This document shows positions 1 to 64,000 of a stretch of 64,000 nucleotides of DNA, one piece after another. The notes under the pieces were generated by a model that was given only the letters and a program-made list of their open reading frames with translations, did not search any database and had not been told where the DNA came from. Where the stretch lies: the NCBI GenBank assembly GCA_945870825.1, contig CAMBTM010000001.1, positions 26,926-90,925 on the forward strand, read 5' to 3'. Position 1 is the stretch's first letter, and the number at the start of each line of letters is the position of its first letter. The translations under genes were made by a program, and so were the position numbers. Origin of the DNA: Rhizobium sp. Q54 (GTDB taxonomy: Bacteria; Pseudomonadota; Alphaproteobacteria; UBA7879; VGCX01).

Positions 1-49
1 ATTTAAAAATCCTAAATTTTTTCAACTATCCGTCCACTATATACGAAAA

Positions 50-397
50 TCAAGAGGGGGTCCAAGGTTGATAGGAAAATTTCTTTACAGGCAACCCCTC
101 CTTAATAGGTAAGGCCTTAGAAGGATCTATCGGCAAAGGCACTGACGCGTAATGGTGCATCCATCCGTGCCAAAGAGGCGGCACCTTACCATAAATAGTC
201 CCTCTCGCATAAATCACCCAACGACGGGGATTTTTCGGTGTTCCCATAAAAATATTACGGGATTCGTAGTACGCATTCCCCTGCGTATCGCTTCCTGATA
301 ATTTGGCAATTTTGAAAAAAACGCGCAGTGCCGTTTCTAACTTTTCGATGAAACCCTTCATAAATACACTTGGTCCATAAATGGGAAAAGTTTTCAA
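50..397 (-). CDS. NADH:ubiquinone oxidoreductase 17.2 kDa subunit (NDUFA12 family) protein
   Basis: 115 aa ORF with the NDUFA12 signature YARGTIYGKVPP..WHGWMHH, common in alphaproteobacteria. Confidence 0.65.
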   Translation of the reverse strand: MKTFPIYGPSVFMKGFIEKLETALRVFFKIAKLSGSDTQGNAYYESRNIFMGTPKNPRRWVIYARGTIYGKVPPLWHGWMHHYASVPLPIDPSKALPIKEGLPVKKFSYQPWTPS

Positions 398-459
398 GAA
401 AAAAATTTAAAAAAACTAAAAAAATTCCCTTGCGCCTTTATTGGGAGAAAAGCTACATT

Positions 460-507
460 GGTGCCATATGTAGTACGTTAAATCTTTAAAAGGTGCCATA
501 TTTAGTA
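460..507 (+). promoter_or_regulatory. Tandem direct repeat GGTGCCATAT(G/T)TAGTA(C/T)G spaced 32 bp, about 75-120 bp upstream of nrdJ; candidate NrdR-box pair
   Basis: Two near-identical 18-mers at 460-477 and 492-509. The 32-bp (three-turn) spacing and position upstream of an RNR gene fit tandem NrdR boxes. The right half matches the ATaTwGtgt consensus and the left half matches poorly. Confidence 0.3.
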
Positions 508-579
508 TGAAATACCTTTTTGAGATAACAGCCTTCTACTCGAAAATTTCATAAATATTATTACTTTAAAGGACAAATT

Positions 580-3500
580 ATGCGCATCGACAGACGATTT
601 ACGAAGGACTCTTTAACAACTTATGCAGGCATCGCCTTCAAAAAAACGTCAAGCGAAATCAAAAATCCTGATGGGACGATTGTTTTTAGCCTCAAAGATT
701 TTGAAGTCCCTGAATCATGGTCCCAAGTTGCTGCCGACATTATTGCCCAAAAGTATTTCAGAAAAGCAGGCGTTCCTGTTTGTCTTAAAACGCTAGAAGA
801 AGCGGGGGTTCCTGAATGGCTATGCCCTTCTGTCCCCGATCAAGAGGCTCTTGAAAAGCTCCCCCTTGAGGCGCGCTATTCTTCTGAGACATCGGCCAAG
901 CAAGTATTCAACAGGCTCGCCGGCACCTGGACCTACTGGGGCTGGAAGCATGGGTATTTTGATACCGAAGCCGATGCCAAGACTTATTATGACGAAATGT
1001 CCTATATGCTTGCAACCCAAATGTGTGCACCAAATTCTCCGCAATGGTTCAACACAGGTCTTCACTGGGCCTATGGCATTACAGGACCTGCCCAGGGACA
1101 TTCTTATGTGGACCCTGAAACTGAACAATTACTGCAATCCACCAGTGCCTATGAACGCCCCCAACCCCACGCCTGCTTTATCCAAAGCATTCATGATGAC
1201 TTAGTCAGTGAGGGTGGGATCATGGACCTTTGGGTCCGAGAAGCCCGTCTTTTTAAATATGGTTCTGGAACCGGATCCAACTTTTCAAACCTGCGGGGCA
1301 AGGGCGAGTCCTTGTCAGGTGGCGGAAAATCTTCTGGCCTCATGAGTTTCTTGCGTATTGGTGACAGGGCTGCTGGGGCCATTAAGTCGGGTGGCACCAC
1401 AAGGCGTGCCGCCAAGATGGTCTCCGTTGATGTGGATCACCCCGATATTGAAGAATATATCAATTGGAAAGTTGTTGAAGAACAAAAAGTCGCAGCCCTT
1501 GTTGCTGGATCTAAAATCACCAAGAAGTACGTCGACACCATCATGACGGCATGCTATGCCGTGGATAGTGACAAAGCCGAAGTTGATCCCCATAAAAATC
1601 CTGCCCTCAAAGCAGCCATCAAGGATGCCAGAAAAAGCATGGTCCCTGATAGCTATATCCAACGGACCCTGCAACTTGCATCCCTTGGAGAAAAGTCTAT
1701 TGATTATAAAACCTATGATACCGACTGGGATTCCGAAGCTTATGGAACTGTATCGGGACAAAACTCCAATAACTCTGTGCGCGTCTCTAATGATTTTTTG
1801 GACCGTGTGGAAAAAGGTACTTCTTGGGATTTGATCAACCGAACAGATGGAAAAGTATCAAAGACTATTCCTGCAAAAGAACTTTGGCATAAGATTTCTT
1901 ACGCAGCTTGGGCATGCGCTGACCCTGGCATCCAGTATGATACCACCATTAACGAATGGCATACGTGCCCCCAACATGGGCGGATCAAAGCATCCAACCC
2001 TTGTTCTGAATATATGTTTTTGGATGATACAGCCTGTAACTTGGCATCTTTAAATTTGATGAAATTTTATCAGCCTGCTATCAATGGAAAACCCCAATTT
2101 GATCTAGAAGGATTCGAACACGGAACACGTCTTTGGACCATGGCCCTTGAAATTGCGGTTCTCATGTCCCAGCTCCCTTCCAAAGAAATTGCCCTCGGAA
2201 CTTATAAATATCGGACACTGGGCCTTGGCTTTGCAAATATTGGCGGCCTTTTGATGGCTTTTGGTATCCCTTACGATAGTCCTGAAGGTCGGGCTATCGC
2301 AGGGGGTATTGGGGCGTTGATGACAGGGGTTTCTTATACAACCTCTGCTGAAATGGCAAAGGAACTAGGTGCCTTTAAAGGGTACGCAGGCAATGAGAGG
2401 GATATGTTGCGGGTCATGCGTAACCATCGGCGTGCCGCCTATGGTAAAGCAGAGGGATATGAAAAATTAGAAATTGCTCCTGTCGCCCTTGATATTGATC
2501 ATTGTGCCATTCCATACTTGGCAGTTCATGCCCAAAAAGCCTGGGATGCTGCCCTAGATCTTGGGGAACAATATGGCTACCGCAACGCCCAAACAACCGT
2601 TATTGCCCCAACAGGGACCATCGGCCTTGTGATGGACTGTGACACGACAGGCATTGAGCCAGACTTTGCTTTGGTGAAATTCAAGAAATTAGCGGGTGGC
2701 GGATACTTTAAAATTATCAACCAAATGGTCCCCATGGCCTTAATTAACCTTGGATATACCCAAGACCAAGTGGATGAAATCATTCAATATGCCGTCGGTC
2801 ATGGATCCTTGAAAAATTGTCCTTCTATTAATTACGACCTTTTAAAGCAAAAGAAGTTTGGGGACAGGGAAATTGACATTCTTGAAAACAACCTCAAGAC
2901 AGCCTTTGATATTAAATTTGTCTTCAACAAATGGACCTTTGGGGAAGATTTTTGCACAAAGACCCTGGGGTTCACCAAGGAACAATTGGATAAACCGACC
3001 TTTAACATCCTAGAGGCTTTGGGCTTTTCCAAGCAAGACATTGACGCGGCTAATGCCTATTGCTGTGGCACCATGACCTTAGAACAAGCCCCTTACTTAA
3101 AGGCGGAACACCTGCCTGTCTTTGACTGTGCCAATCCTTGTGGTCGCATCGGCAAGCGTTTCTTATCGGCTGAAAGCCATATTCGGATGATGGCTGCTGT
3201 TCAACCGTTTATTTCAGGTGCCATTTCAAAGACCATCAACATGCCCAATCATGCAACCATTGAAGACTGCCATGAGGCTTATATGTTGTCCTGGAAGTTA
3301 GGTCTTAAGGCCAATGCCTTGTACCGCGATGGATCAAAATTATCTCAGCCGTTGAATTCCGCCCTTCTCGAAGAAGAAGATGAGGAAGATAACAATATAG
3401 AAGAAACGTTGATGTCCAAAACACAAACAGAGCGCACAACCCATGTTGTCGAACGCGTGGTAGAGCGGATCATCAATCAAGCGGCAAGACGCAAACTCCC

Positions 3501-4221
3501 CGGACGACGCAAGGGATACACCCAAAAAGCCACCATCGGGGGCCATAAGGTTTATCTTCGAACCGGTGAATATGAGGACGGCCGTCTTGGGGAAATCTTT
3601 ATTGATATGCACAAAGAAGGGGCGGCTTTCAGAAGCCTCATGAACAACTTTGCCATGGCCATTTCCATCGGTCTTCAATACGGCGTACCACTAGAAGAAT
3701 TTGTCGAGGCCTTCACTTTCATGCGCTTTGAACCCGCAGGTGTTGTAAAGGGGAATGATGCCATCAAGATGGCGACATCCATTTCTGACTACGTATTTCG
3801 AGAACTGGCTATTTCATACCTCGGCCGAACGGATTTAGCCCACGTCCAAGCGTCCGATCTTTTGCCTGATAGCGTTGGAGGTGATTCACAAGGTGAATCT
3901 TCATTAGCAACGGAATCCATCACACCGATGGCCAGCAATGGGTATATCCGCCGGAAACTTTATGTTTTGCATAGTGATACGCAGCAACACGATGACAATC
4001 CTTTTGTGACGAGCGCTGTGTTGAAACAAACCGAATCAACGGTGCGAAAAACAGATGCAGCCCAAGAACAAAGTGCGGACGAAAAAGCTGAAAAAATCAA
4101 AGCTGCCCGCCTGCAAGGCTATGCCGGAGATGCATGTGGTGATTGTGGAAACTTTACACTCGTTCGTAATGGGACATGCCTCAAGTGTAATACCTGCGGC
4201 AGTACGACGGGTTGTTCTTGA
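580..4221 (+). CDS. nrdJ: Vitamin B12-dependent (class II) ribonucleotide reductase
   Basis: 1213 aa, long alphaproteobacterial NrdJ architecture with a C-terminal CxxC...CxxC zinc ribbon (CGDCGN...CLKCNTCG). Overall similarity to class II RNR judged by eye. Confidence 0.9.
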
Positions 4222-4294
4222 GGGGAGCAGAGAAAGATTTCATACACTGCGTGTAAAAAATATTGAGAAATTTATAGATATTTTGTTCATGCAG

Positions 4295-4391
4295 AACCCT
4301 CTGCATAATATGGCAAATGAACAAACTAACTTTCTGAAAGTGTGGAAAAATCTTCTTGTGGATTATGGAAAGAGTCATTATGCAGAGGGTT
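4295..4391. repeat. 15-bp perfect inverted repeat (AACCCTCTGCATAAT / ATTATGCAGAGGGTT) flanking about 67 nt, with nested small hairpins ATGCAGA-ACCC-TCTGCAT and AATGGT-TTTT-ACCATT
   Basis: Read directly from the sequence in the nrdJ 3' intergenic region. Confidence 0.6.
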
Positions 4392-4434
4392 TGAATGGTT
4401 TTTACCATTAAACGGAAACTGCCTTTATCCCAAT

Positions 4435-4467
4435 CGCCACGGCATTCAAAACCGTGGCGATTTTTTT
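4435..4467 (+). terminator. Rho-independent terminator downstream of nrdJ
   Basis: GC stem CGCCACGG / CCGTGGCG with loop CATTCAAAA, followed by ATTTTTTT. Confidence 0.65.
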
Positions 4468-4549
4468 ACCCCCATTTTTTCATATCTTCAACACATCCTT
4501 CATGGCATAATTCTTAAAGGACATTACGGTGACTTGTAGATAAGCATTC

Positions 4550-7501
4550 ATGAACGGCAAAGGACGATTTTTAAAGATTTTGACAGCCCTTTTTATTTTC
4601 TTAGGGTTTTTTTTCTTGGCCGGCGTTTGGCGGTTATCCGAAAGCCCCTTAAGACTTCCGGTCCATTTTGCAAAGATCCGCACATTTGTCCAACAATACG
4701 GCGTGGACTTTGAAGAAATCTATCTTTTTTCCCCGTCCCTTTTCAGTCTTCCTGGGATCCTTATACAAAAAGGCTACTTTGAGAATGAGGGCCTTGATTT
4801 TCGAGCAGAAAATATTTTTATGAGTTGGAAATTAGGGTCCCTTTTTTCCCATAAAAAATCCTGGAAAATAAGCCAAGTAACCTTGGAGGCACCCCATATT
4901 CTCTTTAAGAATAATCAATCAAGTGCTGGCGTGCCCAGTAATATGGATATTCCTGCCATCACCATTAAGAATGGAACTTTTGGCAATCTCCCCAATGGCA
5001 CAATCTTGCCACCCCACAGTGTCAACGGTACTTTTTACCAAGAAAAAGGCCGCACCCTTTTGCATTTCTATATCGAAAGCAACAAAACAACCATCAATGG
5101 CACTCTCAGCATACAAGGTGATCATATCAAAATGACTGGGGCCATTCGTCATTTTTTGCCCAAAGATTGGATTTCTTTCATACCCGAAGAAAGTCATGGG
5201 TGGTGTAACTTTTTTGAAAATCATATTCCTCTCATAGACTTTAGTTTTAATGGTCGTCTTCGTGATAGGTGGCCAGAAGGATTTTTAACCATTAATATAC
5301 AAGCCCCCTTTAAAGAAAATAATCAGATAAAGACTGTTCCTGTGCGGTGCCACCTAGGCCTCACCCATACAGAAACCATGTTGAAAATCTCTCTTGCGAC
5401 CAAGACCGAGGCCTTCCCTTGGGCCGGCCTTAAAGACCTCTGGCCCACCTTTCTATCCCCCAATGTCCGCAGCTGGTGCATAGACCGTATTCAAGGGGGA
5501 GAAGCCCATCCTGTGGATCTTGTGGCTAACCTTTCGTGGAACAAGGAAACTCATGATGTTCGCTTGGAAGATTTGAACGGAACCCTTGGGGTCAGTCACG
5601 GCAACGTGCGTTATATGGACAGCATGCCGCTGGTTGAAGATGCCATTGCAAATGCCACCTTCACAGCTGATGAATTCATTATTCAAATCCCCCAAGGATC
5701 CACAGAAAATCTCAATGTCACAAAAGGGACCGTACGCTTTATTGATCTTCAAACAGATGATCCCCAAGGTGTTATTGATCTCACGATTGAAGGCCCTTTG
5801 ACCCAAGCCCTTTGGGTGGCAGACCATCCCCCCTTCCGCTTTGCAAGTCAATATCATTTTGACCCACGATCTGTATCTGGCCATTCTAAAACCAAGTTAG
5901 TCATGAAATTTCCAACCACAACGGTACCAACGTTGGATACCATGAAGCCAACGGTTGTGGCCCATATACAAGACTTCGCCATGAAGAAAAAGATTGCGGG
6001 CCAACAAGTACAGTTAAAAAAGGGCAGCTTTACCCTCAACATCACTAAAGATCTTTTGTCTCTCAAGGGAACAGCTTTTATCAATGGCACACGAGGATTT
6101 ATTCACTGGGAAGAGTCATTTGCGAAAAACCCAAAGTTTCTGAGACGGTATCAGGTGAAACTGCCCATGACTGTTACAAAACTTCTGTCCTTCACGCCCC
6201 CTGCTGTTCAAGACTTTGTTAAAACAGCGCCCGAGTTTTCTTTCAAAGACCAAGTCCTTCTAAATTTGGATTATATGGATGTGAATCCCCAGGATTCTCT
6301 GCTCATTTTAAATCTGGATCTGAAAAACAGCGCTGTCACACTGCCCCTCTTCCAGTATGAAAAGAAGATGGAAGAACCAGGGACCTTGTTTTTACGTCTT
6401 CTCTTTAAGAAAGAAATCATTCATGCCATCGATAGGTTTCACTTAACGGCAAAGGACTTAAATATAAAAGGCACTTGTACGTTCAATAAAGCAGGAAATC
6501 TGACACATATGCAGTTTCAGGATATTCATGTGAATAAATCTCAGTTGACAGGCTACCTCAAGAAAGAAAAAGATCTTTGGAAATTAGCCCTCAAAGGCCC
6601 TGACATTGTTCTTCCCCCCATTATTGCTTTTTATAAAAATTTGCCTGATACCCCAGAAAACAAAAGCCAAACAAATCTTGATATTGCCTTTGATTTTCCA
6701 AGTGTTTTTTTGGATAATGATATCGTCTTTTATGACATTAAAGGCACTATGGCATGGAGAGAGGGCGCACTCCATCACTACGACTTTAGGGGTGGAAGTG
6801 TCGAAAAACCAACTCTTACCCTTCAATATGGTCCTCAAGGGAATGAAATGAAACTCTCCCTTAAAACATCCGTCATGAACGACATTCTTAAAGGCTTTGA
6901 TTGGACAGAGACCATTACCGCAGGAGATGTGACGATTAATGCAACGAAACCGTTGAATGCCACCAAAAAACCCCTGATTGGCAAAATGGATGTCCGTAAC
7001 TTCCGTATTAAAAATGCGCCTATTTTGGCAAAACTTCTTTCTCTCATTTCCATTGAAGGACTTCTCAGTACTTTAACAGGGGAAGGGATCCTTTTTGTAA
7101 CAGGAGAAGCAGACTTTGAATATTTGGACAAAAAAATAGCGATCCCCCATCTTGAACTGACCAGTAGTTCTCTTGGTATTACTGCTAAAGGATATGTGGA
7201 CTTAAAAGAGAATAGGATTGATACAACGGGTTATATTATCCCCGCCAATCTGTTGAATCAAATCATCGGTAACATTCCTCTGATTGGCAATATCTTGTCT
7301 GGAGGGTCAAAAGAACACAAAGGACTTGTCTCCATGTCTTACAGCATGAAGGGTCCCCTTGGAGACCCAGAGGTCTCATCCGACCCCCTTTCCGTCCTTG
7401 CCCCCAATTTTGTGAAAGGCCTTTTCTCAAGCCTCACTGGCAGTGGGAAAGAGGTGCCATCGCTGAGTAAGACGCCGGCGTATAAGAGCCAAGTTTTTTA
7501 A
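4550..7501 (+). CDS. AsmA/YhdP-like (DUF3971 family) inner-membrane-anchored large periplasmic protein
   Basis: 983 aa with a single N-terminal TM anchor (LKILTALFIFLGFFFLAGVW) and a long beta-rich body. The C-terminal region (GNILSGGSKEHKGLVSMSYSMKGPLGDPEVS) resembles the AsmA_2/YhdP C-terminus. Family assignment is by eye. Confidence 0.5.
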   Translation: MNGKGRFLKILTALFIFLGFFFLAGVWRLSESPLRLPVHFAKIRTFVQQYGVDFEEIYLFSPSLFSLPGILIQKGYFENEGLDFRAENIFMSWKLGSLFSHKKSWKISQVTLEAPHILFKNNQSSAGVPSNMDIPAITIKNGTFGNLPNGTILPPHSVNGTFYQEKGRTLLHFYIESNKTTINGTLSIQGDHIKMTGAIRHFLPKDWISFIPEESHGWCNFFENHIPLIDFSFNGRLRDRWPEGFLTINIQAPFKENNQIKTVPVRCHLGLTHTETMLKISLATKTEAFPWAGLKDLWPTFLSPNVRSWCIDRIQGGEAHPVDLVANLSWNKETHDVRLEDLNGTLGVSHGNVRYMDSMPLVEDAIANATFTADEFIIQIPQGSTENLNVTKGTVRFIDLQTDDPQGVIDLTIEGPLTQALWVADHPPFRFASQYHFDPRSVSGHSKTKLVMKFPTTTVPTLDTMKPTVVAHIQDFAMKKKIAGQQVQLKKGSFTLNITKDLLSLKGTAFINGTRGFIHWEESFAKNPKFLRRYQVKLPMTVTKLLSFTPPAVQDFVKTAPEFSFKDQVLLNLDYMDVNPQDSLLILNLDLKNSAVTLPLFQYEKKMEEPGTLFLRLLFKKEIIHAIDRFHLTAKDLNIKGTCTFNKAGNLTHMQFQDIHVNKSQLTGYLKKEKDLWKLALKGPDIVLPPIIAFYKNLPDTPENKSQTNLDIAFDFPSVFLDNDIVFYDIKGTMAWREGALHHYDFRGGSVEKPTLTLQYGPQGNEMKLSLKTSVMNDILKGFDWTETITAGDVTINATKPLNATKKPLIGKMDVRNFRIKNAPILAKLLSLISIEGLLSTLTGEGILFVTGEADFEYLDKKIAIPHLELTSSSLGITAKGYVDLKENRIDTTGYIIPANLLNQIIGNIPLIGNILSGGSKEHKGLVSMSYSMKGPLGDPEVSSDPLSVLAPNFVKGLFSSLTGSGKEVPSLSKTPAYKSQVF

Positions 7502-7545
7502 ACATGTTGATTGTTTTCTAATGTCTATCTGAACTTATACACAGC

Positions 7546-8563
7546 CTAATCCAAAAAGGGCTTCAAAAGTGCCATTCCCTTTTGGATTTGGGGCTCAAGG
7601 TAAAGACCATAAGCGCCCTTGGGACGCCTTGCTTTTTGGCGTTCAAGTTTTTTAAATCCTTGACGTACCAGATAACACCCAAAGTGTAACCGGTTCAATA
7701 AACGGTATTTCTCAAGTTTTGCCAAATTTTCCGGTGTAACGGCCCCAAAATAAGCCTCCACCATTTGGTGTTCTTGCTCAGCTGTAAAGTCCATCTGTTC
7801 GGCTAATGAACCTAAATCCTCAAAAACATCCCCATGACTCACTTCTGACCAGTCGATCAAGGCAACGCTACCTCCCACAATAATGTTGGACGCTTGAATA
7901 TCACCGTGCACCACGTGGGTAAAAGAAGGCTTTAAAGAGTCTAAGAATTTTTCAGCCTTCACTAATCTTTCTTTCATATCAGGGGCGACTTTCAACAGTT
8001 CCCTCAATCGCCTCAGGGAACGATACCGCAATGATTTATTATCAAAATGAAGAGGCAATGTTGGAAGCAAGGCATGAGAGGCCTTTAGTTTTTCCATAAA
8101 CACCTTGAGCGTCTCTGGATTCTTAAAATAATCTTGATCCGGATGATGCCCTTCCAAAAACTCTGTGATCATCACTTGGTAACGAGGATCATGCCAAAAA
8201 AGCTTGGGATAACCCCAAACAGCCCCTAAGGCCTTTGTTGTTTCAATGGTCCGTCGACGTTCTGCAATAGGTGTTTTTTCATAGAAAATCTTGATAAAAA
8301 GTGAATGTTCCTGGCCTTTCACATCCAAAATACGCTGTTTGCGTTTCCCGTGGGATGATTCACCCAAAAAATTTGAATGCCCCTCTAATGATTGATGCCC
8401 TGGAAAAAGATGCTCGGTCCCTTGTATAATGTGGGTCCGAACAGCGTTAATAAACCCTGGCCTTAAGGTGCGAGGAACCGGATAACTCCAGCAAGGCAAT
8501 AACAGGATGAGAACAAAAACAAGCTTAAAGGGTGCGCGCCACCGACTTAACTTCAGAACACTC
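7546..8563 (-). CDS. Phosphotransferase-family kinase (APH/choline-ethanolamine kinase-like fold)
   Basis: Brenner motif [11 protein letters not shown] and DWSEVSHGD are present. The start is uncertain: candidates are ATG at 8613 or 8589, GTG at 8580, or TTG at 8563, and every one overlaps the 3' end of infB. Confidence 0.6.
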
Positions 8564-11077
8564 AATGATATCTCCTTCACGTAAATCATGATAATTTTCA
8601 AAGGCCATGCCACATTCTAGATTATTCTTCACTTCTTTTACTTCATCTTTGAGCCGCTTTAGGGATTTCAACGGACCTTCATGAATCACAACATCGTCTC
8701 TCAAGATACGCACCTTAGCACCGCGTTTAACAACACCTTCTGAGACATAACATCCAGCAATGGTGCCTACTTTCGAAATCTTGAAAATTTGACGTACTGT
8801 CGCACGCCCCAAGAATTCTTCTTGAGAAACAGGCGACAACATGCCCCCCATCATCGCTTTGATATCGTCAATAATCTCATAAATGATCGAATAATACCGA
8901 ATATCGAGATGCTTTTGTCGAGCAAGCTCCCGTGCTTGGGTATTGGCCCGTACGTTAAACCCAATGATCAGAGCACTGGACGCAGATGCCAGGGAAATAT
9001 CAGTTTCATTAATACCACCCACGCTGCAATGCAAAACACGCACACTGACCTCTGCTGTGGCTAATTTCTGCAAACTTGCACTGATGGCCTCAGCGGATCC
9101 TTGAACGTCGGCCTTAATGACCACTGCCAATTCCTTAGAATTGTTTTGTGTTGAAAAGAAGTTCGCAGCGGTAGCCGTTTCTTGAACAGCTGCTTTTTCC
9201 CGCTTTTTCAAACGACGATGGTCAGCAACTTCTCGGGCCTGAGCCTCATCTTTTACAACAAAAAAGGTATCGCCTGCCAAAGGAACGCCGTCAAACCCAA
9301 GGACTTCGACGGGGAATCCTGGACCAGCGCCTTCAACACGATGGCCCTTGTCGTCCACCAAGGCTCTGACTTTTCCAACTTCTATCCCTGCCACAAAAAT
9401 ATCGCCCGTCCGCAAAGTTCCTTTTTGAATCAAGATGGTCGCAACAGGTCCACGGCCTTTTTCAATTTTAGCTTCAACCACAGATCCCACCGCATCGCGG
9501 TCCGGATTAGCCTTCAAATCCAAAACATCCGCTTGAAGCAAAATAGCATCCGTTAGCTTATCGAGATTCATTTTTTTGGTTGCAGAGACTTCAACTGATA
9601 AAACATCTCCCCCCATTTGTTCCACAACAAGTTCGTGTCTTAAAAGCTCCGTCCTGACACGATCCGCGTCTGCAGCGGGCTTATCCATTTTGTTAATCGC
9701 AACAATGATTGGAACCCCTGCGGCTTTGGCATGGTTAATCGCCTCAATAGTCTGTTCTTTCAGTCCATCATCGGCAGCAACCACCAAGACAACGATATCC
9801 GTCACATGGGCCCCGCGGGCCCGCATTTCTGTAAAGGCAGCGTGACCAGGGGTGTCAATAAAGGTAATCTTATCCCCAGAATCGAGTGTCACTTGGTACG
9901 CCCCAATATGTTGGGTAATCCCTCCAGCTTCGCCCGCAACCACATCCGTTGTCCGCAACGCATCCAGCAAAGACGTCTTTCCGTGGTCCACGTGGCCCAT
10001 AATAGTCACAACAGGTGGACGGGCTTTTAAATCTTCAGGCTTATCAATCGATCCAATTAACGCTTCTTCAAGGTCCGTATCTGACACACGTTTCACTTTG
10101 TGTCCCAAATCTTCTGCAACCAATTGGGCTGTGTCGGCATCAAGAACGTGGGTGATTGTTGCCATGACCCCAAGTTTCATCAAAGACTTGATCACTTTAG
10201 CCCCTTGTTCTGCCATACGGTTGGCAAGATCTTGGACTGAAATCACGTCAGGGATAATGACTTCTCTGGATACTTTCTCTAAAGGATTAAATTGTTCTTG
10301 AAGTTTCTTTCGTTCTTTCTCGCGGGCCCGTTTGATGGACGAAAGACTGCGAGTCCGTTCATTTTCTTCTTCTTCCAAGGCCTCTTCAACGGTCATCTTT
10401 CCAATGACACGCTTGTTCTCGCGGCGATTGACGGTAACTTTTTTGACTTCATAAAGCTGATGCTTTTTCGTCTTTTCACTTTCTTCTGTTGCGTCATCAT
10501 CAAGATCTTTTTTTGTCTTGATTACTTTCGCTTCCAATGGTTTCTTAGCATTTTCGGGCAACACCATCGGGTCTTGGATTGCAGGATCTTGCACCGGTTG
10601 GTCTTCAACTGCTGGAGGCTCTGGTGTTTGCTTCGCGTACTTTTCTTCCATCAATTTCTTGATTTCAGCATCCCGGCGCGTCATCTCATCCCGCCTAGCT
10701 TCCTGCTTTTGAACAAACTGATTGGCCCGCTGAAGCGCTTGAAGACGGGCATCTCGTTCCTCAGATGTCAAAAATCCATCATTTCTTTTGTCTGTCGATG
10801 GTCTTTGGTGGGGCTGTGAAGGCTGAATAGTGGACGATGTTTCTTTTGACGGGTCAGGTTGTACACCTTGGACAGGTGACTGCGTAGACTTTGTTCGTTT
10901 CTTGACTTCAACGACAACTGTTTTGGATCGTCCCACCCCTGTTGTGCTGCGTTGTCCCCGATCAGCCCCTACAATATCCTTCAACACTAACTTGGATGAT
11001 AGTGTTAAAGGGGCCTTACCTGAATCCTTTTTAACAGAATCAGGCGCAATGGAACCGTTGTCGTTTTTATCACTCAT
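8525..11077 (-). CDS. infB: Translation initiation factor IF-2
   Basis: 850 aa with a charged, low-complexity N-terminus. G-domain [20 protein letters not shown] and NKMD motifs are present. Confidence 0.95.
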
Positions 11078-11093
11078 AGTGAATCACAATCCT

Positions 11094-12611
11094 TTATTTT
11101 TCTTCGAACCAGTGTTCACGGGCCTTCATAATCAAGGCATTCGCATCGTCAAGACTGATCTTATTTTCACCCAAAATTTCGCGCAGTTCATCACCCGCAA
11201 GATCGGCAAAATCATCCAGGGTTTTAATATCCCCTTTCGCTAAGACAAGCCGTTGATCAGACGTAAGCCCTTTGAATGAAAGAAGATCCTTCTCCATTCC
11301 AAGATCTGTACATTCCTTTTCAATACGTTTTTTCTTTTCTTTAACAGCAACAACCGCACGGGCATGAAGCTCTTGCGCTACAGATTCATCAAACCCTTCA
11401 ATGGAAGAAAGATCTTCCAAATCACAGTCCGCCACTTCCTCAACAGAGGTGAACCCTTCTGCTGCCAAAAGGTGGCCAATGACCTCATCCACATCCAAAG
11501 ACTCAATAAAGTCCTGAGCACGCCTTTTGAACGTGGCTGCACGATTTTTCTCATCATCTTCTTCTGTCACAATGCTGATATCCATGCGGGTCAAGCCTGA
11601 GGCAAGACGCACATTTTGACCGCGGCGTCCAATGGCCAAGCTCAATTGATCAGCCGGCACAACCACCTCGACCTTGCCTTCGTCTTCATCAATGATGACT
11701 TTGCTAATTTCAGCAGGCGCCAAAGAATTCACAACAAACGTCGCAAGGTCCTCAGACCAAAGGACGATATCAACCTTTTCACCTTGGAGTTCATTCACAA
11801 CGGCTTGAACGCGGCTACCGCGCATTCCCACACAGGACCCAACAGGGTCAATAGAAGAATCCCGTGCCACAACTGCAATCTTTGCGCGGCTCCCCGGATC
11901 ACGCGCCACAGAAACAATTTCGACTAACCCATCTGAAATTTCAGGCACTTCTTGACGAAATAATTCTGCCATAAAGTTAGGGTGTGTTCTGGACAAAAAG
12001 ACCTGAGGTCCCCGTGGTTCTGGGCGCACATCCATGATGTAGACCAAAATCTTGTCTCCTGGGCGGAAGTTTTCGCGCGCGATACATTCATCACGGCGCA
12101 ACAAGGCCTCGCACTTTCCGATATCAACGATGTAATTACCATATTCATTGCGGCGGATAATGCCCGTTGCAATGTCACCCAAACGGGACTTGAATTCATT
12201 ATATTGACGATCACGCTCTGCCCCACGCACCCGCTGAGAAATCACCTGGCGAGCAGACTGAGCGGCAATACGACCAAACTGAACGGGGGGGAGCTCAGTA
12301 ATTACAAACCCGCCAACCTCAGCCTCTGGGTCAGATTTTTTAGCATCCGCCAGAAGAATCTGCAAAGAAGGTTCCGTAACCTCATCCACAATTTCTTGAT
12401 ACATGCCCAGATTCACAACCCCGGATATCCGGTCGATATACGCCCGAATGTCATTTTCAAGACCATATTTTGTGCGGGCTATTTTTTGAATAGCCTCTTC
12501 CATCGCCTTGACGACTTCCTCGCAGTCAATGCCTTTCTCACGCGCAACCGCATCAGCAATCTGCAAAATCTCACGACCTAGTGTAGCGCTCATCTTCGAT
12601 CCTCGAACCAT
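11094..12611 (-). CDS. nusA: Transcription termination/antitermination factor NusA
   Basis: 505 aa with NusA N-terminal, S1, KH and C-terminal acidic repeat regions. It sits immediately upstream of infB in the conserved order. The start may be the internal Met at about 12593. Confidence 0.93.
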   Translation of the reverse strand: MVRGSKMSATLGREILQIADAVAREKGIDCEEVVKAMEEAIQKIARTKYGLENDIRAYIDRISGVVNLGMYQEIVDEVTEPSLQILLADAKKSDPEAEVGGFVITELPPVQFGRIAAQSARQVISQRVRGAERDRQYNEFKSRLGDIATGIIRRNEYGNYIVDIGKCEALLRRDECIARENFRPGDKILVYIMDVRPEPRGPQVFLSRTHPNFMAELFRQEVPEISDGLVEIVSVARDPGSRAKIAVVARDSSIDPVGSCVGMRGSRVQAVVNELQGEKVDIVLWSEDLATFVVNSLAPAEISKVIIDEDEGKVEVVVPADQLSLAIGRRGQNVRLASGLTRMDISIVTEEDDEKNRAATFKRRAQDFIESLDVDEVIGHLLAAEGFTSVEEVADCDLEDLSSIEGFDESVAQELHARAVVAVKEKKKRIEKECTDLGMEKDLLSFKGLTSDQRLVLAKGDIKTLDDFADLAGDELREILGENKISLDDANALIMKAREHWFEEK

Positions 12612-12774
12612 TAAACTATCTTAAAAACAAAAGGCGGACCAACGTAACGTCTCGTCCACCCCTCTTACGTACAATTTTTCCAGATTATAAGGCTTTTCCA
12701 AAAACCTTCAAGCAGAATTTCATCAACCACTAAGAGAAAGATTTTTGATTTTAACCAGGGAGGCGGAAATCTCT

Positions 12775-12817
12775 CACTCAACACTAAATTACATTTAGTG
12801 TAACTTAGTGTTGAGTG
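12775..12817. repeat. Nested inverted repeats (CACTCAACACTAA...TTAGTGTTGAGTG with inner CACTAAA-TTACA-TTTAGTG) in the nusA / orphan-protein divergent region
   Basis: Read directly from the sequence. Confidence 0.55.
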
Positions 12818-12913
12818 GTACAAGTATCACGCTCTGCGTCATCCATATGGGTAAGCCAAAAAATCACATTCACTGCAGTTGAAAATATAAATAAAAATCC
12901 CTACATTGCATTT

Positions 12914-15736
12914 ATGCGCTATTTACTGACATTTATTATATTTATATTTTCCATCCATAGCCACGCTATGGAGGATTTAGCTGCATTGGTGCAGGCACGG
13001 TTTCAAGGCCGTGTGCCCAATCACCTTTTACCCTCTCGCTTTGCAGGATATGAACGTATCGCAACAAACATAAGGCTTTTAGGGGGTCGAAGCGTCCTTG
13101 AACCTTCGAGTAAAGGGATGATACCCTATCCTATGCCGCAGCCAGCGATTATGTTATCAGATCCTGTCTTTGGAACACCCCTTGTCCCCAGAAATGCAGC
13201 CGATGCTTTGCTTTTCTTCCTATTCCCTTATCCCAATATTTTTCAAGCGACCACCCTTGGGTCTGATCCAATCTCTAGGTTAGAACCAAAAACCTTGGGC
13301 CAACTGGCAAGACTTTGTGAGGAATATGAAGGGAGTCTTGCTGCCACCTACTCAGATACCCAAGTAATGGCTTTGGAAGAAGACTTCACAAAAGCGTTAT
13401 TAAAGGCCTTAAACTTTGATGCCAAAAAGTATGAACGTCTAGAGCCTAAACTAGATGCCTTTAATCGATGGATAACGGTCCAAGCTTTTGCAAGGAAATT
13501 AGATACAATGGCTGAAACAGTATCAGATGATGAGAGAGCAGTTGCAGCCCTCGAACACCCTGATTTAACATTGCCTCAGTGCGGTTTGCGGAACATGTTC
13601 AGAGGTTCACAAGAATTTTGGGGCATTTCTGGTATTGAACTTGAAACCTTAAGGCATCCATCCAATGAACACTCAGAGGTTCTCCAGTCTTTTGCAGAAA
13701 ACGTTTTGAATGAAGCATCCGTTAGTTTTTCCACCTTTGAAAATAGGGTGAAGGATTTTGGGAAAATGAGGCTCATTAATCTTATGGTCCGTGGCGTGGT
13801 GGATCAGCATTATGAGGCAGATATGAATGGTCTTAATCTTCAATCGCGCTTGGCCCTCTTCTTTTGGAAGAAGTACCAATGGGCTTTGCAAGAAGGAAAT
13901 ACAACCCCCATGATGGCGTTTTATGCGCACAGACTTGGCATTGATCCAATAGAAGGGCCTATGAACATCGTCCTATTACCCTTGCCCTTCTTGACCTTCG
14001 ACGATATAAAAAGGGATCCAAGACAATTTTTCTTACTTTCTTTGCCTGAGCAGGAAAAAATTATCAAAGAGTGTGCCGGCGCTTTCATCCCTATCAACAT
14101 GCACGAAGGGAAAGTTGAGGACAAAAAATTTTCTGATTGTATGGAAACAGCCATTTTTAACCTTGCAACAGCAATGATCCATAGGGTTGAAGCGGGGAAA
14201 GTTATCCTAGACCCAAGCTTTTTGCCTGACTGCCCTTTGAAAACCTATTTAGTAAAAAACCCTGGGGATTTCCATGAGTATGCGACCAAGCATTCTGAAT
14301 GGGCCAACGCTGTTGCAGGTATTCCAAGCGTTAAGTATCTTAAAACAACCACTGATGGGAAAGGATGTGAAGTCCGTCCTGGTCTTATTTCAACCCTTAA
14401 TGCTTTGTCTTTTCTTTTTGGCATGAAAGACCCTCTTCCCTATAAAAAAGATGCCTCCATTATGGAACGGTTGGCGCAAATTTCCACATTTATCCAATCA
14501 ACAGGTTATGCTGTGACACTTGTACTGGATGAAAAAAATAAACTTGAATGGTCTCCTTTAAAAAATGACTTTTCAGGACTATTCTCTTTAAAAAAGGATA
14601 CAGATACCGGGGTATTTGATACCTCCTTTGGACATGGTTATCTTAAATGGGTAACTGGCAATAGCAGTCGTGTCATCTCTCTCTTTGATCACGCCAAAAC
14701 TCTTGATGCCCTATTAACCACAGCCCCGCTTGTTAACAATCGAGATGCCTTTGATGCCTACATGAAAAAGTTCAGGATTCTTAGCGGCAGAGTTCATCAT
14801 TTAGAAGCCCATCTTTTTCAAATGGACTTAACGAGCCTTGAAATGCAAAAGGCTGTTTTCTTAGAAACCTACAATCAAAAATCTCTTGAAAGCCTAGCTC
14901 TTTCCATTATTCAACGGTTGGATGGAACTAACACTTGGCCCGCGGCTTGCGACTTTAACTTTCTGGACGGCGGCAATGGCACGCCATCAGATGAATTCCT
15001 TCATGCATTTGCTACAATACATCCAATGACTTTTTCTATCTGGAATATATTCCGGTCATATAGAACACCTGATGCTTCCATGTCTTTTTGGCATTGGTGT
15101 CGAGATACCCACAAAGAATGGATGATAGAAGCAGCGCTCCCCCTTCTCAAAGATTTTGGCACACAATGTGTGCCAAATAACGCTCAGGATCCTAGCCTTC
15201 TGTTACCCTATTTAACAAGGATGCCATCTCTTGAAACAGCACAGTTTTATGGGTGGGATGGGCCTTATTGTCTTAGGATGGAAGATACAAATCCTTTCCA
15301 TACGCCTGTCTTTGATTTTTTAACAACTAAAAATTTCATAAAAGATATTAGGGGTATTAGCCTGTCTCCAAAAACTGCTTTTCATATGATGGCACAATCT
15401 GCGAAACTCAGTCGACTCAGATTCGTCCCCCTCAATGAGACTGGATGGACAGAAGAAATTTTGAGAAAATTTATTGATCGATTTTTGACACGTAATACCT
15501 ACGGAGAGAGTAAATATCTAGAAGTGTCTTTTTTCTGGGAAGAATCAAAAATTCTAGATTTCATGAGATCTTTAAACCCGCAATACTTAAAAGATAACCT
15601 CTTTTATGCTAATAGCATGCCAGCTCCTTTAGGTGAATACGATCCAGAGACAACTGTGTATGCAAGAATCCTCAAAGAAATTCAAGACAGAGAATCCACT
15701 GCTGCTACCTCGGCCGAAGGAAAAACAGAAGACTAA
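12914..15736 (+). CDS. Large (~940 aa) secreted protein of unknown function
   Basis: Long ORF with a signal-peptide-like start MRYLLTFIIFIFSIHSHA at internal Met 12914. The upstream 33 codons of the ORF overlap the palindromic intergenic region and are probably non-coding. No motif I can assign. Confidence 0.55.
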   Translation: MRYLLTFIIFIFSIHSHAMEDLAALVQARFQGRVPNHLLPSRFAGYERIATNIRLLGGRSVLEPSSKGMIPYPMPQPAIMLSDPVFGTPLVPRNAADALLFFLFPYPNIFQATTLGSDPISRLEPKTLGQLARLCEEYEGSLAATYSDTQVMALEEDFTKALLKALNFDAKKYERLEPKLDAFNRWITVQAFARKLDTMAETVSDDERAVAALEHPDLTLPQCGLRNMFRGSQEFWGISGIELETLRHPSNEHSEVLQSFAENVLNEASVSFSTFENRVKDFGKMRLINLMVRGVVDQHYEADMNGLNLQSRLALFFWKKYQWALQEGNTTPMMAFYAHRLGIDPIEGPMNIVLLPLPFLTFDDIKRDPRQFFLLSLPEQEKIIKECAGAFIPINMHEGKVEDKKFSDCMETAIFNLATAMIHRVEAGKVILDPSFLPDCPLKTYLVKNPGDFHEYATKHSEWANAVAGIPSVKYLKTTTDGKGCEVRPGLISTLNALSFLFGMKDPLPYKKDASIMERLAQISTFIQSTGYAVTLVLDEKNKLEWSPLKNDFSGLFSLKKDTDTGVFDTSFGHGYLKWVTGNSSRVISLFDHAKTLDALLTTAPLVNNRDAFDAYMKKFRILSGRVHHLEAHLFQMDLTSLEMQKAVFLETYNQKSLESLALSIIQRLDGTNTWPAACDFNFLDGGNGTPSDEFLHAFATIHPMTFSIWNIFRSYRTPDASMSFWHWCRDTHKEWMIEAALPLLKDFGTQCVPNNAQDPSLLLPYLTRMPSLETAQFYGWDGPYCLRMEDTNPFHTPVFDFLTTKNFIKDIRGISLSPKTAFHMMAQSAKLSRLRFVPLNETGWTEEILRKFIDRFLTRNTYGESKYLEVSFFWEESKILDFMRSLNPQYLKDNLFYANSMPAPLGEYDPETTVYARILKEIQDRESTAATSAEGKTED

Positions 15737-15808
15737 GTCCCTCTCCCCTTCTGGGACGCCAGGGCATGGCATGAAAAAATCTCTTTTTTGCCAACGCGTA
15801 CCCATTCT

Positions 15809-15845
15809 CCTTGTAAATCAACCATGCGATAGCTGATTTACAAGG
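15809..15845. repeat. 12-bp perfect inverted repeat CCTTGTAAATCA-N13-TGATTTACAAGG downstream of the orphan gene
   Basis: Seen directly. No T-run follows, so it is not a canonical terminator. Confidence 0.5.
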
Positions 15846-15866
15846 AAACCCCCTATGAACCTGTCC

Positions 15867-15970
15867 AAATTTGCAATCAAAATGCAAATTTGTCCGGCTT
15901 TTTCTGTTTTTTCTTGCAATATGGCATCGCTAATGCCATATTGAGACTCAAAGTGGCATTTCAGGTGCCA
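15867..15970 (+). promoter_or_regulatory. Palindrome-rich promoter region of the DUF4143 ATPase gene: AAATTTGCA-N7-TGCAAATTT plus two TGGCA-N7-TGCCA sites (centres 15930 and 15962, 32 bp apart)
   Basis: Three separate perfect palindromes lie within 105 bp, ending about 30 bp before the ATG at 15999. The first TGGCA site extends to the 11-bp arms CAATATGGCAT / ATGCCATATTG. Confidence 0.5.
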
Positions 15971-15998
15971 TTTTGCGTGTAGCAAAAAAGGGAAGACT

Positions 15999-17177
15999 AT
16001 GCACTTTATTCCAAGGTTTTTTAAGGATCCAGGCCAAAGTTTCTTTCTTTTTGGCCCCCGTGGCACAGGAAAATCAACCCTCATCAAGGCTCTCTATAAA
16101 GACGCCATTTGGATTGATTTATTAAAACCTGATGTGCTCCGTAGTTACCTTGCGTACCCAGAACGTTTGGGAAATCTTATTGAAGGTCAACCAAGTATAA
16201 AAACCATCGTCATCGATGAAATCCAAAAAGCCCCGCAATTATTAACGATGATCCATCATCTTATTGAAAAGAAAATAGGACTCAAGTTCATCCTCACAGG
16301 ATCCAGTGCCAGAAAGATTAAACGGATGGATGCTGATCTTTTGGGAGGGCGCGCTATTAAACGAGAGCTTTATCCTTTTATGGCAGCAGAACTTGGCGAT
16401 CAGTTTGACCTGAAGAGAGCTCTAAACAGGGGCCTCCTCCCCTTGTTAACAGCCTCACCTAATCCTGAAGATACGCTTACAACTTATAGTGCCCTTTACA
16501 TCCACGAAGAAGTTCAAACGGAAGGATTTATAAGAAATCTAGGGGATTTTTCAAGATTTTTAGAGGCTATTTCTTTCTCTCATGGCGCCATATTAAACAC
16601 GGCGAACATTGCAAGAGAGTGTGAAATCAAAAGAAAAACCGTTGAAAATTATTTAAACGTTCTTGAAGATCTTTTATTATGTTTTAAGGTGCCAGTATTC
16701 TCGAAACGGGCCACACGTATGCTGAGTGTTCATCCAAAGTTTTATCTTTTTGATGCAGGTCTTTATCAAGGGCTAAGGCCCCGGGGTATACTCGATAAGC
16801 CTGAGGAAATCGAAGGTGCTGCACTCGAAGGACTTGTTGCGCAGCATTTAAGAGCCTGGGTACAGTATACAAGTCAAAAACATAGTCTCAATTTCTGGCG
16901 AACACGATCAGGATCAGAAGTTGACTTCGTTGTATATGGAACCCTGGGATTTTGGGGAATAGAAGTTAAAAATACGACAAAAATCCGTCCCGAAGACTTA
17001 AAATCGTTGGAATCTTTTTTGGAAGAATATCCAGAGGCTACAGGATTCCTTCTCTATCGTGGGTCAGAACTTTTTAAAAGAAATAATATCTTATGTGTTC
17101 CTGTCGATATGTTCTTAAGAAATCTTGTTCCTGACATAGGACTCTGGGAACATATCCCTACCCCTCTTAAACCATAA
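15999..17177 (+). CDS. AAA+ ATPase, AAA_14 + DUF4143 family (COG1373-like)
   Basis: Walker A GPRGTGKST and Walker B IVIDEIQ are present. The C-terminal region is typical of the DUF4143 family. A diverged paralog lies at 25864. Confidence 0.8.
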   Translation: MHFIPRFFKDPGQSFFLFGPRGTGKSTLIKALYKDAIWIDLLKPDVLRSYLAYPERLGNLIEGQPSIKTIVIDEIQKAPQLLTMIHHLIEKKIGLKFILTGSSARKIKRMDADLLGGRAIKRELYPFMAAELGDQFDLKRALNRGLLPLLTASPNPEDTLTTYSALYIHEEVQTEGFIRNLGDFSRFLEAISFSHGAILNTANIARECEIKRKTVENYLNVLEDLLLCFKVPVFSKRATRMLSVHPKFYLFDAGLYQGLRPRGILDKPEEIEGAALEGLVAQHLRAWVQYTSQKHSLNFWRTRSGSEVDFVVYGTLGFWGIEVKNTTKIRPEDLKSLESFLEEYPEATGFLLYRGSELFKRNNILCVPVDMFLRNLVPDIGLWEHIPTPLKP

Positions 17178-17828
17178 AAATCGGCTCACGCGTCCAGCCC
17201 TCACGGCTTTTTCTTGAAACCGTGTTTGGGTCCAGAGGGGTGGAAAATCGGTCCAGGTGTTTGGATCATCGTTCAATAAAACAAGATCCTTAGACGCAGA
17301 TGCATGCTCTAAAATCCATTCAAAGTAATCGGCATGATCCGTTGCAATCAAAAGCTTGCCTTCTGTGGACAATTTCCGGGCCAGCAACGTCAACGTTGCG
17401 TGCTGAACAAACCGCCGTTTATGGTGGGCTTTTTTGGGCCAAGGATCTGGAAATAAAAGAAAGATATGATCAAAGCATCCATCGGGTACGGCCTCCAAAA
17501 GGTGAAGGGCATTGCCTGGATAAATCCGCACATTGGTCAAATGATCTTTATGGATATGCTCTAACAAATTGGCCACCCCATTGATGAAAGGCTCACACCC
17601 CACCATCAAGATATTGGGATGATTGATCGCCTGAAGGGCCAAGTGCTCACCCGAGCCAAACCCGATTTCCAAAAAACATCCCTTATAGTTTTCAACGTCA
17701 AATGCGCCGCTTATCCCGTCTTCTCCGACATTGATTTGAATTCTTGGCAAAAGGGTCTCAAGAAGGTCTTGTTTAAAGGGCTTGAGTTTGCGACCGCATC
17801 GTCGACCATAGGTGTTATGGGGCAACAT
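17115..17828 (-). CDS. trmB: tRNA (guanine-N7)-methyltransferase
   Basis: SAM-methyltransferase fold with EIGFGSGEHL and the LFPDPWPKKAHHKRR motif. Confidence 0.85.
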   Translation of the reverse strand: MLPHNTYGRRCGRKLKPFKQDLLETLLPRIQINVGEDGISGAFDVENYKGCFLEIGFGSGEHLALQAINHPNILMVGCEPFINGVANLLEHIHKDHLTNVRIYPGNALHLLEAVPDGCFDHIFLLFPDPWPKKAHHKRRFVQHATLTLLARKLSTEGKLLIATDHADYFEWILEHASASKDLVLLNDDPNTWTDFPPLWTQTRFQEKAVRAGRVSRFLWFKRGRDMFPESYVRNKIS

Positions 17829-19344
17829 GACGTCTCCTCAACACAAACTTTAACGCCATGAGAAGATAGATGATCCAACAGATGATTGGATAAGGATCCG
17901 CTTGGCTAACCAGGGCATAAAATGGCTTTTCTTGAAGTGGGGCCGGGAGGTAGAAGTCAGCTGTTTGAGCCTCTCCATAAGGCAATTGCAGCAGAATTTG
18001 TCCCAGCGGATCAATCACCGCTGAAATACCCGTATTGGCCACACGCACCACAGGCACACCCGATTCAATGGCCCGCATCTGGGCCATAGCCAAGTGTTGA
18101 TAGGGTTCTAGACTATGCAAAAACCATCCGTCATTGGTCAGGTTGAGTATCCACTGTGCCTGCGCCGTCTCTTTCGTCTGGAATTTTCCAGAAAAAATGG
18201 CCTCATGACAAATAAGGGGCATAAAACAAGGAAGGTCTTTGCTGCACAAAAGTTTTGGGGCATCCCCTGGGGTAAAGTCCCCCAGGCCCCCACTCATCTT
18301 ATGAATTTGTCCAGGCAGGATACTGTCAATAAAATGCCGGAAAGGAATGTATTCGCCAAAGGGCAGGAGACGGTGTTTGTCGTAAAAGGTAATCCCATAA
18401 CCGTCGTGGTCAAAGGCCATCATGCTGTTATACACTTTCCTATTCCCATAGCGAAACCCGTTGGTGATCAACACACCTGCTGCAGGACATGCCTTTTTGA
18501 TATAATCCATCATCCACCCATGCCGCTCTGGGCTTAGATGAAAATCAAACTCTGGCCATATAACCGCCTTCAAAGGATAATCACTGGGACGCGTGGAGAG
18601 TGTCACAAAATGATCCAGTCCCTCTCTCATGGCTTTTTTTGACATCATGACCCCTTGGGGGAAATTAGGCTGAACAAGGCGAAGATAAGGCGGATGAACG
18701 GCGGCCCGTGAAAGGTGGTTTATTCTGTGAGATCCATACCAAAAAGATCCTATAAAACTAACAACAACAAAGATCCCATATAAACCCTTGTATCTCTTAG
18801 TATAAAGAGGGCTCAAAAGAATATAGGGCGTTGCCAACCAGCAAAGAGTAATCCCGCTCAAAAGGTAGGGGCCCATAAGGGACGCCAACTGGGAAATGGG
18901 AAGACACGTTGTCCACATCGTCCCAAGGGAAGCCCAGGGAAATCCTGTCAGGAATTCTGCCCGTATGATATCAAGCAGAGCCCAAAGAAGCGCCAACCAA
19001 AAAATACGAAAAGGCAGCCGATAACGATACCAAGGAATAAACCAAGCCCCAACCCTATAATAAAAACTGAAAAAGAGGGGAAGTCCCAACAGAGCAAAAG
19101 GAATCAAATAACCATACTGAGTCCAATTCACATGAAGCGAACAGGGAATCCAATGTAATGCCATCAAGAAATACCCAAAAGCAAAGGACCCCATCGCAGG
19201 AACAGGATGGGGGGATGTTTCCCCTTGAAGCAGAAAAAAAGAAAGTCCCAATGAAAAGAAAAGTTGAAAGCCTGGAATAGGAACTGTACCAAGCCCTGCC
19301 ACAAGGCCCAAGAAAATGATCCGGAGAGTCTTCATTGACGGCAT
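17815..19344 (-). CDS. lnt: Apolipoprotein N-acyltransferase
   Basis: 509 aa with a multi-TM N-terminal half and a CN-hydrolase C-terminal half. It sits in the conserved lnt-ybeX-ybeY-phoH-miaB cluster. Confidence 0.85.
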   Translation of the reverse strand: MPSMKTLRIIFLGLVAGLGTVPIPGFQLFFSLGLSFFLLQGETSPHPVPAMGSFAFGYFLMALHWIPCSLHVNWTQYGYLIPFALLGLPLFFSFYYRVGAWFIPWYRYRLPFRIFWLALLWALLDIIRAEFLTGFPWASLGTMWTTCLPISQLASLMGPYLLSGITLCWLATPYILLSPLYTKRYKGLYGIFVVVSFIGSFWYGSHRINHLSRAAVHPPYLRLVQPNFPQGVMMSKKAMREGLDHFVTLSTRPSDYPLKAVIWPEFDFHLSPERHGWMMDYIKKACPAAGVLITNGFRYGNRKVYNSMMAFDHDGYGITFYDKHRLLPFGEYIPFRHFIDSILPGQIHKMSGGLGDFTPGDAPKLLCSKDLPCFMPLICHEAIFSGKFQTKETAQAQWILNLTNDGWFLHSLEPYQHLAMAQMRAIESGVPVVRVANTGISAVIDPLGQILLQLPYGEAQTADFYLPAPLQEKPFYALVSQADPYPIICWIIYLLMALKFVLRRRHVAP

Positions 19345-19347
19345 ATG

Positions 19348-20178
19348 CTAGTCTTTGTTCTTAATCAAAGCGCCCACATTGTAAAGACGCATGCGACGAA
19401 TGCCACGATTATGGACTTCGAGGATTTCAAAGGTTACCCCGCTTGGATGCTTGATAATTTCGCCCCGGTTGGGAATACGGCCTGCCAAAAGCAATACCAG
19501 CCCTGCCAATGTTTCTGGATCACTGTGGCGTTCTTTATCCGTTAACAACGTCCCAAAGTTTTCTTCAAACGTCTCGATAGAACAACGTCCATCAGCCATG
19601 ACACTGCGGCTAGCTGCATCGTAATCATAAAGAAGAGCATGATCCGTCAAAGAAAATTCCAAATGGCCCAACATTTTTGCAACGACCGTGTCCCCTGTCA
19701 CCAAGCCATCGACGCCACCAAACTCATCAACCACCACAGCCATATAATTTTTTTCTTCTTTCATCTTCACCAAAAGATCAAAACAAAGCATGGTCGGGGA
19801 TACAAAAAGAATTTTTTCGATATACTTCTTAAGATTAGAACTTTCATCGCGTTGAAGAATAATTTCCTTGATATGGATTTTACCCAATATGTTATCAAGA
19901 GTCCCATGACAAATAGGATAACGGGTATGGGAAAAGTCTTTAATCTTATTAAGATTTGCTTCAAGGGGCAGGGCCAAATCTAGCCATATGATATCACTTC
20001 TGGGCACCATCACATCTTCAACTGTTAATTGATTTAAGCGAATGATATTATTTAAAATGAAGTGTTTTTCAGATGAAACTGTTGGCAAATCGACCAAAGG
20101 TGTTACTGCTGCCGAAGTGGTTTTCTTCCACGGTAGTATTTTCTCAATAGCCTCAACTATTTTCTTGATCAACATCAT
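19348..20178 (-). CDS. ybeX: CBS-domain / CorC_HlyC transporter-associated protein (CorC/YbeX)
   Basis: Tandem CBS region plus a C-terminal CorC_HlyC-like domain. Conserved position next to ybeY. Confidence 0.8.
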   Translation of the reverse strand: MMLIKKIVEAIEKILPWKKTTSAAVTPLVDLPTVSSEKHFILNNIIRLNQLTVEDVMVPRSDIIWLDLALPLEANLNKIKDFSHTRYPICHGTLDNILGKIHIKEIILQRDESSNLKKYIEKILFVSPTMLCFDLLVKMKEEKNYMAVVVDEFGGVDGLVTGDTVVAKMLGHLEFSLTDHALLYDYDAASRSVMADGRCSIETFEENFGTLLTDKERHSDPETLAGLVLLLAGRIPNRGEIIKHPSGVTFEILEVHNRGIRRMRLYNVGALIKNKD

Positions 20179-20660
20179 GTCAGCTCATAGGGGTTAGAAA
20201 TACCACATTGGGCCAGGATGAAAACCTCCAAGGCTTCCATTTCTTCTGCCTCATGCTGATCTTCATGGTCATATCCCATCAGGTGCAAAAAACCATGAAC
20301 CATCATATGAAGGACATGGTGGATAAAATTTTTACCCTGTGACTCAGCATCCCTCTTAATTGTTTCATAGGACAGGATAATATCGCCTAAATTCAAATTT
20401 TCAATGGATAATACATCCCCCTTGGAAAAATTCTCCTGGGGAAAGCTTAAAACATCGGTCGGTTTATTCTTTCCACGATACTGGTCATTCAAACTTTGAA
20501 TAAAAGAATCATTTGCCAACACAACGGACACTTCGAATGCCGGAGAAATCCCTAAATGATCGGCTGCTGCGTTAATAACGCCTGCAATATCTTCCTGTGA
20601 AAGACAGTCCTGCCACAAAGATGACTGGTAAAGACAATCAATCGTTCTAAGATTATGCAT
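20175..20660 (-). CDS. ybeY: rRNA maturation endoribonuclease YbeY
   Basis: Zinc motif HGFLHLMGYDHE. Confidence 0.9.
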   Translation of the reverse strand: MHNLRTIDCLYQSSLWQDCLSQEDIAGVINAAADHLGISPAFEVSVVLANDSFIQSLNDQYRGKNKPTDVLSFPQENFSKGDVLSIENLNLGDIILSYETIKRDAESQGKNFIHHVLHMMVHGFLHLMGYDHEDQHEAEEMEALEVFILAQCGISNPYELT

Positions 20661-21486
20661 AGGCCTTCACAATCGCTGAAACGAGGGGATGGCGCACCAC
20701 GTCATCGGCACCAAATTCGACAAAAGAAAGAGACGGGATATTTTTAAACCGACTCATCGCATCCAAAAGCCCTGATTGTTGGGAAACGGGCAGATCAATT
20801 TGGGTTGCATCCCCCGTAACCACCATCCGAGATCCTTCCCCAAGACGCGTTAGAAACATTTTCATCTGAAGAACCGTTGTATTTTGGGCTTCATCCAAGA
20901 TCACATAGGCATCACAGAGGGTCCGACCCCGCATAAAAGCAAGGGGTGCAATCTCGATCACACCTGTTGCGATTAGTTTTTCAACCTGGGGCCCTGGGAA
21001 CATATCATAAAGGGCATCGTAAATGGGACGTAGATAAGGATCCACTTTTTCTTTTAAGTCACCTGGAAGAAACCCTAGCCGTTCGCCTGCCTCAATCGCA
21101 GGACGTGATAAAATCAAACGCTCCACCTTGCCAGCCATCAGCATGGATGCCCCCATGGCAACAGCCAAGTAAGTCTTTCCAGTGCCTGCAGGACCAACCC
21201 CAAAAACAAGCTCGTCTTTTTCAAGGGCTTTGATGAAAGTTGCCTGGGATGGCGACCTTGGGAATATAAATCGATTAGACGTCTTGAGATGAATTTTTAC
21301 ATCTCCTTCTTTGACAGGCGCCTTGGACATGCGTACAGATCCGTCAACATCAGAAAGGCTAATCGTCTCTCCCTTTTCTAACCGCTTAATCAACGCGTTT
21401 AAAACACTGGTTGTTTGAGAAATATTATTTTGTTCGCCTTCAATAAGCAGAACATTGCCGCGAGAATGAATATGCACCTGCAACAA
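20653..21486 (-). CDS. ybeZ: PhoH-family ATPase (YbeZ)
   Basis: Walker A GPAGTGKTYLA and the PhoH core. Confidence 0.9.
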   Translation of the reverse strand: MLQVHIHSRGNVLLIEGEQNNISQTTSVLNALIKRLEKGETISLSDVDGSVRMSKAPVKEGDVKIHLKTSNRFIFPRSPSQATFIKALEKDELVFGVGPAGTGKTYLAVAMGASMLMAGKVERLILSRPAIEAGERLGFLPGDLKEKVDPYLRPIYDALYDMFPGPQVEKLIATGVIEIAPLAFMRGRTLCDAYVILDEAQNTTVLQMKMFLTRLGEGSRMVVTGDATQIDLPVSQQSGLLDAMSRFKNIPSLSFVEFGADDVVRHPLVSAIVKAYA

Positions 21487-21572
21487 AGATTCAAGGCGTT
21501 TAATATGTTCGCTTTGAAATCCAACAAGCTGTTGGAGAATTTGATTGTTAGAAACGATGAAAGATTCTGTTG

Positions 21573-22964
21573 TTATTGTAACTCTCCCTTTAGGCTATTA
21601 TCAAAGGCTTCTATGACCTTTATCTCATGCACCTGCCCCATTATGTTATCACCGTTTGAAAGGATATGTACAGACTGCATATGAGGACTTTTTCCCAAAT
21701 ATTGATCGGCTCGTTTCCCTTGCCTTTCAAAAAGAACTGGGATGCTTTTACCAAGGAAACTTTGATTAAAAGACTCTTGTTGGGCATGTATCAATGTCTG
21801 CAGTCTCTGGAGACGTTCTTTTTTAATCTCTTCGTCCACTTGGGTTTCAATGCCTGCAGCAGGCGTCCCGGGTCTGCGACTATAGGAAAAACAATAAGCC
21901 TGGCCATATTGGACCCGTTCAACAAGGGATAGCGTATCTTCAAAGTCTTTCTCGGTTTCTCCTGGGAACCCTACGATAAAGTCAGAAGAAAATCCGATGT
22001 CGGGGCGTACATGGCGCAACTTTTGAATAACCTCTTCATAAAAAGCAACTGTGTGTTTCCGGTTCATCAATTTCAAGATGGCATCCGACCCTGATTGAAC
22101 AGGCAGATGCAGAAAGGGCATTAACTTAGGTGAATCCCCATGGGCTTGAATCAAGGCATCGTCCATGTCCTTGGGGTGGGATGTCATATAACGTAGGCGT
22201 TCTAGTCCCTCGATATTGGAAAGTTCAAGGCACAAGGGCCCAAGCCCCCATACCCCCTGACCACTTTGAGAAATACCGTGGTAAGCATTCACATTTTGAC
22301 CCAACAAGGTAATCTCTTTCGCCCCTAGCGCTACATAACGCTTAGCTTCTGCAACAATATCCCCAACGGGTCTTGAATATTCAGCACCCCGTGTGTAAGG
22401 CACACAACAAAAGGTACAGAACTTGTCGCACCCTTCTTGAATCGTTAAAAAGGCTGAGACGCGTGGGTTATCGCTAACAGCTGGGATGTGGTCAAACTTG
22501 GATTCAACGGGAAAGTCTGCATAGACGATCTTATCTTTTCTATACTCTTTTCCTTTTTTCTTATCCATCTGATTGATATGAAAGGCACGGGTGGCGCGCT
22601 CAATCATTTCTGGTAATTTATGGTACGCTTGGGGACCCAAAACAATATCCACATAGGGCGCGCGTTTGATAATCTCGCCGCCTTCTGCCTGACCGACGCA
22701 TCCTGCAACGGCCAAAATAAACTGACGCCCCTCTGCGGTACGCTCTTTCTTCAAAGATTGATAACGGCCTATTTCACTATAGACTTTTTCCGTCGCTTTC
22801 TCCCGAATATGGCACGTATTCAAAATAACCATGTCGGAAGAAGTCGGATCATCCGTCAACTCATAACGATGAGGCCCCAAAATATCCGCCATCTTCTCAG
22901 AGTCATAGACATTCATCTGACAGCCATAAGTCTTGATGTAAAGTTTTTTAGGAGATTCTGACAT
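21573..22964 (-). CDS. miaB: tRNA-i6A37 methylthiotransferase MiaB
   Basis: UPF0004 N-terminal domain, radical-SAM CxxxCxxC (CDKFCTFC) and a TRAM C-terminus. Confidence 0.9.
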   Translation of the reverse strand: MSESPKKLYIKTYGCQMNVYDSEKMADILGPHRYELTDDPTSSDMVILNTCHIREKATEKVYSEIGRYQSLKKERTAEGRQFILAVAGCVGQAEGGEIIKRAPYVDIVLGPQAYHKLPEMIERATRAFHINQMDKKKGKEYRKDKIVYADFPVESKFDHIPAVSDNPRVSAFLTIQEGCDKFCTFCCVPYTRGAEYSRPVGDIVAEAKRYVALGAKEITLLGQNVNAYHGISQSGQGVWGLGPLCLELSNIEGLERLRYMTSHPKDMDDALIQAHGDSPKLMPFLHLPVQSGSDAILKLMNRKHTVAFYEEVIQKLRHVRPDIGFSSDFIVGFPGETEKDFEDTLSLVERVQYGQAYCFSYSRRPGTPAAGIETQVDEEIKKERLQRLQTLIHAQQESFNQSFLGKSIPVLFERQGKRADQYLGKSPHMQSVHILSNGDNIMGQVHEIKVIEAFDNSLKGELQ

Positions 22965-22976
22965 GATTCAACCCGC

Positions 22977-23432
22977 TTATCGGGATGCCGTGCGCTTAGG
23001 TGCTGAATAACGACCGATGTTACCAAAGAGTTCAGACACAAGACTTGGATCACGCCCCTTAACAGGCGTTGCCCCAGATTTCACCTCAACGTCATAATGA
23101 TGGGAAAGGTCCCTAATTTCGTAACCACTCACTGTACCATCTGGTCCAAAACTAACGGCTAAAATTTCACGTTCCAAAACCTTTGGATCAAAGAAAGCCT
23201 TTTTCTCCGTCTTGTCGCCAATATAATACCAAACGTCCCCACCAAAGAGTTCTTTGCTAGAAGGAGGCCCCAATAATTCTTGAAGTTCTGGTTTCTTTGT
23301 TTTGTTTAACTCAATTTTCTTTAGTTCATCCATGTCAAAAAAATTGCCACGCACATACTGCGTTGGTGTACAAGAAACCAGAGACAATCCCAATAAACCC
23401 AAAACAAAAGACCAATAATATTTGTATGTCAT
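22977..23432 (-). CDS. bamE: Outer-membrane protein assembly factor BamE (SmpA/OmlA lipoprotein)
   Basis: Lipobox LSLVSC after a signal peptide. About 150 aa, SmpA_OmlA-like. Confidence 0.7.
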   Translation of the reverse strand: MTYKYYWSFVLGLLGLSLVSCTPTQYVRGNFFDMDELKKIELNKTKKPELQELLGPPSSKELFGGDVWYYIGDKTEKKAFFDPKVLEREILAVSFGPDGTVSGYEIRDLSHHYDVEVKSGATPVKGRDPSLVSELFGNIGRYSAPKRTASR

Positions 23433-23572
23433 TTAAAACCCATGATGCTGATGAAGCATGGCATAAATTCCCATAACCCCCACCCCCTGTCAATGCTTGT
23501 TTTTTCTTGCTCCATATAAAATAATTATTTAATATAAAATAAAATATAAAATAATTAACAGGGATTAAAAAG

Positions 23573-24337
23573 ATGAAAAATGAAAGAATACACCGATCAT
23601 ATGCTTTGTTTGTTGTGCTCATTTGCTTCCTCGGCATCTTTTTTTGGACAATGCAGGATTCCAACGCTGCACAAACGTCCATAGAACGGCCCCGCAGAGA
23701 GATCCCCCTCAACAAAGCGCTCTCAAAATTGCTGCCTGCCCCAAAAACTGTTGTGGAACAAGAAAATATTGGCAATAAATATCGCATTGCAATGACCGAT
23801 GTGGAATTCGTTAAAAAAAGAGATATTATCACAAAACTATTTACAACATACCCCAATCTTGTGGCGGTCCTGGATGTTGGGGGAAAATTTGTATCAAAGA
23901 AAGGTGTGTTGACCTTAACAAAGAAAGAGTTCAACCCTGCCATACATCACCTAATCATTACCAACCATAAAAACAACGTCAAAAGAATTGGGGCTTTTTT
24001 CTTGGCAGAATGTCGTAGCCTGCTTTCCCTAACCCTTTATCCCCTCATCAACCTGACCAGCATCAATGGATATTTTCTTGCTGAATGTACAAAACTGAAG
24101 ACGTTGAATCTTGGATGCCTCCACAGCGTTGAGTCCATTGGACACAGTTTCCTTGCCAACTGTCGTGCACTGATGCATCTGGATCTAAAACCCCTCCAAA
24201 ATGTGAGGAAAATCGGTCAATTATTTCTCTCTGGTTGTGGGCACCTTAAAGATGTTGATTTCACGCAATTGCACAAAGTAAAACGTGTGACACACCCTAA
24301 ACCCAACACCTCTGGGTTTGAGGTCATTAAAGATTAG
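23573..24337 (+). CDS. Leucine-rich-repeat (BspA-type LRR) membrane-anchored protein
   Basis: N-terminal TM/signal anchor followed by at least four ~23-aa repeats: IGAFFLAECRSLLSLTL, INGYFLAECTKLKTLNL, IGHSFLANCRALMHLDL, IGQLFLSGCGHLKDVDF. It is preceded by an AT-rich ATAAAATA repeat promoter. Confidence 0.6.
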   Translation: MKNERIHRSYALFVVLICFLGIFFWTMQDSNAAQTSIERPRREIPLNKALSKLLPAPKTVVEQENIGNKYRIAMTDVEFVKKRDIITKLFTTYPNLVAVLDVGGKFVSKKGVLTLTKKEFNPAIHHLIITNHKNNVKRIGAFFLAECRSLLSLTLYPLINLTSINGYFLAECTKLKTLNLGCLHSVESIGHSFLANCRALMHLDLKPLQNVRKIGQLFLSGCGHLKDVDFTQLHKVKRVTHPKPNTSGFEVIKD

Positions 24338-24402
24338 GTAAAATACACATCTTGCACTCCCTTCCCCCATGGACTATGCTACTTTAAAAACATGGTCCTA
24401 TA

Positions 24403-25791
24403 ATGTTCGTACTCTTATTGATTATATTCGGGTTATCCACCCTTTCCCTTTGTGCAGAGGGTCATTTAGACGGATCCACCCTCAGTCTATGGTGGGGAGC
24501 GCCCTTTTCGCTGATTCTTTTATCTCTGGCTGTAGGCCCTACACTCTTGGGACGTTTTTGGCATCGACATTATAGTAATATTATCCTAGGGTTTACCCTT
24601 GCGTTTCTACTGCCAGCATGCCAGTTTTTTGGCTTCCAGACTATTATTCATGAGGTCAGACATTACCTGTTTTTGGAATATATCCCCTTCGTTACATTAA
24701 TTGGGGCACTGTTTATTGTCACTGGCGGTATTCGTCTTAATGCCCAATGGGAAGGAACACCTAAAAGCAACTGTATGGTTTTAGGTCTTGGCACCCTTGC
24801 TGCAAGTTTCATTGGCACCACGGGGGCGAGCATGCTGTTGATTCGACCCCTCATTCGCGGTAATGCTTGGAGATCCCATAAAGCCCACATCATCATCTTC
24901 TTTATCTTTCTCGTTGCCAATATTGGTGGCGCCCTGACCCCCCTTGGAGACCCCCCTCTTTTCTTAGGTTTTCTTGAAGGGGTTCCCTTTTTCTGGCCCA
25001 TGACCCATATGGTGGGCCCCTTAGCCGTTACAGCTGGCACAGCCCTTGGCATATTTTATTTCCTTGACCAGTATTTTTATAAAAAGGAAAAAGGGCCGAT
25101 ACACTCTGCAGATAAAAAAGTTCATGCCCTTTCAATCTCTGGAGGTCTCAATCTATTTTTTCTTCTCTGTATTATGGGTGCAGTCCTTCTCAGCGGCCTT
25201 TGGAAGCCAGGGATAACCCTGGGGATTTTAAAACTCGAAAATATAACCCGTGATGGGATTTTGTTGTTAATTACCCTACTTTCTTTAAAATTTACGCCCC
25301 AGTCTATACGACAAAAAAATCAGTTTTCCCTTGATCCACTAAAAGAAGTTGCACGTGTTTTTCTAGGCATTTTTATTACGGTTATCCCTGTCTTAAGCAT
25401 TCTAAAAGCAGGCACAGAAGGGGCCCTCGCGCCTTTTATTGCCCTTGCTAACCATGATGGAGTCCCATGCAACCCAGCCTACTTTTGCCTGACAGGTTTC
25501 TTTTCCAGTGTCCTTGATAATGCCCCGACTTATTTTGTCTTTTTCAATATGGCAGGAGGAGATGTGACAGCTCTCACTACAACCCTATCCCAAACATTGC
25601 TTGCTATCTCAACGGGGGCTGTCTTTATGGGGGCCCTGACCTATATCGGCAATGCCCCTAACTTTATGGTCAAAGCTGTCGCTGAAACCCATCACATTAA
25701 AATGCCTACTTTCTTGGGCTATATGGGCTGGTCTTTGGTTGTCCTCACGCCTATTTTTCTTCTCGTGACCTGGATTTTTTTCATCTCATAG
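24403..25791 (+). CDS. Ion-transporter-superfamily permease (ArsB/NhaD/CitMHS-like)
   Basis: 462 aa, about 12 TM, with the GDPPLFLGF motif. Family assignment is approximate. Confidence 0.5.
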   Translation: MFVLLLIIFGLSTLSLCAEGHLDGSTLSLWWGAPFSLILLSLAVGPTLLGRFWHRHYSNIILGFTLAFLLPACQFFGFQTIIHEVRHYLFLEYIPFVTLIGALFIVTGGIRLNAQWEGTPKSNCMVLGLGTLAASFIGTTGASMLLIRPLIRGNAWRSHKAHIIIFFIFLVANIGGALTPLGDPPLFLGFLEGVPFFWPMTHMVGPLAVTAGTALGIFYFLDQYFYKKEKGPIHSADKKVHALSISGGLNLFFLLCIMGAVLLSGLWKPGITLGILKLENITRDGILLLITLLSLKFTPQSIRQKNQFSLDPLKEVARVFLGIFITVIPVLSILKAGTEGALAPFIALANHDGVPCNPAYFCLTGFFSSVLDNAPTYFVFFNMAGGDVTALTTTLSQTLLAISTGAVFMGALTYIGNAPNFMVKAVAETHHIKMPTFLGYMGWSLVVLTPIFLLVTWIFFIS

Positions 25792-25863
25792 AAGCGTATA
25801 TATAGCGATCTAAATCCTTGAAAATCTGATAATTGAGTATTATAATCCCTATATATCGGATAT

Positions 25864-27033
25864 TTGTGGAATATAAAAATGCATTTTAAGCGATATTTGA
25901 CCTTTCATTTGCCTGACCAACAATCTGCTTTTCTTTGGGGAGCAAGGAAAACTGGGAAATCAACCTTCCTAAAAGAGAAATTCCCAACAGCAGTTTACAT
26001 AGACCTTTTAAGGGCTGATGTTTATCAAGGATATCTTCGAAAACCAGAAAAACTGAGGGAAGAATTTCGTGGATTCACAGACCCCCTAACCATCATTATT
26101 GACGAAGTCCAAAAAGTTCCCATCCTTCTGGACGAAATTCATGGTCTCATCGAAGACAGAAAAAATCTTCAGTTTATTCTATGCGGATCAAGTGCTAGAA
26201 GATTAAGACAACCAGGCGTGAATTTATTGGGTGGCAGAGCCTGGAGGTTCATGTTTTTGCCACTTTGCTATCCCGAAATTCAAGAACTCAATTGGTCTCA
26301 TATTTTTAACAGAGGTCTTATCCCAAGCCACTACGTGTCACCATCTTGGGAAAAAAATCTTGCAGCTTATCTTTATGACTACGTCTTAACAGAAGTTCAT
26401 TTAGAGGCAGATATCCGGAAAAAAGAGTCTTTTGCCAGATTTCTAGATGTTCTTGGATTTTGTCATGGAACGCTTATCAATTACACCAATATCGCCCGAG
26501 ACTGTGGGGTCAACAGCAAAACAGTCATGACCTATTTTGAGATTCTGGAAGATATGTATTTAGGTTATTTTCTAAGGCCATTTCGATCAAGAAGCAGTCG
26601 TCAAATTGTTCAAAAAACACCCAAATTCTACCTCTTTGACACAGGCGTTGCCAATTATCTTAAGCGATATGAATTCAAAGAAATGAGAGGGGCTGACGCT
26701 GGCGCAAGTTTTGAACATTACGTATTTTTGGAATTGATGGCATACAAACTGCTGACAGATAAGCGGGATAACATTTTTTTCTGGAGAACAAAAGAAAAGC
26801 ATGAGGTAGACTTCATTGTTCAAGATATGGCTTTTGAAGTCAAAATTTCAACACCTATCGAAAAAAATGACATAAAAAACCTTCTCATTTTTGCCCAAGA
26901 TCATGCAATGTCTCTTCACATCATCTCTCTGGAACATCGAAAAAGAGTCATGCGAGAAGGAACCAAAGAAGTAACCGTATGGCCAATTCAAGACTTCCTA
27001 GAGGCCCTTTGGGGGGGAGATCTATGGAAATAA
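25864..27033 (+). CDS. AAA+ ATPase, AAA_14 + DUF4143 family (paralog of 15999..17177)
   Basis: Walker A GARKTGKST and Walker B IIIDEVQ. About 35-40% identical to the first copy by eye. The start is possibly the Met at 25879. Confidence 0.8.
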   Translation: MWNIKMHFKRYLTFHLPDQQSAFLWGARKTGKSTFLKEKFPTAVYIDLLRADVYQGYLRKPEKLREEFRGFTDPLTIIIDEVQKVPILLDEIHGLIEDRKNLQFILCGSSARRLRQPGVNLLGGRAWRFMFLPLCYPEIQELNWSHIFNRGLIPSHYVSPSWEKNLAAYLYDYVLTEVHLEADIRKKESFARFLDVLGFCHGTLINYTNIARDCGVNSKTVMTYFEILEDMYLGYFLRPFRSRSSRQIVQKTPKFYLFDTGVANYLKRYEFKEMRGADAGASFEHYVFLELMAYKLLTDKRDNIFFWRTKEKHEVDFIVQDMAFEVKISTPIEKNDIKNLLIFAQDHAMSLHIISLEHRKRVMREGTKEVTVWPIQDFLEALWGGDLWK

Positions 27034-27057
27034 ACCTGCGTATCGTTTTCAACCCAT

Positions 27058-27090
27058 CATAAAAACGGCCCCGAAGGGCCGTCTTTATAC
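27058..27090. terminator. Bidirectional Rho-independent terminator (ACGGCCC-CGAA-GGGCCGT flanked by A/T runs) between the ATPase paralog and ros/mucR
   Basis: GC-rich perfect hairpin with AAAAA upstream and a T-run on the minus strand. Confidence 0.65.
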
Positions 27091-27111
27091 TCTGGTGAAG
27101 TTATGGTTAAT

Positions 27112-27552
27112 TTAGGCAACAGCAACTTTCTTAATACGGCGGCTTGTTCCAAGACCGATGGTCTTTGCCAAACGGCTCCGTTGCTTTGCATAGTTTGGTG
27201 CAACCGTTGGGTAATCTGCTGGAAGGCCCCAACGTTCACGATATTCTTGAATGCTCATGCCATAAACAGCTTTCAGATGGCGCTTTAACATTTTAAGTCT
27301 TTTTCCATCTTCAAGACAGATAATATAGTCTGGTGTGACGGATTTTTTGATCGCAACGGCAGGTGTTGGACGCCCTGGTCGGCCTCTTCCCTGGTCGTGA
27401 ACTGCAGCAAGAGCTGCATAGACTTGTTCGATGATCCCTGGCAAATCAGAAATCTGAACATCGTTATTACTAACATGTGCTGAAACAATATCTGCTGTTA
27501 AAGTAAGTACTTGATCCACTGTATTTAAGTTTTCGTTCATCTTACGCTCCAT
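27112..27552 (-). CDS. mucR: Ros/MucR-family zinc-finger transcriptional regulator
   Basis: Signature VTPDYIICLEDGKRLKMLKRHL...YGMSIQEYRERWGLP. Confidence 0.9.
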   Translation of the reverse strand: MERKMNENLNTVDQVLTLTADIVSAHVSNNDVQISDLPGIIEQVYAALAAVHDQGRGRPGRPTPAVAIKKSVTPDYIICLEDGKRLKMLKRHLKAVYGMSIQEYRERWGLPADYPTVAPNYAKQRSRLAKTIGLGTSRRIKKVAVA

Positions 27553-27653
27553 TATTTTTAGATTTTCTTGATATATAGCTTATAAGTTTAAAACGCAAGA
27601 AAAAGTTTAAAATTTAGATAATTCAATGCTAAAAAATAACTTTTACATTAAGC

Positions 27654-28091
27654 TTATTTTTTCTGCATCAGTAAGGCATCGATTTTACCTTGAGAAGATT
27701 GATAGTAATTTGGTCTGAGTCCAACAACGATGAATCCTTGCCGCTGATAAAATAGATGGGCTGCCTTGTTATCCGTAGCCACCTCCAACGTAATTTCCAG
27801 CACCCCTTGGACTGAACAGTCCTTTTCCATAAAAGCATAGAGTTTTTTACCATACCCTTGGTAACGACTGGATTCATCCACCACAAATTCTATCATATCA
27901 GCAGATCCAGCAATCACTTGAATAAGAATAAAGCCCAGCAGGGTGTCGTTCTGCCAAAATCCCCAGCCCTTTATTGTCGGGTCATTCATAAGGCTTTGGG
28001 TTGTCGTAAAAGTCCAGGGAGTCCCCGTCGATTGATGTTGCAGATGCATCATGAAAGAGGCATCATCTTGGGTTAAAGAACGGATCATCAT
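27654..28091 (-). CDS. rimI: Ribosomal-protein-alanine N-acetyltransferase (GNAT)
   Basis: GNAT motif QGYGKKL. Adjacent to tsaB as in many bacteria. Confidence 0.75.
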   Translation of the reverse strand: MMIRSLTQDDASFMMHLQHQSTGTPWTFTTTQSLMNDPTIKGWGFWQNDTLLGFILIQVIAGSADMIEFVVDESSRYQGYGKKLYAFMEKDCSVQGVLEITLEVATDNKAAHLFYQRQGFIVVGLRPNYYQSSQGKIDALLMQKK

Positions 28092-28094
28092 TCA

Positions 28095-28709
28095 TTACTC
28101 ATAGACTTTAGGGGGTCTTAAATAAAAGGGGTCTTGAGAAAAAATGGTCGGGGAATGATGAAGAACATCACAGGCAGCTGAGGCTACATCTTGGGCTGTT
28201 AATGTTAAATCAACAGAACCCTCGGGAAATGATGCCCCTGCATCGGTCACAAAAGATCCTTTGAACATCTCAAGGCGTTTTAGAACGTCATCCTTGGTCC
28301 AAATCCCCATCGATAAACAATTCCCTCCCTCATAGAGGGCCCCATAAAAATCATTCCGCTTGGTATCAAAGGCAAAAAGATGGCTATCTGAGGGAAATTT
28401 ATGACGGGCCACCTCAAAGCATGTTAGCCCTAAAAGTGGAAGATTGCCCGCCATGGACAACCCCTTAGCAATAGCAAGGCCTACACGAATGCCGGTAAAA
28501 GAGCCAGGACCCCTGGTAACTGCCACATGGGTTGCGTCCTTTAAAGAAATCCCTGATGATATTTGGATTTGTTCCAAAAGGGCAAAAAAGGTGGCCGCAT
28601 GACCAAACCCTACATTTTCTTCAGCGTAAACGACTGCCCTACCCTCATGCCAAAAACAAAGGGAACAAAGACGTGATGACGTCTCAATGCCAAGGATAAG
28701 GGGTTTCAT
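28095..28709 (-). CDS. tsaB: tRNA threonylcarbamoyladenosine biosynthesis protein TsaB (YeaZ)
   Basis: ILGIETS... N-terminal signature of the inactive Kae1/YgjD homolog. Confidence 0.8.
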   Translation of the reverse strand: MKPLILGIETSSRLCSLCFWHEGRAVVYAEENVGFGHAATFFALLEQIQISSGISLKDATHVAVTRGPGSFTGIRVGLAIAKGLSMAGNLPLLGLTCFEVARHKFPSDSHLFAFDTKRNDFYGALYEGGNCLSMGIWTKDDVLKRLEMFKGSFVTDAGASFPEGSVDLTLTAQDVASAACDVLHHSPTIFSQDPFYLRPPKVYE

Positions 28710-28717
28710 AAAAAATC

Positions 28718-29776
28718 TTAAACAGCTGCCTCTGACGTCACATCGCCATCAGCAAGATTGCTAATCACATTGCTTTTTTCCCGGATGCTTTTTTCGATAA
28801 TATCTGCCACATCAGGATTGGCCTTCAAATATGCCCGCACCGCTTCTTTTCCTTGGCCCAACTGCTGACCATTCCAGGAATACCAAGATCCTGCTTTTTC
28901 AAGAATTTCAGCTTTCACGCCTAAGTCAATCAACTCACCTATTTTAGAGATCCCTTCCCCGTACATGATGTCAAATTCAACCACTTTAAAGGGCGGGGCC
29001 ACTTTGTTTTTAACCACTTTGACCCGCGTTTGGTTACCAATCACATCTTCCTTATCTTTCACAGCACCAATACGGCGAATATCAAGACGGACAGACGCGT
29101 AAAATTTCAAGGCATTGCCCCCCGTTGTGGTCTCTGGGTTTCCAAACATCACACCAATTTTTTGACGAATCTGGTTGATAAAAATTACCATACATTGTGA
29201 CCGAGAAATGGACGCCGTCAATTTGCGCAAAGCCTGGCTCATGAGGCGCGCTTGGAGACCCATGTGGGAATCCCCCATGTCACCTTCAAGCTCTGCTTTT
29301 GGAACAAGTGCCGCAACCGAATCCACAACCAACACGTCAATAGCCCCAGAACGGACCAATGTATCCGTGATTTCCAATGCCTGTTCGCCCGTATCGGGTT
29401 GGGAAATAATCAGATCATTGATATTCACACCCAACTTCTTGGCGTACAAAGGATCAAGCGCGTGCTCTGCATCCACAAAGGCACAAGACCCGCCATTTTT
29501 TTGCGCTTCTGCAATGACGTGAAGCGTCAAACTGGTCTTTCCAGAACTTTCTGGACCAAAAATTTCAATAATACGCCCGCGTGGTAGGCCTCCAATCCCT
29601 AGGGCCATATCAAGGCCCAAAGATCCAGTTGAGATCGCCTCAACCTCGGCTTGCGTTGCCCCTTCGCCCAACTTCATGATGGATCCTTTTCCAAAGGACC
29701 TTTCAATTTGTTTGAGTGCTGACTCTAACGCTTTCTCTTTATCAACTTTACTAATGCTCATTTTATGTAACTCCAT
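28718..29776 (-). CDS. recA: Recombinase RecA
   Basis: GPESSGKT Walker A and a highly conserved RecA core. Confidence 0.97.
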
Positions 29777-30118
29777 ACCCCAGAAACTGTATCAAAAGAG
29801 TATTGGTTTTTATTGGGAATTTGTAAATGGGAATATCTAGAAATTTTGAACTAAATCATGAAATCCTATTATCAAAACCAGATCATTTCTTTTCTATTTT
29901 CTTATTGAAGAAATTTTCGAAGACCATAGCATGCGATTTTAATCAGGATTAACAAGAAAAGTTTAGGTATCATGAAAGAGCCCTTACATATGCTAGATCA
30001 AACCCTAGTGAAAAAAGCCTCCAAGAAAAACGGGGGAACCAACTATGTTGAAAAAATGCAAAGGCGTTCATCGCTTCATAGAAAAGCGCTTTATCTCATC
30101 CGTGTGAAGAAAAAATTA

Positions 30119-31498
30119 CTAGGACAACCGTCCCTCATCCATTCTTAAGATACGGTGACACAGAGCATGCAGGACATCTTGATTATGGCTAATGATGATA
30201 AAAGATGTGCCTTGAACTTGGTTAATAGTCCGCACAAGGGTGAGAAAATTTTCCAGCGATGATGGATCTAATGATGCTGTGGGTTCGTCCAGAATCAAAA
30301 GCTTTGGTCTTAGAACAAGAGAACGCGCCAAAGAAACCCGCTGGGCTTCACCCCCTGAAAGAGTCTGTGGATAATGAGACAAAAGGCAAGGACCCAACTG
30401 AACATCCCTCAAAACACGATTAACACGTTGTGTCCGTTCGTTTTTTGATAGATGGGGCTCATGGCACTTTAACCCTTCTTCTATAATATCGCTCACCGTC
30501 CACATTGGATTCAATGATGCTATAGGGTTTTGAAAGATCATTTGCATATTCTTGCGCTGGCGGCAAAGTGCTTTGAGAGAAAGTTTCCTTAAGTCCTGGC
30601 CTTCATAAAGCACATGGCCTGTCATGGGGATCAAGTGCAAAAGAGCCTTGGCAAGGGTTGTTTTCCCAGCGCCGTTCTTTCCCTGAATTCCTAAAATTTC
30701 TCCCCGATAAAGGATGAGTTCAACTCCCTTCACCACTGCATGGCGGGTATCAACATGGACATGAATATCGTTTGCCTCCAAAAGCGGAATCAAAGGTTTT
30801 GCAAGGGGTTTGGGGGGTGTCCCCATTGTTTTCTGGGGCCGGACAAAAGAATGGATTATCCCATTGTCCAAAGTCACAATCCGGTCAGCAATACTTTCCA
30901 AAAGATCAACATCATGACTGATGAGAAGGATTCCCATCCCAAATTTTTTCTGCAGATTCTTTAGTAAACCCACAATTTCACCTTGCACAGCATTATCAAG
31001 AGCCGTTGTAGGTTCATCAGCAATAATAAAGGGAGGATCATTTGCAATTGCAATCGCAATCATCACCCGTTGGGCTTCTCCTCCTGACAACTGGAAGGGA
31101 TAAGCCTTTAAAAACCGTTGGGCAGACAGATGAACGCATCTGAGAAGTTCTTCAACTCGGATTAAAGCTTCTTTTTTAGAAATTGTTTGATGGTTCAAAA
31201 TGCTTTCTAAAAGATGGTCCCCCACTGTTTGCAGAGGATCCAGTGCCAAAGTCGGATCTTGAAAAATGAATCCTACATCACGCCCCAAAACCCTTTTGAA
31301 TAAAACATCCCCTTCCATGTGGAAAGAATCTTTATGGTCCAAAAGGCCCAACATACTAAGGGCCAAGGTTGTTTTTCCAGCGCCATTAGCCCCTTGAAGA
31401 CCAACGATCTCGCCCTTTTTCATAGAAAAATTCCCGTTTGATAAAAGAATCTTGTCTTTCAACGTAATCGTTAGATTCTCAAAACTTAAAAGGGTCAT
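30119..31498 (-). CDS. yejF: Peptide/microcin-C ABC transporter, duplicated ATP-binding protein
   Basis: Two ABC ATPase domains, each with Walker A and the LSGGEAQR signature. ATGA start/stop overlap with yejE at 31495-31498. Confidence 0.8.
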   Translation of the reverse strand: MTLLSFENLTITLKDKILLSNGNFSMKKGEIVGLQGANGAGKTTLALSMLGLLDHKDSFHMEGDVLFKRVLGRDVGFIFQDPTLALDPLQTVGDHLLESILNHQTISKKEALIRVEELLRCVHLSAQRFLKAYPFQLSGGEAQRVMIAIAIANDPPFIIADEPTTALDNAVQGEIVGLLKNLQKKFGMGILLISHDVDLLESIADRIVTLDNGIIHSFVRPQKTMGTPPKPLAKPLIPLLEANDIHVHVDTRHAVVKGVELILYRGEILGIQGKNGAGKTTLAKALLHLIPMTGHVLYEGQDLRKLSLKALCRQRKNMQMIFQNPIASLNPMWTVSDIIEEGLKCHEPHLSKNERTQRVNRVLRDVQLGPCLLSHYPQTLSGGEAQRVSLARSLVLRPKLLILDEPTASLDPSSLENFLTLVRTINQVQGTSFIIISHNQDVLHALCHRILRMDEGRLS

Positions 31499-32490
31499 TG
31501 CATCCCTTTCTCTATCAACATTTTTTGTAATGTTTCCCCCAAAGACACCAACACCGTCAATAAAAGCATCACTCCCCCCAAACCGCCAAGAACAATCCAT
31601 GGAGCATAAAGATGCTGTTTTCCTTGAATCAAAAGACCTCCTAGTGACAGCATGGATGATGGAAGAGAAAACCCAAAAAACTCAAGAGTGGTCAAGACTG
31701 ACACGGTGCTGACCATCATGAATGGAAGGCGCGCAAGAGGGTAAATAATAATTGTTGGCAAAATATGATGCAGAATAATGGTCCAAGGCTTTTGTCCCAT
31801 CATCCGGGCAGACTCAACAAAAGGTAAGGTCCGCCCTCGAAGAAATAATGGGCGAACAACTGGCACAAGTGTTCGCCATTTTAAAAAAACAAGGGAAAAA
31901 AATAGTGTGATGATATTAAAAGAAAGCAAAGATCCAATCACCATCATCAAAAAAAGAACCGGGATACTGAACCAAATTTCCACAATCCGTTGCAACACAA
32001 GGTCACACCACCCCCCCCTATAGCCTTGGAGTGCCCCTATAAAAAAGCCAATAACCGCACTCAAAAGCGTCACAGAGAACCCAAAGAAAAAGGAAAACCG
32101 TAAGGCGTAAAGAACCCGTGCTAAAACGTCACGACCTTGTTCATCCGTCCCAAGCCAGTGTTTCAAAGAAGGTTTTTGGGGTCCTGACCTGTGCAAGCCA
32201 TAGTCTACAGTCAGTGGGCCATAAGGAATAGGCGGCCACAGAGTCCAGAATTCTTCTTCAAGGCGTTCATCGTTAAAATCCGCTTGAATCAGTGAAGATC
32301 CCCCCATGTCTTGTTCACAGTAATAAAAAAAGATGGGGAAAAAAACCTTCCCTTGACGAACCATACACAAAGGATTGTGATTAGCAATCAAAGGCAGACA
32401 AAGCAATAGAAGGCTTAATCCTAAAAAAATCTTCAAAGACCAAGTTTTAGTCATACTGGCGTCCTCCCTTAAAATGAAGACGCGGATCAA
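31495..32490 (-). CDS. yejE: ABC transporter permease (YejE-like)
   Basis: Multi-TM BPD_transp_1-type permease in yejABEF order. Confidence 0.75.
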   Translation of the reverse strand: MIRVFILREDASMTKTWSLKIFLGLSLLLLCLPLIANHNPLCMVRQGKVFFPIFFYYCEQDMGGSSLIQADFNDERLEEEFWTLWPPIPYGPLTVDYGLHRSGPQKPSLKHWLGTDEQGRDVLARVLYALRFSFFFGFSVTLLSAVIGFFIGALQGYRGGWCDLVLQRIVEIWFSIPVLFLMMVIGSLLSFNIITLFFSLVFLKWRTLVPVVRPLFLRGRTLPFVESARMMGQKPWTIILHHILPTIIIYPLARLPFMMVSTVSVLTTLEFFGFSLPSSMLSLGGLLIQGKQHLYAPWIVLGGLGGVMLLLTVLVSLGETLQKMLIEKGMQ

Positions 32491-33478
32491 AAAAAGTCAT
32501 GGCAATATCAACCAAAAGCTGCACCACAAGCCCTATCAAGATAAAGATAAAAAGCGTTCCAAAAACGACAGGATAGTCCCTTTTTAAAATAGCCTGAAAG
32601 ACTAAAAATCCCATACCATTCAAAGAAAACACCAACTCAACCACCAGCGTATTCATGAAAAAAATACGGGTAAACGACTGAGGAATATGGGCGATGATAA
32701 GAACCACAATATGTTTAAGGGCATGTCCATAAAGTGCTTGATGGGAAGTCCCCCCTCGGGCATAAACGCCTTGGATATAGGGTTTTTTCAGTTCAGCTTG
32801 GAGGGCATTTTTGATAAAAAAAGTAAAACTGCCAATACTACCAAGAACGATCGTTAAAAGAGGCAAAACAAGGTGATGAAGGGAATCCAGAATTTTGTGA
32901 GACCACGACAATTGATCCCAATAATGCGAAATTAATCCTTGCAAGGGAAACCAATCCACATAAGTTCCTCCTGCAAAAACAATAATGAGAATAACCCCCA
33001 ATAAAAAATGAGGGGTGGCGTAGAAAAATGTGAGAACTAGCGCACTGAATCGGTCGACAAAAGACCCGTCATGGGTTGCTTTAAAAATGCCAAGAAAGAC
33101 CGCAATAAGATAAGAAATAACCATCCCCAAAAGACCCAATGACAGGGAAACAAGAAGAGATTCTTTGATTAAGGTGATAACCGTTTTATCTTGGAAATAG
33201 CTTTTGCCAAAGTCAAAGAACATGTACCGACAAGTCATGGTCGTAAACTGCTTCCACAAAGGTTCCTCTAATACATCGATAGAAACAGTGGGTGGAGAGG
33301 CAAGGAAGTTATTGGTGGTATTCACATGCCCTTCTTGAAAGGGACTGCCATAGACCTTCCCAGCACTATAATCATCAGGACTCCCCGGCAAAAGCTTGAA
33401 AAGTAAAAAATTGAAAAGAAGAGCCCCCACAATCGTCGGGATCATGAACAGCAGTCGCTTTAACCCATAAAATAACAA
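32447..33478 (-). CDS. yejB: ABC transporter permease (YejB-like)
   Basis: Multi-TM permease. Start/stop overlap with neighbouring genes. Confidence 0.75.
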   Translation of the reverse strand: MLFYGLKRLLFMIPTIVGALLFNFLLFKLLPGSPDDYSAGKVYGSPFQEGHVNTTNNFLASPPTVSIDVLEEPLWKQFTTMTCRYMFFDFGKSYFQDKTVITLIKESLLVSLSLGLLGMVISYLIAVFLGIFKATHDGSFVDRFSALVLTFFYATPHFLLGVILIIVFAGGTYVDWFPLQGLISHYWDQLSWSHKILDSLHHLVLPLLTIVLGSIGSFTFFIKNALQAELKKPYIQGVYARGGTSHQALYGHALKHIVVLIIAHIPQSFTRIFFMNTLVVELVFSLNGMGFLVFQAILKRDYPVVFGTLFIFILIGLVVQLLVDIAMTFFDPRLHFKGGRQYD

Positions 33479-33481
33479 AGT

Positions 33482-35263
33482 CTACCCCTTCATCCACCAG
33501 GCGTGGGGGTAGACAATATTCTCAGGAGCAGGCACAAAAGCAAACTTATTCCAATAGGCCACATGAATCAACGGTGGGCTCCACATGGGAATAATATAAT
33601 ACCCCCAGCTCAAGACACGGTCCAAAAGACCACTATAAAAACGCAGCTGCGCCCGTGTAGTGGCCCCTATAATTTTTTGTACTAAATCGTCCACAACAAG
33701 ATTCCTAACACCTGCCAGATTGAAGCTCCCAGGCAAAGAAGCCGCTTGGCTTCCCCACATGTTTTCTTGTTCTAATCCGGGAACGTGGAACGAAGGCATG
33801 AAGTAAAGAACTGCATCATAATCAAAATTTTTAACCCGTGACATAAAGGCCGTCGGATCCATAGACTGGGCATGAACCTCAATCCCAAAACGTTTCAGGG
33901 TTGAGAAATATTCTTGATACTGTTTTTCATAAACGGGATTTGAAAATAAGAATTGGAGATGGAAAGGCCCCATGACCGGATGGGTCAAAACCCCTTTTTT
34001 AATCCGCCACCCAGCTGATTCCAAAAGCATTAAGGCCTCTTCAAAGTGGCAACGCATAATGCCCCCTTGTGAATTCATCGCAGGGGTAAATTCCAAGACA
34101 GAGGCCTCGGGGGGATAAAGATCCGTTTCATAATTCTTAAGGTACGCTTTCTCTTGGGTAGATGGCACCCCCTCTGCCCCAAAGCCTGTATCCATATAAA
34201 TACTTTTGTTGCGTCGATAGTGTTCGAAAAAGACCGTATGATTCAGCCACTCAAAATTAAAGAGCAGATTCAAGGCTTTGCGCACACGCCGGTCTTGCAG
34301 ATGGGGTTTGCGGGTATTTAAAAAGATCGCATTTAATCCATGGGGATAAGGTTTTTTCACATCTTTTTTAACGACCTTCCCAAGGGTTATCGCTGGAAAA
34401 TTATAGTTATTAAGCCACCGGGCGATGCCCCATTCCCAGTTATAGTCCACAAGATTTCGCGCTAACGCTGCAACAATTGCGTCTTTATTTTTAAAATACC
34501 TAACCATGACTTTGTCGAAATTATATTGTCCCCGCGCAGAAGACAGAGCCCGACCCCACCAATGTCTCACCCGCTTGTACGTAATAAACTCACCCGCCCT
34601 GAAGGAATCAATTTCATAAGGACCACTGCCTAAAGGTGGCACCAAACTTGTTTCTTGGAAAGGATAGGATTTGTAAAAAGCCTTGGACAAAATAGGTAGG
34701 CGCGCAATCAAAAAAGGTAAAAGGGTAGAGGGTTTTTTAAACGTAAACTTCACCCGGTATTGGTCCAAACGTGTCACCTGGGCAACATCTTTTAATCCTG
34801 TCGCATATTGAGGAGCCCCCTCTTTCTTTAAAAGATCCATGGTAAAGACAACATCTTTGGATGTCACAGGTGACCCGTCATGAAATACCGCACTTTTATT
34901 CAACGTAAAAATCACAGACATATTATCGGTTGCAATCTCAAGAGATTCAGCCAAATAGGGATAAGCCACCGTCGGATCATCCAACGCAACCGTCATGAGT
35001 GTGCCGTGCACCAGTTCAATTCCTTCTGGCGGCGTGCCTTTGAGAATATAGGGGTTGAACGTATCAAAATCAGACTGCCGTGCGGTTAAAATAATCCCCC
35101 CCCCTTTTGGAGCATTGGGATTCGCATAAGAAAAATGTTCAAAATCCTTTGGGTACTTAGGATTAAAAAAATCCCGGTGACTTACGTAATGCTGCTGTGC
35201 CACAGCCATAGATGCCGTTACAAAAAGAGAAACGCTCAACAAAATAGAATAGATTTTTTTCAT
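33482..35263 (-). CDS. yejA: Family-5 periplasmic substrate-binding protein (YejA-like)
   Basis: 593 aa with a signal peptide. Large SBP_bac_5 architecture upstream of its permeases. Confidence 0.75.
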   Translation of the reverse strand: MKKIYSILLSVSLFVTASMAVAQQHYVSHRDFFNPKYPKDFEHFSYANPNAPKGGGIILTARQSDFDTFNPYILKGTPPEGIELVHGTLMTVALDDPTVAYPYLAESLEIATDNMSVIFTLNKSAVFHDGSPVTSKDVVFTMDLLKKEGAPQYATGLKDVAQVTRLDQYRVKFTFKKPSTLLPFLIARLPILSKAFYKSYPFQETSLVPPLGSGPYEIDSFRAGEFITYKRVRHWWGRALSSARGQYNFDKVMVRYFKNKDAIVAALARNLVDYNWEWGIARWLNNYNFPAITLGKVVKKDVKKPYPHGLNAIFLNTRKPHLQDRRVRKALNLLFNFEWLNHTVFFEHYRRNKSIYMDTGFGAEGVPSTQEKAYLKNYETDLYPPEASVLEFTPAMNSQGGIMRCHFEEALMLLESAGWRIKKGVLTHPVMGPFHLQFLFSNPVYEKQYQEYFSTLKRFGIEVHAQSMDPTAFMSRVKNFDYDAVLYFMPSFHVPGLEQENMWGSQAASLPGSFNLAGVRNLVVDDLVQKIIGATTRAQLRFYSGLLDRVLSWGYYIIPMWSPPLIHVAYWNKFAFVPAPENIVYPHAWWMKG

Positions 35264-35344
35264 ATATGACCCCTTTAGGGTTTAAATCAGGCCCCTAAAT
35301 ATGATATGTATACGCCAGAAATGCAACAACAAGGTGAACCATCT

Positions 35345-36082
35345 ATGAACCCCATTATTATGATCCCAGCCCGTCTCAATTCCGTCCGGCTTCCCAAAAA
35401 AGTCTTAGCTGATATTCACGGCACACCCATGATTTGCCGCGTTGCAGAACTGGCGACGCAATCACATGTGGGCCCTGTGTATGTGGCCTGCTCAGAAGTT
35501 GAGGTCAAAGAAATGGTTGAATCTATGGGGTATCAAGCTGTGATGACAGACCCGAACCTTCCTTCCGGAACGGACCGGATTTTTGAAGCGGTTCAAAAAG
35601 TGGATCCCACCAAAAAATTTGATGTGGTTATTAATGTTCAAGGCGATTTGCCGAATTTTGACCCCCTTATTTTAAAAGACCTTTTGGTCCCTTTTGAGAC
35701 AAATCCAGCCTACCAGATCTCAACACTTTGTTTTAAAATTACCAACGATGATGATTTAACGAACCCTAATGTGGTGAAAGCCATCCTCAGCAAAAAGACC
35801 GACGCCATTGCTGAATCTCTTTATTTCACCCGCGCAACCCCACCTGCATCTCACCGAGAGGGAACATTCTATCATCATGTGGGAATTTACGCCTATAGAC
35901 GTGCGGCCTTGGATCGCTTCGTCACCCTTCCCCCCTCCCCCCTTGAAAAGCAAGAGAAGTTGGAACAACTTCGGGCCTTGGAAGACGGCATGCGCATCGG
36001 CGCTGCCTTGATCCACAGCCACCCCATAAGTGTCGATACCGTGGATGATTTGGAAAGAGTGAGGGACGCTATTGGGGGATGA
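35345..36082 (+). CDS. kdsB: 3-deoxy-manno-octulosonate cytidylyltransferase (CMP-Kdo synthetase)
   Basis: N-terminus IIMIPARLNSVRLPKKVLADIHGTPMI. Confidence 0.85.
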   Translation: MNPIIMIPARLNSVRLPKKVLADIHGTPMICRVAELATQSHVGPVYVACSEVEVKEMVESMGYQAVMTDPNLPSGTDRIFEAVQKVDPTKKFDVVINVQGDLPNFDPLILKDLLVPFETNPAYQISTLCFKITNDDDLTNPNVVKAILSKKTDAIAESLYFTRATPPASHREGTFYHHVGIYAYRRAALDRFVTLPPSPLEKQEKLEQLRALEDGMRIGAALIHSHPISVDTVDDLERVRDAIGG

Positions 36083-36168
36083 AAGCCTACGGGGTCTTTA
36101 GACACCTCTTCCAGGTATGCTGCTCAAAACTGCACAAATTTGTGCAGTATACCAACCAAGATTGAACA

Positions 36169-37548
36169 CTATGTCCTGTCGTAAAAAAGATTCTCAGCGG
36201 CAAGGATAGCCTGCATACCCTCTTTAAGGACCGTCAACCCCTCCTCTGACAACGCTTCAGCGCGCGCGATAAGGACAGCCTCTGTATTGGAGGCCCGAAG
36301 CAACCACCAACCCTCGTCAGTTTCAACACGGACGCCGTCAATGGTAATAAGACCAGGACGCCCCTTAAGCCGCTCAAGAATCCTATCCATCACATGGAAT
36401 TTTTCTGCGTCATCGCAAGGGATGCGCATCTCCCCTGTTTTATAGATAACGGGAAGACCCTGAAGAAGTTCCGTCACTGTCTTTTTTTCAAGACTTAAAA
36501 TACTCAGCAACCGCACAGCGGCGTACAGAGCATCATCATACCCATAATAATCATCCGCAAAAAACATATGGCCGCTGAGTTCACCTGCAAGCAGGGCCCC
36601 GGTTTCTTTCATCATGGATTTGATGGACGAATGGCCTGTGGGTGAAAGACGGGGATCTCCCCCGTGGGACTGAAGGTCCCTCACGATAAAAGAACTGGTC
36701 TTGATATCAAGCAAAAGGGTTGAACCCGGATGCCGCTTTAAAAGGTCCCGACCATAAATCACCATCAACTCATCGCCGTAAATCATCCGACCACTTTCAG
36801 CAATGATGCCAATTCTGTCCCCATCACCGTCAAACCCAATCCCAACATGGGCCTGATACTGTTGAACGGCTGCCTTCAAATCATCCATATTACATTCAAC
36901 CGTCGGGTCTGGATGATGGTTCGGGAACGTCCCATCCACCTGGTCGTGGAGCACATAGTGTGTGCCTGGTAATGCCGCGACAAGCTGATGAATAAGATGA
37001 CCAACAACCCCATTGCCACAATCCCATACCACCTTAAGATTGGGATCAATGACAATCTTATCCGTCATCCGTTTGATATAAGCCGCTTGTATATCACGGG
37101 TTGAAACCGTCCCGGTTTTTAGAAAATCATCTGGTTGAAATGCCGCAAGTTGGTGGTGAAATTCTTGGATTTCTTCACCCCAAATAGGACGACTATCCAG
37201 CATCATCTTCAGTCCATTATACCGTTCATCATTATGGGACCCAGTAATCATAGCGCCCCCACCAATATCATGTTGTGATTTTACAGCATAGTAAAGCAAG
37301 GGCGTGGGCCCCATACCAACCTTCACCACATGGATACCTACAGACGTGATCCCGGCAATTAAGGCTTCTTCAAAGTCAAGGGAACTCAATCGGCCATCGC
37401 GACAGACAGCCACGGCCTCTACCCCATTTTGCCTGGCTAAAACCCCAAAACATTGCCCTGCTGCGTGAAAATCCTCGGCCGTGAGGGTCTCATCCACCAA
37501 CCCGCGAATATCGTATTTCCTCAGAATGCTTGGATGAAATTGATGCAT
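36169..37548 (-). CDS. Phosphomannomutase/phosphoglucomutase
   Basis: Active-site loop TGSHND and a four-domain PGM/PMM layout. Confidence 0.8.
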   Translation of the reverse strand: MHQFHPSILRKYDIRGLVDETLTAEDFHAAGQCFGVLARQNGVEAVAVCRDGRLSSLDFEEALIAGITSVGIHVVKVGMGPTPLLYYAVKSQHDIGGGAMITGSHNDERYNGLKMMLDSRPIWGEEIQEFHHQLAAFQPDDFLKTGTVSTRDIQAAYIKRMTDKIVIDPNLKVVWDCGNGVVGHLIHQLVAALPGTHYVLHDQVDGTFPNHHPDPTVECNMDDLKAAVQQYQAHVGIGFDGDGDRIGIIAESGRMIYGDELMVIYGRDLLKRHPGSTLLLDIKTSSFIVRDLQSHGGDPRLSPTGHSSIKSMMKETGALLAGELSGHMFFADDYYGYDDALYAAVRLLSILSLEKKTVTELLQGLPVIYKTGEMRIPCDDAEKFHVMDRILERLKGRPGLITIDGVRVETDEGWWLLRASNTEAVLIARAEALSEEGLTVLKEGMQAILAAENLFYDRT

Positions 37549-37551
37549 GAA

Positions 37552-38862
37552 TTAAACTGTTGGCCGGCCTAAGGAAACATAACGAATACCAGTCGTTTTC
37601 ATTTCTGACAGTTTGTAGATATTCCGCATATCAATAAGAAGAGGCTCGTTCACCCGCTCTTTAAACTTATCCCAGTTGATGGACCGAAATTCGTTCCATT
37701 CCGTCAAAATCACTGTGCAATCTGCATCATCAAGTAAATCATAGGCGTTGTCAGACCACGCAATCCCCTGCAACATCGTCTTGGCATGATCCATACTTTC
37801 TGGATCATAGGCCGCAACGCGCGCGCCTGCTTTTTGAAGCAACGGAATAATCGTCAAACTGGGTGCATCTCGCATATCATCCGTATTGGGTTTAAAGGCC
37901 AGTCCTAGGATGGCAATCTTCTTACCCTTCACCGATCCCCCACAGGCTTCAATAATCTTATGGGCCATGGCCGCCTTGCGTTCCTCGTTATAGGTCACAA
38001 CCGCGTCCACAATGGATGTTGGGGTCCCGTATTGTTTGGCTGTTTGGGCCAAAGCCAGGGTGTCTTTGGGGAAACACGATCCCCCATACCCAGGACCTGT
38101 ATGGAGAAACTTATTGCCGATCCGTTGGTCTAGCCCAACGCCTTTTGCCACATCACTGATATCAGCCCCACACTTTTCACAAAGATCGGCCATTTGATTG
38201 ATGAAAGAAATTTTAATGGCCAAAAAACTGTTGGATGCATATTTGATCAGTTCCGCACATTCGGGCGTTGTAAAAATCATGGGCGTTTCCAAAAGGTACA
38301 AAGGCCGGTAAAGCTTTTGCATCACCTCTTCTGCACGTTTAGTGCGTGCGCCAACGACGACCCGATTGGGACGCATGAAGTCTTCGATGGCGGATCCTTC
38401 CCGTAAAAATTCAGGGTTGGATACTACGTCAAAGTCAGCCGTTGGATTTTCTTGTCGCATAAGTTCTGCAACCCGGCGGTTGGTATCAACAGGCACCGTC
38501 GACTTTGTAACGATCACTGTATAGTCCTTAATAGACCTTGCAATTTCCTTGGCCGCTTCAAATACATACGTCAAATCTGCATGGCCATCATCTTCTTTGG
38601 GCGGCGTTCCAACCGCAATAAAAATGACTTGGGAATTTTGAACAGACTGATGTAAATCGGTTGTGAAAGAAAGGCGCCCTGCCCCCACATTTTTTTGAAT
38701 TAACAAATCAAGACCTGGTTCAAAAATAGGAACTTCGCCGCGGTTCAGCATGGCAATTTTGTCGAGATTCTTGTCTACACAAAACACCTCAAACCCAAAC
38801 TCAGAAAAACAAGTGCCCGATACCAGTCCTACATATCCTGTTCCAACAACAGCAATCTTCAT
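37552..38862 (-). CDS. ugd: UDP-glucose 6-dehydrogenase
   Basis: Rossmann N-terminus KIAVVGTGYVGLVSG and catalytic GGSCFPKD. Confidence 0.85.
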   Translation of the reverse strand: MKIAVVGTGYVGLVSGTCFSEFGFEVFCVDKNLDKIAMLNRGEVPIFEPGLDLLIQKNVGAGRLSFTTDLHQSVQNSQVIFIAVGTPPKEDDGHADLTYVFEAAKEIARSIKDYTVIVTKSTVPVDTNRRVAELMRQENPTADFDVVSNPEFLREGSAIEDFMRPNRVVVGARTKRAEEVMQKLYRPLYLLETPMIFTTPECAELIKYASNSFLAIKISFINQMADLCEKCGADISDVAKGVGLDQRIGNKFLHTGPGYGGSCFPKDTLALAQTAKQYGTPTSIVDAVVTYNEERKAAMAHKIIEACGGSVKGKKIAILGLAFKPNTDDMRDAPSLTIIPLLQKAGARVAAYDPESMDHAKTMLQGIAWSDNAYDLLDDADCTVILTEWNEFRSINWDKFKERVNEPLLIDMRNIYKLSEMKTTGIRYVSLGRPTV

Positions 38863-38875
38863 AACGTAAAATCCT

Positions 38876-39754
38876 TTATAATTCTTTGGCTAATTTTCTC
38901 ATAATTTTTAAGGTGACCTCCCGAAGATCATCACGCTCTAGAGAGAATGCAATATTGGCCTGAAGAAGCCCTTCTCGGGTACCACAGTCAAACCGCTCTC
39001 CTTCAAACTGATATCCATGGAAAGGGTGGGTCGACAGCATCCGTTGGAACGCATCTGTAATCTGCACCTCACCCCCAGCGCCTTTGCGTTTCTTTTCCAG
39101 CTCTTCAAAAATATCAGGCGATAAAATATACCGACCTAAAATCGCAAGCGTTGAAGGTGCATCTTCCACGGTTGGTTTTTCCACCAACCCTTTGGCTTTA
39201 ACCAACGGATTATCCAATGCCCCTTCTATATCTAAAATCCCATACCCCGACGTTGCCTCTTTTGGCACATTAGTCACAGCGGCCATATTCCCGCCAACCG
39301 ATTCATAATGTGACATCATTTGTTTCAAACAGGGCACGTCCGATAAAATCAAGTCATCAGCAAGCAATACTGCAAAAGGTTCGTCATTTACCAAATGCCG
39401 GGCACACCAAATGGCATGACCCAACCCCAAGGGCTCTTGTTGACGGGTATAAACCACCTGACCTGGGTCCAACACAAGGGCGTTTACCAGATCGAGATCT
39501 TCCTTCTTTCCCCGCCTTTCCAACATGGCATTGAGTTCATAGGAATAGTCAAAAAAGTCCTCAATGGCTTCTTTCCCGCGACCTGTCACAAAAATGAATT
39601 CTTCAATCCCTGATTTTTTGGCCTCTTCCACAGCGTAATAAATCAGGGGTTTATCAATGACGGTCAGCATCTCTTTGGGCATGGATTTTGTTGCTGGTAA
39701 AAACCGTGTCCCAAGACCTGCTACAGGGAAGACTGCTTTTTTAATTTTGCGCAT
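38876..39754 (-). CDS. galU: UTP--glucose-1-phosphate uridylyltransferase
   Basis: KAVFPVAGLGTRFLPATK motif. Confidence 0.9.
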   Translation of the reverse strand: MRKIKKAVFPVAGLGTRFLPATKSMPKEMLTVIDKPLIYYAVEEAKKSGIEEFIFVTGRGKEAIEDFFDYSYELNAMLERRGKKEDLDLVNALVLDPGQVVYTRQQEPLGLGHAIWCARHLVNDEPFAVLLADDLILSDVPCLKQMMSHYESVGGNMAAVTNVPKEATSGYGILDIEGALDNPLVKAKGLVEKPTVEDAPSTLAILGRYILSPDIFEELEKKRKGAGGEVQITDAFQRMLSTHPFHGYQFEGERFDCGTREGLLQANIAFSLERDDLREVTLKIMRKLAKEL

Positions 39755-39857
39755 TAAACTCTCATTTTAACCTAAGAATTGGCAGTATAGGAGGATGGAT
39801 AATGGATTGCAAGGGGGGGGAAGAAAGAGCGTAGAGAACCTATACGATGGGTTTGTC

Positions 39858-40145
39858 CTATATCCCCCTATCAAGGGCATTTTCATAAACTTTGCTTTTA
39901 TCCCTTTTGCCAACGGCAATCACTTCAATTGTTAAACACTGATCTTCCACTTTATAAACAAGCCTATAAGGCGGTCTCATAATTTTAATTTTATAACAGT
40001 TGGGCATCCCCCTCAATTTATTTTTAGGGTTATGGGGATTGAGCAATATTTCCTGAATCTTTTTTTGAAATATCTCTTTCAAAGAAGGTGTTAAATTATT
40101 CCATTCCCTTTGAGCTGATTTTTTAAATCTTAGTGAGTAAATCAT
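39858..40145 (-). CDS. relE: RelE/ParE-family type II toxin
   Basis: 95 aa. Overlaps the upstream antitoxin gene. RelE-like C-terminus YRLVYKVEDQ. Confidence 0.75.
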   Translation of the reverse strand: MIYSLRFKKSAQREWNNLTPSLKEIFQKKIQEILLNPHNPKNKLRGMPNCYKIKIMRPPYRLVYKVEDQCLTIEVIAVGKRDKSKVYENALDRGI

Positions 40146-40380
40146 TTATATCAACAGGTATGGTTTCTTCGTTTTCTCTTTCTGTAACAATGGCTGCTAA
40201 TTGGAGGTCCTCTATCATTTCCATTAAATATTCAAATAATTTGAAAGGTACGCAATAAAAGACAGGTTCATTTCTATTCAAAATAGCAATCGGATTACCC
40301 TCAGCGTTATTAACAACTTCCATGGGGTTTTTCTTCAACTCCGTTATGCTTGCAACTGTATCAGCGTATAGGGTATGCAT
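40123..40380 (-). CDS. Phd/YefM-family antitoxin
   Basis: About 85 aa starting MHTLYADTVASITELKKNP. AGGAGA ribosome-binding site 9 nt upstream of the ATG at 40380. Overlaps relE. Confidence 0.7.
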   Translation of the reverse strand: MHTLYADTVASITELKKNPMEVVNNAEGNPIAILNRNEPVFYCVPFKLFEYLMEMIEDLQLAAIVTERENEETIPVDINDLLTKI

Positions 40381-40590
40381 GATTATTTCTCCTAATAAAC
40401 TATTAATAGCACCTTTAAAAGACCTATTCAAGAGTTTTTAACCACCCCACCAACCGGACATTTCTAAATTGCGTTGATCGTCATACAATTTTCTTGACAA
40501 CAATATCCCAAAAATAGTCCTATACCTTCAGATCGTAATTAATCTAAAAAAATCACTTAGTTTGGTACTTTGACCTCTTAACGAAACGCC

Positions 40591-41208
40591 ATGGAACCGA
40601 ACATGATACTCGAAAACAAGTTAAACATCACCAATCAGGTAGAACTGGCCAAAGCAGAAGAAAAAATCAGCAAGCGAAAAGCCAAGCAGCTTTTTGACTC
40701 CGGTGATATTGCCAAAGTGGAAGTCTGCACCTTCGCCGGACTTGCTTTCATCCACGCCTATTTGTTTGAAGATATTTATGACTTTGCAGGCAAAATCCGA
40801 GAGGTTAACATCGCCAAGGGAAAATTCCGTTTTGCGCCACTGATGTATCTTCAAGCCTCTCTGGAACATATCGACACTATGCTGCAAGGCAGCGTTGATC
40901 AGATTATCGAAAAATATGTGGAGATGAATATTGCCCACCCCTTTCGTGAGGGCAACGGACGCGCTACCCGCATCTGGCTAGACATGATCTTGAAAAAAGA
41001 GAAGAAGCAGGTGGTGGATTGGAATTTGGTCGATAAAGATGAGTACCTTTCCGCCATGGAGCGCAGCGTGGTGAAGGATGTGGAAATCAAAATCCTGCTG
41101 CAAAAAGCACTGACTGATCAAATTCATGACCGCGCCCTCTTTATGAAAGGCATTGATGTCAGTTATTACTACGAAGGATATAGCGAGTTCAAAACAGAAG
41201 AGCTTTAG
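40591..41208 (+). CDS. fic: Fic-domain protein (AMPylation/phosphocholination family), class III with C-terminal inhibitory motif
   Basis: Fic motif HPFREGNGRATR. C-terminal SYYYEG matches the [S/T]xxxE[G/N] autoinhibition motif. Composition is more GC-rich than the flanks. Confidence 0.85.
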   Translation: MEPNMILENKLNITNQVELAKAEEKISKRKAKQLFDSGDIAKVEVCTFAGLAFIHAYLFEDIYDFAGKIREVNIAKGKFRFAPLMYLQASLEHIDTMLQGSVDQIIEKYVEMNIAHPFREGNGRATRIWLDMILKKEKKQVVDWNLVDKDEYLSAMERSVVKDVEIKILLQKALTDQIHDRALFMKGIDVSYYYEGYSEFKTEEL

Positions 41209-41302
41209 AGCCGCTTAGAAAATAACTATGACAAGGCTCTGTCGCATGTAAAAACGACACGTCTGAAAGTAGCGTGAATATTGAACTTAACATTTCCGAC
41301 CC

Positions 41303-42127
41303 CTACAACCCCGCCTTGACCTTTTGATCCAAGTCCGGGAAACGGATATGGTTCATCAAGTTCCGAAGCTCTTGTTTTGCTGCCACATGAGATAAGGTCA
41401 AGGGACGTCCCACGTCTTGAAGGTCCAATAACGTTAATCCAGACAAAAACAACTCCCGAAAGATCACGCGTTCACTGAATCCAGGGACCTGACGGAATGC
41501 AAGACGTTTGGACAAGGTGTTTAAAACCGTTTCCATTTTTTCTTTGTTATTAGCATGAATATGGGATAAGCGGTTCCGTAAAACAATCCAATCGATGGAT
41601 CCTCGGTCTCTTACAGCCCTGTTTTTCTTTTGTTCCCACACCCAATCAGCATAAATACTGGGACGGTCCAACTCCAAAGAGTCCGCCTTTAAATGGGCCA
41701 ACACATCCAAATCGATGAAACTATCGTTCAACGGTGTAATAAGGGTATCAGCATAGGAATGGGCAAGCCTTGACAGATAAATATCATGGCCAGGGGTATC
41801 AATCACCACAAAGTCACATTTTTGAAGGGATGAAAAAACTTTTTCAAAAGCGGCCGTGTCTTCTGCCTCGGCAACTTTTGTGGAATCCGCTTGGGACCGT
41901 TCAATGCGATGGTGTTCCGGCATAGGCAATTCAATATCATAGTTATTGGCAAAAGTTTTCCTGTTTTCAATATACCGTGACAAGGTCCCCTGGCGCGCAT
42001 CAATATCGATACTTCCAACCTTATACCCAAGCCTCAGCAAAGCTGTCATGACATGCATGGCAGTCGTTGATTTTCCGGTTCCACCCTTTTCATTGCCAAG
42101 TACAATTACATATGGTTTTTTTGACAT
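41303..42127 (-). CDS. mipZ: ParA-like division-site positioning ATPase MipZ
   Basis: GNEKGGTGKST deviant Walker A, IDIDARQ and VIDTPGHD. Overall resemblance to Caulobacter MipZ, recalled from memory. Confidence 0.8.
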   Translation of the reverse strand: MSKKPYVIVLGNEKGGTGKSTTAMHVMTALLRLGYKVGSIDIDARQGTLSRYIENRKTFANNYDIELPMPEHHRIERSQADSTKVAEAEDTAAFEKVFSSLQKCDFVVIDTPGHDIYLSRLAHSYADTLITPLNDSFIDLDVLAHLKADSLELDRPSIYADWVWEQKKNRAVRDRGSIDWIVLRNRLSHIHANNKEKMETVLNTLSKRLAFRQVPGFSERVIFRELFLSGLTLLDLQDVGRPLTLSHVAAKQELRNLMNHIRFPDLDQKVKAGL

Positions 42128-42139
42128 AGTTATCCTCTT

Positions 42140-43348
42140 TTATTTTCTCTTATTATATCGTTCCCACAACGCATCCATTTCAAAAAGACCTTCTTGAAGT
42201 TGGATGGCATGGCAAGCCTCAAGCACGTCTTGAAACGCCTCAGGCGACAACTCTGGACACCATTTTAGCAGGTGACGTCCTTTGATGATAGGGCGTATTT
42301 TTTGAAGATCAAGGGCCCCTAGCCTATCAAAAGAAGCACGCAAAGCATTGGGACCCTTGAGGATATCCATCATGACAAAGAATTTTTCTATGGCTATGCT
42401 ACTTTTATCAAAATCAAATGCCATTTTTCTATAAACATATTCAGATGATGTATTGAGTTTGTAAAACGTCTGGTACAAAAAAAAGACCTGTTTAAAGACC
42501 TGATGAGAGACCTTAAGTCCCTGCAAAAAAGGCTTTGGATCTTTCATGGGAAGGGTCAGTAACGTGATCATCAACGAGAAATCAACATACATTGATCCCT
42601 CAAGACGTTTCCCTGCCGCTTGATCCACCCATTGTAAAAGATCCTCCGTCAGGGCAAGATCTTGAAAAAACCCCAAAAGACCAGCATCCCTTAAAAATAT
42701 CAAGCCATAAGAAGGCTTTACGCCTTTGATCAGAAGCTTCTTCATTTCTTCCAAAACGCGCTCTGATGGAAGTTCTGATAAATCTAACTGAGAACAAAGG
42801 GTTATTAATGCATCCGTTGGCGTCATAACAAAGCGCGCCGCAAACTGGGCAACACGTAAAGCCCGCAAAGGATCTTCCCCGAAAGACTCAGGATTTGTGG
42901 GCCTTAAAATGCCAGCCCTTAAATCAGCTTCACCCCCCCAAGGATCCAAAATCTCATTTCGCAGGGGATCATACCCCATGCTGTTGATCGTCAAATCACG
43001 TCTGGAAGAAGCGTCTTTAAATGAAAGGGTTGGATCCAATGCAACATCAAATCCCTTATGCCCCTGGCCTATTTTCTTCTCAACTCTTGGGATAGCCACT
43101 TCAATCCCAAGATGCATGGGATAAAAAATACCAAACCGTTTACCGATGATCTTGAGCGGCCCAAACTTTTTTAAAAGAATCTCTAACACCTCAGGGGTAA
43201 GCCCATACACCTCTGCATCAAAATCTTTAGGCGTTTGGTGAAGCAGAAGATCCCGTACACATCCCCCTACAAAAACAAGGTTCCCACCTTGCTTTTGAAC
43301 CTCTATAATAAGGTCATGAAACTTTTGCGCGAGGTCTTTAAACGTCAT
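42140..43348 (-). CDS. cca: CCA-adding tRNA nucleotidyltransferase / poly(A) polymerase family
   Basis: N-terminal GGCVRDLLL...DFD nucleotidyltransferase motif. Confidence 0.8.
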   Translation of the reverse strand: MTFKDLAQKFHDLIIEVQKQGGNLVFVGGCVRDLLLHQTPKDFDAEVYGLTPEVLEILLKKFGPLKIIGKRFGIFYPMHLGIEVAIPRVEKKIGQGHKGFDVALDPTLSFKDASSRRDLTINSMGYDPLRNEILDPWGGEADLRAGILRPTNPESFGEDPLRALRVAQFAARFVMTPTDALITLCSQLDLSELPSERVLEEMKKLLIKGVKPSYGLIFLRDAGLLGFFQDLALTEDLLQWVDQAAGKRLEGSMYVDFSLMITLLTLPMKDPKPFLQGLKVSHQVFKQVFFLYQTFYKLNTSSEYVYRKMAFDFDKSSIAIEKFFVMMDILKGPNALRASFDRLGALDLQKIRPIIKGRHLLKWCPELSPEAFQDVLEACHAIQLQEGLFEMDALWERYNKRK

Positions 43349-43384
43349 GATAGTCCTATGTTTTAATTCACGTTACATCATCTC

Positions 43385-44080
43385 ATGAATATTGTCTCCT
43401 ACCCCTCGCCCAATTTTAATGAGCGCCTTCCTGAAGCTGGTGGGAAGCCGGATATGATCATTCTCCATCATACTAATATGGCCTCTGCAGAATTGGCATT
43501 AGAACGTCTTACAGACCCTGCAAGTGAGGTCAGCTGCCATTATCTTATCCATAAGGATGGAACGATTTATCACCTTGTCCAAGAAAAAGAACGCGCATGG
43601 CATGCAGGTCGGGTGAGTCATTGGAAAAACAGAGAAAAAATAAATTCTTATTCCATCGGGATTGAAATTGATAGTTTAGGGGATATTTTTACAAAACCCC
43701 AAATGGAATCTCTTGTTGCTTTAATCCAAGACATCCGCACCCGCTACGAAATCCCCAACACCCACATTCTAGGGCATTCTGATATTGCGCCAGACCGAAA
43801 AGACGACCCTAGTGAACATTTTGATTGGGAGTATCTGGGGGAAAAAGGAATTGGGTGCATGCCAGATCATGTTCCACTCTTAGATCAAATCCCGCCCACG
43901 CTAGAGATTCAAAAGATCCTACAAACCATTGGATATGCCATTCAACTGACGGGCCTTTTAGATGATCAGACCATCAATGTCATCAAGGCCTTTCAACGGC
44001 ATTTTAGGCGTACAAAAGTGGATGGGGTTGTGGACCTTGAAACAGCTGGTCGGATGGTGAGAATTAAAGAATTATTTTAA
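43385..44080 (+). CDS. ampD: N-acetylmuramoyl-L-alanine amidase (AmpD-like, Amidase_2) with C-terminal PG-binding domain
   Basis: Amidase_2 hallmarks HHTNM, CHYLIHKDG and WHAG. Confidence 0.8.
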   Translation: MNIVSYPSPNFNERLPEAGGKPDMIILHHTNMASAELALERLTDPASEVSCHYLIHKDGTIYHLVQEKERAWHAGRVSHWKNREKINSYSIGIEIDSLGDIFTKPQMESLVALIQDIRTRYEIPNTHILGHSDIAPDRKDDPSEHFDWEYLGEKGIGCMPDHVPLLDQIPPTLEIQKILQTIGYAIQLTGLLDDQTINVIKAFQRHFRRTKVDGVVDLETAGRMVRIKELF

Positions 44081-44613
44081 AGTTTCCGCTCAATGCGCTT
44101 AACCGTACGCCCATGAGGGCCTTTAACGTGCGCAAAGGTATCCTCCAAGGACTCTAAAAGCTCTGGCAAGATTTCATTAAAGTCAGAACTATACGTCTCA
44201 AGGTTGACAGTAAAAGTCATAGACTCTTTCTTGCATCCAATATCTTCAATAATGATAATCAGCTGATGATAATAAAGAGGACCCGCGTTCGGCGCTTGTG
44301 GAAGTCTATTGTCATCTTGATCTTCTTCCACTTCAACCCCTGGAGCCTTTGCATCCAAGACCTCATGGTTAATGGTTACAAGAACCGTTGCCTCTTTTGT
44401 GGCATCAAAAACATATCCTTGGGTTGTTAAATTTTTCTTGAGCCACTGGGTGGTTGCTGCATAAATCTTTCCATCTACACCATAAATATTGGGGCTAAAG
44501 GCTGTGAGCTTTTCAGTCCCACACGAAGACTTTGAGAGACTTGTATAGGTGGCCATGTCGTAGCTACACATTGATAGCAACAGTAAGATCAATAAAGAAT
44601 AACAATGCCGCAT
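44077..44613 (-). CDS. Hypothetical secreted protein or lipoprotein
   Basis: 178 aa with an N-terminal hydrophobic signal containing Cys (LLSMCSYDMA). Acidic middle region. No recognisable family. Confidence 0.4.
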   Translation of the reverse strand: MRHCYSLLILLLLSMCSYDMATYTSLSKSSCGTEKLTAFSPNIYGVDGKIYAATTQWLKKNLTTQGYVFDATKEATVLVTINHEVLDAKAPGVEVEEDQDDNRLPQAPNAGPLYYHQLIIIIEDIGCKKESMTFTVNLETYSSDFNEILPELLESLEDTFAHVKGPHGRTVKRIERKL

Positions 44614-44741
44614 CTTAAAGGCTCCTTCATATTATCGTTCTAGACGCCATAGGGTTAATCTTACCAAAAATAGAAAGACTCCGCAAAACTAAAAGAAGTT
44701 CACAAAAAAACTGCCCCAGAAGGGGCAGTGTGAAAAATTTC

Positions 44742-45245
44742 TTAACGCTTCGAGAACTGGAAGCTCCGGCGCGCTTTCCGACGACCGTATTTCTTACGTT
44801 CAACAGTACGGCTATCCCGTGTCAAGAACCCGCCAACTTTCAAGGCTTTGCGAAGTTCTGGCTCAAAATTAATCAATGCCCGGCTGATCCCAAAACGAAT
44901 GGCACCCGCTTGACCAGAAAGCCCACCGCCCTTGACGGTACAAATAACGTCATAGCTGGCCTTGCGTCCTGCCGCCAAAAAAGGTTGATTCAAAATCATC
45001 CGAAGCGTTGGCCGACCAAAATAACTTTCAAAGTCCCGCTTGTTAACGGTAATCAAGCCTTTTCCAGGCTTGATCCATACACGGGCAACCGAGTCTTTAC
45101 GACGTCCTGTGGCATAAGCCCGCCCTTGTTTGTCGATCTTTGGCTTTACCGGCCCATCAGCAACGGCTGCTTTTTCTGCTGTAACCGGCTTTGTTACAGT
45201 TACTTCTCTCTTGAGGCTGGAAAGGTCCATTTTATTTTCTACCAT
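44742..45245 (-). CDS. rpsI: 30S ribosomal protein S9
   Basis: C-terminus [19 protein letters not shown]...[18 protein letters not shown]. Confidence 0.95.
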
Positions 45246-45248
45246 GAT

Positions 45249-45710
45249 TTAGATCCTTTTATTTTTTGGATTCATGCCGGCAACGTCCAACACTTCTGGT
45301 TTTTGAGCACCATGAGGATGGTTTGGACCTGCATAGACAAAAAGATTACTCATCTGTTGACGCCCCAAGGGCCCCTTTGAAATCATACGTTTTACAGCAT
45401 TAATAACAACTGTTTCTGGATTTTTTCCTTCAATCAATTGGCGCATCGTGCGCTCTTTAATACCGCCTGGGTGGCCTGTGTGCCAGTAGAAAATTTTGTC
45501 ATGGAACTTATTGCCTGTAAGGCGCACCTTCTCGGCATTAATCACGATGATATTATCACCGCAATCAAGATTGGGTGTATATTCCGGCTTATGCTTACCA
45601 CGAAGACGCGTTGACAAAACAGCCGCAAGCCGCCCTAATACAACACCTTCTGCATCCACAACATGCCAAAGCTTGTTGATGTCTGACGCTTTTAATGAAT
45701 ATGTTTTCAT
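45249..45710 (-). CDS. rplM: 50S ribosomal protein L13
   Basis: Conserved L13 sequence, upstream of rpsI. Confidence 0.95.
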
Positions 45711-46127
45711 TTTCTTTTAAAACCTCTTTACGATTTGATGGTCCATATATAGGGGGTTCGAAAACTGTTGTCAATGTTCTAAGACGATTAAATTTACTGG
45801 ATGATTGGAGGAGGTGTTATGATACCGTCCCTGTGTTCATTCATCCATAACAGGCCATATAGATGATAGAAACTAAGCATATTCCATGAAATTTTTTGCA
45901 AGACAACGAGGACAAACAGCAAAAATGCTATTAGTAGTAGTAAATTTGGCCAACTAGTTGATTTGAAAGGAAAAATAGAAAAATTCAAATACCCTAAAGA
46001 ATTCTCTTGCAGGCCTGTTCTCATTCACGTCGGGGGTATCCATGAGCAAGTCATCAATAATGGATATTTTTCAGAAATTATTAACTTCGCAGAACTTCTT
46101 GAATAAACTCCAACAAAGCCTCAAGAA

Positions 46128-46204
46128 TGGTCGGAACGGCGGGATTTGAACCCACGACCCCTACACCCCCAGTGTAGTGCGCTACCAGGCTGCGCTACGC
46201 TCCG
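46128..46204 (-). tRNA. tRNA-Pro (anticodon GGG)
   Basis: Manual cloverleaf: acceptor CGGAGCG/CGTTCCG, anticodon stem CTACA/TGTAG, loop CTGGGGG, T-loop TTCAAAT, encoded CCA. Confidence 0.8.
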
Positions 46205-46271
46205 TTACCATGACGGAGACTATAGACCACTTAGGACTTAAAAAACAAGAAAGAAGTGAAGAAAGAAACCC

Positions 46272-46577
46272 TTAAGACTTTTTACAGCCACTCGCGACAG
46301 ACGCCTTCATAATACGGGACGGGCGAAAACCTGTCACACGACGGGAAGAAATGACCGCTTCTTCAAGGGTCCGGGGGTTGCGTCCAATACGCTCTTTCTT
46401 TTGACGGGAAAAGAAAACACCAAAGAGAGGGATTTTGACTTCTTTGTCTTTTTTCAAGGCATGGGTGATCTCATCAAAAACAGCGGCAATGATATCCATG
46501 GATTCTTCCCGCTTAACGTCATGTTTTTTCCGCAAGATGTTAGACAAAGCCAACCGCGTTAATGTTTTCCCATTCAT
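46272..46577 (-). CDS. ihfA: Integration host factor subunit alpha
   Basis: HU/IHF fold with GRNPRT motif. Conserved rpmF-plsX-fabH-ihfA order. Start taken at MNGKTLT. Confidence 0.85.
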   Translation of the reverse strand: MNGKTLTRLALSNILRKKHDVKREESMDIIAAVFDEITHALKKDKEVKIPLFGVFFSRQKKERIGRNPRTLEEAVISSRRVTGFRPSRIMKASVASGCKKS

Positions 46578-46637
46578 GAAAAATCTCCCAAAAATAATTC
46601 TTATATTTAGAGTATCGGGAATAGGGAAAAGTGTCAA

Positions 46638-47636
46638 TTACCCCCAACGCACCAGCGCAGATCCCCAGGTTAATCCGGCCCCCAAAGCATCCAATAAAAC
46701 AAGATCTCCTTTTTTGATGCGCCCATCCATAACGGCAGCATCAAGGGCCAAGGGAATCGATGCTGCAGAGGTATTCGCATGCAAAGAAACCGTCTTAATC
46801 ACTTTATGGGATGGAAAATCAAACCGTTTCACAAGCGCATCAATAATCCGCTCATTAGCCTGGTGTGGCACAAACCAGTCGATATCGTCAGCCGTAAGGC
46901 CTGTATCAGAAAGCATTTCTTCAATCGCCCCGCCCAACTTTTCAACAGCATGGCGAAAAACATCCTGGCCCTTCATGATCATAGTTCCAAAACATGTACC
47001 AGACCCAGGACCTTCGGTCATTTGCAAAATATCATTCAACTGCCCATCTGAATGGAGGAATGTCTTTAAAATCCCAAAATCGGCCAAAGATCCAGCCCCA
47101 TCCCTTGCCTCTAACACAACAGCCCCTGCACCGTCGCCGAAAAGAATGGCTGTGGAGCGATCGTTCCAGTCCAAAAGCCGTGACATAGTTTCAGCCCCCA
47201 CAACAATCCCGCGCTGGGCCTGACCTGTCGTAATAAAGTTATTGGCAACTGCAAGGGCATAGATGAAACCCCCACAAACCGCCTGAATATCAAAAGCAAA
47301 CCCCTTGCTCATCCCAAGAAGCCCCTGCAACCGCGTACTGGTAGACGGAAATATTTGATCAGGGGTAGTCGTCGCACAAATGATAAAATCTAAATCATCA
47401 ACTCCCCTTCCAGAACTCTTCAGGGCTTTTTTGCAAGCCGCTAAGGCCAAATCAGAGGTTTTCTCATGATCCCCTGCCACATGACGTTGGTGAATGCCCG
47501 TGCGTGACACAATCCAATCATGGGTTGTGTCTACAAGTTGGGACAGATCATGATTGGTGATAATTTTTTCAGGAAGGAAGGAACCAACCCCAATAATAGC
47601 GGATCTCTTATTCATTCTTTTCGGCGTTTTCCGCAA
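46638..47636 (-). CDS. fabH: 3-oxoacyl-ACP synthase III
   Basis: FabH N-terminus SAIIGVGSFLPE and C-terminal GN...GAGLTWG. Confidence 0.9.
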   Translation of the reverse strand: MRKTPKRMNKRSAIIGVGSFLPEKIITNHDLSQLVDTTHDWIVSRTGIHQRHVAGDHEKTSDLALAACKKALKSSGRGVDDLDFIICATTTPDQIFPSTSTRLQGLLGMSKGFAFDIQAVCGGFIYALAVANNFITTGQAQRGIVVGAETMSRLLDWNDRSTAILFGDGAGAVVLEARDGAGSLADFGILKTFLHSDGQLNDILQMTEGPGSGTCFGTMIMKGQDVFRHAVEKLGGAIEEMLSDTGLTADDIDWFVPHQANERIIDALVKRFDFPSHKVIKTVSLHANTSAASIPLALDAAVMDGRIKKGDLVLLDALGAGLTWGSALVRWG

Positions 47637-48660
47637 GATCTAGGGAAAGGGCATGGAGTTTTTCTTCGATTTGTTTTTGAAGACCATGGGAAACCATCTG
47701 GGTTGCCACTTTAATGGCATTGGCATAAGCCACCCCATCAGCACCCCCGTGACTTTTGATAGCAATGCCCCCAAGACCAATCAACATGGCACCGTTGTGA
47801 AGCTTGGGATTCATACGATCCTTCATGCGCTGCAATGGCTTGAGGATCAAAAGACCACCAAGTTTGGATATCCAAGAACTGTGAATCGACTCTTTCAAAA
47901 GGCTTGTCATAAATGTCGCCATACCCTCAGAAGCTTTCAAGGCAATATTACCACTAAACCCGTCGGTTACAACGACATCTGCTTCGCCTTTAATAATACG
48001 ATCGCCCTCGATAAATCCTTGAAAGTTCAACGTACGCGTCGCCCGCTTAAGAATCGCTGCGGCCGTTTGGACCTCCACATTCCCTTTCATCTCTTCAGCA
48101 CCGACATTGAGAAGGGCAATCGTTGGGTTTGCAATGCCCATCACGTCTCGGGCATAAATGTCGCCCATGACAGCAAACTCAACAAGATTAGAACTATCGC
48201 AGGATACATTGGCCCCAAGATCCAACATCACACAACTACCTTTTGCTGTTGGAAAAGAAGCCACAAAGGCGGGGCGCGAAATCCCCGTCATCGCCTTGAG
48301 GACAAACTTAGCAATAGCCATATAGGCTCCTGTGTTTCCTGCAGAAACAACGGCATCTGCCGTTCCATCGGCCACAGCGTTAACAGCAAGACGCATGCTG
48401 GATTGACGGCCTTGCCTTAAAGCAACAGAAGGCTTGTCTTCATTTGTAATGTAATCTTGAGTATGGACAATTTGAGAAACAGCCTGAAGGGCTGGGTAAT
48501 TTTCTAAAAAAGGCATCAGACGACCCTGATCCCCAAAAAGAATAAAACGAAGGGATGGATTGTGCTTAATGGCGAGAGATGCCCCCTCTATCACCGACAA
48601 GGGGGCATTGTCTCCCCCCATGGCATCTAACGCAAGCGTTATGAAAGGGCTAGGCGCCAT
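47608..48660 (-). CDS. plsX: Phosphate acyltransferase PlsX
   Basis: LALDAMGGDNAP N-terminal signature. Confidence 0.9.
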   Translation of the reverse strand: MAPSPFITLALDAMGGDNAPLSVIEGASLAIKHNPSLRFILFGDQGRLMPFLENYPALQAVSQIVHTQDYITNEDKPSVALRQGRQSSMRLAVNAVADGTADAVVSAGNTGAYMAIAKFVLKAMTGISRPAFVASFPTAKGSCVMLDLGANVSCDSSNLVEFAVMGDIYARDVMGIANPTIALLNVGAEEMKGNVEVQTAAAILKRATRTLNFQGFIEGDRIIKGEADVVVTDGFSGNIALKASEGMATFMTSLLKESIHSSWISKLGGLLILKPLQRMKDRMNPKLHNGAMLIGLGGIAIKSHGGADGVAYANAIKVATQMVSHGLQKQIEEKLHALSLDLAENAEKNE

Positions 48661-48662
48661 CT

Positions 48663-48869
48663 TTATTCTTCTTGTGCTGTCTCTTCGACTGCTTCCTTGA
48701 AGACAAGGACTTCCCGCTTGTTGTAATACCCACAGGCATCACAAATATGGTGAGGACGCATATGTTCCCCACAGTTTGAACACTCTACATAACCAGGAAT
48801 CGCCAAGTGATGGTGAGACCGACGCATATTGCGTTGACACTTGGACGTTTTTTTCTTTGGAACTGCCAT
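48663..48869 (-). CDS. rpmF: 50S ribosomal protein L32
   Basis: MAVPKKKTS start and a Cys4 zinc ribbon. Confidence 0.9.
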
Positions 48870-49032
48870 TACAATTCTCCAATCTCTAAAAGGACATGAA
48901 CGGTTTAAACGTTACATACCAAAAATTCATAAAATAATCCCAAAACAATATGGGACACAAAGCTTTTCATTTCAAGTTTTTGAACACTTAAAATATCTCA
49001 CTAGACTTAACCATCGTCTAAAGGAACAAAAT

Positions 49033-49109
<77 letters not shown>

Positions 49110-49122
49110 TTTTGTTATTAAG

Positions 49123-49197
49123 TGGTGGGCGATGACGGGATTGAACCGCCGACCCTCTCGGTGTAAACGAGACGCTCTACCGCTGAGCTAATCACCC
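49123..49197 (-). tRNA. tRNA-Val (anticodon TAC)
   Basis: Manual fold: GGGTGATTAGCTCAGCGGTAGAGC..., anticodon loop TTTACAC, T-arm GGTTCAATCC, CCA. Confidence 0.85.
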
Positions 49198-49269
49198 TAA
49201 CCACATGGATATATAACAAATGACCCCGCCGGGATCAATCTTTAAATTTTAAAAAAATAAGATCTCGTT

Positions 49270-49545
49270 TTAACCAGCAATTTGATCTTTCAGTGTTTTA
49301 CCTGCACGAAACTTTGGAACGCATGTTGCAGCAATCTTCAAAGGCTCACCTGTACGAGGATTGCGGCCTTCTGTCGCCTTACGCTTTGCTGTCAAAAATG
49401 TCCCAAATCCAACAAGACGCACTTCGTCGCCCTTCGCTAATGTACTTGAAATAACTTCAAATACACTGTCAACCGCTTGACCAGCGGCTGCCTTTGTAAG
49501 GCCTGCGCGTTCTGCAACTTCTGTGATCAATTCATTTTTATTCAT
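49270..49545 (-). CDS. hupB: DNA-binding protein HU
   Basis: MNKNELI... start and GFGTF...GRNPRTGE motif. Confidence 0.85.
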   Translation of the reverse strand: MNKNELITEVAERAGLTKAAAGQAVDSVFEVISSTLAKGDEVRLVGFGTFLTAKRKATEGRNPRTGEPLKIAATCVPKFRAGKTLKDQIAG

Positions 49546-49753
49546 CATTTTCCTCTTTATTTGGAATATTGGTTAAACATCCGCGCATACTAGATTGATT
49601 CCCCAGAATTAGTCAACAATCCTTTTCGAAAAAGCATTTGATAGCATAAACAATTGGAAAGGTGGAAAAAGTAAAATTTATCAACTTGACGGAGACTAAA
49701 AAAATACCACACTCATTGGACGCACAGGCGTTGTAGACTTTATCCCACCCCAT

Positions 49754-49791
49754 TGACGCAGTGTCGCATTGTAATTATTATGTGATCACAT
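49754..49791 (+). promoter_or_regulatory. Candidate sigma70 promoter (TTGACG-N17-TATTAT) overlapping the perfect 12-bp palindrome ATGTGATCACAT, immediately upstream of mazE
   Basis: Seen directly. The palindrome at 49780-49791 overlaps the -10 hexamer, as expected for an autoregulatory TA operator. Confidence 0.5.
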
Positions 49792-49807
49792 TTGGGGGAA
49801 TGAAGCA

Positions 49808-50068
49808 ATGATGCAGGCAAAGATTATTAAAATTGGTAACTCAAAGGGACTCAGAATCCCAAAGGCAATCCTGGAGCAATGTAAAATGGAAAACATCGTT
49901 AATTTAACCGTAGAAGAAGGTAAACTTGTCATAACACCCTACAAAAACCCTAGAGAAGGATGGGAAGAGGCGGCACGTAAACTTGCTGCGAGTGGCGATG
50001 ATTCCCTTCTTGATGCAGAATATGTGGGATATCCCTTGGACAATGATGATGAATGGGAATGGAAATGA
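49808..50068 (+). CDS. mazE: MazE/PemI (AbrB/SpoVT-fold) antitoxin
   Basis: IIKIGNSKGLRIPKAIL swapped-hairpin motif and an acidic C-terminus. Confidence 0.75.
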   Translation: MMQAKIIKIGNSKGLRIPKAILEQCKMENIVNLTVEEGKLVITPYKNPREGWEEAARKLAASGDDSLLDAEYVGYPLDNDDEWEWK

Positions 50069-50388
50069 TAAGAACGTCTCGATTTGACGTTTTTCTTGTT
50101 TCTCTTGACCCGTCTCATGGACATGAAATACGTAAAACACGTCCCTGTGTTGTCCTATCCCCTAATGAATTAAATAACCACTTGAAAACTGTCATTATTG
50201 CTCCTATGACCAGTAAGGCTAGAGATTTTCCAACAAGAATTCAGACAACCTTCCAAGGAAAAAGGGGCAATATCATGCTTGAACAGATTCGCACCGTCGA
50301 TAAAACAAGACTCATGAAAAAGCTTGGAACATTAGATCCCACAACATCTTCTCTTTCTCTGATTGGTTTAAAAAGAATGTTCGAATGA
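50065..50388 (+). CDS. mazF: MazF/PemK-family endoribonuclease toxin
   Basis: MIRTSRFDVFLVSLDPSHGHEIRKTRPCVVLS signature. ATGA overlap with the mazE stop. Confidence 0.8.
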   Translation: MIRTSRFDVFLVSLDPSHGHEIRKTRPCVVLSPNELNNHLKTVIIAPMTSKARDFPTRIQTTFQGKRGNIMLEQIRTVDKTRLMKKLGTLDPTTSSLSLIGLKRMFE

Positions 50389-50864
50389 TGAAATTCCATC
50401 AGACATCCTTCTCCCTCACCCTTTTCCTCACATGGTTTGGACTTGGAAAACTTCCCAAAATGCCAGGCACATGGGGGTCCCTTGGTGCGTTACCGTTGAT
50501 TTGGCTCTTACACGATTCTCTGCCTCTTTCTATCACAGTTATCATCGGCCTCTTTGTCTTAAGCTGGATTGCCATTGCCTTTTATATAAAAGATACAAAA
50601 ATCCAAGACCCTCAAGAGATTGTCATTGATGAAGTGATTGGCCAGTGGATCGCCCTTCTAGGGGCCCCTCAAAGCGTAGGGTGGTTTACGGTTGGTTTTA
50701 TATTATTCCGGTTTTTCGATATCGTGAAGCCCTTCCCCGTTTCCTGGGCAGACAATTTAAAGGGATCCCTTCCTGTTCAATCCCTTGGTATTTTACTCGA
50801 TGATCTGTTGGCAGGACTTATGGCACTGGGCGTTTTGAACATATTGCTTTATTTTTTAGCGTAA
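50385..50864 (+). CDS. pgpA: Phosphatidylglycerophosphatase A
   Basis: FGLGKLPKMPGTWGSL motif. ATGA overlap with the mazF stop. Confidence 0.8.
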   Translation: MMKFHQTSFSLTLFLTWFGLGKLPKMPGTWGSLGALPLIWLLHDSLPLSITVIIGLFVLSWIAIAFYIKDTKIQDPQEIVIDEVIGQWIALLGAPQSVGWFTVGFILFRFFDIVKPFPVSWADNLKGSLPVQSLGILLDDLLAGLMALGVLNILLYFLA

Positions 50865-51279
50865 AAGCCCGCTTTTCAAAGGCCTCCATCAAATGGCTAA
50901 TCCCCTCTTGGAAAAAGGTCTCCATCACCTTTTGAAGAAAGCCGGACCGAAAGGCAAAATCAATAAAAAACTCCACCTCCGTCTCGTTTTCAGAAAGAGG
51001 AACAAAATGCCAATAGTTTTTTAAATGCTGAAAAGGGCCCTGTTCATAAACAACCTCAATATAGGTCTCCGGCGTCAACAACACCTTTGAAGTATAACTT
51101 TCTTTAAAGACGCCGTAGCCGATCGTCAGTTGCGCTCGAAGACTCCCCTCCCCTTTTTCCAAAATCTCTGCAGCCATACAGCCTGGCAAAAAAGTTGGGT
51201 AAGACTGAACATCTGCCACAATGGCATAAAGATGATCTGCCCCGTAGGGAAGGATTTTTTTATCGTGGAAATGACAACT
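50818..51279 (-). CDS. ratA: SRPBCC-family protein (RatA/COQ10-like)
   Basis: Polyketide_cyc2-like sequence. Conserved position next to lipA in alphaproteobacteria. The start is uncertain, with Mets at 51333, 51324 and 51279. Confidence 0.65.
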
Positions 51280-52162
51280 CATCTGTTTTTCCCATCCGGG
51301 CGATTTGGAGTTTCTTGAAGTCATCGCCAGCATGATAAGACGACCGCGTTAAGGGGGAGGCTGAAACCATCAAAAACCCTTTCCCGCGGGCCATACGCTC
51401 ATATTCCATAAATTCCGCTGGGTCCACAAACCGCATGACCTCATGATGATTAGGTGTTGGACGCAGATATTGACCAATGGTCATAAAGTCCACGTCTGCA
51501 CTGCGCAAATCATCCATCACCTGAAAAATCTCGCCCTTGTCTTCCCCAAGCCCCACCATGACCCCCGACTTTGTAAAGATGGAAGGGTCTAACTCTTTAA
51601 CGCGTTTAAGCAAAGATAATGAATGGAAATATCGGGCCCCTGGCCGGACACTCCGGTAAAGCCGAGGCACCGTTTCCAAATTGTGATTATAAACATCAGG
51701 CCGGGCTGCCACGACTTTTTCCAAGGCCCCATCTTTGCGTAAAAAATCTGGGGTTAAGACTTCAATGGTTGTCGTTGGTGAGGCTTGTCGAATGGCCTGA
51801 ATGGTTTGGGCAAAATGTTCTGCCCCCCCATCATCCAAATCATCTCGGTCAACAGAAGTGATCACCACGTGAGAAAGTCCCAAGGTGGATAGAGCCGCCG
51901 CCACCCGTTCAGGCTCATGGGGATCCAACAAATCAGGTCGCCCCGTTTTGATATTGCAAAAAGCACAAGCCCTGGTACAAACACTGCCTAAAATCATGAT
52001 GGTTGCGTGTTTCTTAGCCCAACATTCCCCAATATTAGGGCATGCCGCTTCTTCACAAACGGTGTGTAACTTAGACAAGCGCATCAGATCCCGTGTTTCA
52101 TTATATTCTTTCGAAACAGGGGCTTTGACCCGAAGCCAGGATGGTTTTGGAAGTATCGTCAT
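51260..52162 (-). CDS. lipA: Lipoyl synthase
   Basis: [12 protein letters not shown] and radical-SAM CAFCNIK motifs. Confidence 0.95.
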
Positions 52163-52168
52163 ATGTCC

Positions 52169-53560
52169 CTAAAAATGAATAACGCGACCATAGGCGTCCA
52201 AAACCGATTCATGCATCATTTCAGACAAGGTGGGATGGGCAAAAATTGTTTGCATCAATTCCGCCTCCGTTGTTTCCAATGTCTTTGCGATCACATACCC
52301 TTGAATCAATTCTGTGGCCTCAGCACCAACAAGGTGCGCCCCCAAAAGCTCGCCCGTTTTTTCATCAAAAATAGTCTTAATGAACCCTTCAGCTTCCCCC
52401 AAGGCAATGGCCTTGCCGTTTCCTTGATAGGGAAAACGCCCGACTTTGATTTTAAGACCTTTATCTTTTGCCGCTTGCTCGGTTAATCCAATGCTCGCTA
52501 CCTGAGGCAAGGAATAAGTACATCCTGGAATATTAGATCTAGACAATGTGTGGCTTGCAAACCCTGTGATCTTTTCAACACATAGAATCCCTTCATGACT
52601 GGCCTTGTGGGCAAGCCACGGGGCCCCAGCCACGTCACCAATGGCATAAAGACCTTTTTCAGCCGTTGCACAAAAGGCATCAACCTGCAGCTGGCCTTTT
52701 TCAACTTTAGCCTTTGTATTTTCAAGGCCCAAGCTTTCGATATTGCCCTGAATACCCACCGCCACGATCACCCGGTCTACCTCAAGGGTATGGGTTTTAC
52801 CCTGCTGTTCAAAGGTTGCCGTTACTGAATTTTTATTCTTCTTCAAACCTTTGACTGTCGCATTGGTCTCAATGGTCATGCCTTGTTTTTCAAAAGATTT
52901 CCGCATAAAGGCTGAAACCTCCGCATCTTCCACAGGTAAAATCCTGTCTTGCACCTCAACGATGGTAACCTTGGTCCCAAGGGTTTGATAAAAACTCGCG
53001 AACTCCACGCCAATGGCGCCAGAGCCAACCACCAAAAGTGAGCCCGGCAACGTTACAGGCGTCATAGCCTCTTTCGATGTCCAAATCAGGTGACCGTCAG
53101 GTTCAAGCCCAGGGAGAATCCGAGGCCTTGCCCCTGTTGCTAAAATGATATGGGGGGCCTTCAGGTTGTGGATTTTACCATTCGGTTCTGTGACACAGAG
53201 TTTCCCTGATCCTTCCAGCTTCCCCTGCCCCATGAAAACCGTAATTTTGTTTTTCTTCATCAAGTGACTAATGCCACCAGCCAACTGCTGGGCAATGGAC
53301 CGGGACCTCTCCACAATTTTCTTCAAATCAATTTGGACATCACTGACTTTTAACCCAAAGTGACTAGCTGAACGAATCAGGTGGTAAATCTCTGCCGACT
53401 GCAATAACGCCTTGGTCGGGATGCATCCCCAATTTAAGCAAATGCCCCCTAAATGTTCCTTTTCCACAATCGCTGTCTTAAGGCCTAACTGGGCACCACG
53501 AATGGCTGCCACATAGCCCCCTGGCCCTGCACCTACGACAATAAGGTCAAATGTATCCAT
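52169..53560 (-). CDS. lpdA: Dihydrolipoyl dehydrogenase (E3)
   Basis: FAD motif GAGPGGYVAA and redox-active GGICLNWGCIPTK. Confidence 0.92.
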   Translation of the reverse strand: MDTFDLIVVGAGPGGYVAAIRGAQLGLKTAIVEKEHLGGICLNWGCIPTKALLQSAEIYHLIRSASHFGLKVSDVQIDLKKIVERSRSIAQQLAGGISHLMKKNKITVFMGQGKLEGSGKLCVTEPNGKIHNLKAPHIILATGARPRILPGLEPDGHLIWTSKEAMTPVTLPGSLLVVGSGAIGVEFASFYQTLGTKVTIVEVQDRILPVEDAEVSAFMRKSFEKQGMTIETNATVKGLKKNKNSVTATFEQQGKTHTLEVDRVIVAVGIQGNIESLGLENTKAKVEKGQLQVDAFCATAEKGLYAIGDVAGAPWLAHKASHEGILCVEKITGFASHTLSRSNIPGCTYSLPQVASIGLTEQAAKDKGLKIKVGRFPYQGNGKAIALGEAEGFIKTIFDEKTGELLGAHLVGAEATELIQGYVIAKTLETTEAELMQTIFAHPTLSEMMHESVLDAYGRVIHF

Positions 53561-54762
53561 TATATTAATCCTTTCGCCATCATCTTCCAGGGATTTTCTA
53601 GATAATCCTTGATGGTTCCCAACAATTCCGCAGCTACTTTGCCATCCACCACCCGGTGATCCACCGACAAAGTGCAGGTCATCATGGTTTGAATCTTGAT
53701 TGCTCCGTCTTTAACAACAGGTCTTGATTCCCCAGCGCCAACAGCCAAAATGCAGGCTTGGGGGGGATTAATGATAGCGTTGAAACTTTGAATGCCATAC
53801 ATGCCAAGATTAGAAATACTAAAACTGCCCCCTTGGAATTCCTCTGGCGTCAGCCGACCCTCGTGGGCTTTTTTGACCAAAACTTTCACGTCATCTGAAA
53901 TGTGCACAATAGTCTTCAGGTCCGCATTTTTTACAATCGGGGTAATAAGTCCCCCTTCAATAGCCACTGCAATTGAAATATCCGCCCGGTTATAATAACG
54001 GATCTGGTCATTACCAATCCAAGACGCATTCGCTTCTGGATGATCTTTCAACGCAAAGGCAGAAGCCCAAATGACAAAATCGTTCACGGTTAATTTTTTG
54101 CCTTGAGCCCCAAGACTCTCATTCAGGCTTTTTCTCGCCTCCAAAAGAGCTTCGATATTGCAATCAACGGTAAGATAAAAATGCGGGACCGTTTGCTTGG
54201 ATTCCACCAACCGTTCGGCAATAACACGGCGCATGGTGGATAGCGGCACATCTTGAAACGCTGGGCCAGCATCTTGGCGGCCATTAAACCCTTCCACGTC
54301 ACGTTTAATGATCCGCCCATAAGGGCCTGATCCTTGAATTGTTCCCAAAGAAATATTGTTTTGAAGGGCAATACGTTTCGCCAAAGGACTGGCAACAATA
54401 CGATTACTCGTTGATGGAACAGTGGGTACTTGGGGCACTGACTTTGTCTCAATGGGTTTTGGTGCTTCTTTCACGACTGGGACATTAATAGCAGAAAGAT
54501 CGATATCACTGGCCGTTTCGCCCTCTTCCAGCAGAAAACCAATGACTGCATTCACATCCACATTGTGGGTTCCGTCTGGTACGACAATTTTTCCCAAGAC
54601 CCCCTCATCAACGGCCTCGACTTCCATGGTGGCTTTGTCCGTTTCAATTTCAACCAACAGGTCGCCAGAAACAATAAGGTCCCCCTCTTTCTTATGCCAT
54701 TTCGCAAGGGTTCCTTTAGTCATGGTCGGCGATAAGGCTGGCATCAAAATCTTGATGGGCAT
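53560..54762 (-). CDS. pdhC: Pyruvate dehydrogenase complex dihydrolipoamide acetyltransferase (E2)
   Basis: Lipoyl domain ETDKATMEVEA, subunit-binding domain and catalytic DHRVVDG. Confidence 0.9.
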   Translation of the reverse strand: MPIKILMPALSPTMTKGTLAKWHKKEGDLIVSGDLLVEIETDKATMEVEAVDEGVLGKIVVPDGTHNVDVNAVIGFLLEEGETASDIDLSAINVPVVKEAPKPIETKSVPQVPTVPSTSNRIVASPLAKRIALQNNISLGTIQGSGPYGRIIKRDVEGFNGRQDAGPAFQDVPLSTMRRVIAERLVESKQTVPHFYLTVDCNIEALLEARKSLNESLGAQGKKLTVNDFVIWASAFALKDHPEANASWIGNDQIRYYNRADISIAVAIEGGLITPIVKNADLKTIVHISDDVKVLVKKAHEGRLTPEEFQGGSFSISNLGMYGIQSFNAIINPPQACILAVGAGESRPVVKDGAIKIQTMMTCTLSVDHRVVDGKVAAELLGTIKDYLENPWKMMAKGLI

Positions 54763-54776
54763 GGTTGTGTCTCCCT

Positions 54777-55760
54777 TTAGTTTTTATAACATACTTTACG
54801 AATGGCTGCCGTGATATCGTCCACTTGGGGGATCGCCAATCGTTCTAGGTTAGCCGCATAAGGAAGGGGCACGTCTTTTCCCGTCACCCGCTCAAGAGGA
54901 GCGTCCAAAAAGTCAAAGGCGTGGGTCATGACTTGGGCCGCAATTTCAGCGCCAATTCCTGACTGGGGCCAGCCTTCTTCCACTGTCACGATACGGTTTG
55001 TTTTTTGGATAGAGGCCACGATGGTGTCGATGTCCAAAGGACGGAGGGTGCGAAGATCTATCACCTCCACATTGACCCCCTGTGATGCTAAACGATCCGC
55101 TGCCTCTAACGCTTTTCCAACCGCCAACGAAAAAGTTACAATGGTCGCATCTGTTCCTTCACGCACAACAGAAGCTTTGCCCAACGGTACAATATAATCC
55201 GGATCATCCGGCACTTCAAAAGAACGCCCATACATCAATTCATTTTCAAGAAAAACCACAGGGTTGGGATCACGAATCGCAGACTTTAACAACCCCTTGG
55301 CATCCGCCGCACTATAAGGCGCCACGACTTTTATGCCTGGACAATGGCTGTACCAGCTAGCGAAACATTGGGAATGTTGGGCCCCAACACGAGACGCCAC
55401 CCCATTGGGGCCCCGAAACACGATAGGACATGTCATCTGCCCCCCTGACATGTAAAGAGTTTTAGCTGCCGAGTTGATAATATGATCAATCGCCTGCATG
55501 GAAAAGTTAAAGGTCATGAATTCCACAATGGGCTTCAACCCTTTAAACGCAGCACCCACACCAACCCCTGCAAAGCCATATTCTGTAATGGGTGTATCCA
55601 TCACACGTCCCTCACCAAATTCCTCCAGCAACCCCTGGGTTACCTTATAGGCCCCTTGATACTGGGCAACTTCTTCCCCCATGACAAAAACCTTGGGATC
55701 CCTCCGCATTTCTTCTGCCATGGCGTCGCGCAAGGCTTCTCTTACTGTTAATAGGGCCAT
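54777..55760 (-). CDS. pdhB: Pyruvate dehydrogenase E1 component beta subunit
   Basis: Transketolase-like pyrimidine-binding and C-terminal domains. 327 aa with no N-terminal lipoyl domain. Confidence 0.9.
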
Positions 55761-56749
55761 TGTTTATCCTCAATCAAAACATCTGTGTACAGTTCATGGG
55801 CTTCGGGTTCAGGAGAGGCCTCACAGAAATTCACAACTTCATCCATCTCTTGCTTGACCTTTTGTTCCAAGACCTTCAGTTCCGCTTCAGTTGCAACCCC
55901 ATGGGCCAGAAGATCTCTTTTGCAATTGGAAAGCGGGTCATTATCCTGCTTGATGGTATCGACTTCCTCTTTACTGCGGTATCGGCCAGGGTCCGACATG
56001 GAATGCCCCTTATACCGATACGTATCCATCTCAAGAATATAAGGGCCTTTCCCAGCGCGAATGTGGGCCAGCGCCTTTTCAGTTGCCGTCTGCACATCAA
56101 AAAGATCCATCCCATTTACCAATTCACCGGGGATATTAAACCCAGCGCCCCGTGAATAAAAGTGATCCGTGGCAGAATGGCGAGCAACGGATGTTCCCAT
56201 ACTGTAATGGTTGTTTTCGATAATATAAAGAATGGGAAGTTTCCACAAAGACGCCATGTTATAGGCCTCATACACTTGCCCTTGGTTCGCTGCCCCGTCC
56301 CCAAAGTAAGCAAAGACAACCCCACCATCATTTTCATACTTGTGGGCTAATGCGAGACCTGTCCCCAAAGGCACCTGGGCACCAACAATTCCGTGCCCCC
56401 CATAAAACGTCTTCTCTTTGGAAAACATGTGCATAGATCCACCCTTGCCCTTAGAAAGACCGTCAATGCGTCCCATGAGTTCGGCTAAAACACCCCGAGG
56501 GTCCAATCCACACGCAATCATATGCCCATGGTCCCGGTATCCCGTAATAACGCTATCACCTTCTTTGGCCAAACTTTGGATCCCTGTGACGACAGCCTCT
56601 TGACCAATATAAAGGTGGCAAAACCCAGCGATTTTCCCCATGCCATACAGCTGACCTGATTTTTCTTCAAGACGCCGGATCAACAGCATCTCATAGTAAA
56701 GCTTCAAAAGCTGTTCTTTGCTTTGACCGCGCAGTTTGTTTTTCATCAT
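55748..56749 (-). CDS. pdhA: Pyruvate dehydrogenase E1 component alpha subunit
   Basis: TPP-binding motif GDGAANQG and the phosphorylation-loop region. Confidence 0.9.
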
Positions 56750-56754
56750 CGTCC

Positions 56755-58218
56755 CTACAGCTTTTTCTTCAAAATATCATTGGTCATCTGGGGGTTGGCC
56801 TTCCCGCCCGTCACTTTCATGACTTGGCCCACAAAAAATCCAAAGAGTTTATCTTTGCCCGAGCGGTACTGTTCCACCATCTGAGGATTATCCCCTAACA
56901 CCTTGTCTATGATCCCTTCAAGTTCCCCAGCGTCACTCATCTGGACTAACCCTTTTTCAGAAACAATAACCGAAGCCTCTTTGCCACTTTGCCACATATC
57001 TTCAAGAACATCCTTGGCGGTACGTCCTGAAATCTGCCCTTCACCAATAAGATTTAAAAGACCAGCCAACTGTTGCGGCCCAATGGGGGAATCAACTATA
57101 GACAAATTGTGTTCCTTCAAAAGGGCAAAAAGTTCCCCTGATACCCAGTTGGATGCCATCTTGGCCCCGTCTTTTTTTGCCAAATGGGTAACAACTGCTT
57201 CATAATACAAAGGCGTTTCCATATCCGATACCAACACCGTCGCATCATACAAAGAAAGCCCATAGTCCTTCATGAACCGTGCCCGCTTTTGCCCTGGAAG
57301 CTCCGGAAGACCTCCCTTAATCTCATTCACATAATCCTGCGTCAGCATAACTGGCAAAAGATCTGGATCTGGAAAATACCGATAATCAGGCGCATCTTCT
57401 TTACTGCGCATAGACCGGGTTGTGACCGTTGAGGCATCGAAAAGACGGGTTTCTTGATCAATCGCCCCCCCACTTTCAAGAAGGGTAATTTGACGGTTCA
57501 CCTCATAATCAATGGCTTGGCCGATAAACCGAATGGAGTTCACATTTTTAATCTCAGCCCGAGTCCCAAAAGGGGTCCCTGGACGGTGGACTGAAACGTT
57601 CACATCAGCCCTGAGACTGCCTTCATCCATGTTGGCATCGCTGGAACCAAGGTAGCGCAAGATAAGCCGTAGCTTTTTGACAAAGTCCATGGCCTCGTCG
57701 GCACTGCGCATATCAGGCTTTGTCACAATTTCCATTAACGCCGTCCCGCATCGATTCAAATCAATCAAAGACTTATCGGGGTGCACATCATGGATACTTT
57801 TTCCAGCATCTTGTTCAAGATGAATCCGTTCGATCCGGACCCGCTTGGTGGTCTCATCCGCCAAGTCGATATCGAGATATCCCTCCCCCACAATAGGGTG
57901 ATAAAACTGGCTAATTTGATACCCCTGAGGCAAGTCCGCATAGAAATAGTTTTTACGGTCAAAAACAGAATAAAGATTAATTTGGGCATTCAGCGCAAGC
58001 CCCGTCTTTACCGCTTGTTCTAAACATACTTCATTCAAGACAGGCAGCATCCCAGGCATCGCCGCATCGACCAATGACACCTTGGTATTGGGTTCTGCTG
58101 CAAAAGATGTGGCAGCACCTGAAAAAAGCTTGGTTTTGGATTTGACTTGGGTATGGACCTCAAGACCAATAATGACTTCCCAGTCGCCTGTTGCCGTTGT
58201 TATCAATGTGTTGATCAT
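56755..58218 (-). CDS. gatB: Asp/Glu-tRNA amidotransferase subunit B
   Basis: Conserved GatB N-terminus [12 protein letters not shown]. Confidence 0.95.
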
Positions 58219-59678
58219 TGTCCAATCCCCTTAAACTGGGCCGCTTGTTCCACCACGCTTGCAAACTGGAAGAGACGTTCTTCCTGAAGTGCAGGGCCGA
58301 TAAATTGCATCCCGATGGGAAGCCCCTCATTGGACAACCCCACAGGTACAGAAATCGCCGGTAATCCCGCCAAATTCGTCGATACCGTAAAGACGTCTTG
58401 CAAATACATGGCAAGCGGATCCGTGATATTTTCCCCAACCTTAAAGGCCGTATTAGCGGTGGTGGGTGCTAAAATCACATCCACTTTTTTATACGCTTGC
58501 GTAAAGTCATCGGTCACCCGTTGGCGCACGCGCTGTGCCCTTAAATAATAGTCTTCGTATTTGCCGGAAGACAGCACATAGGTCCCAATTAAAATCCGGC
58601 GCTTCACCTCGTCCCCAAACCCTTCTGTTCTGGTCTTGGCGTAAAGATCATCCAAACTGCCGCCTGGCACCCTAAGCCCGTACCGCACCCCGTCATAGCG
58701 TGCTAAGTTAGAGGACGCCTCCGCTGGCGCAATAATATAATAGGCCGGCAAAGCATACTTGGTATGAGGCAAAGAAATATCCAGAATCTCCGCCCCTGCG
58801 TCTTTCATCCACTGGATGGTTTTGTCCCACCATGCGGCAATTTCGGCATTCAACCCAGCGGGTCTATATTCCTTGGGAATCCCGACCTTCATGCCTTTAA
58901 TGCTTTGCCCCAGGGCTTTGGTATAGTCAGGCACCGTATAAACCAAAGACGTTGAATCCTTGGGGTCATGTCCTGCCATTTCACGAAGAACCAGTGATGC
59001 ATCTTCAACGGTCCGGGTAATAGGGCCTGCCTGGTCTAAAGAGGATGCAAAGGCAATAATGCCATACCTGGAACAAAGTCCATAGGTAGGCTTCATTCCC
59101 ACAACGCCGCAAAGTGCAGCCGGCTGACGGATGGACCCGCCCGTATCAGTTCCCAAAGCCCCAAGGGATGATAACCCCGCAACGCAGGCTGAAGAACCCC
59201 CTGAGGACCCCCCTGGGATCAAATCAGCGGTGTCGCCTTTGATTTTCCAAGGATTGATGCTCGGGCCAAAATGGCTTGTGATGGTGGATGATCCCATGGC
59301 AAATTCATCCAAGTTTGTCTTACCAAGCACAATGGCGCCCGCGTCTTGGAGGCGTTTCACAACCGTTGCCGTATAAGGTGGGATAAAATTTTCTAAAATT
59401 TTGGAACTGGCCGTTGTACGCATGCCTTCAACACAACAGTTGTCTTTCACAGCCAGAGGAAACCCTTCCAACGGCCGGGCAGTCCCTGACTGGATCCGTC
59501 TATCGGCTTCAGCTGCCTGATTTAACGCCTGATCAGTATATTCTGTGACGAAGGCATTCAAGGGCTGAGTCTGTGCCATACGTCTGACGTATTGCGTCAC
59601 AACGTCTTGAACAGTCACTGATTTGGACAATAGTTTCTGGCGTAGGGCCCCATAACTCAAGGCTACAAGATCTGTCAT
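58215..59678 (-). CDS. gatA: Asp/Glu-tRNA amidotransferase subunit A
   Basis: Amidase signature GGSSGGS and a Ser-cisSer-Lys triad region. Confidence 0.95.
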
Positions 59679-59689
59679 CTTTGATTTCC

Positions 59690-59989
59690 TTACTCAACAA
59701 CTTTTGGAACAGTAAAAGACCCATGTTGGGCCTCGGGGGCATTGGCCAAGATCTTATCCAGGCAATCCCCGTCATTGATTGTGTCATGGCGCAGTGGTGT
59801 TGTTTGGATGCCCATCTGGAGCAAAGGTGTTACCATGGGCGTGACACCCTCTATATCGACTTCGCGGAGTTGATCAATCCATCCAAAAACCTTGGTCAAC
59901 CGTTCACTGAACCCTTGCCGCTGATCTTCTGGAAGGGTAAGGCGCGCTAGACGCTCGATCCGTAAAATATCTTGCTTTTTAATTTCCAT
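59690..59989 (-). CDS. gatC: Asp/Glu-tRNA amidotransferase subunit C
   Basis: 99 aa GatC with C-terminal FTVPKVVE. Upstream of gatA. Confidence 0.8.
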   Translation of the reverse strand: MEIKKQDILRIERLARLTLPEDQRQGFSERLTKVFGWIDQLREVDIEGVTPMVTPLLQMGIQTTPLRHDTINDGDCLDKILANAPEAQHGSFTVPKVVE

Positions 59990-60108
59990 CGTCTTCGAGG
60001 ACTCCTTTAAAGATTAACAGCAAAATACCCTAAAACCATAAAATCTGTCTAGCATTCATATGCCATCTTCTGGAAAAATTAACATGTACAAGATTACATT
60101 CAGGGCCC

Positions 60109-60495
60109 TCAGCCCCTTTCCGCATCATCACAAAGACGGCGCAGCTCAGGGACATAGCCTTGGATTCTTTTAAATATCTGGTCCGCTAGTTGTTCATCGT
60201 AGGTATGGGAGGTCATATTACGATCCGTCAGCATTTGCACCCAAAGGGTTTCATTGTCGATCATACCAACGCTGAAAGCCTGCCCGATGACTTCTTTTGG
60301 ATAATTAAGGGCTATATCTTTTTCCAGGAAAAAATCCTTAAGAAACTTCCAACACAGCTCAAAGGTGAATTCAAATCGTTGAATGGTGGCATCTATATTA
60401 GAACGATCTTTCCGCGGGAGTTGCAGATAGATAGCCTCAAGCGATGTCAGAGCCTTTTTAAACTTTTCAAACTTAATGTGTGTTTTATCTTTCAT
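60109..60495 (-). CDS. hepT: HepT-like (HI0074 family) nucleotidyltransferase-substrate-binding toxin
   Basis: 128 aa helical protein with the conserved RNMTSHTY (Rx4HxY) motif. Overlaps the MNT gene by 11 nt. Confidence 0.75.
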   Translation of the reverse strand: MKDKTHIKFEKFKKALTSLEAIYLQLPRKDRSNIDATIQRFEFTFELCWKFLKDFFLEKDIALNYPKEVIGQAFSVGMIDNETLWVQMLTDRNMTSHTYDEQLADQIFKRIQGYVPELRRLCDDAERG

Positions 60496-60769
60496 AGATC
60501 ACCTTTTTATCTGTCACAATATTTTGTCTCAATTGGCTGTCTACCGGCAGTTTATCAAATCTCACACAATCGATTTTAAGTAACGTATCGGCATTTTCGA
60601 TAATGGTTGAAATTTCCAGCCATTGTGCATCCGTTGCGGTTGGACAAACCACAGCCAAGTCTATATCAGCGCGTGCGGCATTGTCATTTCGTGCCCTTGA
60701 ACCAAAAAGCCACAGGGCGTCAACCCAGGGCAATAATTGCAATTGTTTGATAAATTTGTAATTTTTCAT
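60485..60769 (-). CDS. mntA: MNT-type minimal nucleotidyltransferase antitoxin (HI0073 family)
   Basis: GSRARNDNAARADIDL (GS...DxD) nucleotidyltransferase motif. Confidence 0.75.
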   Translation of the reverse strand: MKNYKFIKQLQLLPWVDALWLFGSRARNDNAARADIDLAVVCPTATDAQWLEISTIIENADTLLKIDCVRFDKLPVDSQLRQNIVTDKKVIYER

Positions 60770-60849
60770 AAGTTATCCATAACGAGAGTCTACTCTACCG
60801 CGCCTTCACTTTTTTGTCACTTTTCATTATTGTGTGACTTCAACTAAGT

Positions 60850-61713
60850 CTATGCTACGTGACGGCACAAAAGACCCGTTGCTAAGACAAAAGAAACTTT
60901 CTTCTTCTTTTGTTTTTTAATCCAGGCGCCCAATTTTTTCAGGGGATTTTTGTGTAATGCCTGAACTAAAATCTCTGGGCCAACTTTCAGATAAAGGGCC
61001 AAAACCTTTTGGGAAATCTCTGACCCCATGCCATGTTCTGCTGTATCCAGAAACACAAGCCCCCGGTGTTTCACGTGAAGAATTAAAGCTTCTGCAAATT
61101 CTGGGTTATTCGGAAAAGTGCCCATCACGCCCATAATATGGGACTTTCCTTGCAACAGCTTGTCCAAATAGTCCCCCAATTCTTTAGAAGAAAGAGCGGG
61201 ATCTAAAGGAGGAAGAGCCAGAAAAATACTGTGCCCGTGCGCTGCAGCCCAAGCATGAACTGTCTCATAGGTTTTCTCATCAACGGCCAGGGTTAAGGGT
61301 ACATCTAACTTCTCCAAAGTCTCCAGGTCAAAAGGTGAAACGGTCTTGGTACCATCCACAACAATAGAAACTGCCGGCCCTGACCAGACACATTGTTTTA
61401 ACGGCCATTGCCAATAAGGGAATGTATGACCTGGATTTTCCAGCATTTTATAAAGTTGGACAACTTCGGCGTCAGAAAAAATATCATCCATAATGGATTC
61501 TTCATTGCCTTCATCCCCCAAAGAGGGGATTTCTTGTGGTTCTTCCACCACCGTTGGTTCTATGATTTTTTCTACGGGAGATTGCGGATAAAGAAAATAA
61601 TAGCCTCCCAATACCATGAACGTCATGACAACAACAATAAACATAACAATAGGGGAGAAATGTCTTTGGGACTTTTTTGTTTGAACACTATGGGGCAGGC
61701 GACGTTGCTTCAT
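60850..61713 (-). CDS. Divergent polysaccharide deacetylase family protein (YibQ-like) with N-terminal TM anchor
   Basis: N-terminal TM segment, proline-rich linker and a C-terminal domain resembling the divergent PGDA/YibQ family. Assigned by eye only. Confidence 0.5.
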   Translation of the reverse strand: MKQRRLPHSVQTKKSQRHFSPIVMFIVVVMTFMVLGGYYFLYPQSPVEKIIEPTVVEEPQEIPSLGDEGNEESIMDDIFSDAEVVQLYKMLENPGHTFPYWQWPLKQCVWSGPAVSIVVDGTKTVSPFDLETLEKLDVPLTLAVDEKTYETVHAWAAAHGHSIFLALPPLDPALSSKELGDYLDKLLQGKSHIMGVMGTFPNNPEFAEALILHVKHRGLVFLDTAEHGMGSEISQKVLALYLKVGPEILVQALHKNPLKKLGAWIKKQKKKKVSFVLATGLLCRHVA

Positions 61714-62744
61714 GGAAGACGTTTTTTCAAGGCCAAAACGCGTCCATAGGCTTCATCAATACGATTCTCAAAGATATCACCCCGCTTCACGGCAGCAACC
61801 ACCCCGTCAATAAGGATTGGCAGAATTTCCGGTGAGGGGACAAACGTTGAAACGCCTGCCGCAGCGGCCTTATTATTCGAGAGAATCACCATATCGCAGC
61901 CTGCATTTAACGCCTGAAGGGTTGCATCAATCACATCATAGTGGTCTTGAATCGCCCCCATATGCAAGTCATCAGAGATAATAATCCCCTCATAGCCCTG
62001 ACGGCGAAGAAGATCTAACGTCTGCTTGGAAAAACTCGCCGGCACCGCCGGATCAAGATGAGCATTAAAAATGTGGGCTGTCATGACCATATCAACGGTT
62101 TTTTGGCGGGTAAGGTCATAAAATGGGATCAGTTCCCGTTCATCCCAACAGTCTGTGACGTCAACAAAGCCTTCATGAGAATCCCCTTGGGCACTGCCAT
62201 GGCCAGGGAAATGCTTAATCACCGCTAACAAGTTTTCTGCGTGGAACGCATCAATCAATGCCCCCGCATAAGAAACAACCTCACTTGGATTTGTAGAATA
62301 ACTGCGCTGCAGGTCCCCAACGACGGGACATTTATACCCCTCAGGATTAAGATCCACACAAGGGGCAAAATCCAAATTAATCCCATGAGATACCATTTCC
62401 TTGGCCATGGCACGGTAACAGGCCGCTACTTCTGAAATAGGTTGGTGGGAGAGCGTTTCTGCCGAAGGGAATCCCTGAAAACCCTGGACCGGCGCTAGTC
62501 TTTGTACACGCCCCCCTTCTTGATCCACGCTGATCAATAATTGATCATCAAGCTGATTAAAAAAACCTGTGAGCTCTTTTAATTGAGCCGAATTTTGAAT
62601 GTTATAGGAAAAAAGAATGATGCCCCCGACCTCGCCCAGCTTAATCTGACGGGCTACGTCGTCAACCCAAGGGTCTTTTGAATCTGTACCATGAAACCCA
62701 GCAATAAAGAGTTGGCCTACTTTTTGTCGAAGAGAAGGAGACAT
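61710..62744 (-). CDS. nagZ: Beta-N-acetylhexosaminidase (GH3)
   Basis: KVGQLFIAGF N-terminus and the GH3 catalytic region KHFPGHG. Confidence 0.85.
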   Translation of the reverse strand: MSPSLRQKVGQLFIAGFHGTDSKDPWVDDVARQIKLGEVGGIILFSYNIQNSAQLKELTGFFNQLDDQLLISVDQEGGRVQRLAPVQGFQGFPSAETLSHQPISEVAACYRAMAKEMVSHGINLDFAPCVDLNPEGYKCPVVGDLQRSYSTNPSEVVSYAGALIDAFHAENLLAVIKHFPGHGSAQGDSHEGFVDVTDCWDERELIPFYDLTRQKTVDMVMTAHIFNAHLDPAVPASFSKQTLDLLRRQGYEGIIISDDLHMGAIQDHYDVIDATLQALNAGCDMVILSNNKAAAAGVSTFVPSPEILPILIDGVVAAVKRGDIFENRIDEAYGRVLALKKRLP

Positions 62745-62747
62745 GTT

Positions 62748-63632
62748 TTACCATCCATATTTTTGAGCATGCATCATCATATACTTCTGCATTTTAGAAA
62801 AGGCTCTATTTTCCAATTGGCGGACACGTTCTTTAGAAAGATTCAGGTTTTGAGCCAAGGCATCCAAAGTCGCTGGGGGATCTTGAAGACGCCTTTCTTG
62901 GATAATTCTGAGCTCTCGCGGTGTTAATTTTTGAAGGCTTTCTTCCAACAGTTCCCCACGCTTATACGCATCATCTTTTTGGATGACTTTTTCTTCTTGG
63001 GAAGCATTAGTATCAACAAGCCAATCTTGCCACTCAAGGGATTCCCCATCCCCCCCAACGCTGGCGTTCAAAGAATAGTCCGCCCCTTGCATGCGTTGTT
63101 CCATGCTTTGGACTTCTTCTTCAGTGACATCCAATTCCTTGGAAATGGCTGTACGGTTTTTCGCTGTATTCTTCTGGCCACCTTCTAAGGCATTTAATTC
63201 ATGGGTGAGGCGCCGAAAATTAAAGAACAGTTTCTTTTGGGCAGCCGTTGTACCAAGGCGCACCAACGACCAGGACCGTAGAATATAATCCTGCATAGCC
63301 GCTTTAATCCACCACATGGCATAGGTTGAAAACCGATACCCCTTGGAGGGATCAAATTTTTTCATGGCTTGCATAATGCCGATATTACCTTCCGCAATCA
63401 GTTCAGCCACAGGAAGGCCATAACCCCGATAACCCGATGCGATTTTGGCAACAAGACGAAGATGACTGGTGATCAAAACCTGGGCAGCATCCATGTCCTG
63501 GTGTTCCACCCATTTTTTAGCAAGGGTGAATTCCTCTTCTGGCTCGAGAAGGGGATAATCTTGGATTTTCCGCATATAGGACTTAACGTCCTCTGCACCC
63601 GATTGAAAATGGCCTGTGGGCAGTGTACTCAT
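62748..63632 (-). CDS. rpoH: RNA polymerase sigma-32 factor
   Basis: Regions 2-4 of a sigma70-family factor plus the RpoH box QKKLFFNFRRL. Confidence 0.9.
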   Translation of the reverse strand: MSTLPTGHFQSGAEDVKSYMRKIQDYPLLEPEEEFTLAKKWVEHQDMDAAQVLITSHLRLVAKIASGYRGYGLPVAELIAEGNIGIMQAMKKFDPSKGYRFSTYAMWWIKAAMQDYILRSWSLVRLGTTAAQKKLFFNFRRLTHELNALEGGQKNTAKNRTAISKELDVTEEEVQSMEQRMQGADYSLNASVGGDGESLEWQDWLVDTNASQEEKVIQKDDAYKRGELLEESLQKLTPRELRIIQERRLQDPPATLDALAQNLNLSKERVRQLENRAFSKMQKYMMMHAQKYGW

Positions 63633-63639
63633 AGTACCC

Positions 63640-64000
63640 CTACTGTTTTACCAATACCTTTGGTAAATAGGTCTGAAGATTAAGAAGCATTTGCTCATCA
63701 AACGCATTCATAAATGTTTGAACAAACTGTTGCCAAAGTCTACGACGGAACGCTAATTTCACATCGCTGGCAATTTCAACTTTTCTCTCTAAGAATGCTT
63801 CTGCTTGTCCTTTTGCATAAGACTGGGTTCCTGCAATTTCCACTGAAACCAAAACCTTGGCGCCAAAATAATCGGGTTTATCACTGTTGAACAACACATG
63901 AATGTCTTCTTTTCTCTTCAACCCACCGCTCATGGTGTGAGATTGCTTAATGGTAATGATGGCCTTGCCTTTGGAACCAGTGGCCACAAAGCGGCTTTTT
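63640..64000 (-). CDS. Hypothetical protein, 3' portion (gene probably continues beyond the window edge)
   Basis: Open minus-strand frame running to the window boundary. No motif recognised. Confidence 0.3.
   Translation of the reverse strand, partial: KSRFVATGSKGKAIITIKQSHTMSGGLKRKEDIHVLFNSDKPDYFGAKVLVSVEIAGTQSYAKGQAEAFLERKVEIASDVKLAFRRRLWQQFVQTFMNAFDEQMLLNLQTYLPKVLVKQ

Follow-up and report, generated by a model that had tools for sequence, protein, structure and literature searches.

The 392-aa ATPase-nuclease gene at 15999-17177 (forward strand) is preceded by paired palindromes that probably form the self-contained promoter-operator of a mobile single-gene cassette, in which the encoded protein would repress its own promoter through an internal helix-turn-helix (HTH). 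We put the probability of this reading at about two in three. It rests on the position of the palindromes within the promoter signals, on their presence upstream of homologous genes in more than 10 phyla and on the co-variation of their half-sites with one residue of the HTH. The comparisons suggest that the palindromes are a promoter-operator cassette moving with the gene and not the mark of a genome-wide regulon.

Palindromes, promoter signals and the encoded protein

The window, i.e., the whole 64-kb stretch of DNA analysed, has three palindromes upstream of the ATPase start codon at 15999, all with the geometry of two 5-nt half-sites separated by seven nucleotides (5-N7-5) and none assigned to a strand (15866-15892, 15917-15943 and 15949-15975). 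The initial annotation had described them as three perfect palindromes, and both direct reading of the sequence and a repeat finder confirmed this. Palindrome 1, here site 1, has the perfect arms AAATTTGCA (15867-15875) and TGCAAATTT (15883-15891) around N7, and with its arms extended to CAAATTTGCA-N7-TGCAAATTTG it forms an auxiliary palindrome at 15866-15892. Its half-site TTGCA is one base away from TGGCA, and its centre is 51 bp upstream of that of palindrome 2. The latter, putative operator O1, is perfect and consists of CAATATGGCAT (15917-15927), the N5 spacer CGCTA and ATGCCATATTG (15933-15943), with the core TGGCA-N7-TGCCA at 15922-15938. Palindrome 3, putative operator O2, reads CAAAGTGGCAT-TTCAG-GTGCCATTTTG (15949-15975), is 70% identical to O1 in this 27-nt register and has its core at 15954-15970 (TGGCA 15954-15958, N7, TGCCA 15966-15970). 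The centres of O1 and O2, at 15930 and 15962, are exactly 32 bp apart, as had been reported. Only these two matches to TGGCA-N7-TGCCA occur in the window against 0.12 expected, and none of 100 shuffled windows had two or more. The looser pattern CAAnnTkGCA-N7-TGCmAnnTTG, with up to two mismatches allowed, finds O1, O2 and site 1 only in the 64 kb (0.24 expected). The palindromes are real and far above chance expectation.

The earlier proposal that the palindromes are packed into the promoter and behave as operators agrees with the layout of the region. O1 fills the 17-bp spacer between a -35-like hexamer, TTGCAA (15914-15919, forward strand), which doubles as the outer flank of O1, and a -10-like hexamer, CATATT (15937-15942, forward strand; family consensus CATAAT), which overlaps the right flank of O1, and O2 follows 32 bp downstream. 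In the 34 two-palindrome elements compared, the -35 columns hold T31 T32 G32 C32 A34 A31, and of 40 K-type loci 24 have a sigma-70-like promoter, TTGCAA-17-CATAAT being the best one in most of these. The inner left flank is TAA in 25-31 of the 34 elements and its right-hand mirror counterpart AAA; this asymmetry, the sole systematic break in symmetry, gives CATAAT on the promoter side only. Architectures with a single palindrome have their -10 at another place, and there the flank reads TTT. The hexamer pair of the window is weak (8/12), and because of this low score a generic promoter and terminator scan, which reported nothing in the region, missed the promoter. Between O1 and O2 there is the 9-bp TGAGACTCA alone, and the unstranded TGAG-A-CTCA at 15942-15950 is the symmetry centre of a unit of approximately 65 bp; this TGAG-N-CTCA centre is invariant or nearly so in loci taken from genomes without selection on the DNA. 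Judging from the position of the -10 hexamer, transcription would start at approximately 15948-15951, with O2 lying just past the start, at about +5 to +30 of the predicted transcript. A Shine-Dalgarno-like AAGGGAAG was read directly from the sequence at 15988-15995 (forward strand), 3 nt before the ATG.

The protein comprises AAA+ (residues 1-135), lid (138-174), winged HTH (about 181-250) and PD-(D/E)XK nuclease (about 253-374) domains, the last with invariant E307, D309, E322 and K324 and intact catalytic residues. The HTH is encoded at 16593-16670 (forward strand) as LNTANIARECEI-K211-R-K213-TVENYLNVLED, the K211 codon being 16629-16631. An AlphaFold2 model built from a 70-sequence alignment (a single-sequence run reached pLDDT 36 and was unusable) confidently predicts AAA+, lid, winged helix and then nuclease, an ORC/STAND-like AAA+ arrangement. 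The modelled HTH helices span 201-208 and 212-224, and the predicted recognition helix has residue 211 at its first position. Matches of this region to the HTH profiles GerE, HTH_36, HTH_11 and Sigma70_r4_2 are below threshold. The top Foldseek match to the model is 2qby_B, Cdc6/Orc1 on origin DNA, and the other nearest folds are archaeal AAA+/winged-helix ATPases; a sequence search of the PDB gave matches at the Walker-A level only. It speaks against a DNA-binding role that the corresponding winged-helix domain of STAND NTPases serves regulation and is not a DNA binder.

With Pfam matches to AAA_14 (E = 3.7e-20) and DUF4143 (E = 1.1e-32), both above gathering scores, and PADLOC matches to PDLC04790 (E = 5e-55) and PDLC04789 (E = 2e-43) that fit the PDC-S01 profile, the gene is by sequence a clear member of PDC-S01/COG1373 (AAA_14 + DUF4143). 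DUF4143 has been placed in the PD-(D/E)XK superfamily (PMC3424549). PDC-S01, in which an ATPase and a PD-(D/E)XK domain are fused and for which validation is pending, is reported to be, as a candidate that is not validated, the fourth most common defence system across all prokaryotes, and the survey counted about 39,000 systems (Archaea 9,986, Bacteria 29,494) (PMC12988326). We treat the window gene as a candidate for phage defence. One relative carries AbiE in the same nusA-trmB interval, a context that is no more than suggestive of defence. In the literature on DUF4143, COG1373 and PDC-S01 we found no study of regulation or DNA binding, and the PDC-S01 literature that we found makes no mention of an internal HTH, a conserved operator or autoregulation.

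Distribution of the putative operator unit and its co-variation with the HTH

A lack of conservation of the palindromes upstream of orthologous ATPase genes had been set beforehand as an observation that would refute the initial annotation. The annotation withstood this test, the palindromes being conserved there across phyla. Homologues 54-79% identical to the window protein, encoded in unrelated neighbourhoods in more than 10 phyla, share the upstream unit TTGCAA-aaTGGCAT-N5-ATGCCATAAT-GAG-N-CTC-aaaTGGCAT-N5-ATGCCAtttTGC with invariant 32-bp spacing. Their hosts belong to Alphaproteobacteria, Gammaproteobacteria, Legionellales, Babeliales, Chlamydiae, Elusimicrobia, Deltaproteobacteria, Planctomycetota, Gemmatimonadota and other groups. 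The operator consensus is AAAaTGGCAT-N5-ATGCCAtTTT. Perfect G/C-containing 5-N7-5 palindromes are present at -100 to +6 in 50 of 102 loci, compared with 3-8 per approximately 100 loci in control windows. The spacing is exact in about 30 K-type loci, and this near-invariant phasing fits the cooperative dimers that had been proposed to repress the gene; the part of that proposal which found no support is a separate regulator with a genome-wide regulon. An upstream ORF starting at the A/G/TTG inside O2 was considered and rejected, as it has no conserved frame or stop and the "never C" preference at this place recurs at the mirror position of O1.

A metagenome-wide scan with the central motif gave 56 loci, of which about 14 look like chance matches. 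The DUF4143 gene starts 7-75 nt downstream of 36 of the 42 genuine elements and lies at 186 or 251 nt from two further ones; the elements that stand without the gene are L094, L098, L103 and L119. The motif has no match in the viral contigs, which hold a single distant protein homologue (40% identity) with TGTAAT/ATTACA palindromes upstream, and the plasmid collection contains two distant homologues only. In an alternative architecture a near-consensus TTGACA-16/17-CATAAT promoter, with its -10 ending at -33 to -30, adjoins the palindrome, and a third half-site overlaps the start codon. Codon 2 then tracks this half-site, ATGGCA (Met-Ala) accompanying TGGCA and ATGGAA (Met-Glu) accompanying TGGAA. 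Site 1 is not conserved in the family, where only one locus (L016) has a site at the equal 51-bp distance, whereas the closest relative (L141), despite having no copy of the gene, retains both the site and its flank. Site 1 is a weaker, lineage-specific extra outside the conserved unit.

The neighbours of the cassette differ at every locus. In the window the gene lies between a 973-aa ORF directly upstream, which has no family match, and trmB, and the cassette sits in the variable nusA-trmB hotspot. The 973-aa ORF was rejected as a conserved partner, as the gene that precedes the L001 cassette does not resemble it.

Residue 211 predicts the half-site better than any other of the 392 columns in the alignment, with mutual information of 0.927 out of 0.984 bits. 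K, N, R, S or G at this position goes with TGGCA half-sites and E or D with TGGAA or TGGAG, the exception being L063, which has Gly at 211 yet TGGAA sites. On a tree calculated with the HTH masked, lineages with non-acidic 211 and TGGCA (L102; L093/100/105/133; L050/053) are nested among lineages with E211 and TGGA(A/G), which corresponds to approximately two to three independent K/N/S to E switches or the reverse; the co-variation is partly confounded with phylogeny. Changes at position 213 accompany other half-sites: K213 to S/T accompanies CGCCA-N7-TGGCG, S/A211 with S213 accompanies TGTAA/TTACA (in L082 and in the 40%-identical homologue on the viral contig) and K-E213 accompanies TTGTA-N7-TACAA. 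A 36%-identical homologue on a Simkania plasmid has D at 211 and a AAAATGGAA..CTCCATTTT palindrome. Since the palindromes change in step with its recognition helix, the protein likely silences its own promoter.

According to the self-repression reading, dimers of the protein would bind the 5-N7-5 palindromes through their own HTH. Bound O1 would cover the 17-bp spacer between TTGCAA (-35) and CATA[A/T]T (-10), and with O2 three helical turns (32 bp) downstream, right past the transcription start, joint and probably cooperative occupancy of the two would exclude RNA polymerase. Such negative feedback could hold a potentially toxic ATPase-nuclease at a low and buffered level in any recipient host. 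Binding, the direction of the effect and cooperativity are steps that we infer. Simple binding of HTH dimers leaves unexplained why the TGAG-N-CTCA centre is so strongly conserved and why the two 5-nt spacers are frequently reverse complements.

A further-reaching proposal, which we regard as rather unlikely, is that PDC-S01 proteins are sequence-specific DNA-binding AAA+ nucleases with a private code at 211 and 213, for which the operator pair is an assembly platform and the effector its own transcriptional sensor. The ATPase would assemble on the four half-sites with their 32-bp phasing, around the TGAG-N-CTCA centre, and the lineage-private HTH code (211, 213) would co-evolve with a private operator. 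The protein might then alternate between promoter-bound self-silencing and action as an ATP-driven nuclease when its DNA-binding surface is drawn off, e.g., by invading DNA, and private specificities might insulate many paralogues within one genome.

Other readings of the palindromes

That the palindromes are operators of a separate, host-encoded dimeric regulator with its own regulon, NrdR included, is improbable. NrdR box pairs have 15-16 bp spacers, are about three turns apart from centre to centre and overlap the promoter (PMC12051234), and the 32 bp between the centres of the window sites, which likewise overlap a promoter, match this spacing. The window sites differ, however, in sequence and symmetry, the comparison with the NrdR-box consensus (acaCwAtATaTwGtgt) having been made by eye only, and the gene downstream of them is AAA_14 + DUF4143 and no ribonucleotide reductase. 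NrdR is a Zn-ribbon/ATP-cone protein unrelated to the HTH described here, and a Zn-ribbon motif search found no NrdR-like ORF in the 64-kb window. The initial annotation had also linked the site to nrdJ (580-4221) by 32-bp-phased repeats with a shared GCCATAT core. The core is literally there, at 463 and 495 upstream of nrdJ, within GGTGCCATAT(G/T)TAGTA repeats 32 bp apart, but these are direct repeats with NrdR-type spacing and not 5-N7-5 palindromes, and they belong to a gene 15 kb from the ATPase gene; the shared 7-mer weighs little, since the window has 22 copies of it where 7.5 would be expected. A TGGCA-N7-TGCCA regulon, as had been suggested, is not supported: the 64-kb window has no further such sites, and of the 42 genuine metagenome elements 36-38 are directly 5' of a DUF4143 gene. 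The element accompanies the gene in unrelated contexts across more than 10 phyla, almost always directly 5' of it, and the half-sites vary by lineage in step with the gene's own HTH. A sigma-54 promoter (-24 GG/-12 GC) in each TGGCA-N7-TGC is hardly credible. The sigma-54 consensus is TGGCAC-N5-TTGC, the TGGCAT-N5-ATGC of both O1 and O2 has GG and GC at the sigma-54 spacing, and a start from O2 would fall approximately 20 nt before the ATG. Nevertheless, the sites are two-fold symmetric and reach past the sigma-54 core (CAA..TTG), the orthologous sites TGGAA-N7-TTCCA, TGGAG-N7-CTCCA, CGCCA-N7-TGGCG and TTACA-N7-TGTAA are without the GG/GC pair, and the conserved TTGCAA-17-CATAAT suits sigma-70.

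We give only a slim chance to the palindromes acting as RNA, i.e., as 5'-UTR hairpins (O2 or O1-O2) that control mRNA stability or translation. O2 could form a 12-bp hairpin in the predicted 5' UTR (-13 to -16.5 kcal/mol, z = -2.2), the TTCCATTTTGAG-N-CTCAAAATGGAA of loci with a single palindrome might base-pair over both the start codon and the Shine-Dalgarno sequence, and in two loci (L009 and L011) whole 30-nt arms co-vary. On the other hand, O1 would stay untranscribed because it sits between the -35 and -10 hexamers, the O2 hairpin leaves the Shine-Dalgarno sequence of the window free, and many group-2 loci carry GAGGCGCATTATGG, which breaks the putative Shine-Dalgarno/AUG pairing. Mismatches within the palindromes have no bias towards G-U over A-C on either strand (3 versus 5 for local A and 6 versus 7 for local B), no Rfam family matches (the best Rfam 15 score within 15600-16100 is 23 bits against a gathering score of 51.5, from an unrelated plastid motif on a hairpin at 15808-15846), and the co-variation with HTH residues is not explained by RNA pairing. 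The RNA-structure, NrdR and sigma-54 readings were all rejected. Just as slim is the chance that the inverted repeat of approximately 65 bp is a structural or recombination element with a part in cassette mobility or in DNA processing by the protein, be it a hairpin, a cruciform or a site that the nuclease-ATPase itself targets or loads onto. The cassette is mobile: in L004 it is next to a Tn3 transposase and resolvase, and on Simkania pSn it is flanked by integrases. The interval between nusA and trmB is a hotspot of variation, and the fold resembles origin-binding Cdc6/Orc1. The O1 and O2 spacers are exact reverse complements in 10 of 34 elements and direct copies in 6 of 34, which can be read as intra-element exchange. 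Yet the 3' end of the gene is without a matching repeat, hence there are no terminal inverted repeats, and the element is always 5' and interlocked with -35, -10, Shine-Dalgarno and start-codon signals. Nor is there an origin signature, since the cumulative GC skew falls monotonically across 14-18 kb with no break at the site. The spacer complementarity is not significant in a permutation test (88 observed versus 78.8 +/- 5.8), a result explained by CGCTA/TAGCG being the consensus of the family; non-consensus spacers that complement each other occur in four loci (CGCAA/TTGCG, AGCAA/TTGCT, CAACG/CGTTG and CGATG/CATCG). Selection for pairing between the O1 and O2 spacers was itself rejected, as six loci have direct copies, and we read these as concerted evolution of the two units.

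Significance and comparison with known systems

PDC-S01 has no published mechanism or validation (PMC12988326). If the HTH of the effector reads its own operator, the first testable activity of the family would be DNA binding, with a code at 211 and 213. Native promoters may then be self-silenced in defence assays, a control that heterologous overexpression would bypass, and the family would offer compact, portable repressor-operator pairs with the orthogonal specificities TGGCA, TGGAA, TGGAG, CGCCA and TGTAA. It would also be possible for a nuclease-ATPase to move between phyla as a single gene because its own dosage control comes along. For the window, an odd promoter becomes an annotated regulatory cassette.

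Operators of similar layout are known from several systems. In restriction-modification systems with a controller (C) protein, paired palindromic C-box operators overlap the regulator's own promoter, and cooperative dimers adjust how much of a potentially lethal nuclease is made once the system has entered a new host. The unit described here resembles them in having paired palindromic operators on its own promoter and in being a self-contained mobile unit. It differs in that there is no small Xre-type C protein, the HTH being inside a 392-aa AAA+ nuclease, and in that the cassette is one gene without a methyltransferase partner; the operator sequence and the 32-bp spacing are also different, and there is no sign at this locus of the activation-then-repression switch of C-box circuits. 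With archaeal Orc1/Cdc6 the protein shares, according to the model, the AAA+/lid/winged-helix fold, and both have repeated dyad-containing sites directly upstream of their own gene. Unlike at Orc1/Cdc6 sites, the palindromes are interwoven with the start codon and the signals of a sigma-70-type promoter, no AT-rich unwinding element lies between them and no shift in GC skew accompanies them, while the protein has an extra nuclease domain and is encoded by a single-gene cassette in bacterial chromosomes. Type II toxin-antitoxin operators and the WYL/HTH regulators BrxR and CapW likewise use inverted-repeat operators over the promoter of a mobile and potentially toxic locus for negative feedback. 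There, DNA is bound by a separate antitoxin or regulator, whereas in the present system the sequence-specific HTH appears to be part of the effector.

The palindromes and the gene they precede

As stated in the initial annotation, three palindromes lie 5' of the ATG of the ATPase gene at 15999. Both a reading of the sequence and a repeat finder place them at 15866-15892 (site 1, CAAATTTGCA-N7-TGCAAATTTG), 15917-15943 (O1, CAATATGGCAT-N5-ATGCCATATTG) and 15949-15975 (O2, CAAAGTGGCAT-N5-GTGCCATTTTG). The downstream gene is indeed a DUF4143 AAA+ ATPase, its domains being AAA_14 and DUF4143, and the proposed 32-bp separation of the TGGCA-N7-TGCCA centres is confirmed (15930 in O1 and 15962 in O2). 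One 27-nt register, CAA-nn-TkGCA-N7-TGCmA-nn-TTG, fits all three sites, and a pattern search of the window allowing at most two mismatches finds only these (expected 0.24); TGGCA-N7-TGCCA occurs twice in the 64 kb versus 0.12 expected.

Homologues of the ATPase number in the thousands; the top 120 are 60-79% identical and come from very different phyla. A 77%-identical copy (L001) has other neighbors, an unknown gene and an aminotransferase, and its upstream DNA, cTTGCAAATTGGCATCGCAAATGCCATAATGAGTCTCAAATTGGCATTTGCGATGCCAATTTGC, matches the O1-O2 unit of the window; a 79%-identical copy beside a Tn3-family transposase and a resolvase (L004, 1-2826) retains a decayed operator unit. The suggested conservation upstream of orthologous genes is borne out by 80 loci collected by protein similarity, one genome per species, from Alpha-, Gamma- and Deltaproteobacteria, Legionellales, Babeliales, Chlamydiae, Elusimicrobia, Planctomycetota, Gemmatimonadota, Nitrospirae and others: a related palindrome is nearly always present within the upstream 100 nt. 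Perfect 5-N7-5 palindromes with at least two G/C per arm are found at -100 to +6 in 50 of 102 loci versus 3-8 per approximately 100 in control windows taken further upstream or within the gene. Several AAA_14/DUF4143-type paralogues can be neighbors on a single contig, as in L139 (11635-14592) and in L081, there as an upstream copy.

In the reverse test, which started from DNA only, a metagenome collection was scanned for TGCCA-N3-TGAG-N-CTCA-N3-TGGCA and 56 loci were recovered. Approximately 14 lack flanking similarity, which we guess to be near chance for 18 fixed bases, supposing a collection of about 1e12 bases (an assumed size). A DUF4143 homologue starts 7-75 nt downstream in 36 of the 42 genuine elements and at 186 or 251 nt in two more, the rest being contig ends or orphans. 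Complete operator units without a DUF4143 gene are seen in L119 (640-1198), L098 (~6299), L103 (~4629) and L094 (~10294); in L119 an unrelated 154-aa ORF with its own Shine-Dalgarno sequence follows 50 nt downstream, and in L094 the unit lies between two convergent genes. Such orphan units may be remnants, or promoters taken over by other genes.

Architecture of the proposed promoter-operator unit

The consensus of 34 non-redundant two-palindrome elements is TTGCAAAaTGGCATCGctAATGCCATAATGAG-a-CTCAAAaTGGCATtagcgaTGCCAtTTTGc, and the 32-bp distance is exact in approximately 30 loci. The unit has near-perfect two-fold symmetry about TGAG-N-CTCA, broken mainly at the inner flank: the left side reads TAA and the right side AAA (mirror TTT), which makes a -10 hexamer of the left flank. 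Loci with their -10 at another position have the symmetric TTT there. Between TTGCAA and CATAAT there are 17 bp, filled by O1, and in 24 of 40 K-type loci a sigma-70-like promoter, mostly TTGCAA-17-CATAAT, scores 9/12 or more. The hexamers of the window, -35-like TTGCAA (15914-15919) and -10-like CATATT (15937-15942), reach 8/12, under the threshold of a generic promoter scan. Transcription would start at approximately 15948-15951, with O2 at roughly +5 to +30.

Judging from the loci compared, site 1 is outside the conserved features of the family. Its half-site is TTGCA and it lies 51 bp upstream of O1, a distance at which a third site is found in one related locus only (L016, units at -128, -96 and -45). 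Two others (L020 and L039) have their third units at 32 bp, giving three tandem units at 32-bp intervals within the upstream 130 nt, and unit number thus differs among lineages.

A second, commoner architecture is found mostly in Deltaproteobacteria and other phyla. Here the -10 of a near-consensus TTGACA-16/17-CATAAT promoter ends at -33 to -30 and abuts a single palindrome, which is followed by TTTTGAG-N-C(T/G)CAAA and the start codon. In these loci a third half-site arises from ATGG plus the two bases that follow, and codon 2 co-varies with the upstream half-sites: ATGGAA (Met-Glu) goes with TGGAA/TTCCA and ATGGCA (Met-Ala) with TGGCA/TGCCA. Such recruitment of a coding position to match the operator is strong evidence that the repeated half-site itself is the selected unit.

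The 5-nt spacers of O1 and O2 are exact reverse complements in 10 of the 34 elements, four of these with other complementary pairs, and direct copies in six further ones. A permutation test of spacer complementarity was not significant, and we take the relatedness of the spacers to mean that the two units evolve in concert.

The ATPase-nuclease and its local history

A confident AlphaFold2 model made with a 70-sequence alignment (pLDDT 89, pTM 0.90) comprises an AAA+ domain (residues 1-135), a lid (138-174), a winged helix of helix-helix-helix-strand-strand order (~181-250) and an alpha/beta nuclease domain (253-374) with invariant E307, D309 and E322-x-K324. Foldseek matches it best to archaeal Cdc6/Orc1 in complex with origin DNA. 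DUF4143 has been placed in the PD-(D/E)XK superfamily (PMC3424549), and PADLOC assigns the protein to PDC-S01 (E = 5e-55), described as the fourth most common defence system in all prokaryotes, albeit a candidate that is not validated (PMC12988326). Residues 199-224 (LNTANIARECEI-K-R-K-TVENYLNVLED) follow the classical HTH pattern, with sub-threshold matches to GerE, HTH_36, HTH_11 and sigma-70 region 4.

When 82 loci were classed by half-site, TGGC(A/G) versus TGGA(A/G), residue 211, the first of the recognition helix, carried 0.927 of 0.984 bits; the next-best columns were residue 2 (0.757 bits, a start-codon effect) and residue 174 (0.64 bits). The TGGCA class has K (34), N (6), G (2), R (1) or S (1) at this position and the TGGAA/TGGAG class E (32) or D (1), plus one G and one R; the neutral exception is L063, with G and TGGAA sites. 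A neighbour-joining tree computed without the HTH and N-terminus nests three groups of TGGCA-site lineages among E211 lineages with TGGA(A/G) sites, namely L102 (N), L093/L100/L105/L133 (N) and L050/L053 (S/G), and therefore the association is more than one deep split. Further helix-site pairs are K-R-(S/T)-T-V with CGCCA-N7-TGGCG (four chlamydial loci), S-R-S-T-V with TTACA-N7-TGTAA (L082), A-R-S-T-V with TGTAAT/ATTACA (a 40%-identical homologue on a viral contig) and K-R-E-T-V with TTGTA-N7-TACAA (L073). A 36%-identical Simkania negevensis homologue has D at 211 and the palindrome AAAATGGAA-N4-CTCCATTTT, its spacer being N4, not N7; it lies on the conjugative plasmid pSn, flanked by two integrase genes (L144, 1-1958).

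The host is an uncultured alphaproteobacterium whose NusA is 59-62% identical to those of Rhodospirillales and Micavibrio. In the closest available relative, L141, whose NusA is 86% identical, the CorC-Lnt-TrmB ... NusA-IF2 synteny is kept. Its trmB-nusA interval (7555-10000) contains AbiEii and a 186-aa gene, without the 973-aa ORF or the ATPase; that of the window (12612-17114) contains the 973-aa ORF and the PDC-S01 gene. The interval is a variable, defence-type hotspot. Directly beside the trmB stop, L141 retains an operator remnant (8233-8330) made up of the site-1 palindrome with its flank, a TGCCA half-site plus the GAGTCTC centre, and an O1-like TGGCATTGCTAATGCCA, which implies loss of the ATPase ORF by deletion in this lineage. 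The ATPase and trmB ORFs converge and overlap by 63 nt at their 3' ends (17115-17177). Homology with L141 restarts at approximately 17158, so DNA flanking trmB seems to supply the last six or so codons of the ATPase (PTPLKP), in keeping with the pLDDT below 50 of these residues.

The 973-aa ORF (12815-15736), immediately 5' of the ATPase, matches no Pfam or NCBIfam family and does not resemble the gene that precedes the L001 cassette. At 15808-15846, 70 nt 3' of it, lies an inverted repeat without a T-run (18-nt arms TCCTTGTAAATCAACCAT / ATAGCTGATTTACAAGGA, 89% complementary, 3-nt loop), for which Rfam gives sub-threshold noise only; it may serve this ORF as terminator or stabiliser, or be something else.

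Proposed autoregulation and its alternatives

The palindromes are very probably a protein-bound cis-regulatory DNA element of the ATPase gene. The simplest account is autoregulation by the protein's own HTH, since nothing but the gene always accompanies the operator and the base-reading positions of the HTH change with it; we put its probability at roughly two in three. Dimers of the protein would bind O1 and O2, held three helical turns apart, and occlude the promoter and start site, whereby the cassette would carry its own dosage control into any host. Repression and cooperativity are likewise predicted. The strong conservation of TGAG-N-CTCA and the spacer relatedness are beyond a plain HTH-dimer model and leave room for a higher-order complex spanning the entire 65-bp unit.

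The proposed TGGCA-N7-TGCCA regulon is unlikely, whether under NrdR or another separate host regulator: the window has no further sites, the element is linked to the gene phylum-wide and the HTH co-varies with it. As for the suggested connection to nrdJ (580-4221, a 1213-aa B12-dependent ribonucleotide reductase), the GCCATAT-core repeats are real, GGTGCCATAT(G/T)TAGTA being present in two direct copies 32 bp apart at 459-506, approximately 75-120 nt upstream of the gene. The link itself is not supported, as nrdJ is 15 kb from the ATPase and GCCATAT is frequent window-wide (22 versus 7.5 expected from dinucleotide-preserving shuffles), an excess that codon or dipeptide usage may cause. The spacing of the repeats would be compatible with an NrdR box pair; no NrdR gene was found within the window.

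That the palindromes act as RNA structure is improbable. O1 is flanked by the promoter hexamers, palindrome mismatches show no G-U excess over A-C on either strand (3 versus 5 in local A, 6 versus 7 in local B), the O2 hairpin of the window leaves the Shine-Dalgarno sequence unpaired and Rfam has no matching family, and for these reasons we take the constraint to act on DNA. A recombination, cruciform or nuclease-target role is just as improbable, with no partner repeat at the 3' end, no GC-skew feature and the element interlocked with expression signals. A sigma-54 promoter could be read from the GG-N10-GC of the TGGCA type, but this is missing from orthologous TGGAA, CGCCA and TTACA sites and makes such a promoter highly improbable.

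No paper on the operator family, the embedded regulator, the code or the start-codon half-site was found in the literature on DUF4143, COG1373 and PDC-S01. The autoregulatory account points to direct experiments for an uncharacterised, widespread family, with operator binding predicted and the mechanism class familiar. Circuits in which a protein represses its own gene via palindromic operators are well known, and the closest analogue is C-protein/C-box control of restriction-modification systems. Four things appear new: one of the most abundant candidate defence genes has an operator family that is conserved and portable, its ATPase-nuclease effector itself contains a predicted regulator domain, a putative specificity code is visible at residues 211 and 213, and the start codon serves, together with codon 2, as a half-site.

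What the first reader, a model, noticed from the sequence alone, without database searches (positions are those of the whole stretch)
15999..27033. Diverged paralogous AAA_14/DUF4143 ATPases bracketing a ~9 kb block
Two ~390-aa AAA+ ATPases of the same poorly characterised family, roughly 35-40% identical, lie 8.7 kb apart on the same strand. Between them is the conserved trmB-lnt-ybeX-ybeY-phoH-miaB-bamE block plus an LRR protein and a transporter. COG1373-type ATPases have no established function. Duplicated copies in one neighbourhood hint at a multi-copy family, possibly tied to defence or to mobile or xenogeneic DNA. That would fit the MucR-family regulator encoded convergently against the second copy.
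Basis: partly seen in the sequence, partly recalled or inferred. Interest (0 to 1): 0.5.

Follow-up and report, generated by a model that had tools for sequence, protein, structure and literature searches.

The report
Two separately inserted ATPase-nuclease gene cassettes
Two genes for the same very common but uncharacterised ATPase-plus-nuclease family flank a housekeeping gene block because each was inserted there separately as a small stand-alone foreign cassette, not because one was copied from the other.

Summary
Copy A (15999-17177, +) and copy B (25879-27033, +; ATG start preferred over TTG 25864) are intact AAA_14+DUF4143 proteins. They are 39% identical and lie 8.7 kb apart, around trmB-lnt-corC-ybeY-phoH-miaB-bamE, an LRR gene and a CitMHS transporter.

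They are not local duplicates.
- Each copy is 60-79% identical to proteins elsewhere. A's relatives span more than 20 phyla; B's are in Rickettsiales/Holosporales-type bacteria.
- The two closest relatives of this organism (MiaB 81-82%) keep the same flanking genes and lack copy B. The one that also covers the trmB border lacks copy A.
- The nearest homologues sit in unrelated contexts.

Each copy is therefore an independent insertion of about 1.25 kb, carrying its own promoter and palindromic operator, next to the 3' end of a convergent host gene.

The family is already catalogued as the untested PADLOC candidate PDC-S01. It combines a STAND/Orc1-like NTPase, a wHTH and a PD-(D/E)xK nuclease, and all catalytic residues are kept here. 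The defence reading is plausible but unproven; the neighbours here are housekeeping genes. MucR's position predates copy B.

One extra lead: about 9% of homologous genes are flanked by 17-152 nt direct repeats with no recombinase between them, which hints at a self-contained mobile cassette.

The parts
15999..17177 (+). Copy A: AAA_14 NTPase, wHTH and DUF4143 PD-(D/E)xK nuclease, 392 aa
   Evidence: - Pfam domains; PADLOC PDC-S01, E 5e-55.
- AlphaFold model pLDDT 91.9.
- Walker A G19/G24/K25/T27, Walker B D73/E74 and nuclease D309/E322/K324 are invariant across 57 homologues.
- The last 7 residues (IPTPLKP) extend beyond where the nearest homologues end.
15905..15998 (+). Copy A's own regulatory region: two palindromes TGGCAT-N5-ATGCCA/TGCCA (15922-15938, 15954-15970) around a third, TTGAGACTCAA (15941-15951); weak TTGCAA-N17-CATATT promoter
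   Evidence: - The region is conserved with homologues that lie in other genomic contexts (L003, L096, L014, L018).
- A TGGnn/nnCCA inverted repeat is present upstream of 35 of 76 A-type genes, against 4.6% of background windows, p = 6e-26.
- The promoter was read by eye; it scores below the scanner's threshold.
15893..17158 (.). Inferred extent of the copy A insertion (about 1.27 kb)
   Evidence: - Left edge: homology to the empty site in L012 ends at 15892, and homology to L003 begins at about 15911.
- Right edge: homology to L003 ends at about 17152, and trmB homology to L012 ends at 17158.
15848..15892 (-). Host hairpin element just downstream of trmB in the relative; it marks the left border of the A insertion
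   Evidence: - 95.6% identical to L012 8056-8100, while flanking genes are about 70% identical.
- Perfect 15-bp arms in L012.
- Stable fold, z = -4.1; single copy in the window.
17115..17828 (-). trmB, with its 3' end extended by about 14 codons into the A insertion; 63-nt overlap with copy A
   Evidence: TrmB ends ...RFLWFRKA* in L012 and similarly in L008 and L010. In the window it ends ...RFLWFKRGRDMFPESYVRNKIS*.
17115..23432 (-). Conserved housekeeping block trmB-lnt-corC-ybeY-phoH-miaB-bamE
   Evidence: Pfam. The same order occurs in L008, L010 and L012, except that L012 lacks phoH; GCA_041447075.1 covers only the bamE-miaB-phoH end.
25879..27033 (+). Copy B: AAA_14, wHTH and DUF4143 nuclease, 384 aa (alternative TTG start at 25864)
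   Evidence: Pfam; PADLOC PDC-S01, E 2e-50; the exact 384-aa product is on record; the same invariant catalytic residues are present.
25818..25875 (+). Copy B's own promoter (TTGAAA-17-TATAAT, 25818-25846) and a 35-bp imperfect palindrome (25841-25875, centre ATATCGGATAT) overlapping the -10 box
   Evidence: - Promoter scan matches 11 of 12 positions; coordinates.
- Related palindromes (ATATCNGATAT; GGAGTATACTCC and GGAATATATTCC) lie upstream of B-type genes in L006 and in many of L099-L178.
25792..27064 (.). Approximate extent of the copy B insertion, between the CitMHS_2 stop codon and the shared terminator
   Evidence: The CitMHS_2-MucR spacer is 59 bp in L012/L013 and 53 bp in GCA_041447075.1, with no gene in it. 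The exact edges cannot be mapped because the spacers have diverged.
27065..27082 (.). G+C-rich hairpin between copy B and mucR (likely a shared terminator)
   Evidence: Terminator scan.
27112..27552 (-). MucR/Ros regulator; ancestral at this position and not part of the insertion
   Evidence: Pfam ROS_MUCR, E 3e-47. tblastx gives 87% identity to the L012 copy at the same place. The same position is seen in GCA_041447075.1.

Best explanation
The two genes are independent insertions of two deeply diverged members of one family, AAA_14/DUF4143 (COG1373), which PADLOC lists as PDC-S01.

Each insertion is a self-contained cassette of about 1.25 kb. It carries its own promoter, a palindromic operator and one ORF. 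Each landed in an intergenic spacer at a border of a conserved housekeeping block, next to the 3' end of a convergent host gene (trmB for A, mucR for B). The 'bracketing' of the block is a coincidence of two insertion events.

Shown: the encoded protein is a three-part machine. It has a STAND/Orc1-Cdc6-like NTPase, a winged helix-turn-helix and a PD-(D/E)xK nuclease, and every catalytic residue is intact in both copies.

Inferred: the protein binds DNA through the wHTH, including its own operator (autorepression). It uses NTP-driven assembly to switch on the nuclease against particular DNA. The most likely target is invading DNA, which makes it a stand-alone candidate defence gene.
For: Not duplicates of each other:
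- A and B are 39% identical.
- A has relatives at 60-79% identity, including TM6/Babeliales, Legionellales, Planctomycetota, Chlamydiae and candidate-phyla bacteria.
- B has relatives at 60-78% identity in Holosporales, Rickettsiales and Rickettsia.
- For scale, this organism's MiaB is only about 60% identical to that of other named alphaproteobacteria.

Insertions:
- L012/L013 (MiaB 81%) have MucR|CitMHS_2-BamE-MiaB-YbeY-CorC-Lnt-TrmB|NusA-InfB with neither ATPase.
- GCA_041447075.1 (MiaB 82%) has RecA-TsaB-GNAT-MucR|CitMHS_2-BamE-MiaB-PhoH without copy B.
- L008 and L010 also lack an ATPase at the block borders.

Direction of the change at site A:
- The relatives' TrmB proteins end alike, while the window's TrmB runs on for 14 extra codons.
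- Copy A runs 7 codons past its homologues' stop.
- Each ORF therefore reads into the other across the junction.

Portable cassette:
- The nearest A homologues (74-77%) lie in two further unrelated contexts with the same upstream palindromes.
- The nearest B homologues lie after a 16S rRNA gene (L006) and on a plasmid-like contig (L094).
- G+C is lower in A (40.7%) and B (39.2%) than in most neighbours.

Protein:
- Pfam; invariant Walker A/B residues and D309/E322/K324.
- Model pLDDT 91.9.
- Foldseek also finds the CARF-wHTH-nucleases Cdn1 and VC1899.
- DUF4143 is listed as a PD-(D/E)xK family (PMC3424549).

Defence candidate: PADLOC PDC-S01, E 5e-55 and 2e-50 (10.1101/2024.01.29.577857; PMC12988326).

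Operator: inverted repeats are enriched upstream of family genes, 35 of 76 against 4.6% of background windows, p = 6e-26. Their half-sites vary between lineages and occur in two arrangements around the promoter, which favours a DNA site over an RNA hairpin.
Against: - Function is not demonstrated for any family member.
- The one published test of a PDC-S01 gene (E. coli B against T4, T5 and T7) was not among the four candidates reported to protect (PMC12881386).
- There is no defence context here. The neighbours are housekeeping genes.
- Among 142 immediate neighbours of A-type genes, 137 Pfam families appear and none is a recurrent defence or mobility family.
- Binding of the operator by the protein itself is inferred only. 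An association between the half-site sequence and residue 211 is suggestive but confounded by relatedness.
- The edges of the B insertion cannot be mapped exactly. For B, the direction of change rests on two relatives and on the scattered contexts of its homologues.
- Copy number across the whole source genome could not be counted.
Confidence: 0.6

Rival explanations
1. Selfish mobile cassette. The gene with its operator is itself a minimal mobile element. The ATPase-nuclease promotes its own insertion or homing at the 3' ends of genes and hairpins. Any 'defence' signal would be a by-product.
For: - 12 of 130 family genes are flanked by exact direct repeats of 17 nt or more, up to 152 nt in L018. 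Only 4 of 425 control ORFs of similar size in the same loci are, p = 1.4e-5.
- In the eight A-type loci examined in detail, the DNA between the repeats is 1.21-1.49 kb and holds only this gene.
- In those loci the downstream repeat starts between -10 and +49 nt of the stop codon, often inside the 3' end of a neighbouring gene or of rnpB (L096). This is the same geometry as copy A against trmB.
- The family has spread across phyla and sits in scattered contexts.
Against: - No terminal inverted repeats were found.
- Repeat length varies widely, unlike a fixed transposase footprint.
- Only about 9% of genes show repeats, and neither window copy does convincingly. A has only a 28-nt match at 71% identity; B has none.
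- Copies within one locus are always diverged (24-62% identity). There is no sign of recent bursts within a genome.
- Repeats could also come from a recombinase acting in trans, or from single-crossover integration of a circle carrying a piece of the target.
Confidence: 0.25
2. Remnants of a local tandem or segmental duplication in this lineage, later separated by rearrangement.
For: The two genes share a family and a strand and lie within 10 kb.
Against: - They are 39% identical to each other but 60-79% identical to genes in other organisms.
- Their upstream operators differ.
- Both are absent from the syntenic locus of L012, and copy B also from GCA_041447075.1.
- There are no pseudogene fragments in the window.
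Confidence: 0.03
3. A functional partnership with the local genes: a role in the tRNA-modification and membrane block, or a MucR-controlled module with copy B.
For: - The genes are adjacent, and B is convergent with mucR.
- MucR is a known silencer of AT-rich foreign genes in alphaproteobacteria (PMC9410896, PMC8857273), and B is AT-rich.
Against: - The block and MucR keep their positions in relatives that lack the ATPases.
- Homologues have unrelated neighbours.
- General silencing of B by MucR remains possible, but it would not depend on adjacency.
Confidence: 0.05

Closest known systems
PADLOC phage defence candidate PDC-S01 (AAA_14 + DUF4143, COG1373)
   Same: Both copies match its profiles strongly (E 5e-55 and 2e-50). 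They share the single-gene ATPase plus PD-(D/E)xK architecture described in PMC12988326.
   Different: PDC-S01 was nominated because some members are embedded in RM, BREX or DISARM loci (10.1101/2024.01.29.577857). These two copies sit among housekeeping genes. The candidate has no demonstrated activity, and one test listed no protection (PMC12881386).
Archaeal ATPases SSO1545 (2fna) and PAB2304 (2qen), Arch_ATPase type
   Different: Only 19-23% identical. The alignment covers about 232 of 392 residues and so does not account for the C-terminal DUF4143 nuclease. Their function is also unknown.
STAND NTPases of immunity (Avs5, plant NLRs, CED-4/Apaf-1)
   Different: There are no repeat-type sensor domains, the protein is much smaller, and the nuclease is C-terminal. 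Oligomerisation is not known.
Orc1/Cdc6 and DnaA-type initiators
   Same: AAA+ module followed by a wHTH that binds specific DNA repeats. 2qby_B is the top Foldseek match.
   Different: Initiators have no nuclease domain. There is no evidence here of an origin function.
CARF-wHTH-PD-(D/E)xK nucleases (Cdn1 9u49, VC1899 1xmx)
   Same: Full-length Foldseek matches with the same order: nucleotide-binding domain, wHTH, PD-(D/E)xK nuclease.
   Different: Their N-terminal sensor is a CARF domain that binds cyclic oligoadenylate, not a P-loop NTPase. TM-scores are low (about 0.2).
Integrative islands at the 3' ends of tRNA, tmRNA or rnpB genes, and transposons with target duplications
   Same: In about 9% of homologous loci the cassette is flanked by direct repeats of the target, often the 3' end of a gene or of rnpB.
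   Different: No integrase or transposase lies between the repeats, there are no terminal inverted repeats, and repeat length runs from 17 to 152 nt. The window copies lack clear repeats.

Membership tests
AAA_14/DUF4143 (COG1373; PADLOC PDC-S01) | Significant match to the Pfam AAA_14 and DUF4143 models, in that order | tested here: met
   Both copies score above the curated cut-offs.
AAA_14/DUF4143 (COG1373; PADLOC PDC-S01) | Match to the PADLOC PDC-S01 profiles | tested here: met
   PDLC04790: E 5e-55 for A and 2e-50 for B. Five to six further PDC-S01 models also match.
AAA_14/DUF4143 (COG1373; PADLOC PDC-S01) | Embedded in, or next to, known defence systems (the basis of the candidate's nomination) | tested here: not met
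   Window neighbours are trmB, nusA, CitMHS_2 and mucR. Among 142 neighbours of 76 homologues there is no recurrent defence family other than 3 further PDC-S01 genes.
AAA_14/DUF4143 (COG1373; PADLOC PDC-S01) | Protects against phage or plasmids | not testable with these tools
   Untested by its proposers (10.1101/2024.01.29.577857). One representative was not among the protective candidates in PMC12881386.
P-loop AAA+/STAND NTPase | Walker A (GxxxxGK[ST]) and Walker B (hhhhDE) motifs, with the matching fold | tested here: met
PD-(D/E)xK nuclease superfamily | Catalytic D ... (D/E)xK motif on the core beta-strands | tested here: met
   D309, E322 and K324 are invariant and E277 nearly so. They lie on strands E307-314 and E317-323 of the model. 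The family is listed in PMC3424549.
Recent tandem or segmental duplicate pair | The two copies are each other's closest relatives | tested here: not met
   39% identity to each other against 60-79% to sequences elsewhere.
Transposon or insertion sequence | Encodes a recognisable transposase or recombinase | tested here: not met
   The insert holds only the ATPase-nuclease ORF.
Transposon or insertion sequence | Terminal inverted repeats and a target-site duplication of fixed length | tested here: inconclusive
   No terminal inverted repeats were found. Direct repeats flank 12 of 130 homologues but range from 17 to 152 nt. The window copies have none that is convincing.
Integrase-type genomic island | Integrase gene plus att repeats at the 3' end of an RNA gene | tested here: not met
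   The rnpB 3'-end repeat in L096 fits att-like geometry, but no integrase is present. The window sites are not RNA genes.

The most novel reading that the evidence does not exclude
AAA_14/DUF4143 (PDC-S01) genes may be one-gene mobile elements. In this reading the ATPase-wHTH-nuclease recognises the cassette's own palindromes. It then drives insertion or homing of the roughly 1.3-kb unit at the 3' ends of genes, RNA genes or hairpins, leaving long direct repeats of variable length. The two window copies would be older insertions of this kind whose repeats have decayed.
Probability: 0.2. Interest if true: 0.85.

Novelty: new member of a known kind. Interest (0 to 1): 0.5.

Why it matters
PDC-S01 (COG1373) is reported as the fourth most common 'defence' call across prokaryotes (PMC12988326), yet no member has a demonstrated function.

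This locus gives a clean natural before-and-after comparison. The same chromosome segment is seen with and without the gene, at two sites. For copy A the junctions can be mapped to within a few bases.

The comparison shows three things:
- The unit that moves is just the gene plus a short palindromic control region.
- It lands beside the 3' ends of host genes.
- The family need not sit in a defence island.

The conserved operators and the repeat-flanked cassettes in other genomes give concrete, cheap experiments. These are gel shifts, reporter fusions, nuclease assays and tests for excision or insertion. They could settle whether this very abundant family is an immune gene, a selfish element, or both.

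Tried and rejected
- A third copy or fragments in the window: none found.
- Solved structures by sequence: only P-loop matches.
- NCBIfam: nothing meaningful.
- Source organism: the exact-sequence look-up gave no accession or name, and the source genome was not among the 80 genome-contig loci kept. A genome-wide paralogue count was therefore impossible.
- A two-gene cassette of the 973-aa ORF with copy A: rejected. The ORF upstream of the nearest A homologue (520 aa in L003) is unrelated. The conserved host hairpin also separates the 973-aa ORF from copy A, so they are two insertions.
- Direct repeats at the window junctions: only a weak 28-nt match at 71% identity for A (15892-15919 against 17192-17219), and nothing for B. 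Treated as chance or inconclusive.
- Terminal inverted repeats at the ends of the repeat-flanked cassettes: none.
- Residues co-varying with the operator half-site: position 211 (K/S with TGGC, E with TGGA) ranks high, but the signal is confounded by relatedness.
- Link to plasmids or phages: 267 of 72,556 plasmids and 6 of 50,697 phage records carry only distant relatives, under 36% identity. There is no enrichment.
- Rfam: only three tRNAs in the window, and no known RNA family at either site.
- The RNA-hairpin reading of the upstream palindromes is judged less likely. The same half-sites occur in flipped order straddling the -35 and -10 boxes in the more distant homologues.
Full report
**1.

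ORFs 15999-17177 (+) and 25864-27033 (+) exist. Both carry AAA_14 followed by DUF4143, above Pfam's cut-offs. They are 39% identical over 333 residues, E 2e-74.

Copy B most likely starts at the ATG at 25879. That 384-aa product, not the TTG form, is on record in public assemblies.

Between the two copies lie trmB, lnt, corC, ybeY, phoH, miaB and bamE on the - strand. They are followed by an LRR_5 gene and a CitMHS_2 transporter on the + strand. MucR, a GNAT, tsaB and recA follow copy B. A 973-aa ORF with no Pfam match, nusA and infB precede copy A.

The rest of the window is ordinary alphaproteobacterial core chromosome: class II RNR, MipZ, PlsX and GatA. No third copy or fragment is present.

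**2. They are not duplicates of each other**

Copy A has relatives at 60-79% identity. At 46-63% it has relatives in MAGs labelled as more than 20 phyla, including Legionellales, Planctomycetota, Chlamydiae, Bacteroidota, Nitrospirota and candidate-phyla bacteria.

Copy B has relatives at 60-78% identity in Holosporales, Rickettsiales, Rickettsia and other alphaproteobacterial MAGs.

In a joint alignment, A is 60-77% identical to A-type sequences and 34-39% identical to B-type sequences. For scale, this organism's MiaB is only about 60% identical to MiaB of other named alphaproteobacteria. The A-type gene has therefore crossed phylum boundaries.

**3. Both are insertions**

The closest relatives by MiaB are L012/L013 (81%) and GCA_041447075.1 (82%).
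- L012 reads MucR | CitMHS_2 - BamE - MiaB - YbeY - CorC - Lnt - TrmB | NusA - InfB. Its spacers are 59 bp and 347 bp, with no ATPase.
- GCA_041447075.1 reads RecA - TsaB - GNAT - MucR | CitMHS_2 - BamE - MiaB - PhoH, with a 53-bp spacer.
- More distant relatives (L008 and L010, 74%) keep the block but have no ATPase at its borders.

DNA alignment maps the A insertion.
- The left half of L012's trmB-nusA spacer is a hairpin element that is 95.6% conserved. It now lies at 15848-15892.
- The right half, the nusA promoter and leader, lies at 12611-12815.
- The 973-aa ORF therefore went in on one side of the hairpin, and copy A on the other, at about 15893-17158.

The window state is the derived one. 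TrmB ends ...RFLWF(R/G)K..* in three relatives, but in the window it runs on for 14 extra codons. Copy A's nearest homologues end ...GLWDQ*, but copy A continues with IPTPLKP. Each ORF lost its own stop codon and reads into the other, which produces the 63-nt overlap.

For copy B the edges are blurred by spacer divergence. Two relatives agree on the empty site.

The LRR_5 gene is also absent from L012, L008 and GCA_041447075.1.

G+C is 40.7% for A and 39.2% for B, against 44-48% for most neighbours. This is only mildly suggestive.

**4. The cassette travels with its own control region**

The nearest A homologues lie in other contexts.
- P0004 (77%) sits between an orphan ORF and an aminotransferase.
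- P0006 (74%) sits next to rnpB and cell-wall genes.

DNA similarity to the window starts about 90 bp upstream of the ATG and ends at the stop codon. That upstream stretch holds two TGGCAT-N5-ATGCCA/TGCCA palindromes (15922-15938, 15954-15970) around TTGAGACTCAA.

Across 76 A-type loci, an inverted repeat of TGGnn/nnCCA half-sites lies within 120 bp upstream in 35. Only 4.6% of background windows have one, p = 6e-26. Two further properties point to a DNA-binding site rather than an RNA hairpin:
- The half-sites differ between lineages (GGCAT, GGAGT, GGAAT).
- In the more distant homologues they flank the -35 and -10 boxes in flipped order.

Copy B has a strong promoter at 25818-25846, matching 11 of 12 positions. 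A 35-bp imperfect palindrome at 25841-25875 overlaps its -10 box. Related palindromes (ATATCNGATAT, GGAGTATACTCC) recur upstream of B-type genes.

The only thing that travels with these sites is the gene itself, and its product contains a wHTH. Autoregulation is therefore the simplest inference, but it is untested. A residue/half-site association at position 211 is only suggestive.

**5. The protein**

The AlphaFold model is confident, with pLDDT 91.9.
- Foldseek also returns the CARF-wHTH-PD-(D/E)xK nucleases Cdn1 and VC1899 over the full length.
- Walker A, Walker B, R118 and the nuclease triad D309/E322/K324 are invariant in 57 sequences, including both window copies.
- DUF4143 is listed as a PD-(D/E)xK family (PMC3424549).

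The mechanism I commit to is as follows. An NTP-gated, DNA-binding nuclease represses its own promoter through the wHTH. When triggered, it cuts DNA. The architecture and intact active sites are shown. The trigger, the target and the autoregulation are inferred.

**6. What is known about the family**

Both copies match PADLOC's PDC-S01.
- PDC-S01 is one of 145 untested candidates. They were nominated because members are embedded in RM, BREX or DISARM loci (10.1101/2024.01.29.577857).
- It is reported as the fourth most common 'defence' call in prokaryotes and is described as an ATPase fused to a PD-(D/E)xK domain (PMC12988326).
- In one test of eight candidates in E. coli B against T4, T5 and T7, PDC-S01 was not among the four that protected (PMC12881386).
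- COG1373 is variable among Rickettsia genomes (PMC2635572) and appears among genes shared between gut genera (PMC10782964).

The family is large: 11,126 clusters at 50% identity match at E of 1e-3 or better.

Context does not support a defence island.
- 142 immediate neighbours of A-type genes fall into 137 Pfam families, mostly housekeeping.
- Relatives are rare and distant on plasmids (267 of 72,556 records) and in phage records (6 of 50,697).
- One B-type homologue does sit on a plasmid-like contig with a second, diverged copy in tandem.
- Two or more copies within one locus occur in 13 of 164 loci, and L016 has five.

**7. An unexplained extra**

In 12 of 130 family genes, the gene plus its control region is flanked by exact direct repeats of 17 nt or more. 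Only 4 of 425 control ORFs of similar size in the same loci are so flanked, p = 1.4e-5.

Eight A-type loci were examined in detail.
- Repeats reach 152 nt in L018 (145 of 152 positions identical).
- The DNA between them is 1.21-1.49 kb and holds only this gene.
- The downstream repeat starts within -10 to +49 nt of the stop codon.
- The repeat often lies in the 3' end of a neighbouring gene, or of RNase P RNA in L096.
- No recombinase gene or terminal inverted repeats are present.

B-type genes show the same kind of flanking repeats in four loci.

The geometry matches copy A against trmB, although neither window copy has a convincing repeat.

Two readings remain open. This could be a one-gene mobile element. 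Alternatively, integration could be by a trans-acting recombinase or by single crossover of a circle. I cannot tell which.

**8. Verdict**

The 'duplicated paralogues' reading is wrong. The 'multi-copy, foreign, possibly defence' reading is broadly right and already in the literature. The MucR link is coincidental, because MucR is ancestral at that site. General silencing of AT-rich copy B by MucR remains possible (PMC9410896).

This is a new member of a known but uncharacterised kind. It comes with a useful natural insertion polymorphism and a lead on mobility.

Noticed in passing
window 15905-15998 and 25818-25875; loci L003, L006, L014-L093, L099-L178: Family genes carry lineage-specific palindromic half-sites just upstream: TGGCAT/ATGCCA, TGGAGT/ACTCCA, GGAGTATACTCC. 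They overlap or flank the promoter and move with the gene across phyla. They look like an autoregulatory operator.
   Followed up: partly
L018 9753-9904 and 11188-11339; also L081, L069, L079, L083, L070, L072, L096, L128, L175, L177, L158: Direct repeats of 17-152 nt flank the single ATPase-nuclease gene, spaced about 1.23-1.56 kb start to start. No recombinase lies between them. They occur in 12 of 130 family genes against 4 of 425 control ORFs.
   Followed up: partly
L096 170-191 and 1482-1503; rnpB at 1477-1832 (-): In one A-type homologue the flanking repeat is the last 22 nt or so of RNase P RNA. The ATPase stop codon abuts the 3' end of rnpB, an att-like geometry without an integrase.
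   Followed up: partly
window 15848-15892: A 45-bp hairpin element is 95.6% identical to the relative L012, while flanking genes are about 70% identical. It sits just downstream of trmB in L012 and now separates two independent insertions. Its function is unknown; it may be a terminator or a protein-binding site.
   Followed up: partly
window 17115-17177: Copy A and trmB overlap convergently by 63 nt. Both ORFs lost their native stop codons at the insertion junction and read into each other. TrmB gains 14 codons and copy A gains 7.
   Followed up: yes
window 12815-15736: A 973-aa ORF has no Pfam, NCBIfam or PADLOC match and low G+C (41.6%). It is absent from the syntenic trmB-nusA spacer of L012, so it is a separate lineage-specific insertion. 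It is unrelated to the ORF upstream of the nearest A homologue.
   Followed up: partly
window 23573-24337: A BspA-type LRR_5 gene lies between bamE and the CitMHS_2 transporter. It is absent at that spot in L012, L008 and GCA_041447075.1, which makes it a third or fourth lineage-specific insertion in this 15-kb stretch.
   Followed up: partly
window 12815-27033: All four lineage-specific genes (the 973-aa ORF, copy A, LRR_5 and copy B) are on the + strand. Nearly all conserved genes around them are on the - strand.
   Followed up: no
L012 4457-4470, compared with window 20653-21486: phoH is missing between miaB and ybeY in the close relative L012. It is present in the window, L008, L010 and GCA_041447075.1, which points to a loss specific to that relative.
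   Followed up: no
L016 10001-19617: A Planctomycetia MAG carries five diverged family members (24-62% identical to copy A) on one strand within 10 kb.
   Followed up: no
L094 8001-10420: A B-type homologue (67%) sits in tandem with a 28%-identical second family member on a plasmid-like contig. The contig also carries RPA, ParA, ArdC, a resolvase, YoeB/YefM, Fic and PDDEXK_2 genes.
   Followed up: partly
L006 1-1641 and 2028-3182: The nearest B homologue (78%) lies about 390 nt downstream of the 3' end of a 16S rRNA gene. Three copies of its operator-like repeat lie in between.
   Followed up: partly
window 40591-41208: A Fic-domain gene sits in the lowest-G+C kilobase of the window (38.4%). 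It may be another accessory insertion.
   Followed up: no

Follow-up and report, generated by a model that had tools for sequence, protein, structure and literature searches.

A small BspA/TpLRR-class leucine-rich-repeat protein with a 25-residue period, encoded on an 838-bp insertion between bamE and CitMHS_2

Gene content of the locus

The 64-kb stretch of DNA analysed here (hereafter the window) harbours a gene for a leucine-rich-repeat (LRR) protein located between bamE and a CitMHS_2 transporter gene (Table 1). The gene encodes a product of 254 aa (the coordinates include the stop codon), begins with ATG and has an AGGGA motif 8 nt upstream. With a GC content of 42.0% and a GC3 of 44.7%, its composition lies inside the distribution for the genes of the window (mean 44.4 +/- 3.6%), and it is a genuine, intact accessory gene. 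A long antisense ORF overlapping it was found to be without support, leaving the LRR gene as the sole convincing ORF of the region. The terminator scan revealed no terminator-like site between its stop codon and CitMHS_2. A second accessory gene in the variable region, encoding an AAA_14/DUF4143 ATPase, lies on the far side of CitMHS_2.

Table 1. Features of the LRR locus and its surroundings (positions within the window).
Feature	Coordinates	Strand	Remarks
bamE, divergent neighbour	22977..23432	-	PF04355; miaB 12 bp downstream
Ancestral bamE promoter/5' region	23433..23507	-	42.7% GC; block AAAAACAAGCATTGACAGG...TATGGGAATTTA kept in all relatives (alignment A4)
Lineage-specific insertion, 838 bp	23508..24345	+	Leader + ORF + 8 bp, 39.5% GC; flank alignments A4, A5
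Leader carried by the insertion, 65 bp	23508..23572	+	13.8% GC; Shine-Dalgarno (SD) sequence AGGGA at 23560-23564
LRR gene	23573..24337	+
N-terminal segment, residues 1-32	23573..23668	+	Basic n-region, hydrophobic core Y10-M27, SNA/A
Pre-LRR module, residues 75-124	23795..23944	+	Degenerate capping repeats; pattern F..yP..VAVLDvg....kGvLtL
LRR units, residues 125-236	23945..24280	+	Four 25-residue units (L..L.L.pL.nv..IG..FL..C..) and a terminal half unit
Retained ancestral CitMHS_2 upstream region	24346..24402	+	Alignment A5
CitMHS_2 transporter gene	24403..25791	+	567.9 bits; ancestral divergent partner of bamE in relatives
AAA_14/DUF4143 ATPase gene	25864..27033	+	PADLOC candidate defence gene PDC-S01; absent from empty-site relatives
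ros/mucR homologue	27112..27552	-	Pfam ROS_MUCR PF05443, 160 bits; 2.8 kb beyond the LRR stop

Most of the window is occupied by housekeeping genes, including those for class II RNR, IF-2, NusA, PDH, GatCAB, MipZ, peptidoglycan recycling and sugar-nucleotide enzymes. Among the species representatives retrieved, none has a MiaB of more than 58% identity. The nearest named matches of RecA come from MAGs of unclassified Alphaproteobacteria (88%), followed at ~80% by MAGs of Holosporaceae/Holosporales, Rickettsiales and Caulobacterales.

Domain organization and predicted fold of the LRR protein

The N-terminus consists of nine basic-region residues (1-9), a hydrophobic segment (Y10-M27) and the sequence SNA/AQ, with hydropathy windows 5-30 above 1.6, and looks like a Sec signal peptide or else a signal-anchor that stays uncleaved. 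As the hydrophobic core is 17-18 residues long, a membrane anchor fits as well as a cleaved signal. Signal-like N-termini are also present in the related proteins P0162, P0009, P0015, P0017 and P0023, and in a paralogue from the related contig L083 (same architecture). Judging from these sequence features, the LRR protein is probably exported.

The pre-LRR module was delimited by fifteen homologues in which the match reaches back to residues 58-92, and is supported by alignment A1 (P0009, P0023, P0022 and others). It is 37% identical to the 509-aa L083 paralogue and, in the AF2 model, folds within the solenoid with a pLDDT of 79-90. The repeat region comprises four full units, followed by a half unit at the C-terminal end and preceded by two degenerate ones. 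The IG/INxxFL anchors of the full units occur at residues 139, 164, 189 and 214, all four in register with a spacing of exactly 25, so that the IGxxFLxxC-type motif pointed out in the initial annotation is real. The half unit VDFTQLHKVKRV follows the fourth repeat and is itself followed by a tail of ~15 residues, the fifth repeat stopping after LHKVKRV. The AF2 model, built on a 15-sequence alignment (the single-sequence version gave a pLDDT of 42.7), has an overall pLDDT of 79, with 79-96 for residues 70-240 and 89-96 for the LRR units, while the last 14 residues are unstructured.

The protein belongs to the BspA/TpLRR class (LRR_5), of which it represents a 25-residue 'IGxxFLxxC' subtype. 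It matches the Pfam profile LRR_5 (BspA type leucine rich repeat) over residues 132-232 with an E-value of 1.4e-10, scoring 41.6 bits against a gathering threshold of 27.7. The best match in the sequence search of solved structures is likewise an LRR_5 protein (PDB 4fs7, E 3.3e-9), and the predicted solenoid is nearest to solved TpLRR/BspA-like structures. The BspA-type assignment of the initial annotation is thus borne out by profile, structure-sequence match and predicted fold alike. Searches of NCBIfam and PADLOC with the LRR protein returned nothing, and comparison of the model with a viral fold library yielded generic giant-virus and phage LRR matches only.

Repeats of the TpLRR class are defined by a length of ~23 residues, which is not what was found here: since the 100 residues of the four units match 92 residues in 4fs7 and 93 positions of the Pfam profile, the period is 25, not 23. 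Each of the ~23-residue units described initially is therefore two residues longer than stated. The protein is a length variant inside LRR_5, and its period gives no reason for exclusion from the family.

Relatives of the LRR protein

A word-indexed protein search with the LRR ORF gave no match except itself, and no match was detected in the scanned contigs of GTDB representatives, among which the source genome is not included. Meanwhile, a HMMER search retrieved 24,585 proteins at E <= 1e-3, including 250 at E <= 1e-30; the LRR protein is an ordinary addition to a very large known family. The top matches are long proteins (median 760 aa), which are hit repeatedly by residues ~134-239. In the top 149 matches, the distance between successive FLxxC motifs equals 25 residues in 1030 of 1278 cases (81%), which identifies the 25-residue FLxxC set as a coherent LRR_5 branch. 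All close relatives also match Pfam LRR_5. A broad alignment of 47 sequences (A2) was too ragged and was left out of the results.

Among the ten top matches having any provenance, a Holosporales MAG accounts for one (CAO5680543.1) and transcriptome data of the diplonemid Flectonema for two. The profile search added proteins of 240-340 aa with ubiquitin-like N-termini, one of them with PF00240. These ubiquitin-like/LRR proteins are probably eukaryotic, because they are encoded on contigs of 0.2-2.7 Mb whose genes are sparse and unannotatable. By the provenance of its members, the 25-residue branch thus appears to be common to Holosporales-type bacteria and protists, and the Holosporales MAG, Flectonema and probably eukaryotic relatives make 'eukaryote-like' a fair term for the subtype. 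The eukaryote-like, symbiont-linked character suggested initially thus holds for the subfamily, whereas a part of this protein in host interaction is conjectural. The 64 kb contain neither a secretion system nor a hallmark gene of host association, nor any sign of an intracellular lifestyle.

The nearest architectural twin is P0162 (247 aa), which shares signal, cap and LRR at 33% identity. Other members of the 25-residue FLxxC subfamily (P0017, i.e. CAO5680543.1, P0023, P0009, P0065 and P0155-P0161) have the same period, motif and pre-LRR module, with 33-47% identity over the repeats, and its bacterial members begin with signal-like sequences. Most of them, however, are 400-5900 aa long and have many repeats or modules, some with subtilase or ubiquitin-like domains. 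In contrast, the protein described here, with a signal, a cap and four repeats, is a minimal member of a very large and little-described 25-residue BspA/TpLRR branch.

The solved LRR_5 comparators, TpLRR of Treponema pallidum (PDB 6mlx) and the JCSG structures 4fs7, 4h09, 4oju and 3sb4, share only ~20% identity with the LRR protein, which differs from them in having a period of 25 rather than 23, 'FL' in place of 'AF' and, in addition, a conserved module ahead of the LRR units. BspA of Tannerella forsythia and the BspA-like families of Trichomonas and Entamoeba belong to the same Pfam family (LRR_5, PF13306; PMC2843621). BspA-like proteins act in binding, either at the surface or after secretion, and their gene families are frequently variable and expanded (PMC2843621). 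Unlike the LRR protein, they are much larger and contain numerous repeats as well as additional domains or membrane tails. No second LRR gene or paralogue was found within the window, where the gene is present in one copy.

Two further groups of LRR proteins were considered and rejected as kin. The cysteine-containing (CC) F-box LRRs, represented by FBXL2 (6o60) and by the Ralstonia GALA proteins, which are described as 'eukaryote-like' effectors (PMC2244805), resemble the LRR protein in their conserved Cys and 24-26-residue period, but the match to 6o60 is at chance level (E 1.9) and there is no F-box. Faint LRR_FBXL15 matches occur in relatives of the LRR protein. The LGR proteins of Protochlamydia consist of 28-residue RI-like repeats (PMC2216083).

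Insertion history of the bamE/CitMHS_2 gap

In contigs of relatives, whose flanking genes are 70-77% identical to those of the window at the nucleotide level, the locus was found in three states. In five contigs (L086, L097, L098 and two without DNA; two of the five came from the BamE scan) the site is empty, CitMHS_2 and bamE being divergent and separated by no more than ~156 bp. In the window, the 254-aa LRR gene lies in this gap and reads towards CitMHS_2. In the third state (L083, L084 and L085), the same gap is occupied by a 509-aa LRR_5 gene which reads towards bamE. Flank alignments against L086 and L097 showed that positions 23508-24345 have no counterpart in the empty sites; as the flanks are only ~70-77% identical, these boundaries carry an uncertainty of a few bp. 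The LRR gene is thus a lineage-specific accessory insertion, most likely a recently acquired one.

The 509-aa protein of L083 is 37% identical to the LRR protein over 172 residues and its gene shows no DNA similarity to the LRR gene, which makes it a distant paralogue. Its gene resides on an insertion of ~2.1 kb, together with a MITE-like inverted repeat and a 48-bp remnant of an AAA_14 gene start. This insertion lies on the other side of the GAAAAAACA box, copies of which occur at both of its ends, and is ~10 bp apart from the LRR insertion of the window and in the opposite orientation. The two insertions differ in position, in orientation and in content, and are most simply read as independent events. 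One inter-promoter gap with empty sites, an 838-bp insertion and an independent 2.1-kb insertion constitutes a natural experiment for exact boundaries. A direct repeat GCAAGA (6-8 bp) at the ends of the window insertion and TAAAATA near both ends were considered, but are too short to be told from chance.

A bolder reading would make this gap a recurrent LRR landing site in the clade and the 25-residue FLxxC subtype a set of genes exchanged between Holosporales-like bacteria and protist hosts, in which it occurs as fusions with ubiquitin-like domains. We regard it as speculative and rather improbable. If true, small exported LRR proteins would mimic host LRR adaptors of the ubiquitin pathway.

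With its last repeat incomplete and the insertion boundary 8 bp past the stop codon, the LRR gene could be a piece of a longer gene, and the ORF a decaying, functionless remnant. The product is indeed short when set against the median of its top homologues, and its fifth repeat runs out into an unstructured C-terminus. On the other hand, the frame is intact, with a start codon, an SD sequence, a signal-like N-terminus, a capping module and four regular repeats; moreover, codon composition is normal, the AF2 model is confident, and relatives of comparable size exist (P0162 and the 242-aa P0154). Decay therefore seems very unlikely.

Several minor features of the variable region deserve mention. 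At ~7905-8200 of L083, upstream of the 509-aa paralogue, there is a ~300-bp MITE-like element with inverted repeats TTAGAACCCTAAATCGGGATTAC ... GTAATCCCGAATTAGGGTTTAGAA and GC-rich internal palindromes. Two AAA_14/DUF4143 genes occur in the 64 kb (25864-27033 and 15999-17177), both matching the PADLOC candidate defence family PDC-S01 with E-values of 1e-50 to 5e-55, and both occupy spots where relatives have other genes, namely hipBA, or AbiEii plus a gene for a 186-aa protein. The 48-bp piece that corresponds to the start of the first gene (its 5' end) lies at L083:9854-9899, between the LRR paralogue and bamE (L083-L085). Its identity of 94%, compared with ~72% in the flanking core genes, suggests that the AAA_14 family moves between these genomes.

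The A/T-rich leader and the mucR homologue

The 140 bp upstream of the LRR gene had been noted as extremely AT-rich. Its overall GC content is 29.3%, and the description holds for the ORF-proximal 65 bp (23508-23572, 13.8%) but not for the other 75 bp (23433-23507), which are the conserved bamE promoter region and contain 42.7% GC. The leader includes an A/T-only run of 45 bp (23514-23558), the longest in the window, where the runner-up measures 20 bp; its 50-bp minimum of 6% GC is also the lowest of the window, the next being 14%. Four of the nine copies of ATAAAATA found in the 64 kb are clustered within 38 bp of the leader, so the reiterated units reported initially do exist. However, when sequences of pure A/T composition were shuffled, P was ~0.06 for four copies of the 8-mer and ~0.02 for the 14-nt exact repeat; given that composition, the reiteration is only marginally beyond chance.

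Several overlapping -10-like hexamers are present in the leader, where a canonical sigma-70 promoter was not found (best match 8/12, with a poor -35). A promoter function of the leader is nevertheless presumed, as it is the only new sequence able to drive the LRR gene. No CtrA-type TTAA-N7-TTAA box was found anywhere in the window. An inverted repeat, CCCTGTCAAT (23485-23494) and ATTAACAGGG (23554-23563), brackets the A/T run; its left arm is the -35 region of bamE (TTGACAGGG on the minus strand) and its right arm overlaps the ribosome-binding site of the LRR gene. The repeat could be due to chance, could be a regulator site or, if transcription starts upstream, could form an RNA hairpin masking the SD sequence.

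The presence of a ros/mucR gene 3 kb downstream had been taken to hint at regulation of the LRR gene. This argument fails, since all relatives examined have an unbroken recA-tsaB-rimI-mucR block, with or without an LRR gene, and many Alphaproteobacteria have tsaB-rimI-mucR-miaB as contiguous genes. The closeness of mucR is ancestral gene order and, as far as the LRR gene is concerned, a coincidence, uninformative on regulation; a false lead is thereby removed.

A case for silencing can be made from the DNA itself. As xenogeneic silencers, MucR homologues repress AT-rich accessory genes in other Alphaproteobacteria (PMC9410896, PMC8857273, PMC10746212), a suitable target being AT-rich, with T-A steps but no A-tracts (PMC5881533). 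Like these systems, the genome encodes a MucR and offers a candidate target, an insertion with a T-A-rich A/T tract: 12 T-A steps fall within 44 bp of the leader, a density reached nowhere else in the window. In contrast to MucR/Ros-silenced genes, the LRR gene body is not AT-rich, mucR is nearby by ancestral synteny only, and the tract also contains four A4 tracts, an arrangement reported to lower the affinity of MucR in EMSA (PMC5881533). Silencing of the LRR gene by MucR via the A/T tract is plausible from the sequence. It is, however, quite conceivable, if somewhat less than probable, that the tract is only a promoter or UP-like element or an insertion scar, with MucR having no specific role at the LRR gene. 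The features that set the locus apart from silenced genes speak for the latter, as does the 43% GC upstream of the L083 paralogue; the unmatched density of T-A steps and the silencing of AT-rich accessory DNA elsewhere speak against it, and so does the AT-rich, conserved upstream region of mucR itself, which fits an AT-reading MucR. Either way, the insertion offers a compact system in which to ask if an A/T-only leader, once acquired, is recognised by silencers of the MucR type.

Directly upstream of mucR (27553-27653) lies the second most AT-rich spot of the window (18.8% GC, 50-bp minimum 14%); the corresponding DNA is likewise AT-rich in relatives (L083:4045-4125; L086:367-430), which is consistent with autoregulation of MucR at AT-rich DNA. 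In the MucR proteins of the clade (window 27112-27552 on the minus strand, L083:4130-4609, L086:435-914, L097:481-909, L087, L089 and L093), the sequence reads CLEDGK(K/R)LKMLKRHLKAVY, the second zinc-ligand Cys being replaced by Asp. The window protein carries this clade variant as CLEDG...KRHLKAVY. The clade proteins also lack a second His at the position where Ros has one. Such sequences may represent a zinc-free or differently coordinated variant of MucR.

Proposed role of the LRR protein

The best explanation of the locus, in which we place moderate confidence, is a small exported LRR_5 binding protein encoded on an 838-bp insertion with its own A/T leader. The Sec-type signal or signal-anchor would place the repeat domain outside the cytoplasm, that is, in the periplasm or envelope or in released form, and the concave beta-sheet would most likely bind a protein partner. 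Considering where the closest relatives occur, this partner may be a protein of a eukaryotic host or prey. The gene arrived as a single insertion together with its 65-bp, almost pure A/T leader, which supplies the ribosome-binding site and probably the promoter. The insertion separated the promoter of CitMHS_2 from that of bamE, the two genes having been an ancestral divergent pair.

TpLRR is known as a processed, mainly periplasmic protein and not as a host-directed effector. The LRR protein might accordingly have a bacterial partner and serve protein-protein contacts in the envelope, no eukaryotic host being involved. TpLRR is the best structural match of the model and of similar size, the N-terminus is of the Sec type with no dedicated secretion signal visible, several neighbours are envelope genes (bamE, lnt and the transporter), and the window provides no evidence of an intracellular lifestyle. 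The gene is nonetheless dispensable, as five related contigs are without it at this site, and in another lineage the slot is filled by a very different paralogue. In addition, its product is closest in sequence to large proteins with multiple repeats that come from a Holosporales MAG and protist data. Dispensability, the paralogue in the slot and the nature of the relatives are more typical of a variable interaction factor than of a core envelope part, and the TpLRR-like role is considered unlikely, if by no means negligible, beside that of an exported binding protein on an accessory insertion.

Other features of the window

An ORF of 973 aa (12815-15736, plus strand) has no Pfam or PADLOC match, a GC3 of 37% and, internally, a signal-like start (MRYLLTFIIFIFSIHSHA). 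The ORF is part of the variable island that separates trmB from nusA, adjoins the second AAA_14 gene and possibly encodes a large protein that is secreted. The edge of the same island carries a palindromic intergenic element (15858-15958), conserved at L083:16569-16655; the copies are 81-90% identical and match in both orientations. Toxin-antitoxin-type genes are found at 39858-40431, 40591-41208 and 50053-50388, and code for ParE/Phd, a Fic/DOC protein and a MazF/PemK toxin. The ParE/Phd genes have 33% GC, clearly under the window mean, and relatives carry hipBA and AbiEii in the neighbourhoods where the toxin-antitoxin genes of the window are located.

Follow-up and report, generated by a model that had tools for sequence, protein, structure and literature searches.

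A gene lying between galU and mipZ in the window (the whole 64-kb stretch of DNA analysed here) encodes, with a probability that we put at roughly 85%, a single-domain, self-inhibited class III Fic AMP-transferase, which would have been acquired horizontally from a mobile lineage linked to restriction–modification (R-M) systems, and whose activity, target, and regulation would be those suggested by its homologues. The membership of the protein in this family, the conservation of its motifs, the insertion of the gene between two host genes, and the R-M context of its relatives are demonstrated by the comparisons below. The identification is correct and concerns a known family, in which close homologues have crystal structures; standard annotation would name the gene correctly, and both the link between R-M, PrrC, and Fic and the defence candidate PDC-S04 are already on record. 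The stakes at the locus itself are small, the fold, the catalytic mechanism, and the auto-inhibition being established from close homologues. The added interest here lies in the orphan state of the gene, whose lineage is otherwise carried in type I R-M operons. In its wider pattern, this class III Fic lineage has moved among many phyla with hardly any change, for the most part as a passenger of such operons on mobile elements, and occasionally turns up alone.

Family Identity, Motifs, and Intactness

The Fic domain PF02661 is the sole Pfam match to the protein (E 2.4e-11), and the NCBIfam equivalog NF046029 (ProtAdlyltaseNmFic) recognises it with 299.4 bits, above the cut-off of 230. In a search of the PDB, the top match was the Fic protein of Enterococcus faecalis (EfFic, 5nv5, E 2.6e-94), and the NmFic entries came next (at about 1e-62). 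The alignment to EfFic runs end to end without a gap, with 138 of 200 residues identical (69%), and that to NmFic, which is also gapless, has 101 identities over 177 residues (57%). With 201 aa, a single FIC domain, and no extra domains, the protein fits the class III size of about 190–210 aa.

The canonical Fic motif that had been recognised from the outset is present as HPFREGNGRATR at residues 112–123 (Table 1). The pattern HPFx[D/E]GN[G/K]RxxR occurs in 81 of 84 aligned sequences, and the stretch from H112 to T122 is invariant across 23 close homologues. Near the C-terminus, SYYYEG matches, column for column, the same hexapeptide of NmFic (S182–G187, with E186 as the glutamate) and of EfFic (E190), and a C-terminal [ST]xxxE[GN] is found in all of the 84 aligned sequences, a conservation that the original prediction had left to be checked. 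The assignment to class III, and with it the original proposal of an auto-inhibited class III Fic, is upheld because NF046029 scores above its cut-off, because the alignments to the solved class III structures of EfFic and NmFic are gapless with both motifs in register, and because the inhibitory motif is universal in the alignment.

An AlphaFold2 model was built from a 23-sequence alignment, which was too shallow and too uniform; the mean pLDDT was 60, with values below 50 at the C-terminus and no helix in the SYYYEG region, and the model was set aside as too poor to serve as evidence. A helical state of SYYYEG in the window protein would be expected from the solved homologues, given the gapless identity of 69% to EfFic.

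Against nine relatives, the dN/dS ratio lies between 0.04 and 0.10, with dS at about 1.0–1.7. Among positions with a conservation of 85% or more, the window Fic deviates at four, which is also the family median. One of its residues, Cys42, stands where every other aligned sequence has glycine (Table 1), and this change could impair folding or oligomerisation. It is not evidence of decay, since one or more substitutions at sites that are otherwise invariant are likewise found in 29 of 82 sequences (35%). Judged by its sequence, the copy is intact and constrained; its ORF is complete and has lost none of the catalytic or inhibitory residues. For a mobile toxin gene, this lineage is unusually well conserved, with 75–92% amino-acid identity in more than 12 phyla and saturated synonymous sites.

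Table 1. Positions of the features discussed, numbered from the first letter of the window.
Feature	Position	Strand	Evidence or remark
galU	38876..39754	-	TIGR01099, 339.6 bits against a cut-off of 326.8
Lineage-specific 1.55-kb segment (relE, phd, fic)	39755..41302	.	Between galU and mipZ; missing in relatives
ParE/RelE-superfamily toxin, 95 aa	39858..40145	-	PF05016, E 5e-12; TIGR02385; GC 0.33, z -4.1
Phd/YefM-type antitoxin, 85 aa from ATG	40123..40380	-	PF02604, E 1.5e-8; TIGR01552; GC 0.345, z -3.6; divergent from fic
Four additional codons (MEPN) of the mechanical 205-aa ORF	40591..40602	+	Upstream extension past the Met at 40603, seen in no homologue; probably untranslated leader
fic CDS, from its most likely start	40603..41208	+	Class III (NmFic/EfFic-type) protein adenylyltransferase; PF02661, NF046029, PDB 5nv5, 201-aa homologues
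Cys42 codon (TGC)	40726..40728	+	Gly in 83 of 83 other aligned sequences, EfFic and NmFic included
FIC active-site motif HPFREGNGRATR (H112, E116, N118, R120, R123)	40936..40971	+	Residues 112–123 of the 201-aa protein, read from the sequence
Inhibitory motif SYYYEG (S187...E191-G192)	41161..41178	+	Residues 187–192; E191 codon at 41173–41175
mipZ	41303..42127	-	PF09140, E 6.8e-106

Comparison with Characterised Fic Proteins

EfFic (PDB 5NV5 and related entries) resembles the window Fic in its length class, its single FIC domain, its HPFREGNGRATR motif, and its SYYYEG motif, and it too is found stand-alone, on plasmids. It differs in the phylum of its host and in having glycine where the window copy has Cys42; a metal switch has been described for EfFic itself. 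NmFic (PDB 2G03, 3S6A, 3ZLM) has in common with the window Fic the inhibitory glutamate and the three tyrosines of SYYYEG; relative to the aligned NmFic chain, the window protein is about 16 residues longer at the N-terminus. Stanger et al., in 2016, are said to have found that a tyrosine in the inhibitory helix of NmFic is auto-modified, and the three tyrosines of SYYYEG are all kept in the window protein. The class I proteins FicT and VbhT have the same FIC fold and catalytic motif and give weak matches to the window Fic (E 1e-12 to 1e-16), and the targeting of GyrB and ParE by AMPylation is a precedent that they share. In these class I systems, however, the inhibitory helix is carried by a separate antitoxin, whereas in the window Fic it belongs to the same polypeptide.

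The fic Reading Frame and Its Signals

The open reading frame of 205 aa on which the original prediction was based exists (40591..41208, + strand), but the protein is likely to be shorter than claimed. The second methionine is the start in all 83 homologous loci that were fetched and in an identical database protein (P0001), which has 201 aa, the standard length of the family and one that is fixed in nearly all copies; the true start of fic is therefore most likely 40603 (201 aa plus stop) and not 40591. The similarity to relatives is confined to the interval from the ATG at 40603 to the stop codon.

A scan for promoters and terminators between 39700 and 41400 found no sigma-70-like promoter upstream of fic on the + strand, and the promoter and terminator counts in this interval were not above those of shuffled sequences. 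The ribosome-binding site of fic is weak. A hairpin 3' of the fic stop codon was considered as a terminator and rejected, as it was not significant (z -0.2). An Rfam scan of the whole 64-kb window returned three tRNAs and nothing else.

The galU–mipZ Site and Horizontal Acquisition

The location between galU and mipZ was correctly given by the original prediction, as the TIGR01099 and PF09140 matches on the two flanks confirm. The host, as placed through its MipZ protein, is an uncultured alphaproteobacterium. This MipZ shares about 64% identity with its counterparts in Candidatus Odyssella, Candidatus Bealeia, and the Paracaedibacteraceae, and its closest relatives are metagenome-assembled genomes (MAGs). 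In a relative with a 93% identical MipZ, mipZ is followed by 270 bp (in which the only call is a 57-aa ORF) and then by galU-ugd-pgm, and in another, with a 76% identical MipZ, 40 bp separate mipZ from galU; there is neither fic nor a toxin–antitoxin (TA) pair at either junction. In the window, the corresponding interval measures 1548 bp and contains relE, phd, and fic, after which comes galU. Elsewhere, what lies beyond mipZ is fabH (in a relative with an 85% identical MipZ), a gene of no known identity followed by lexA (86%), or IS630 fragments (in the MipZ cluster at 90% identity or more). On the strength of these junctions, the mipZ-galU adjacency is taken to be ancestral and the spot to be prone to rearrangement. 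The junction at the 3' end of mipZ varies in almost every relative (L084, L086, L087, L088, and the contig of P0121), and the region beyond it appears to be a hot spot for rearrangement or insertion in this clade.

Fic homologues with 75–92% identity are found in more than 12 phyla, with a list that includes Bacteroidota, Cyanobacteria, Desulfobacterota, four proteobacterial classes, Spirochaetota, Planctomycetota, and Fibrobacterota, as well as Verrucomicrobiota, Fusobacteriota, Campylobacterota, Actinobacteria, and Firmicutes. Moreover, 966 plasmid records carry Fic homologues, 696 of them mobilizable or conjugative, and the top plasmid matches (81–83.5%) belong to Candidatus Megaera polyxenophila, a ciliate endosymbiont. 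Since the site is empty in close relatives and since such similar proteins are spread across so many phyla, the horizontal acquisition of fic is well supported. The original conclusion thus stands, although the compositional argument that had been offered for it is weak (see below, “Composition of fic and of the Window”).

The search for a donor lineage, which had been proposed along with this conclusion, yielded no close donor among the sampled relatives: the best nucleotide identity is 84.7%, falling to 65% at third positions, with dS at about 1, so the transfer was not a recent one from any sampled source. Transfer of fic by phage was considered and is unsupported, with two weak phage records being all that was found. 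A 16-nt direct repeat (13 of 16 positions matching) at 39689 and 41240, with a spacing of the size of the insert, was examined as a target-site duplication and rejected as a chance match because one copy sits in the conserved part of galU that encodes FLPAT.

Relatives in Type I R-M Operons

Each of the four nearest proteins that were examined (92, 91, 89, and 89% identical) is encoded between hsdM and hsdS in a type I R-M operon. The gene order in the operons of the relatives is hsdM-fic-hsdS-[prrC]-hsdR, with the fic start often overlapping the hsdM stop (ATGA), and some of these operons contain the PrrC anticodon nuclease (PADLOC PrrC, E 4e-100). The operons of the closest relatives adjoin an integrase, a serine recombinase, or a TraG-type coupling protein. 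The contexts of fic were counted over 87 distinct loci: a full-length hsdM lies directly upstream in 34 (10 of which have prrC too), a fragment of hsdM in 6, and no hsdM in 41, while the flank is too short to judge in 6; hsdM or a fragment of it is hence directly upstream in 40 of the 81 assessable loci. At identities of at least 85%, all 13 loci have hsdM (11) or an hsdM fragment (2).

Several seemingly stand-alone copies keep the 3' end of hsdM and the 5' end of hsdS as non-coding relics. Nucleotide comparison and a peptide-pattern search, which detect such relics at L006, L011, L013, L016, L035, and L041, found no hsdM or hsdS relics in the flanks of the window fic, and HsdM, HsdS, PrrC, and HsdR have no match at E 1e-5 within the 64-kb window. 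The description of the gene as stand-alone holds, therefore, within the window, which has no R-M gene, but this label hides the more informative fact that its nearest relatives are embedded in R-M operons.

The association of R-M operons with PrrC or RloC and with DOC/Fic proteins was described from gene neighbourhoods in 2013 by Anantharaman et al. (PMC3710099). The R-M-embedded Fic/DOC proteins found with PrrC/RloC, like those of PDC-S04, belong to the same lineage as the window Fic (85–92% identity); the window copy differs from them in that hsdM, hsdS, prrC, and hsdR are missing from the 64 kb and relics from its flanks. The non-R-M contexts seen at other loci are mixed and comprise housekeeping genes, RhuM, Mrr, transposases, and several TA genes, and on Enterococcus plasmids the EfFic-type genes do not have R-M genes alongside. 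In a Methylicorpusculum MAG (L007), a RhuM-family gene (6970–8001) separates hsdM from fic and a KilA-N gene (8610–9419) separates fic from hsdS, which indicates that the gap between hsdM and hsdS accumulates several passenger genes.

The Phd/RelE Neighbours

The original prediction had described the Phd/RelE pair beside fic as AT-rich, and the domain matches and a GC content of 0.33–0.345 (z about -4) agree with this; it is this pair, and not fic, that is the true compositional outlier of the region. The mechanical ORF of phd has 102 aa, with a TTG start, and reaches 40431, but translation more probably starts from the ATG at 40380, which gives 85 aa. Its outlying GC and its absence between mipZ and galU in relatives mark the pair as a foreign insertion in its own right. 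There is no + strand ORF in 40432–40602 that might be a small antitoxin gene of the class I type, and the divergent Phd protein, as read from its sequence, is without the [ST]xxxE[GN] motif.

Homologous Phd-RelE pairs (46–53% amino-acid identity) were found in a gammaproteobacterial MAG (L035, 7379–7904) and in a Desulfovibrionaceae MAG (L039, 6994–7507), in both cases directly upstream of fic and on the same strand. They are the sole matches to the pair among all the fetched loci, and the pattern may reflect either a recurrent association of TA genes with fic or a common insertion hot spot.

Proposed Mechanism

The enzymatic activity, target, regulation, and cellular role of the window Fic are predicted here from homology. 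With ATP as the donor, the histidine H112 of HPFREGNGRATR would catalyse the transfer of AMP onto a side-chain hydroxyl of the target protein. In the resting state, Glu191 of SYYYEG, on the C-terminal helix of the protein itself, would fill the place of the gamma-phosphate of ATP and so inhibit the enzyme. This proposal follows the work on the two solved homologues, in which the C-terminal helix that carries E186 (NmFic) or E190 (EfFic) obstructs the productive binding of ATP and in which an E-to-G exchange raises AMPylation (PMC6408439, PMC3667792); the C-terminal placement of the inhibitory motif is, moreover, the definition of class III (same references).

The target is likely to be GyrB, the ATPase subunit of DNA gyrase, and possibly topoisomerase IV as well. 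This is an extrapolation from NmFic, at 57% identity, and is made because NmFic AMPylates E. coli DNA gyrase (PMC6408439, PMC3667792). AMPylated gyrase would then lead to growth arrest. As to how inhibition might be released, the literature offers two precedents, since NmFic is regulated by oligomerisation and since EfFic turns to deAMPylation with Ca2+ (PMC6408439, PMC3667792). An NmFic-like switch would consist in a dilution-driven conversion of tetramer to monomer together with auto-AMPylation. An EfFic-like switch would consist in a balance between AMPylation and deAMPylation that depends on Mg2+ and Ca2+, with the same glutamate supporting deAMPylation.

As to its origin, the gene would belong to a highly conserved lineage that has been transferred widely and is normally housed in type I R-M operons carried by mobile elements. 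The window would then contain an intact copy that has no R-M gene with it and that shares a 1.55-kb insertion, between galU and mipZ, with an AT-rich Phd/RelE module to which it is unrelated.

Alternative Roles and Origins

A tentative alternative, which overlaps with the preferred explanation as regards the mechanism of the enzyme and differs in biological role only, is that the protein is an anti-phage, abortive-infection toxin, which in the window would act alone via its own oligomerisation or metal switch. In the relatives, the R-M complex would silence Fic as EcoprrI silences PrrC, and a phage that disables restriction would free it. Consistent with this, the protein matches the PADLOC candidate PDC-S04 (PDLC04842, E 3.9e-101, model positions 1–200 of 202), the relatives share an operon with HsdM, HsdS, and HsdR (and, in the 10 loci mentioned above, with PrrC), and a three-level defence made up of R-M, RloC/PrrC, and DOC/Fic has been proposed from gene neighbourhoods (PMC3710099). 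SoFic, which is another Fic, is a proven defence protein, but its model gives a negligible match here (E 0.0016); PDC-S04 is without experimental support, one published study in a native host saw no defence phenotype, and the R-M partner is missing in the window. The analogy with PrrC-EcoprrI, in which a toxin gene likewise lies among hsd genes, is one for the relatives only and is not applicable to the orphan copy; the enzyme and its target are unrelated to those of Fic. A more speculative extension, which we consider doubtful, is that this ultra-conserved Fic lineage, with a dN/dS of about 0.05, might be a second-line toxin guarded by type I R-M in the manner of PrrC, and that the orphans might be escaped toxins, acting as minimal addiction or defence elements of one gene each that seed small TA islets at hot spots between genes. 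If this were true, orphans would owe their persistence to a protein that serves as its own antitoxin, an AMPylase and a deAMPylase in one active site. Alternatively, the gene could be a functionless leftover, a toxin gene stranded because its R-M operon was lost or did not come along in the transfer, crippled by the G42C change, and decaying. The window is the sole locus among the relatives of at least 85% identity without a trace of hsdM, the cysteine replaces an otherwise invariant glycine, and the scan recognised no promoter, but the ORF is of full length with its catalytic and inhibitory residues all intact, its deviations at conserved positions are at the family median (changes at invariant sites being frequent in the family, as seen above), and biochemically characterised members of the family also occur stand-alone, EfFic-type genes on Enterococcus plasmids among them. 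We consider a leftover unlikely.

It is equally improbable that fic and the Phd/RelE pair form one three-gene unit that arrived together, with the TA pair acting to stabilise or regulate the islet of fic. Both fic and the pair are indeed missing from the empty site of relatives, homologues of the pair lie upstream of fic in the unrelated L035 and L039, and other stand-alone fic genes have TA neighbours (MazF at two loci, HicB, PIN, and HepT, with HicAB on the Megaera plasmid). The GC contents differ, however, being 33–34% for the pair and 44.7% for fic, and they do so in L039 too (0.59 for the pair and 0.48 for fic); the genes are divergent in the window but co-directional in L035 and L039, there is no such pair in 78 of the 80 other loci, and class III Fic does not require an antitoxin. 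Less probable still is an effector of an intracellular symbiont which, like the Bep proteins of Bartonella, would AMPylate a eukaryotic protein. This reading draws on the fact that the closest named MipZ proteins come from protist endosymbionts (Odyssella, Bealeia, and Paracaedibacteraceae) and that the best plasmid matches of Fic come from the ciliate endosymbiont Candidatus Megaera polyxenophila. Against it, free-living cyanobacteria, methanotrophs, sulfate reducers, and Bacteroidota have proteins that are 85–92% identical, and the window protein consists of a bare FIC domain of 201 aa, without further domains or a secretion signal region. Under the preferred reading, that of a self-inhibited class III AMP-transferase from an R-M-linked mobile lineage, the orphan may serve defence, addiction, or regulation, or may simply be tolerated. 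More generally, pairs of R-M-embedded and orphan copies offer a natural comparison between defence, addiction, and regulation as possible roles of class III Fic proteins.

Composition of fic and of the Window

The original prediction had also described fic as richer in GC than the genes around it and as different from them in codon usage. With the 50 long ORFs of the 64-kb window as the baseline, the first part of this holds against the Phd/RelE pair only and not against the surrounding genes, since the GC content of fic is 0.447 and that of the window 0.446 (z -0.13 among the 50 ORFs). At the separate codon positions, the GC3 of fic (0.549) is at the top of the 50 ORFs (z +2.4) and its GC2 (0.257) at the bottom. 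When synonymous codons were resampled from the pooled usage of the window, with the protein sequence held fixed, the amino-acid-conditioned GC3 of fic was 0.540 as observed versus an expected 0.418 +/- 0.033 (z +3.7, p 4e-4), a deviation that exceeds those of all 46 host genes (maximum +3.2). The claim of odd codon usage is hence correct as regards the raised GC3; in codon log-likelihood, the z of -2.84 for fic is matched or undercut by 6 of the 46 host genes. There is, in short, a modest but real third-position bias in fic, and its overall composition is not anomalous; a composition indistinguishable from the average, which was to have counted against the original prediction, is found for overall GC and is not found for GC3.

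The raised GC3 is partly a property of the family. Over 71 homologous loci, the GC3 of fic is correlated with the GC of the flanks (r = 0.72), and the GC3 of the family is typically 0.49–0.62 where flanks or hosts have about 44–46% GC and is typically above that of the host. The GC3 excess was considered as a pointer to the donor and rejected, since fic GC3 tracks the GC of the host and since the family typically exceeds the GC3 of its host.

Three long ORFs elsewhere in the window, at 12914–17177 and 25879–27033, deviate more than fic does. Given the amino acids that they encode, their GC3 is markedly low (z -3.3 to -4.3), and their codon likelihood is poor (z about -3.1 to -3.4); they may be further genes of foreign origin or of unusual expression. 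A strong AT skew is also seen at 10201–10800 (-0.34), 18601–19200 (+0.37), and 31801–33600 (about +0.3).
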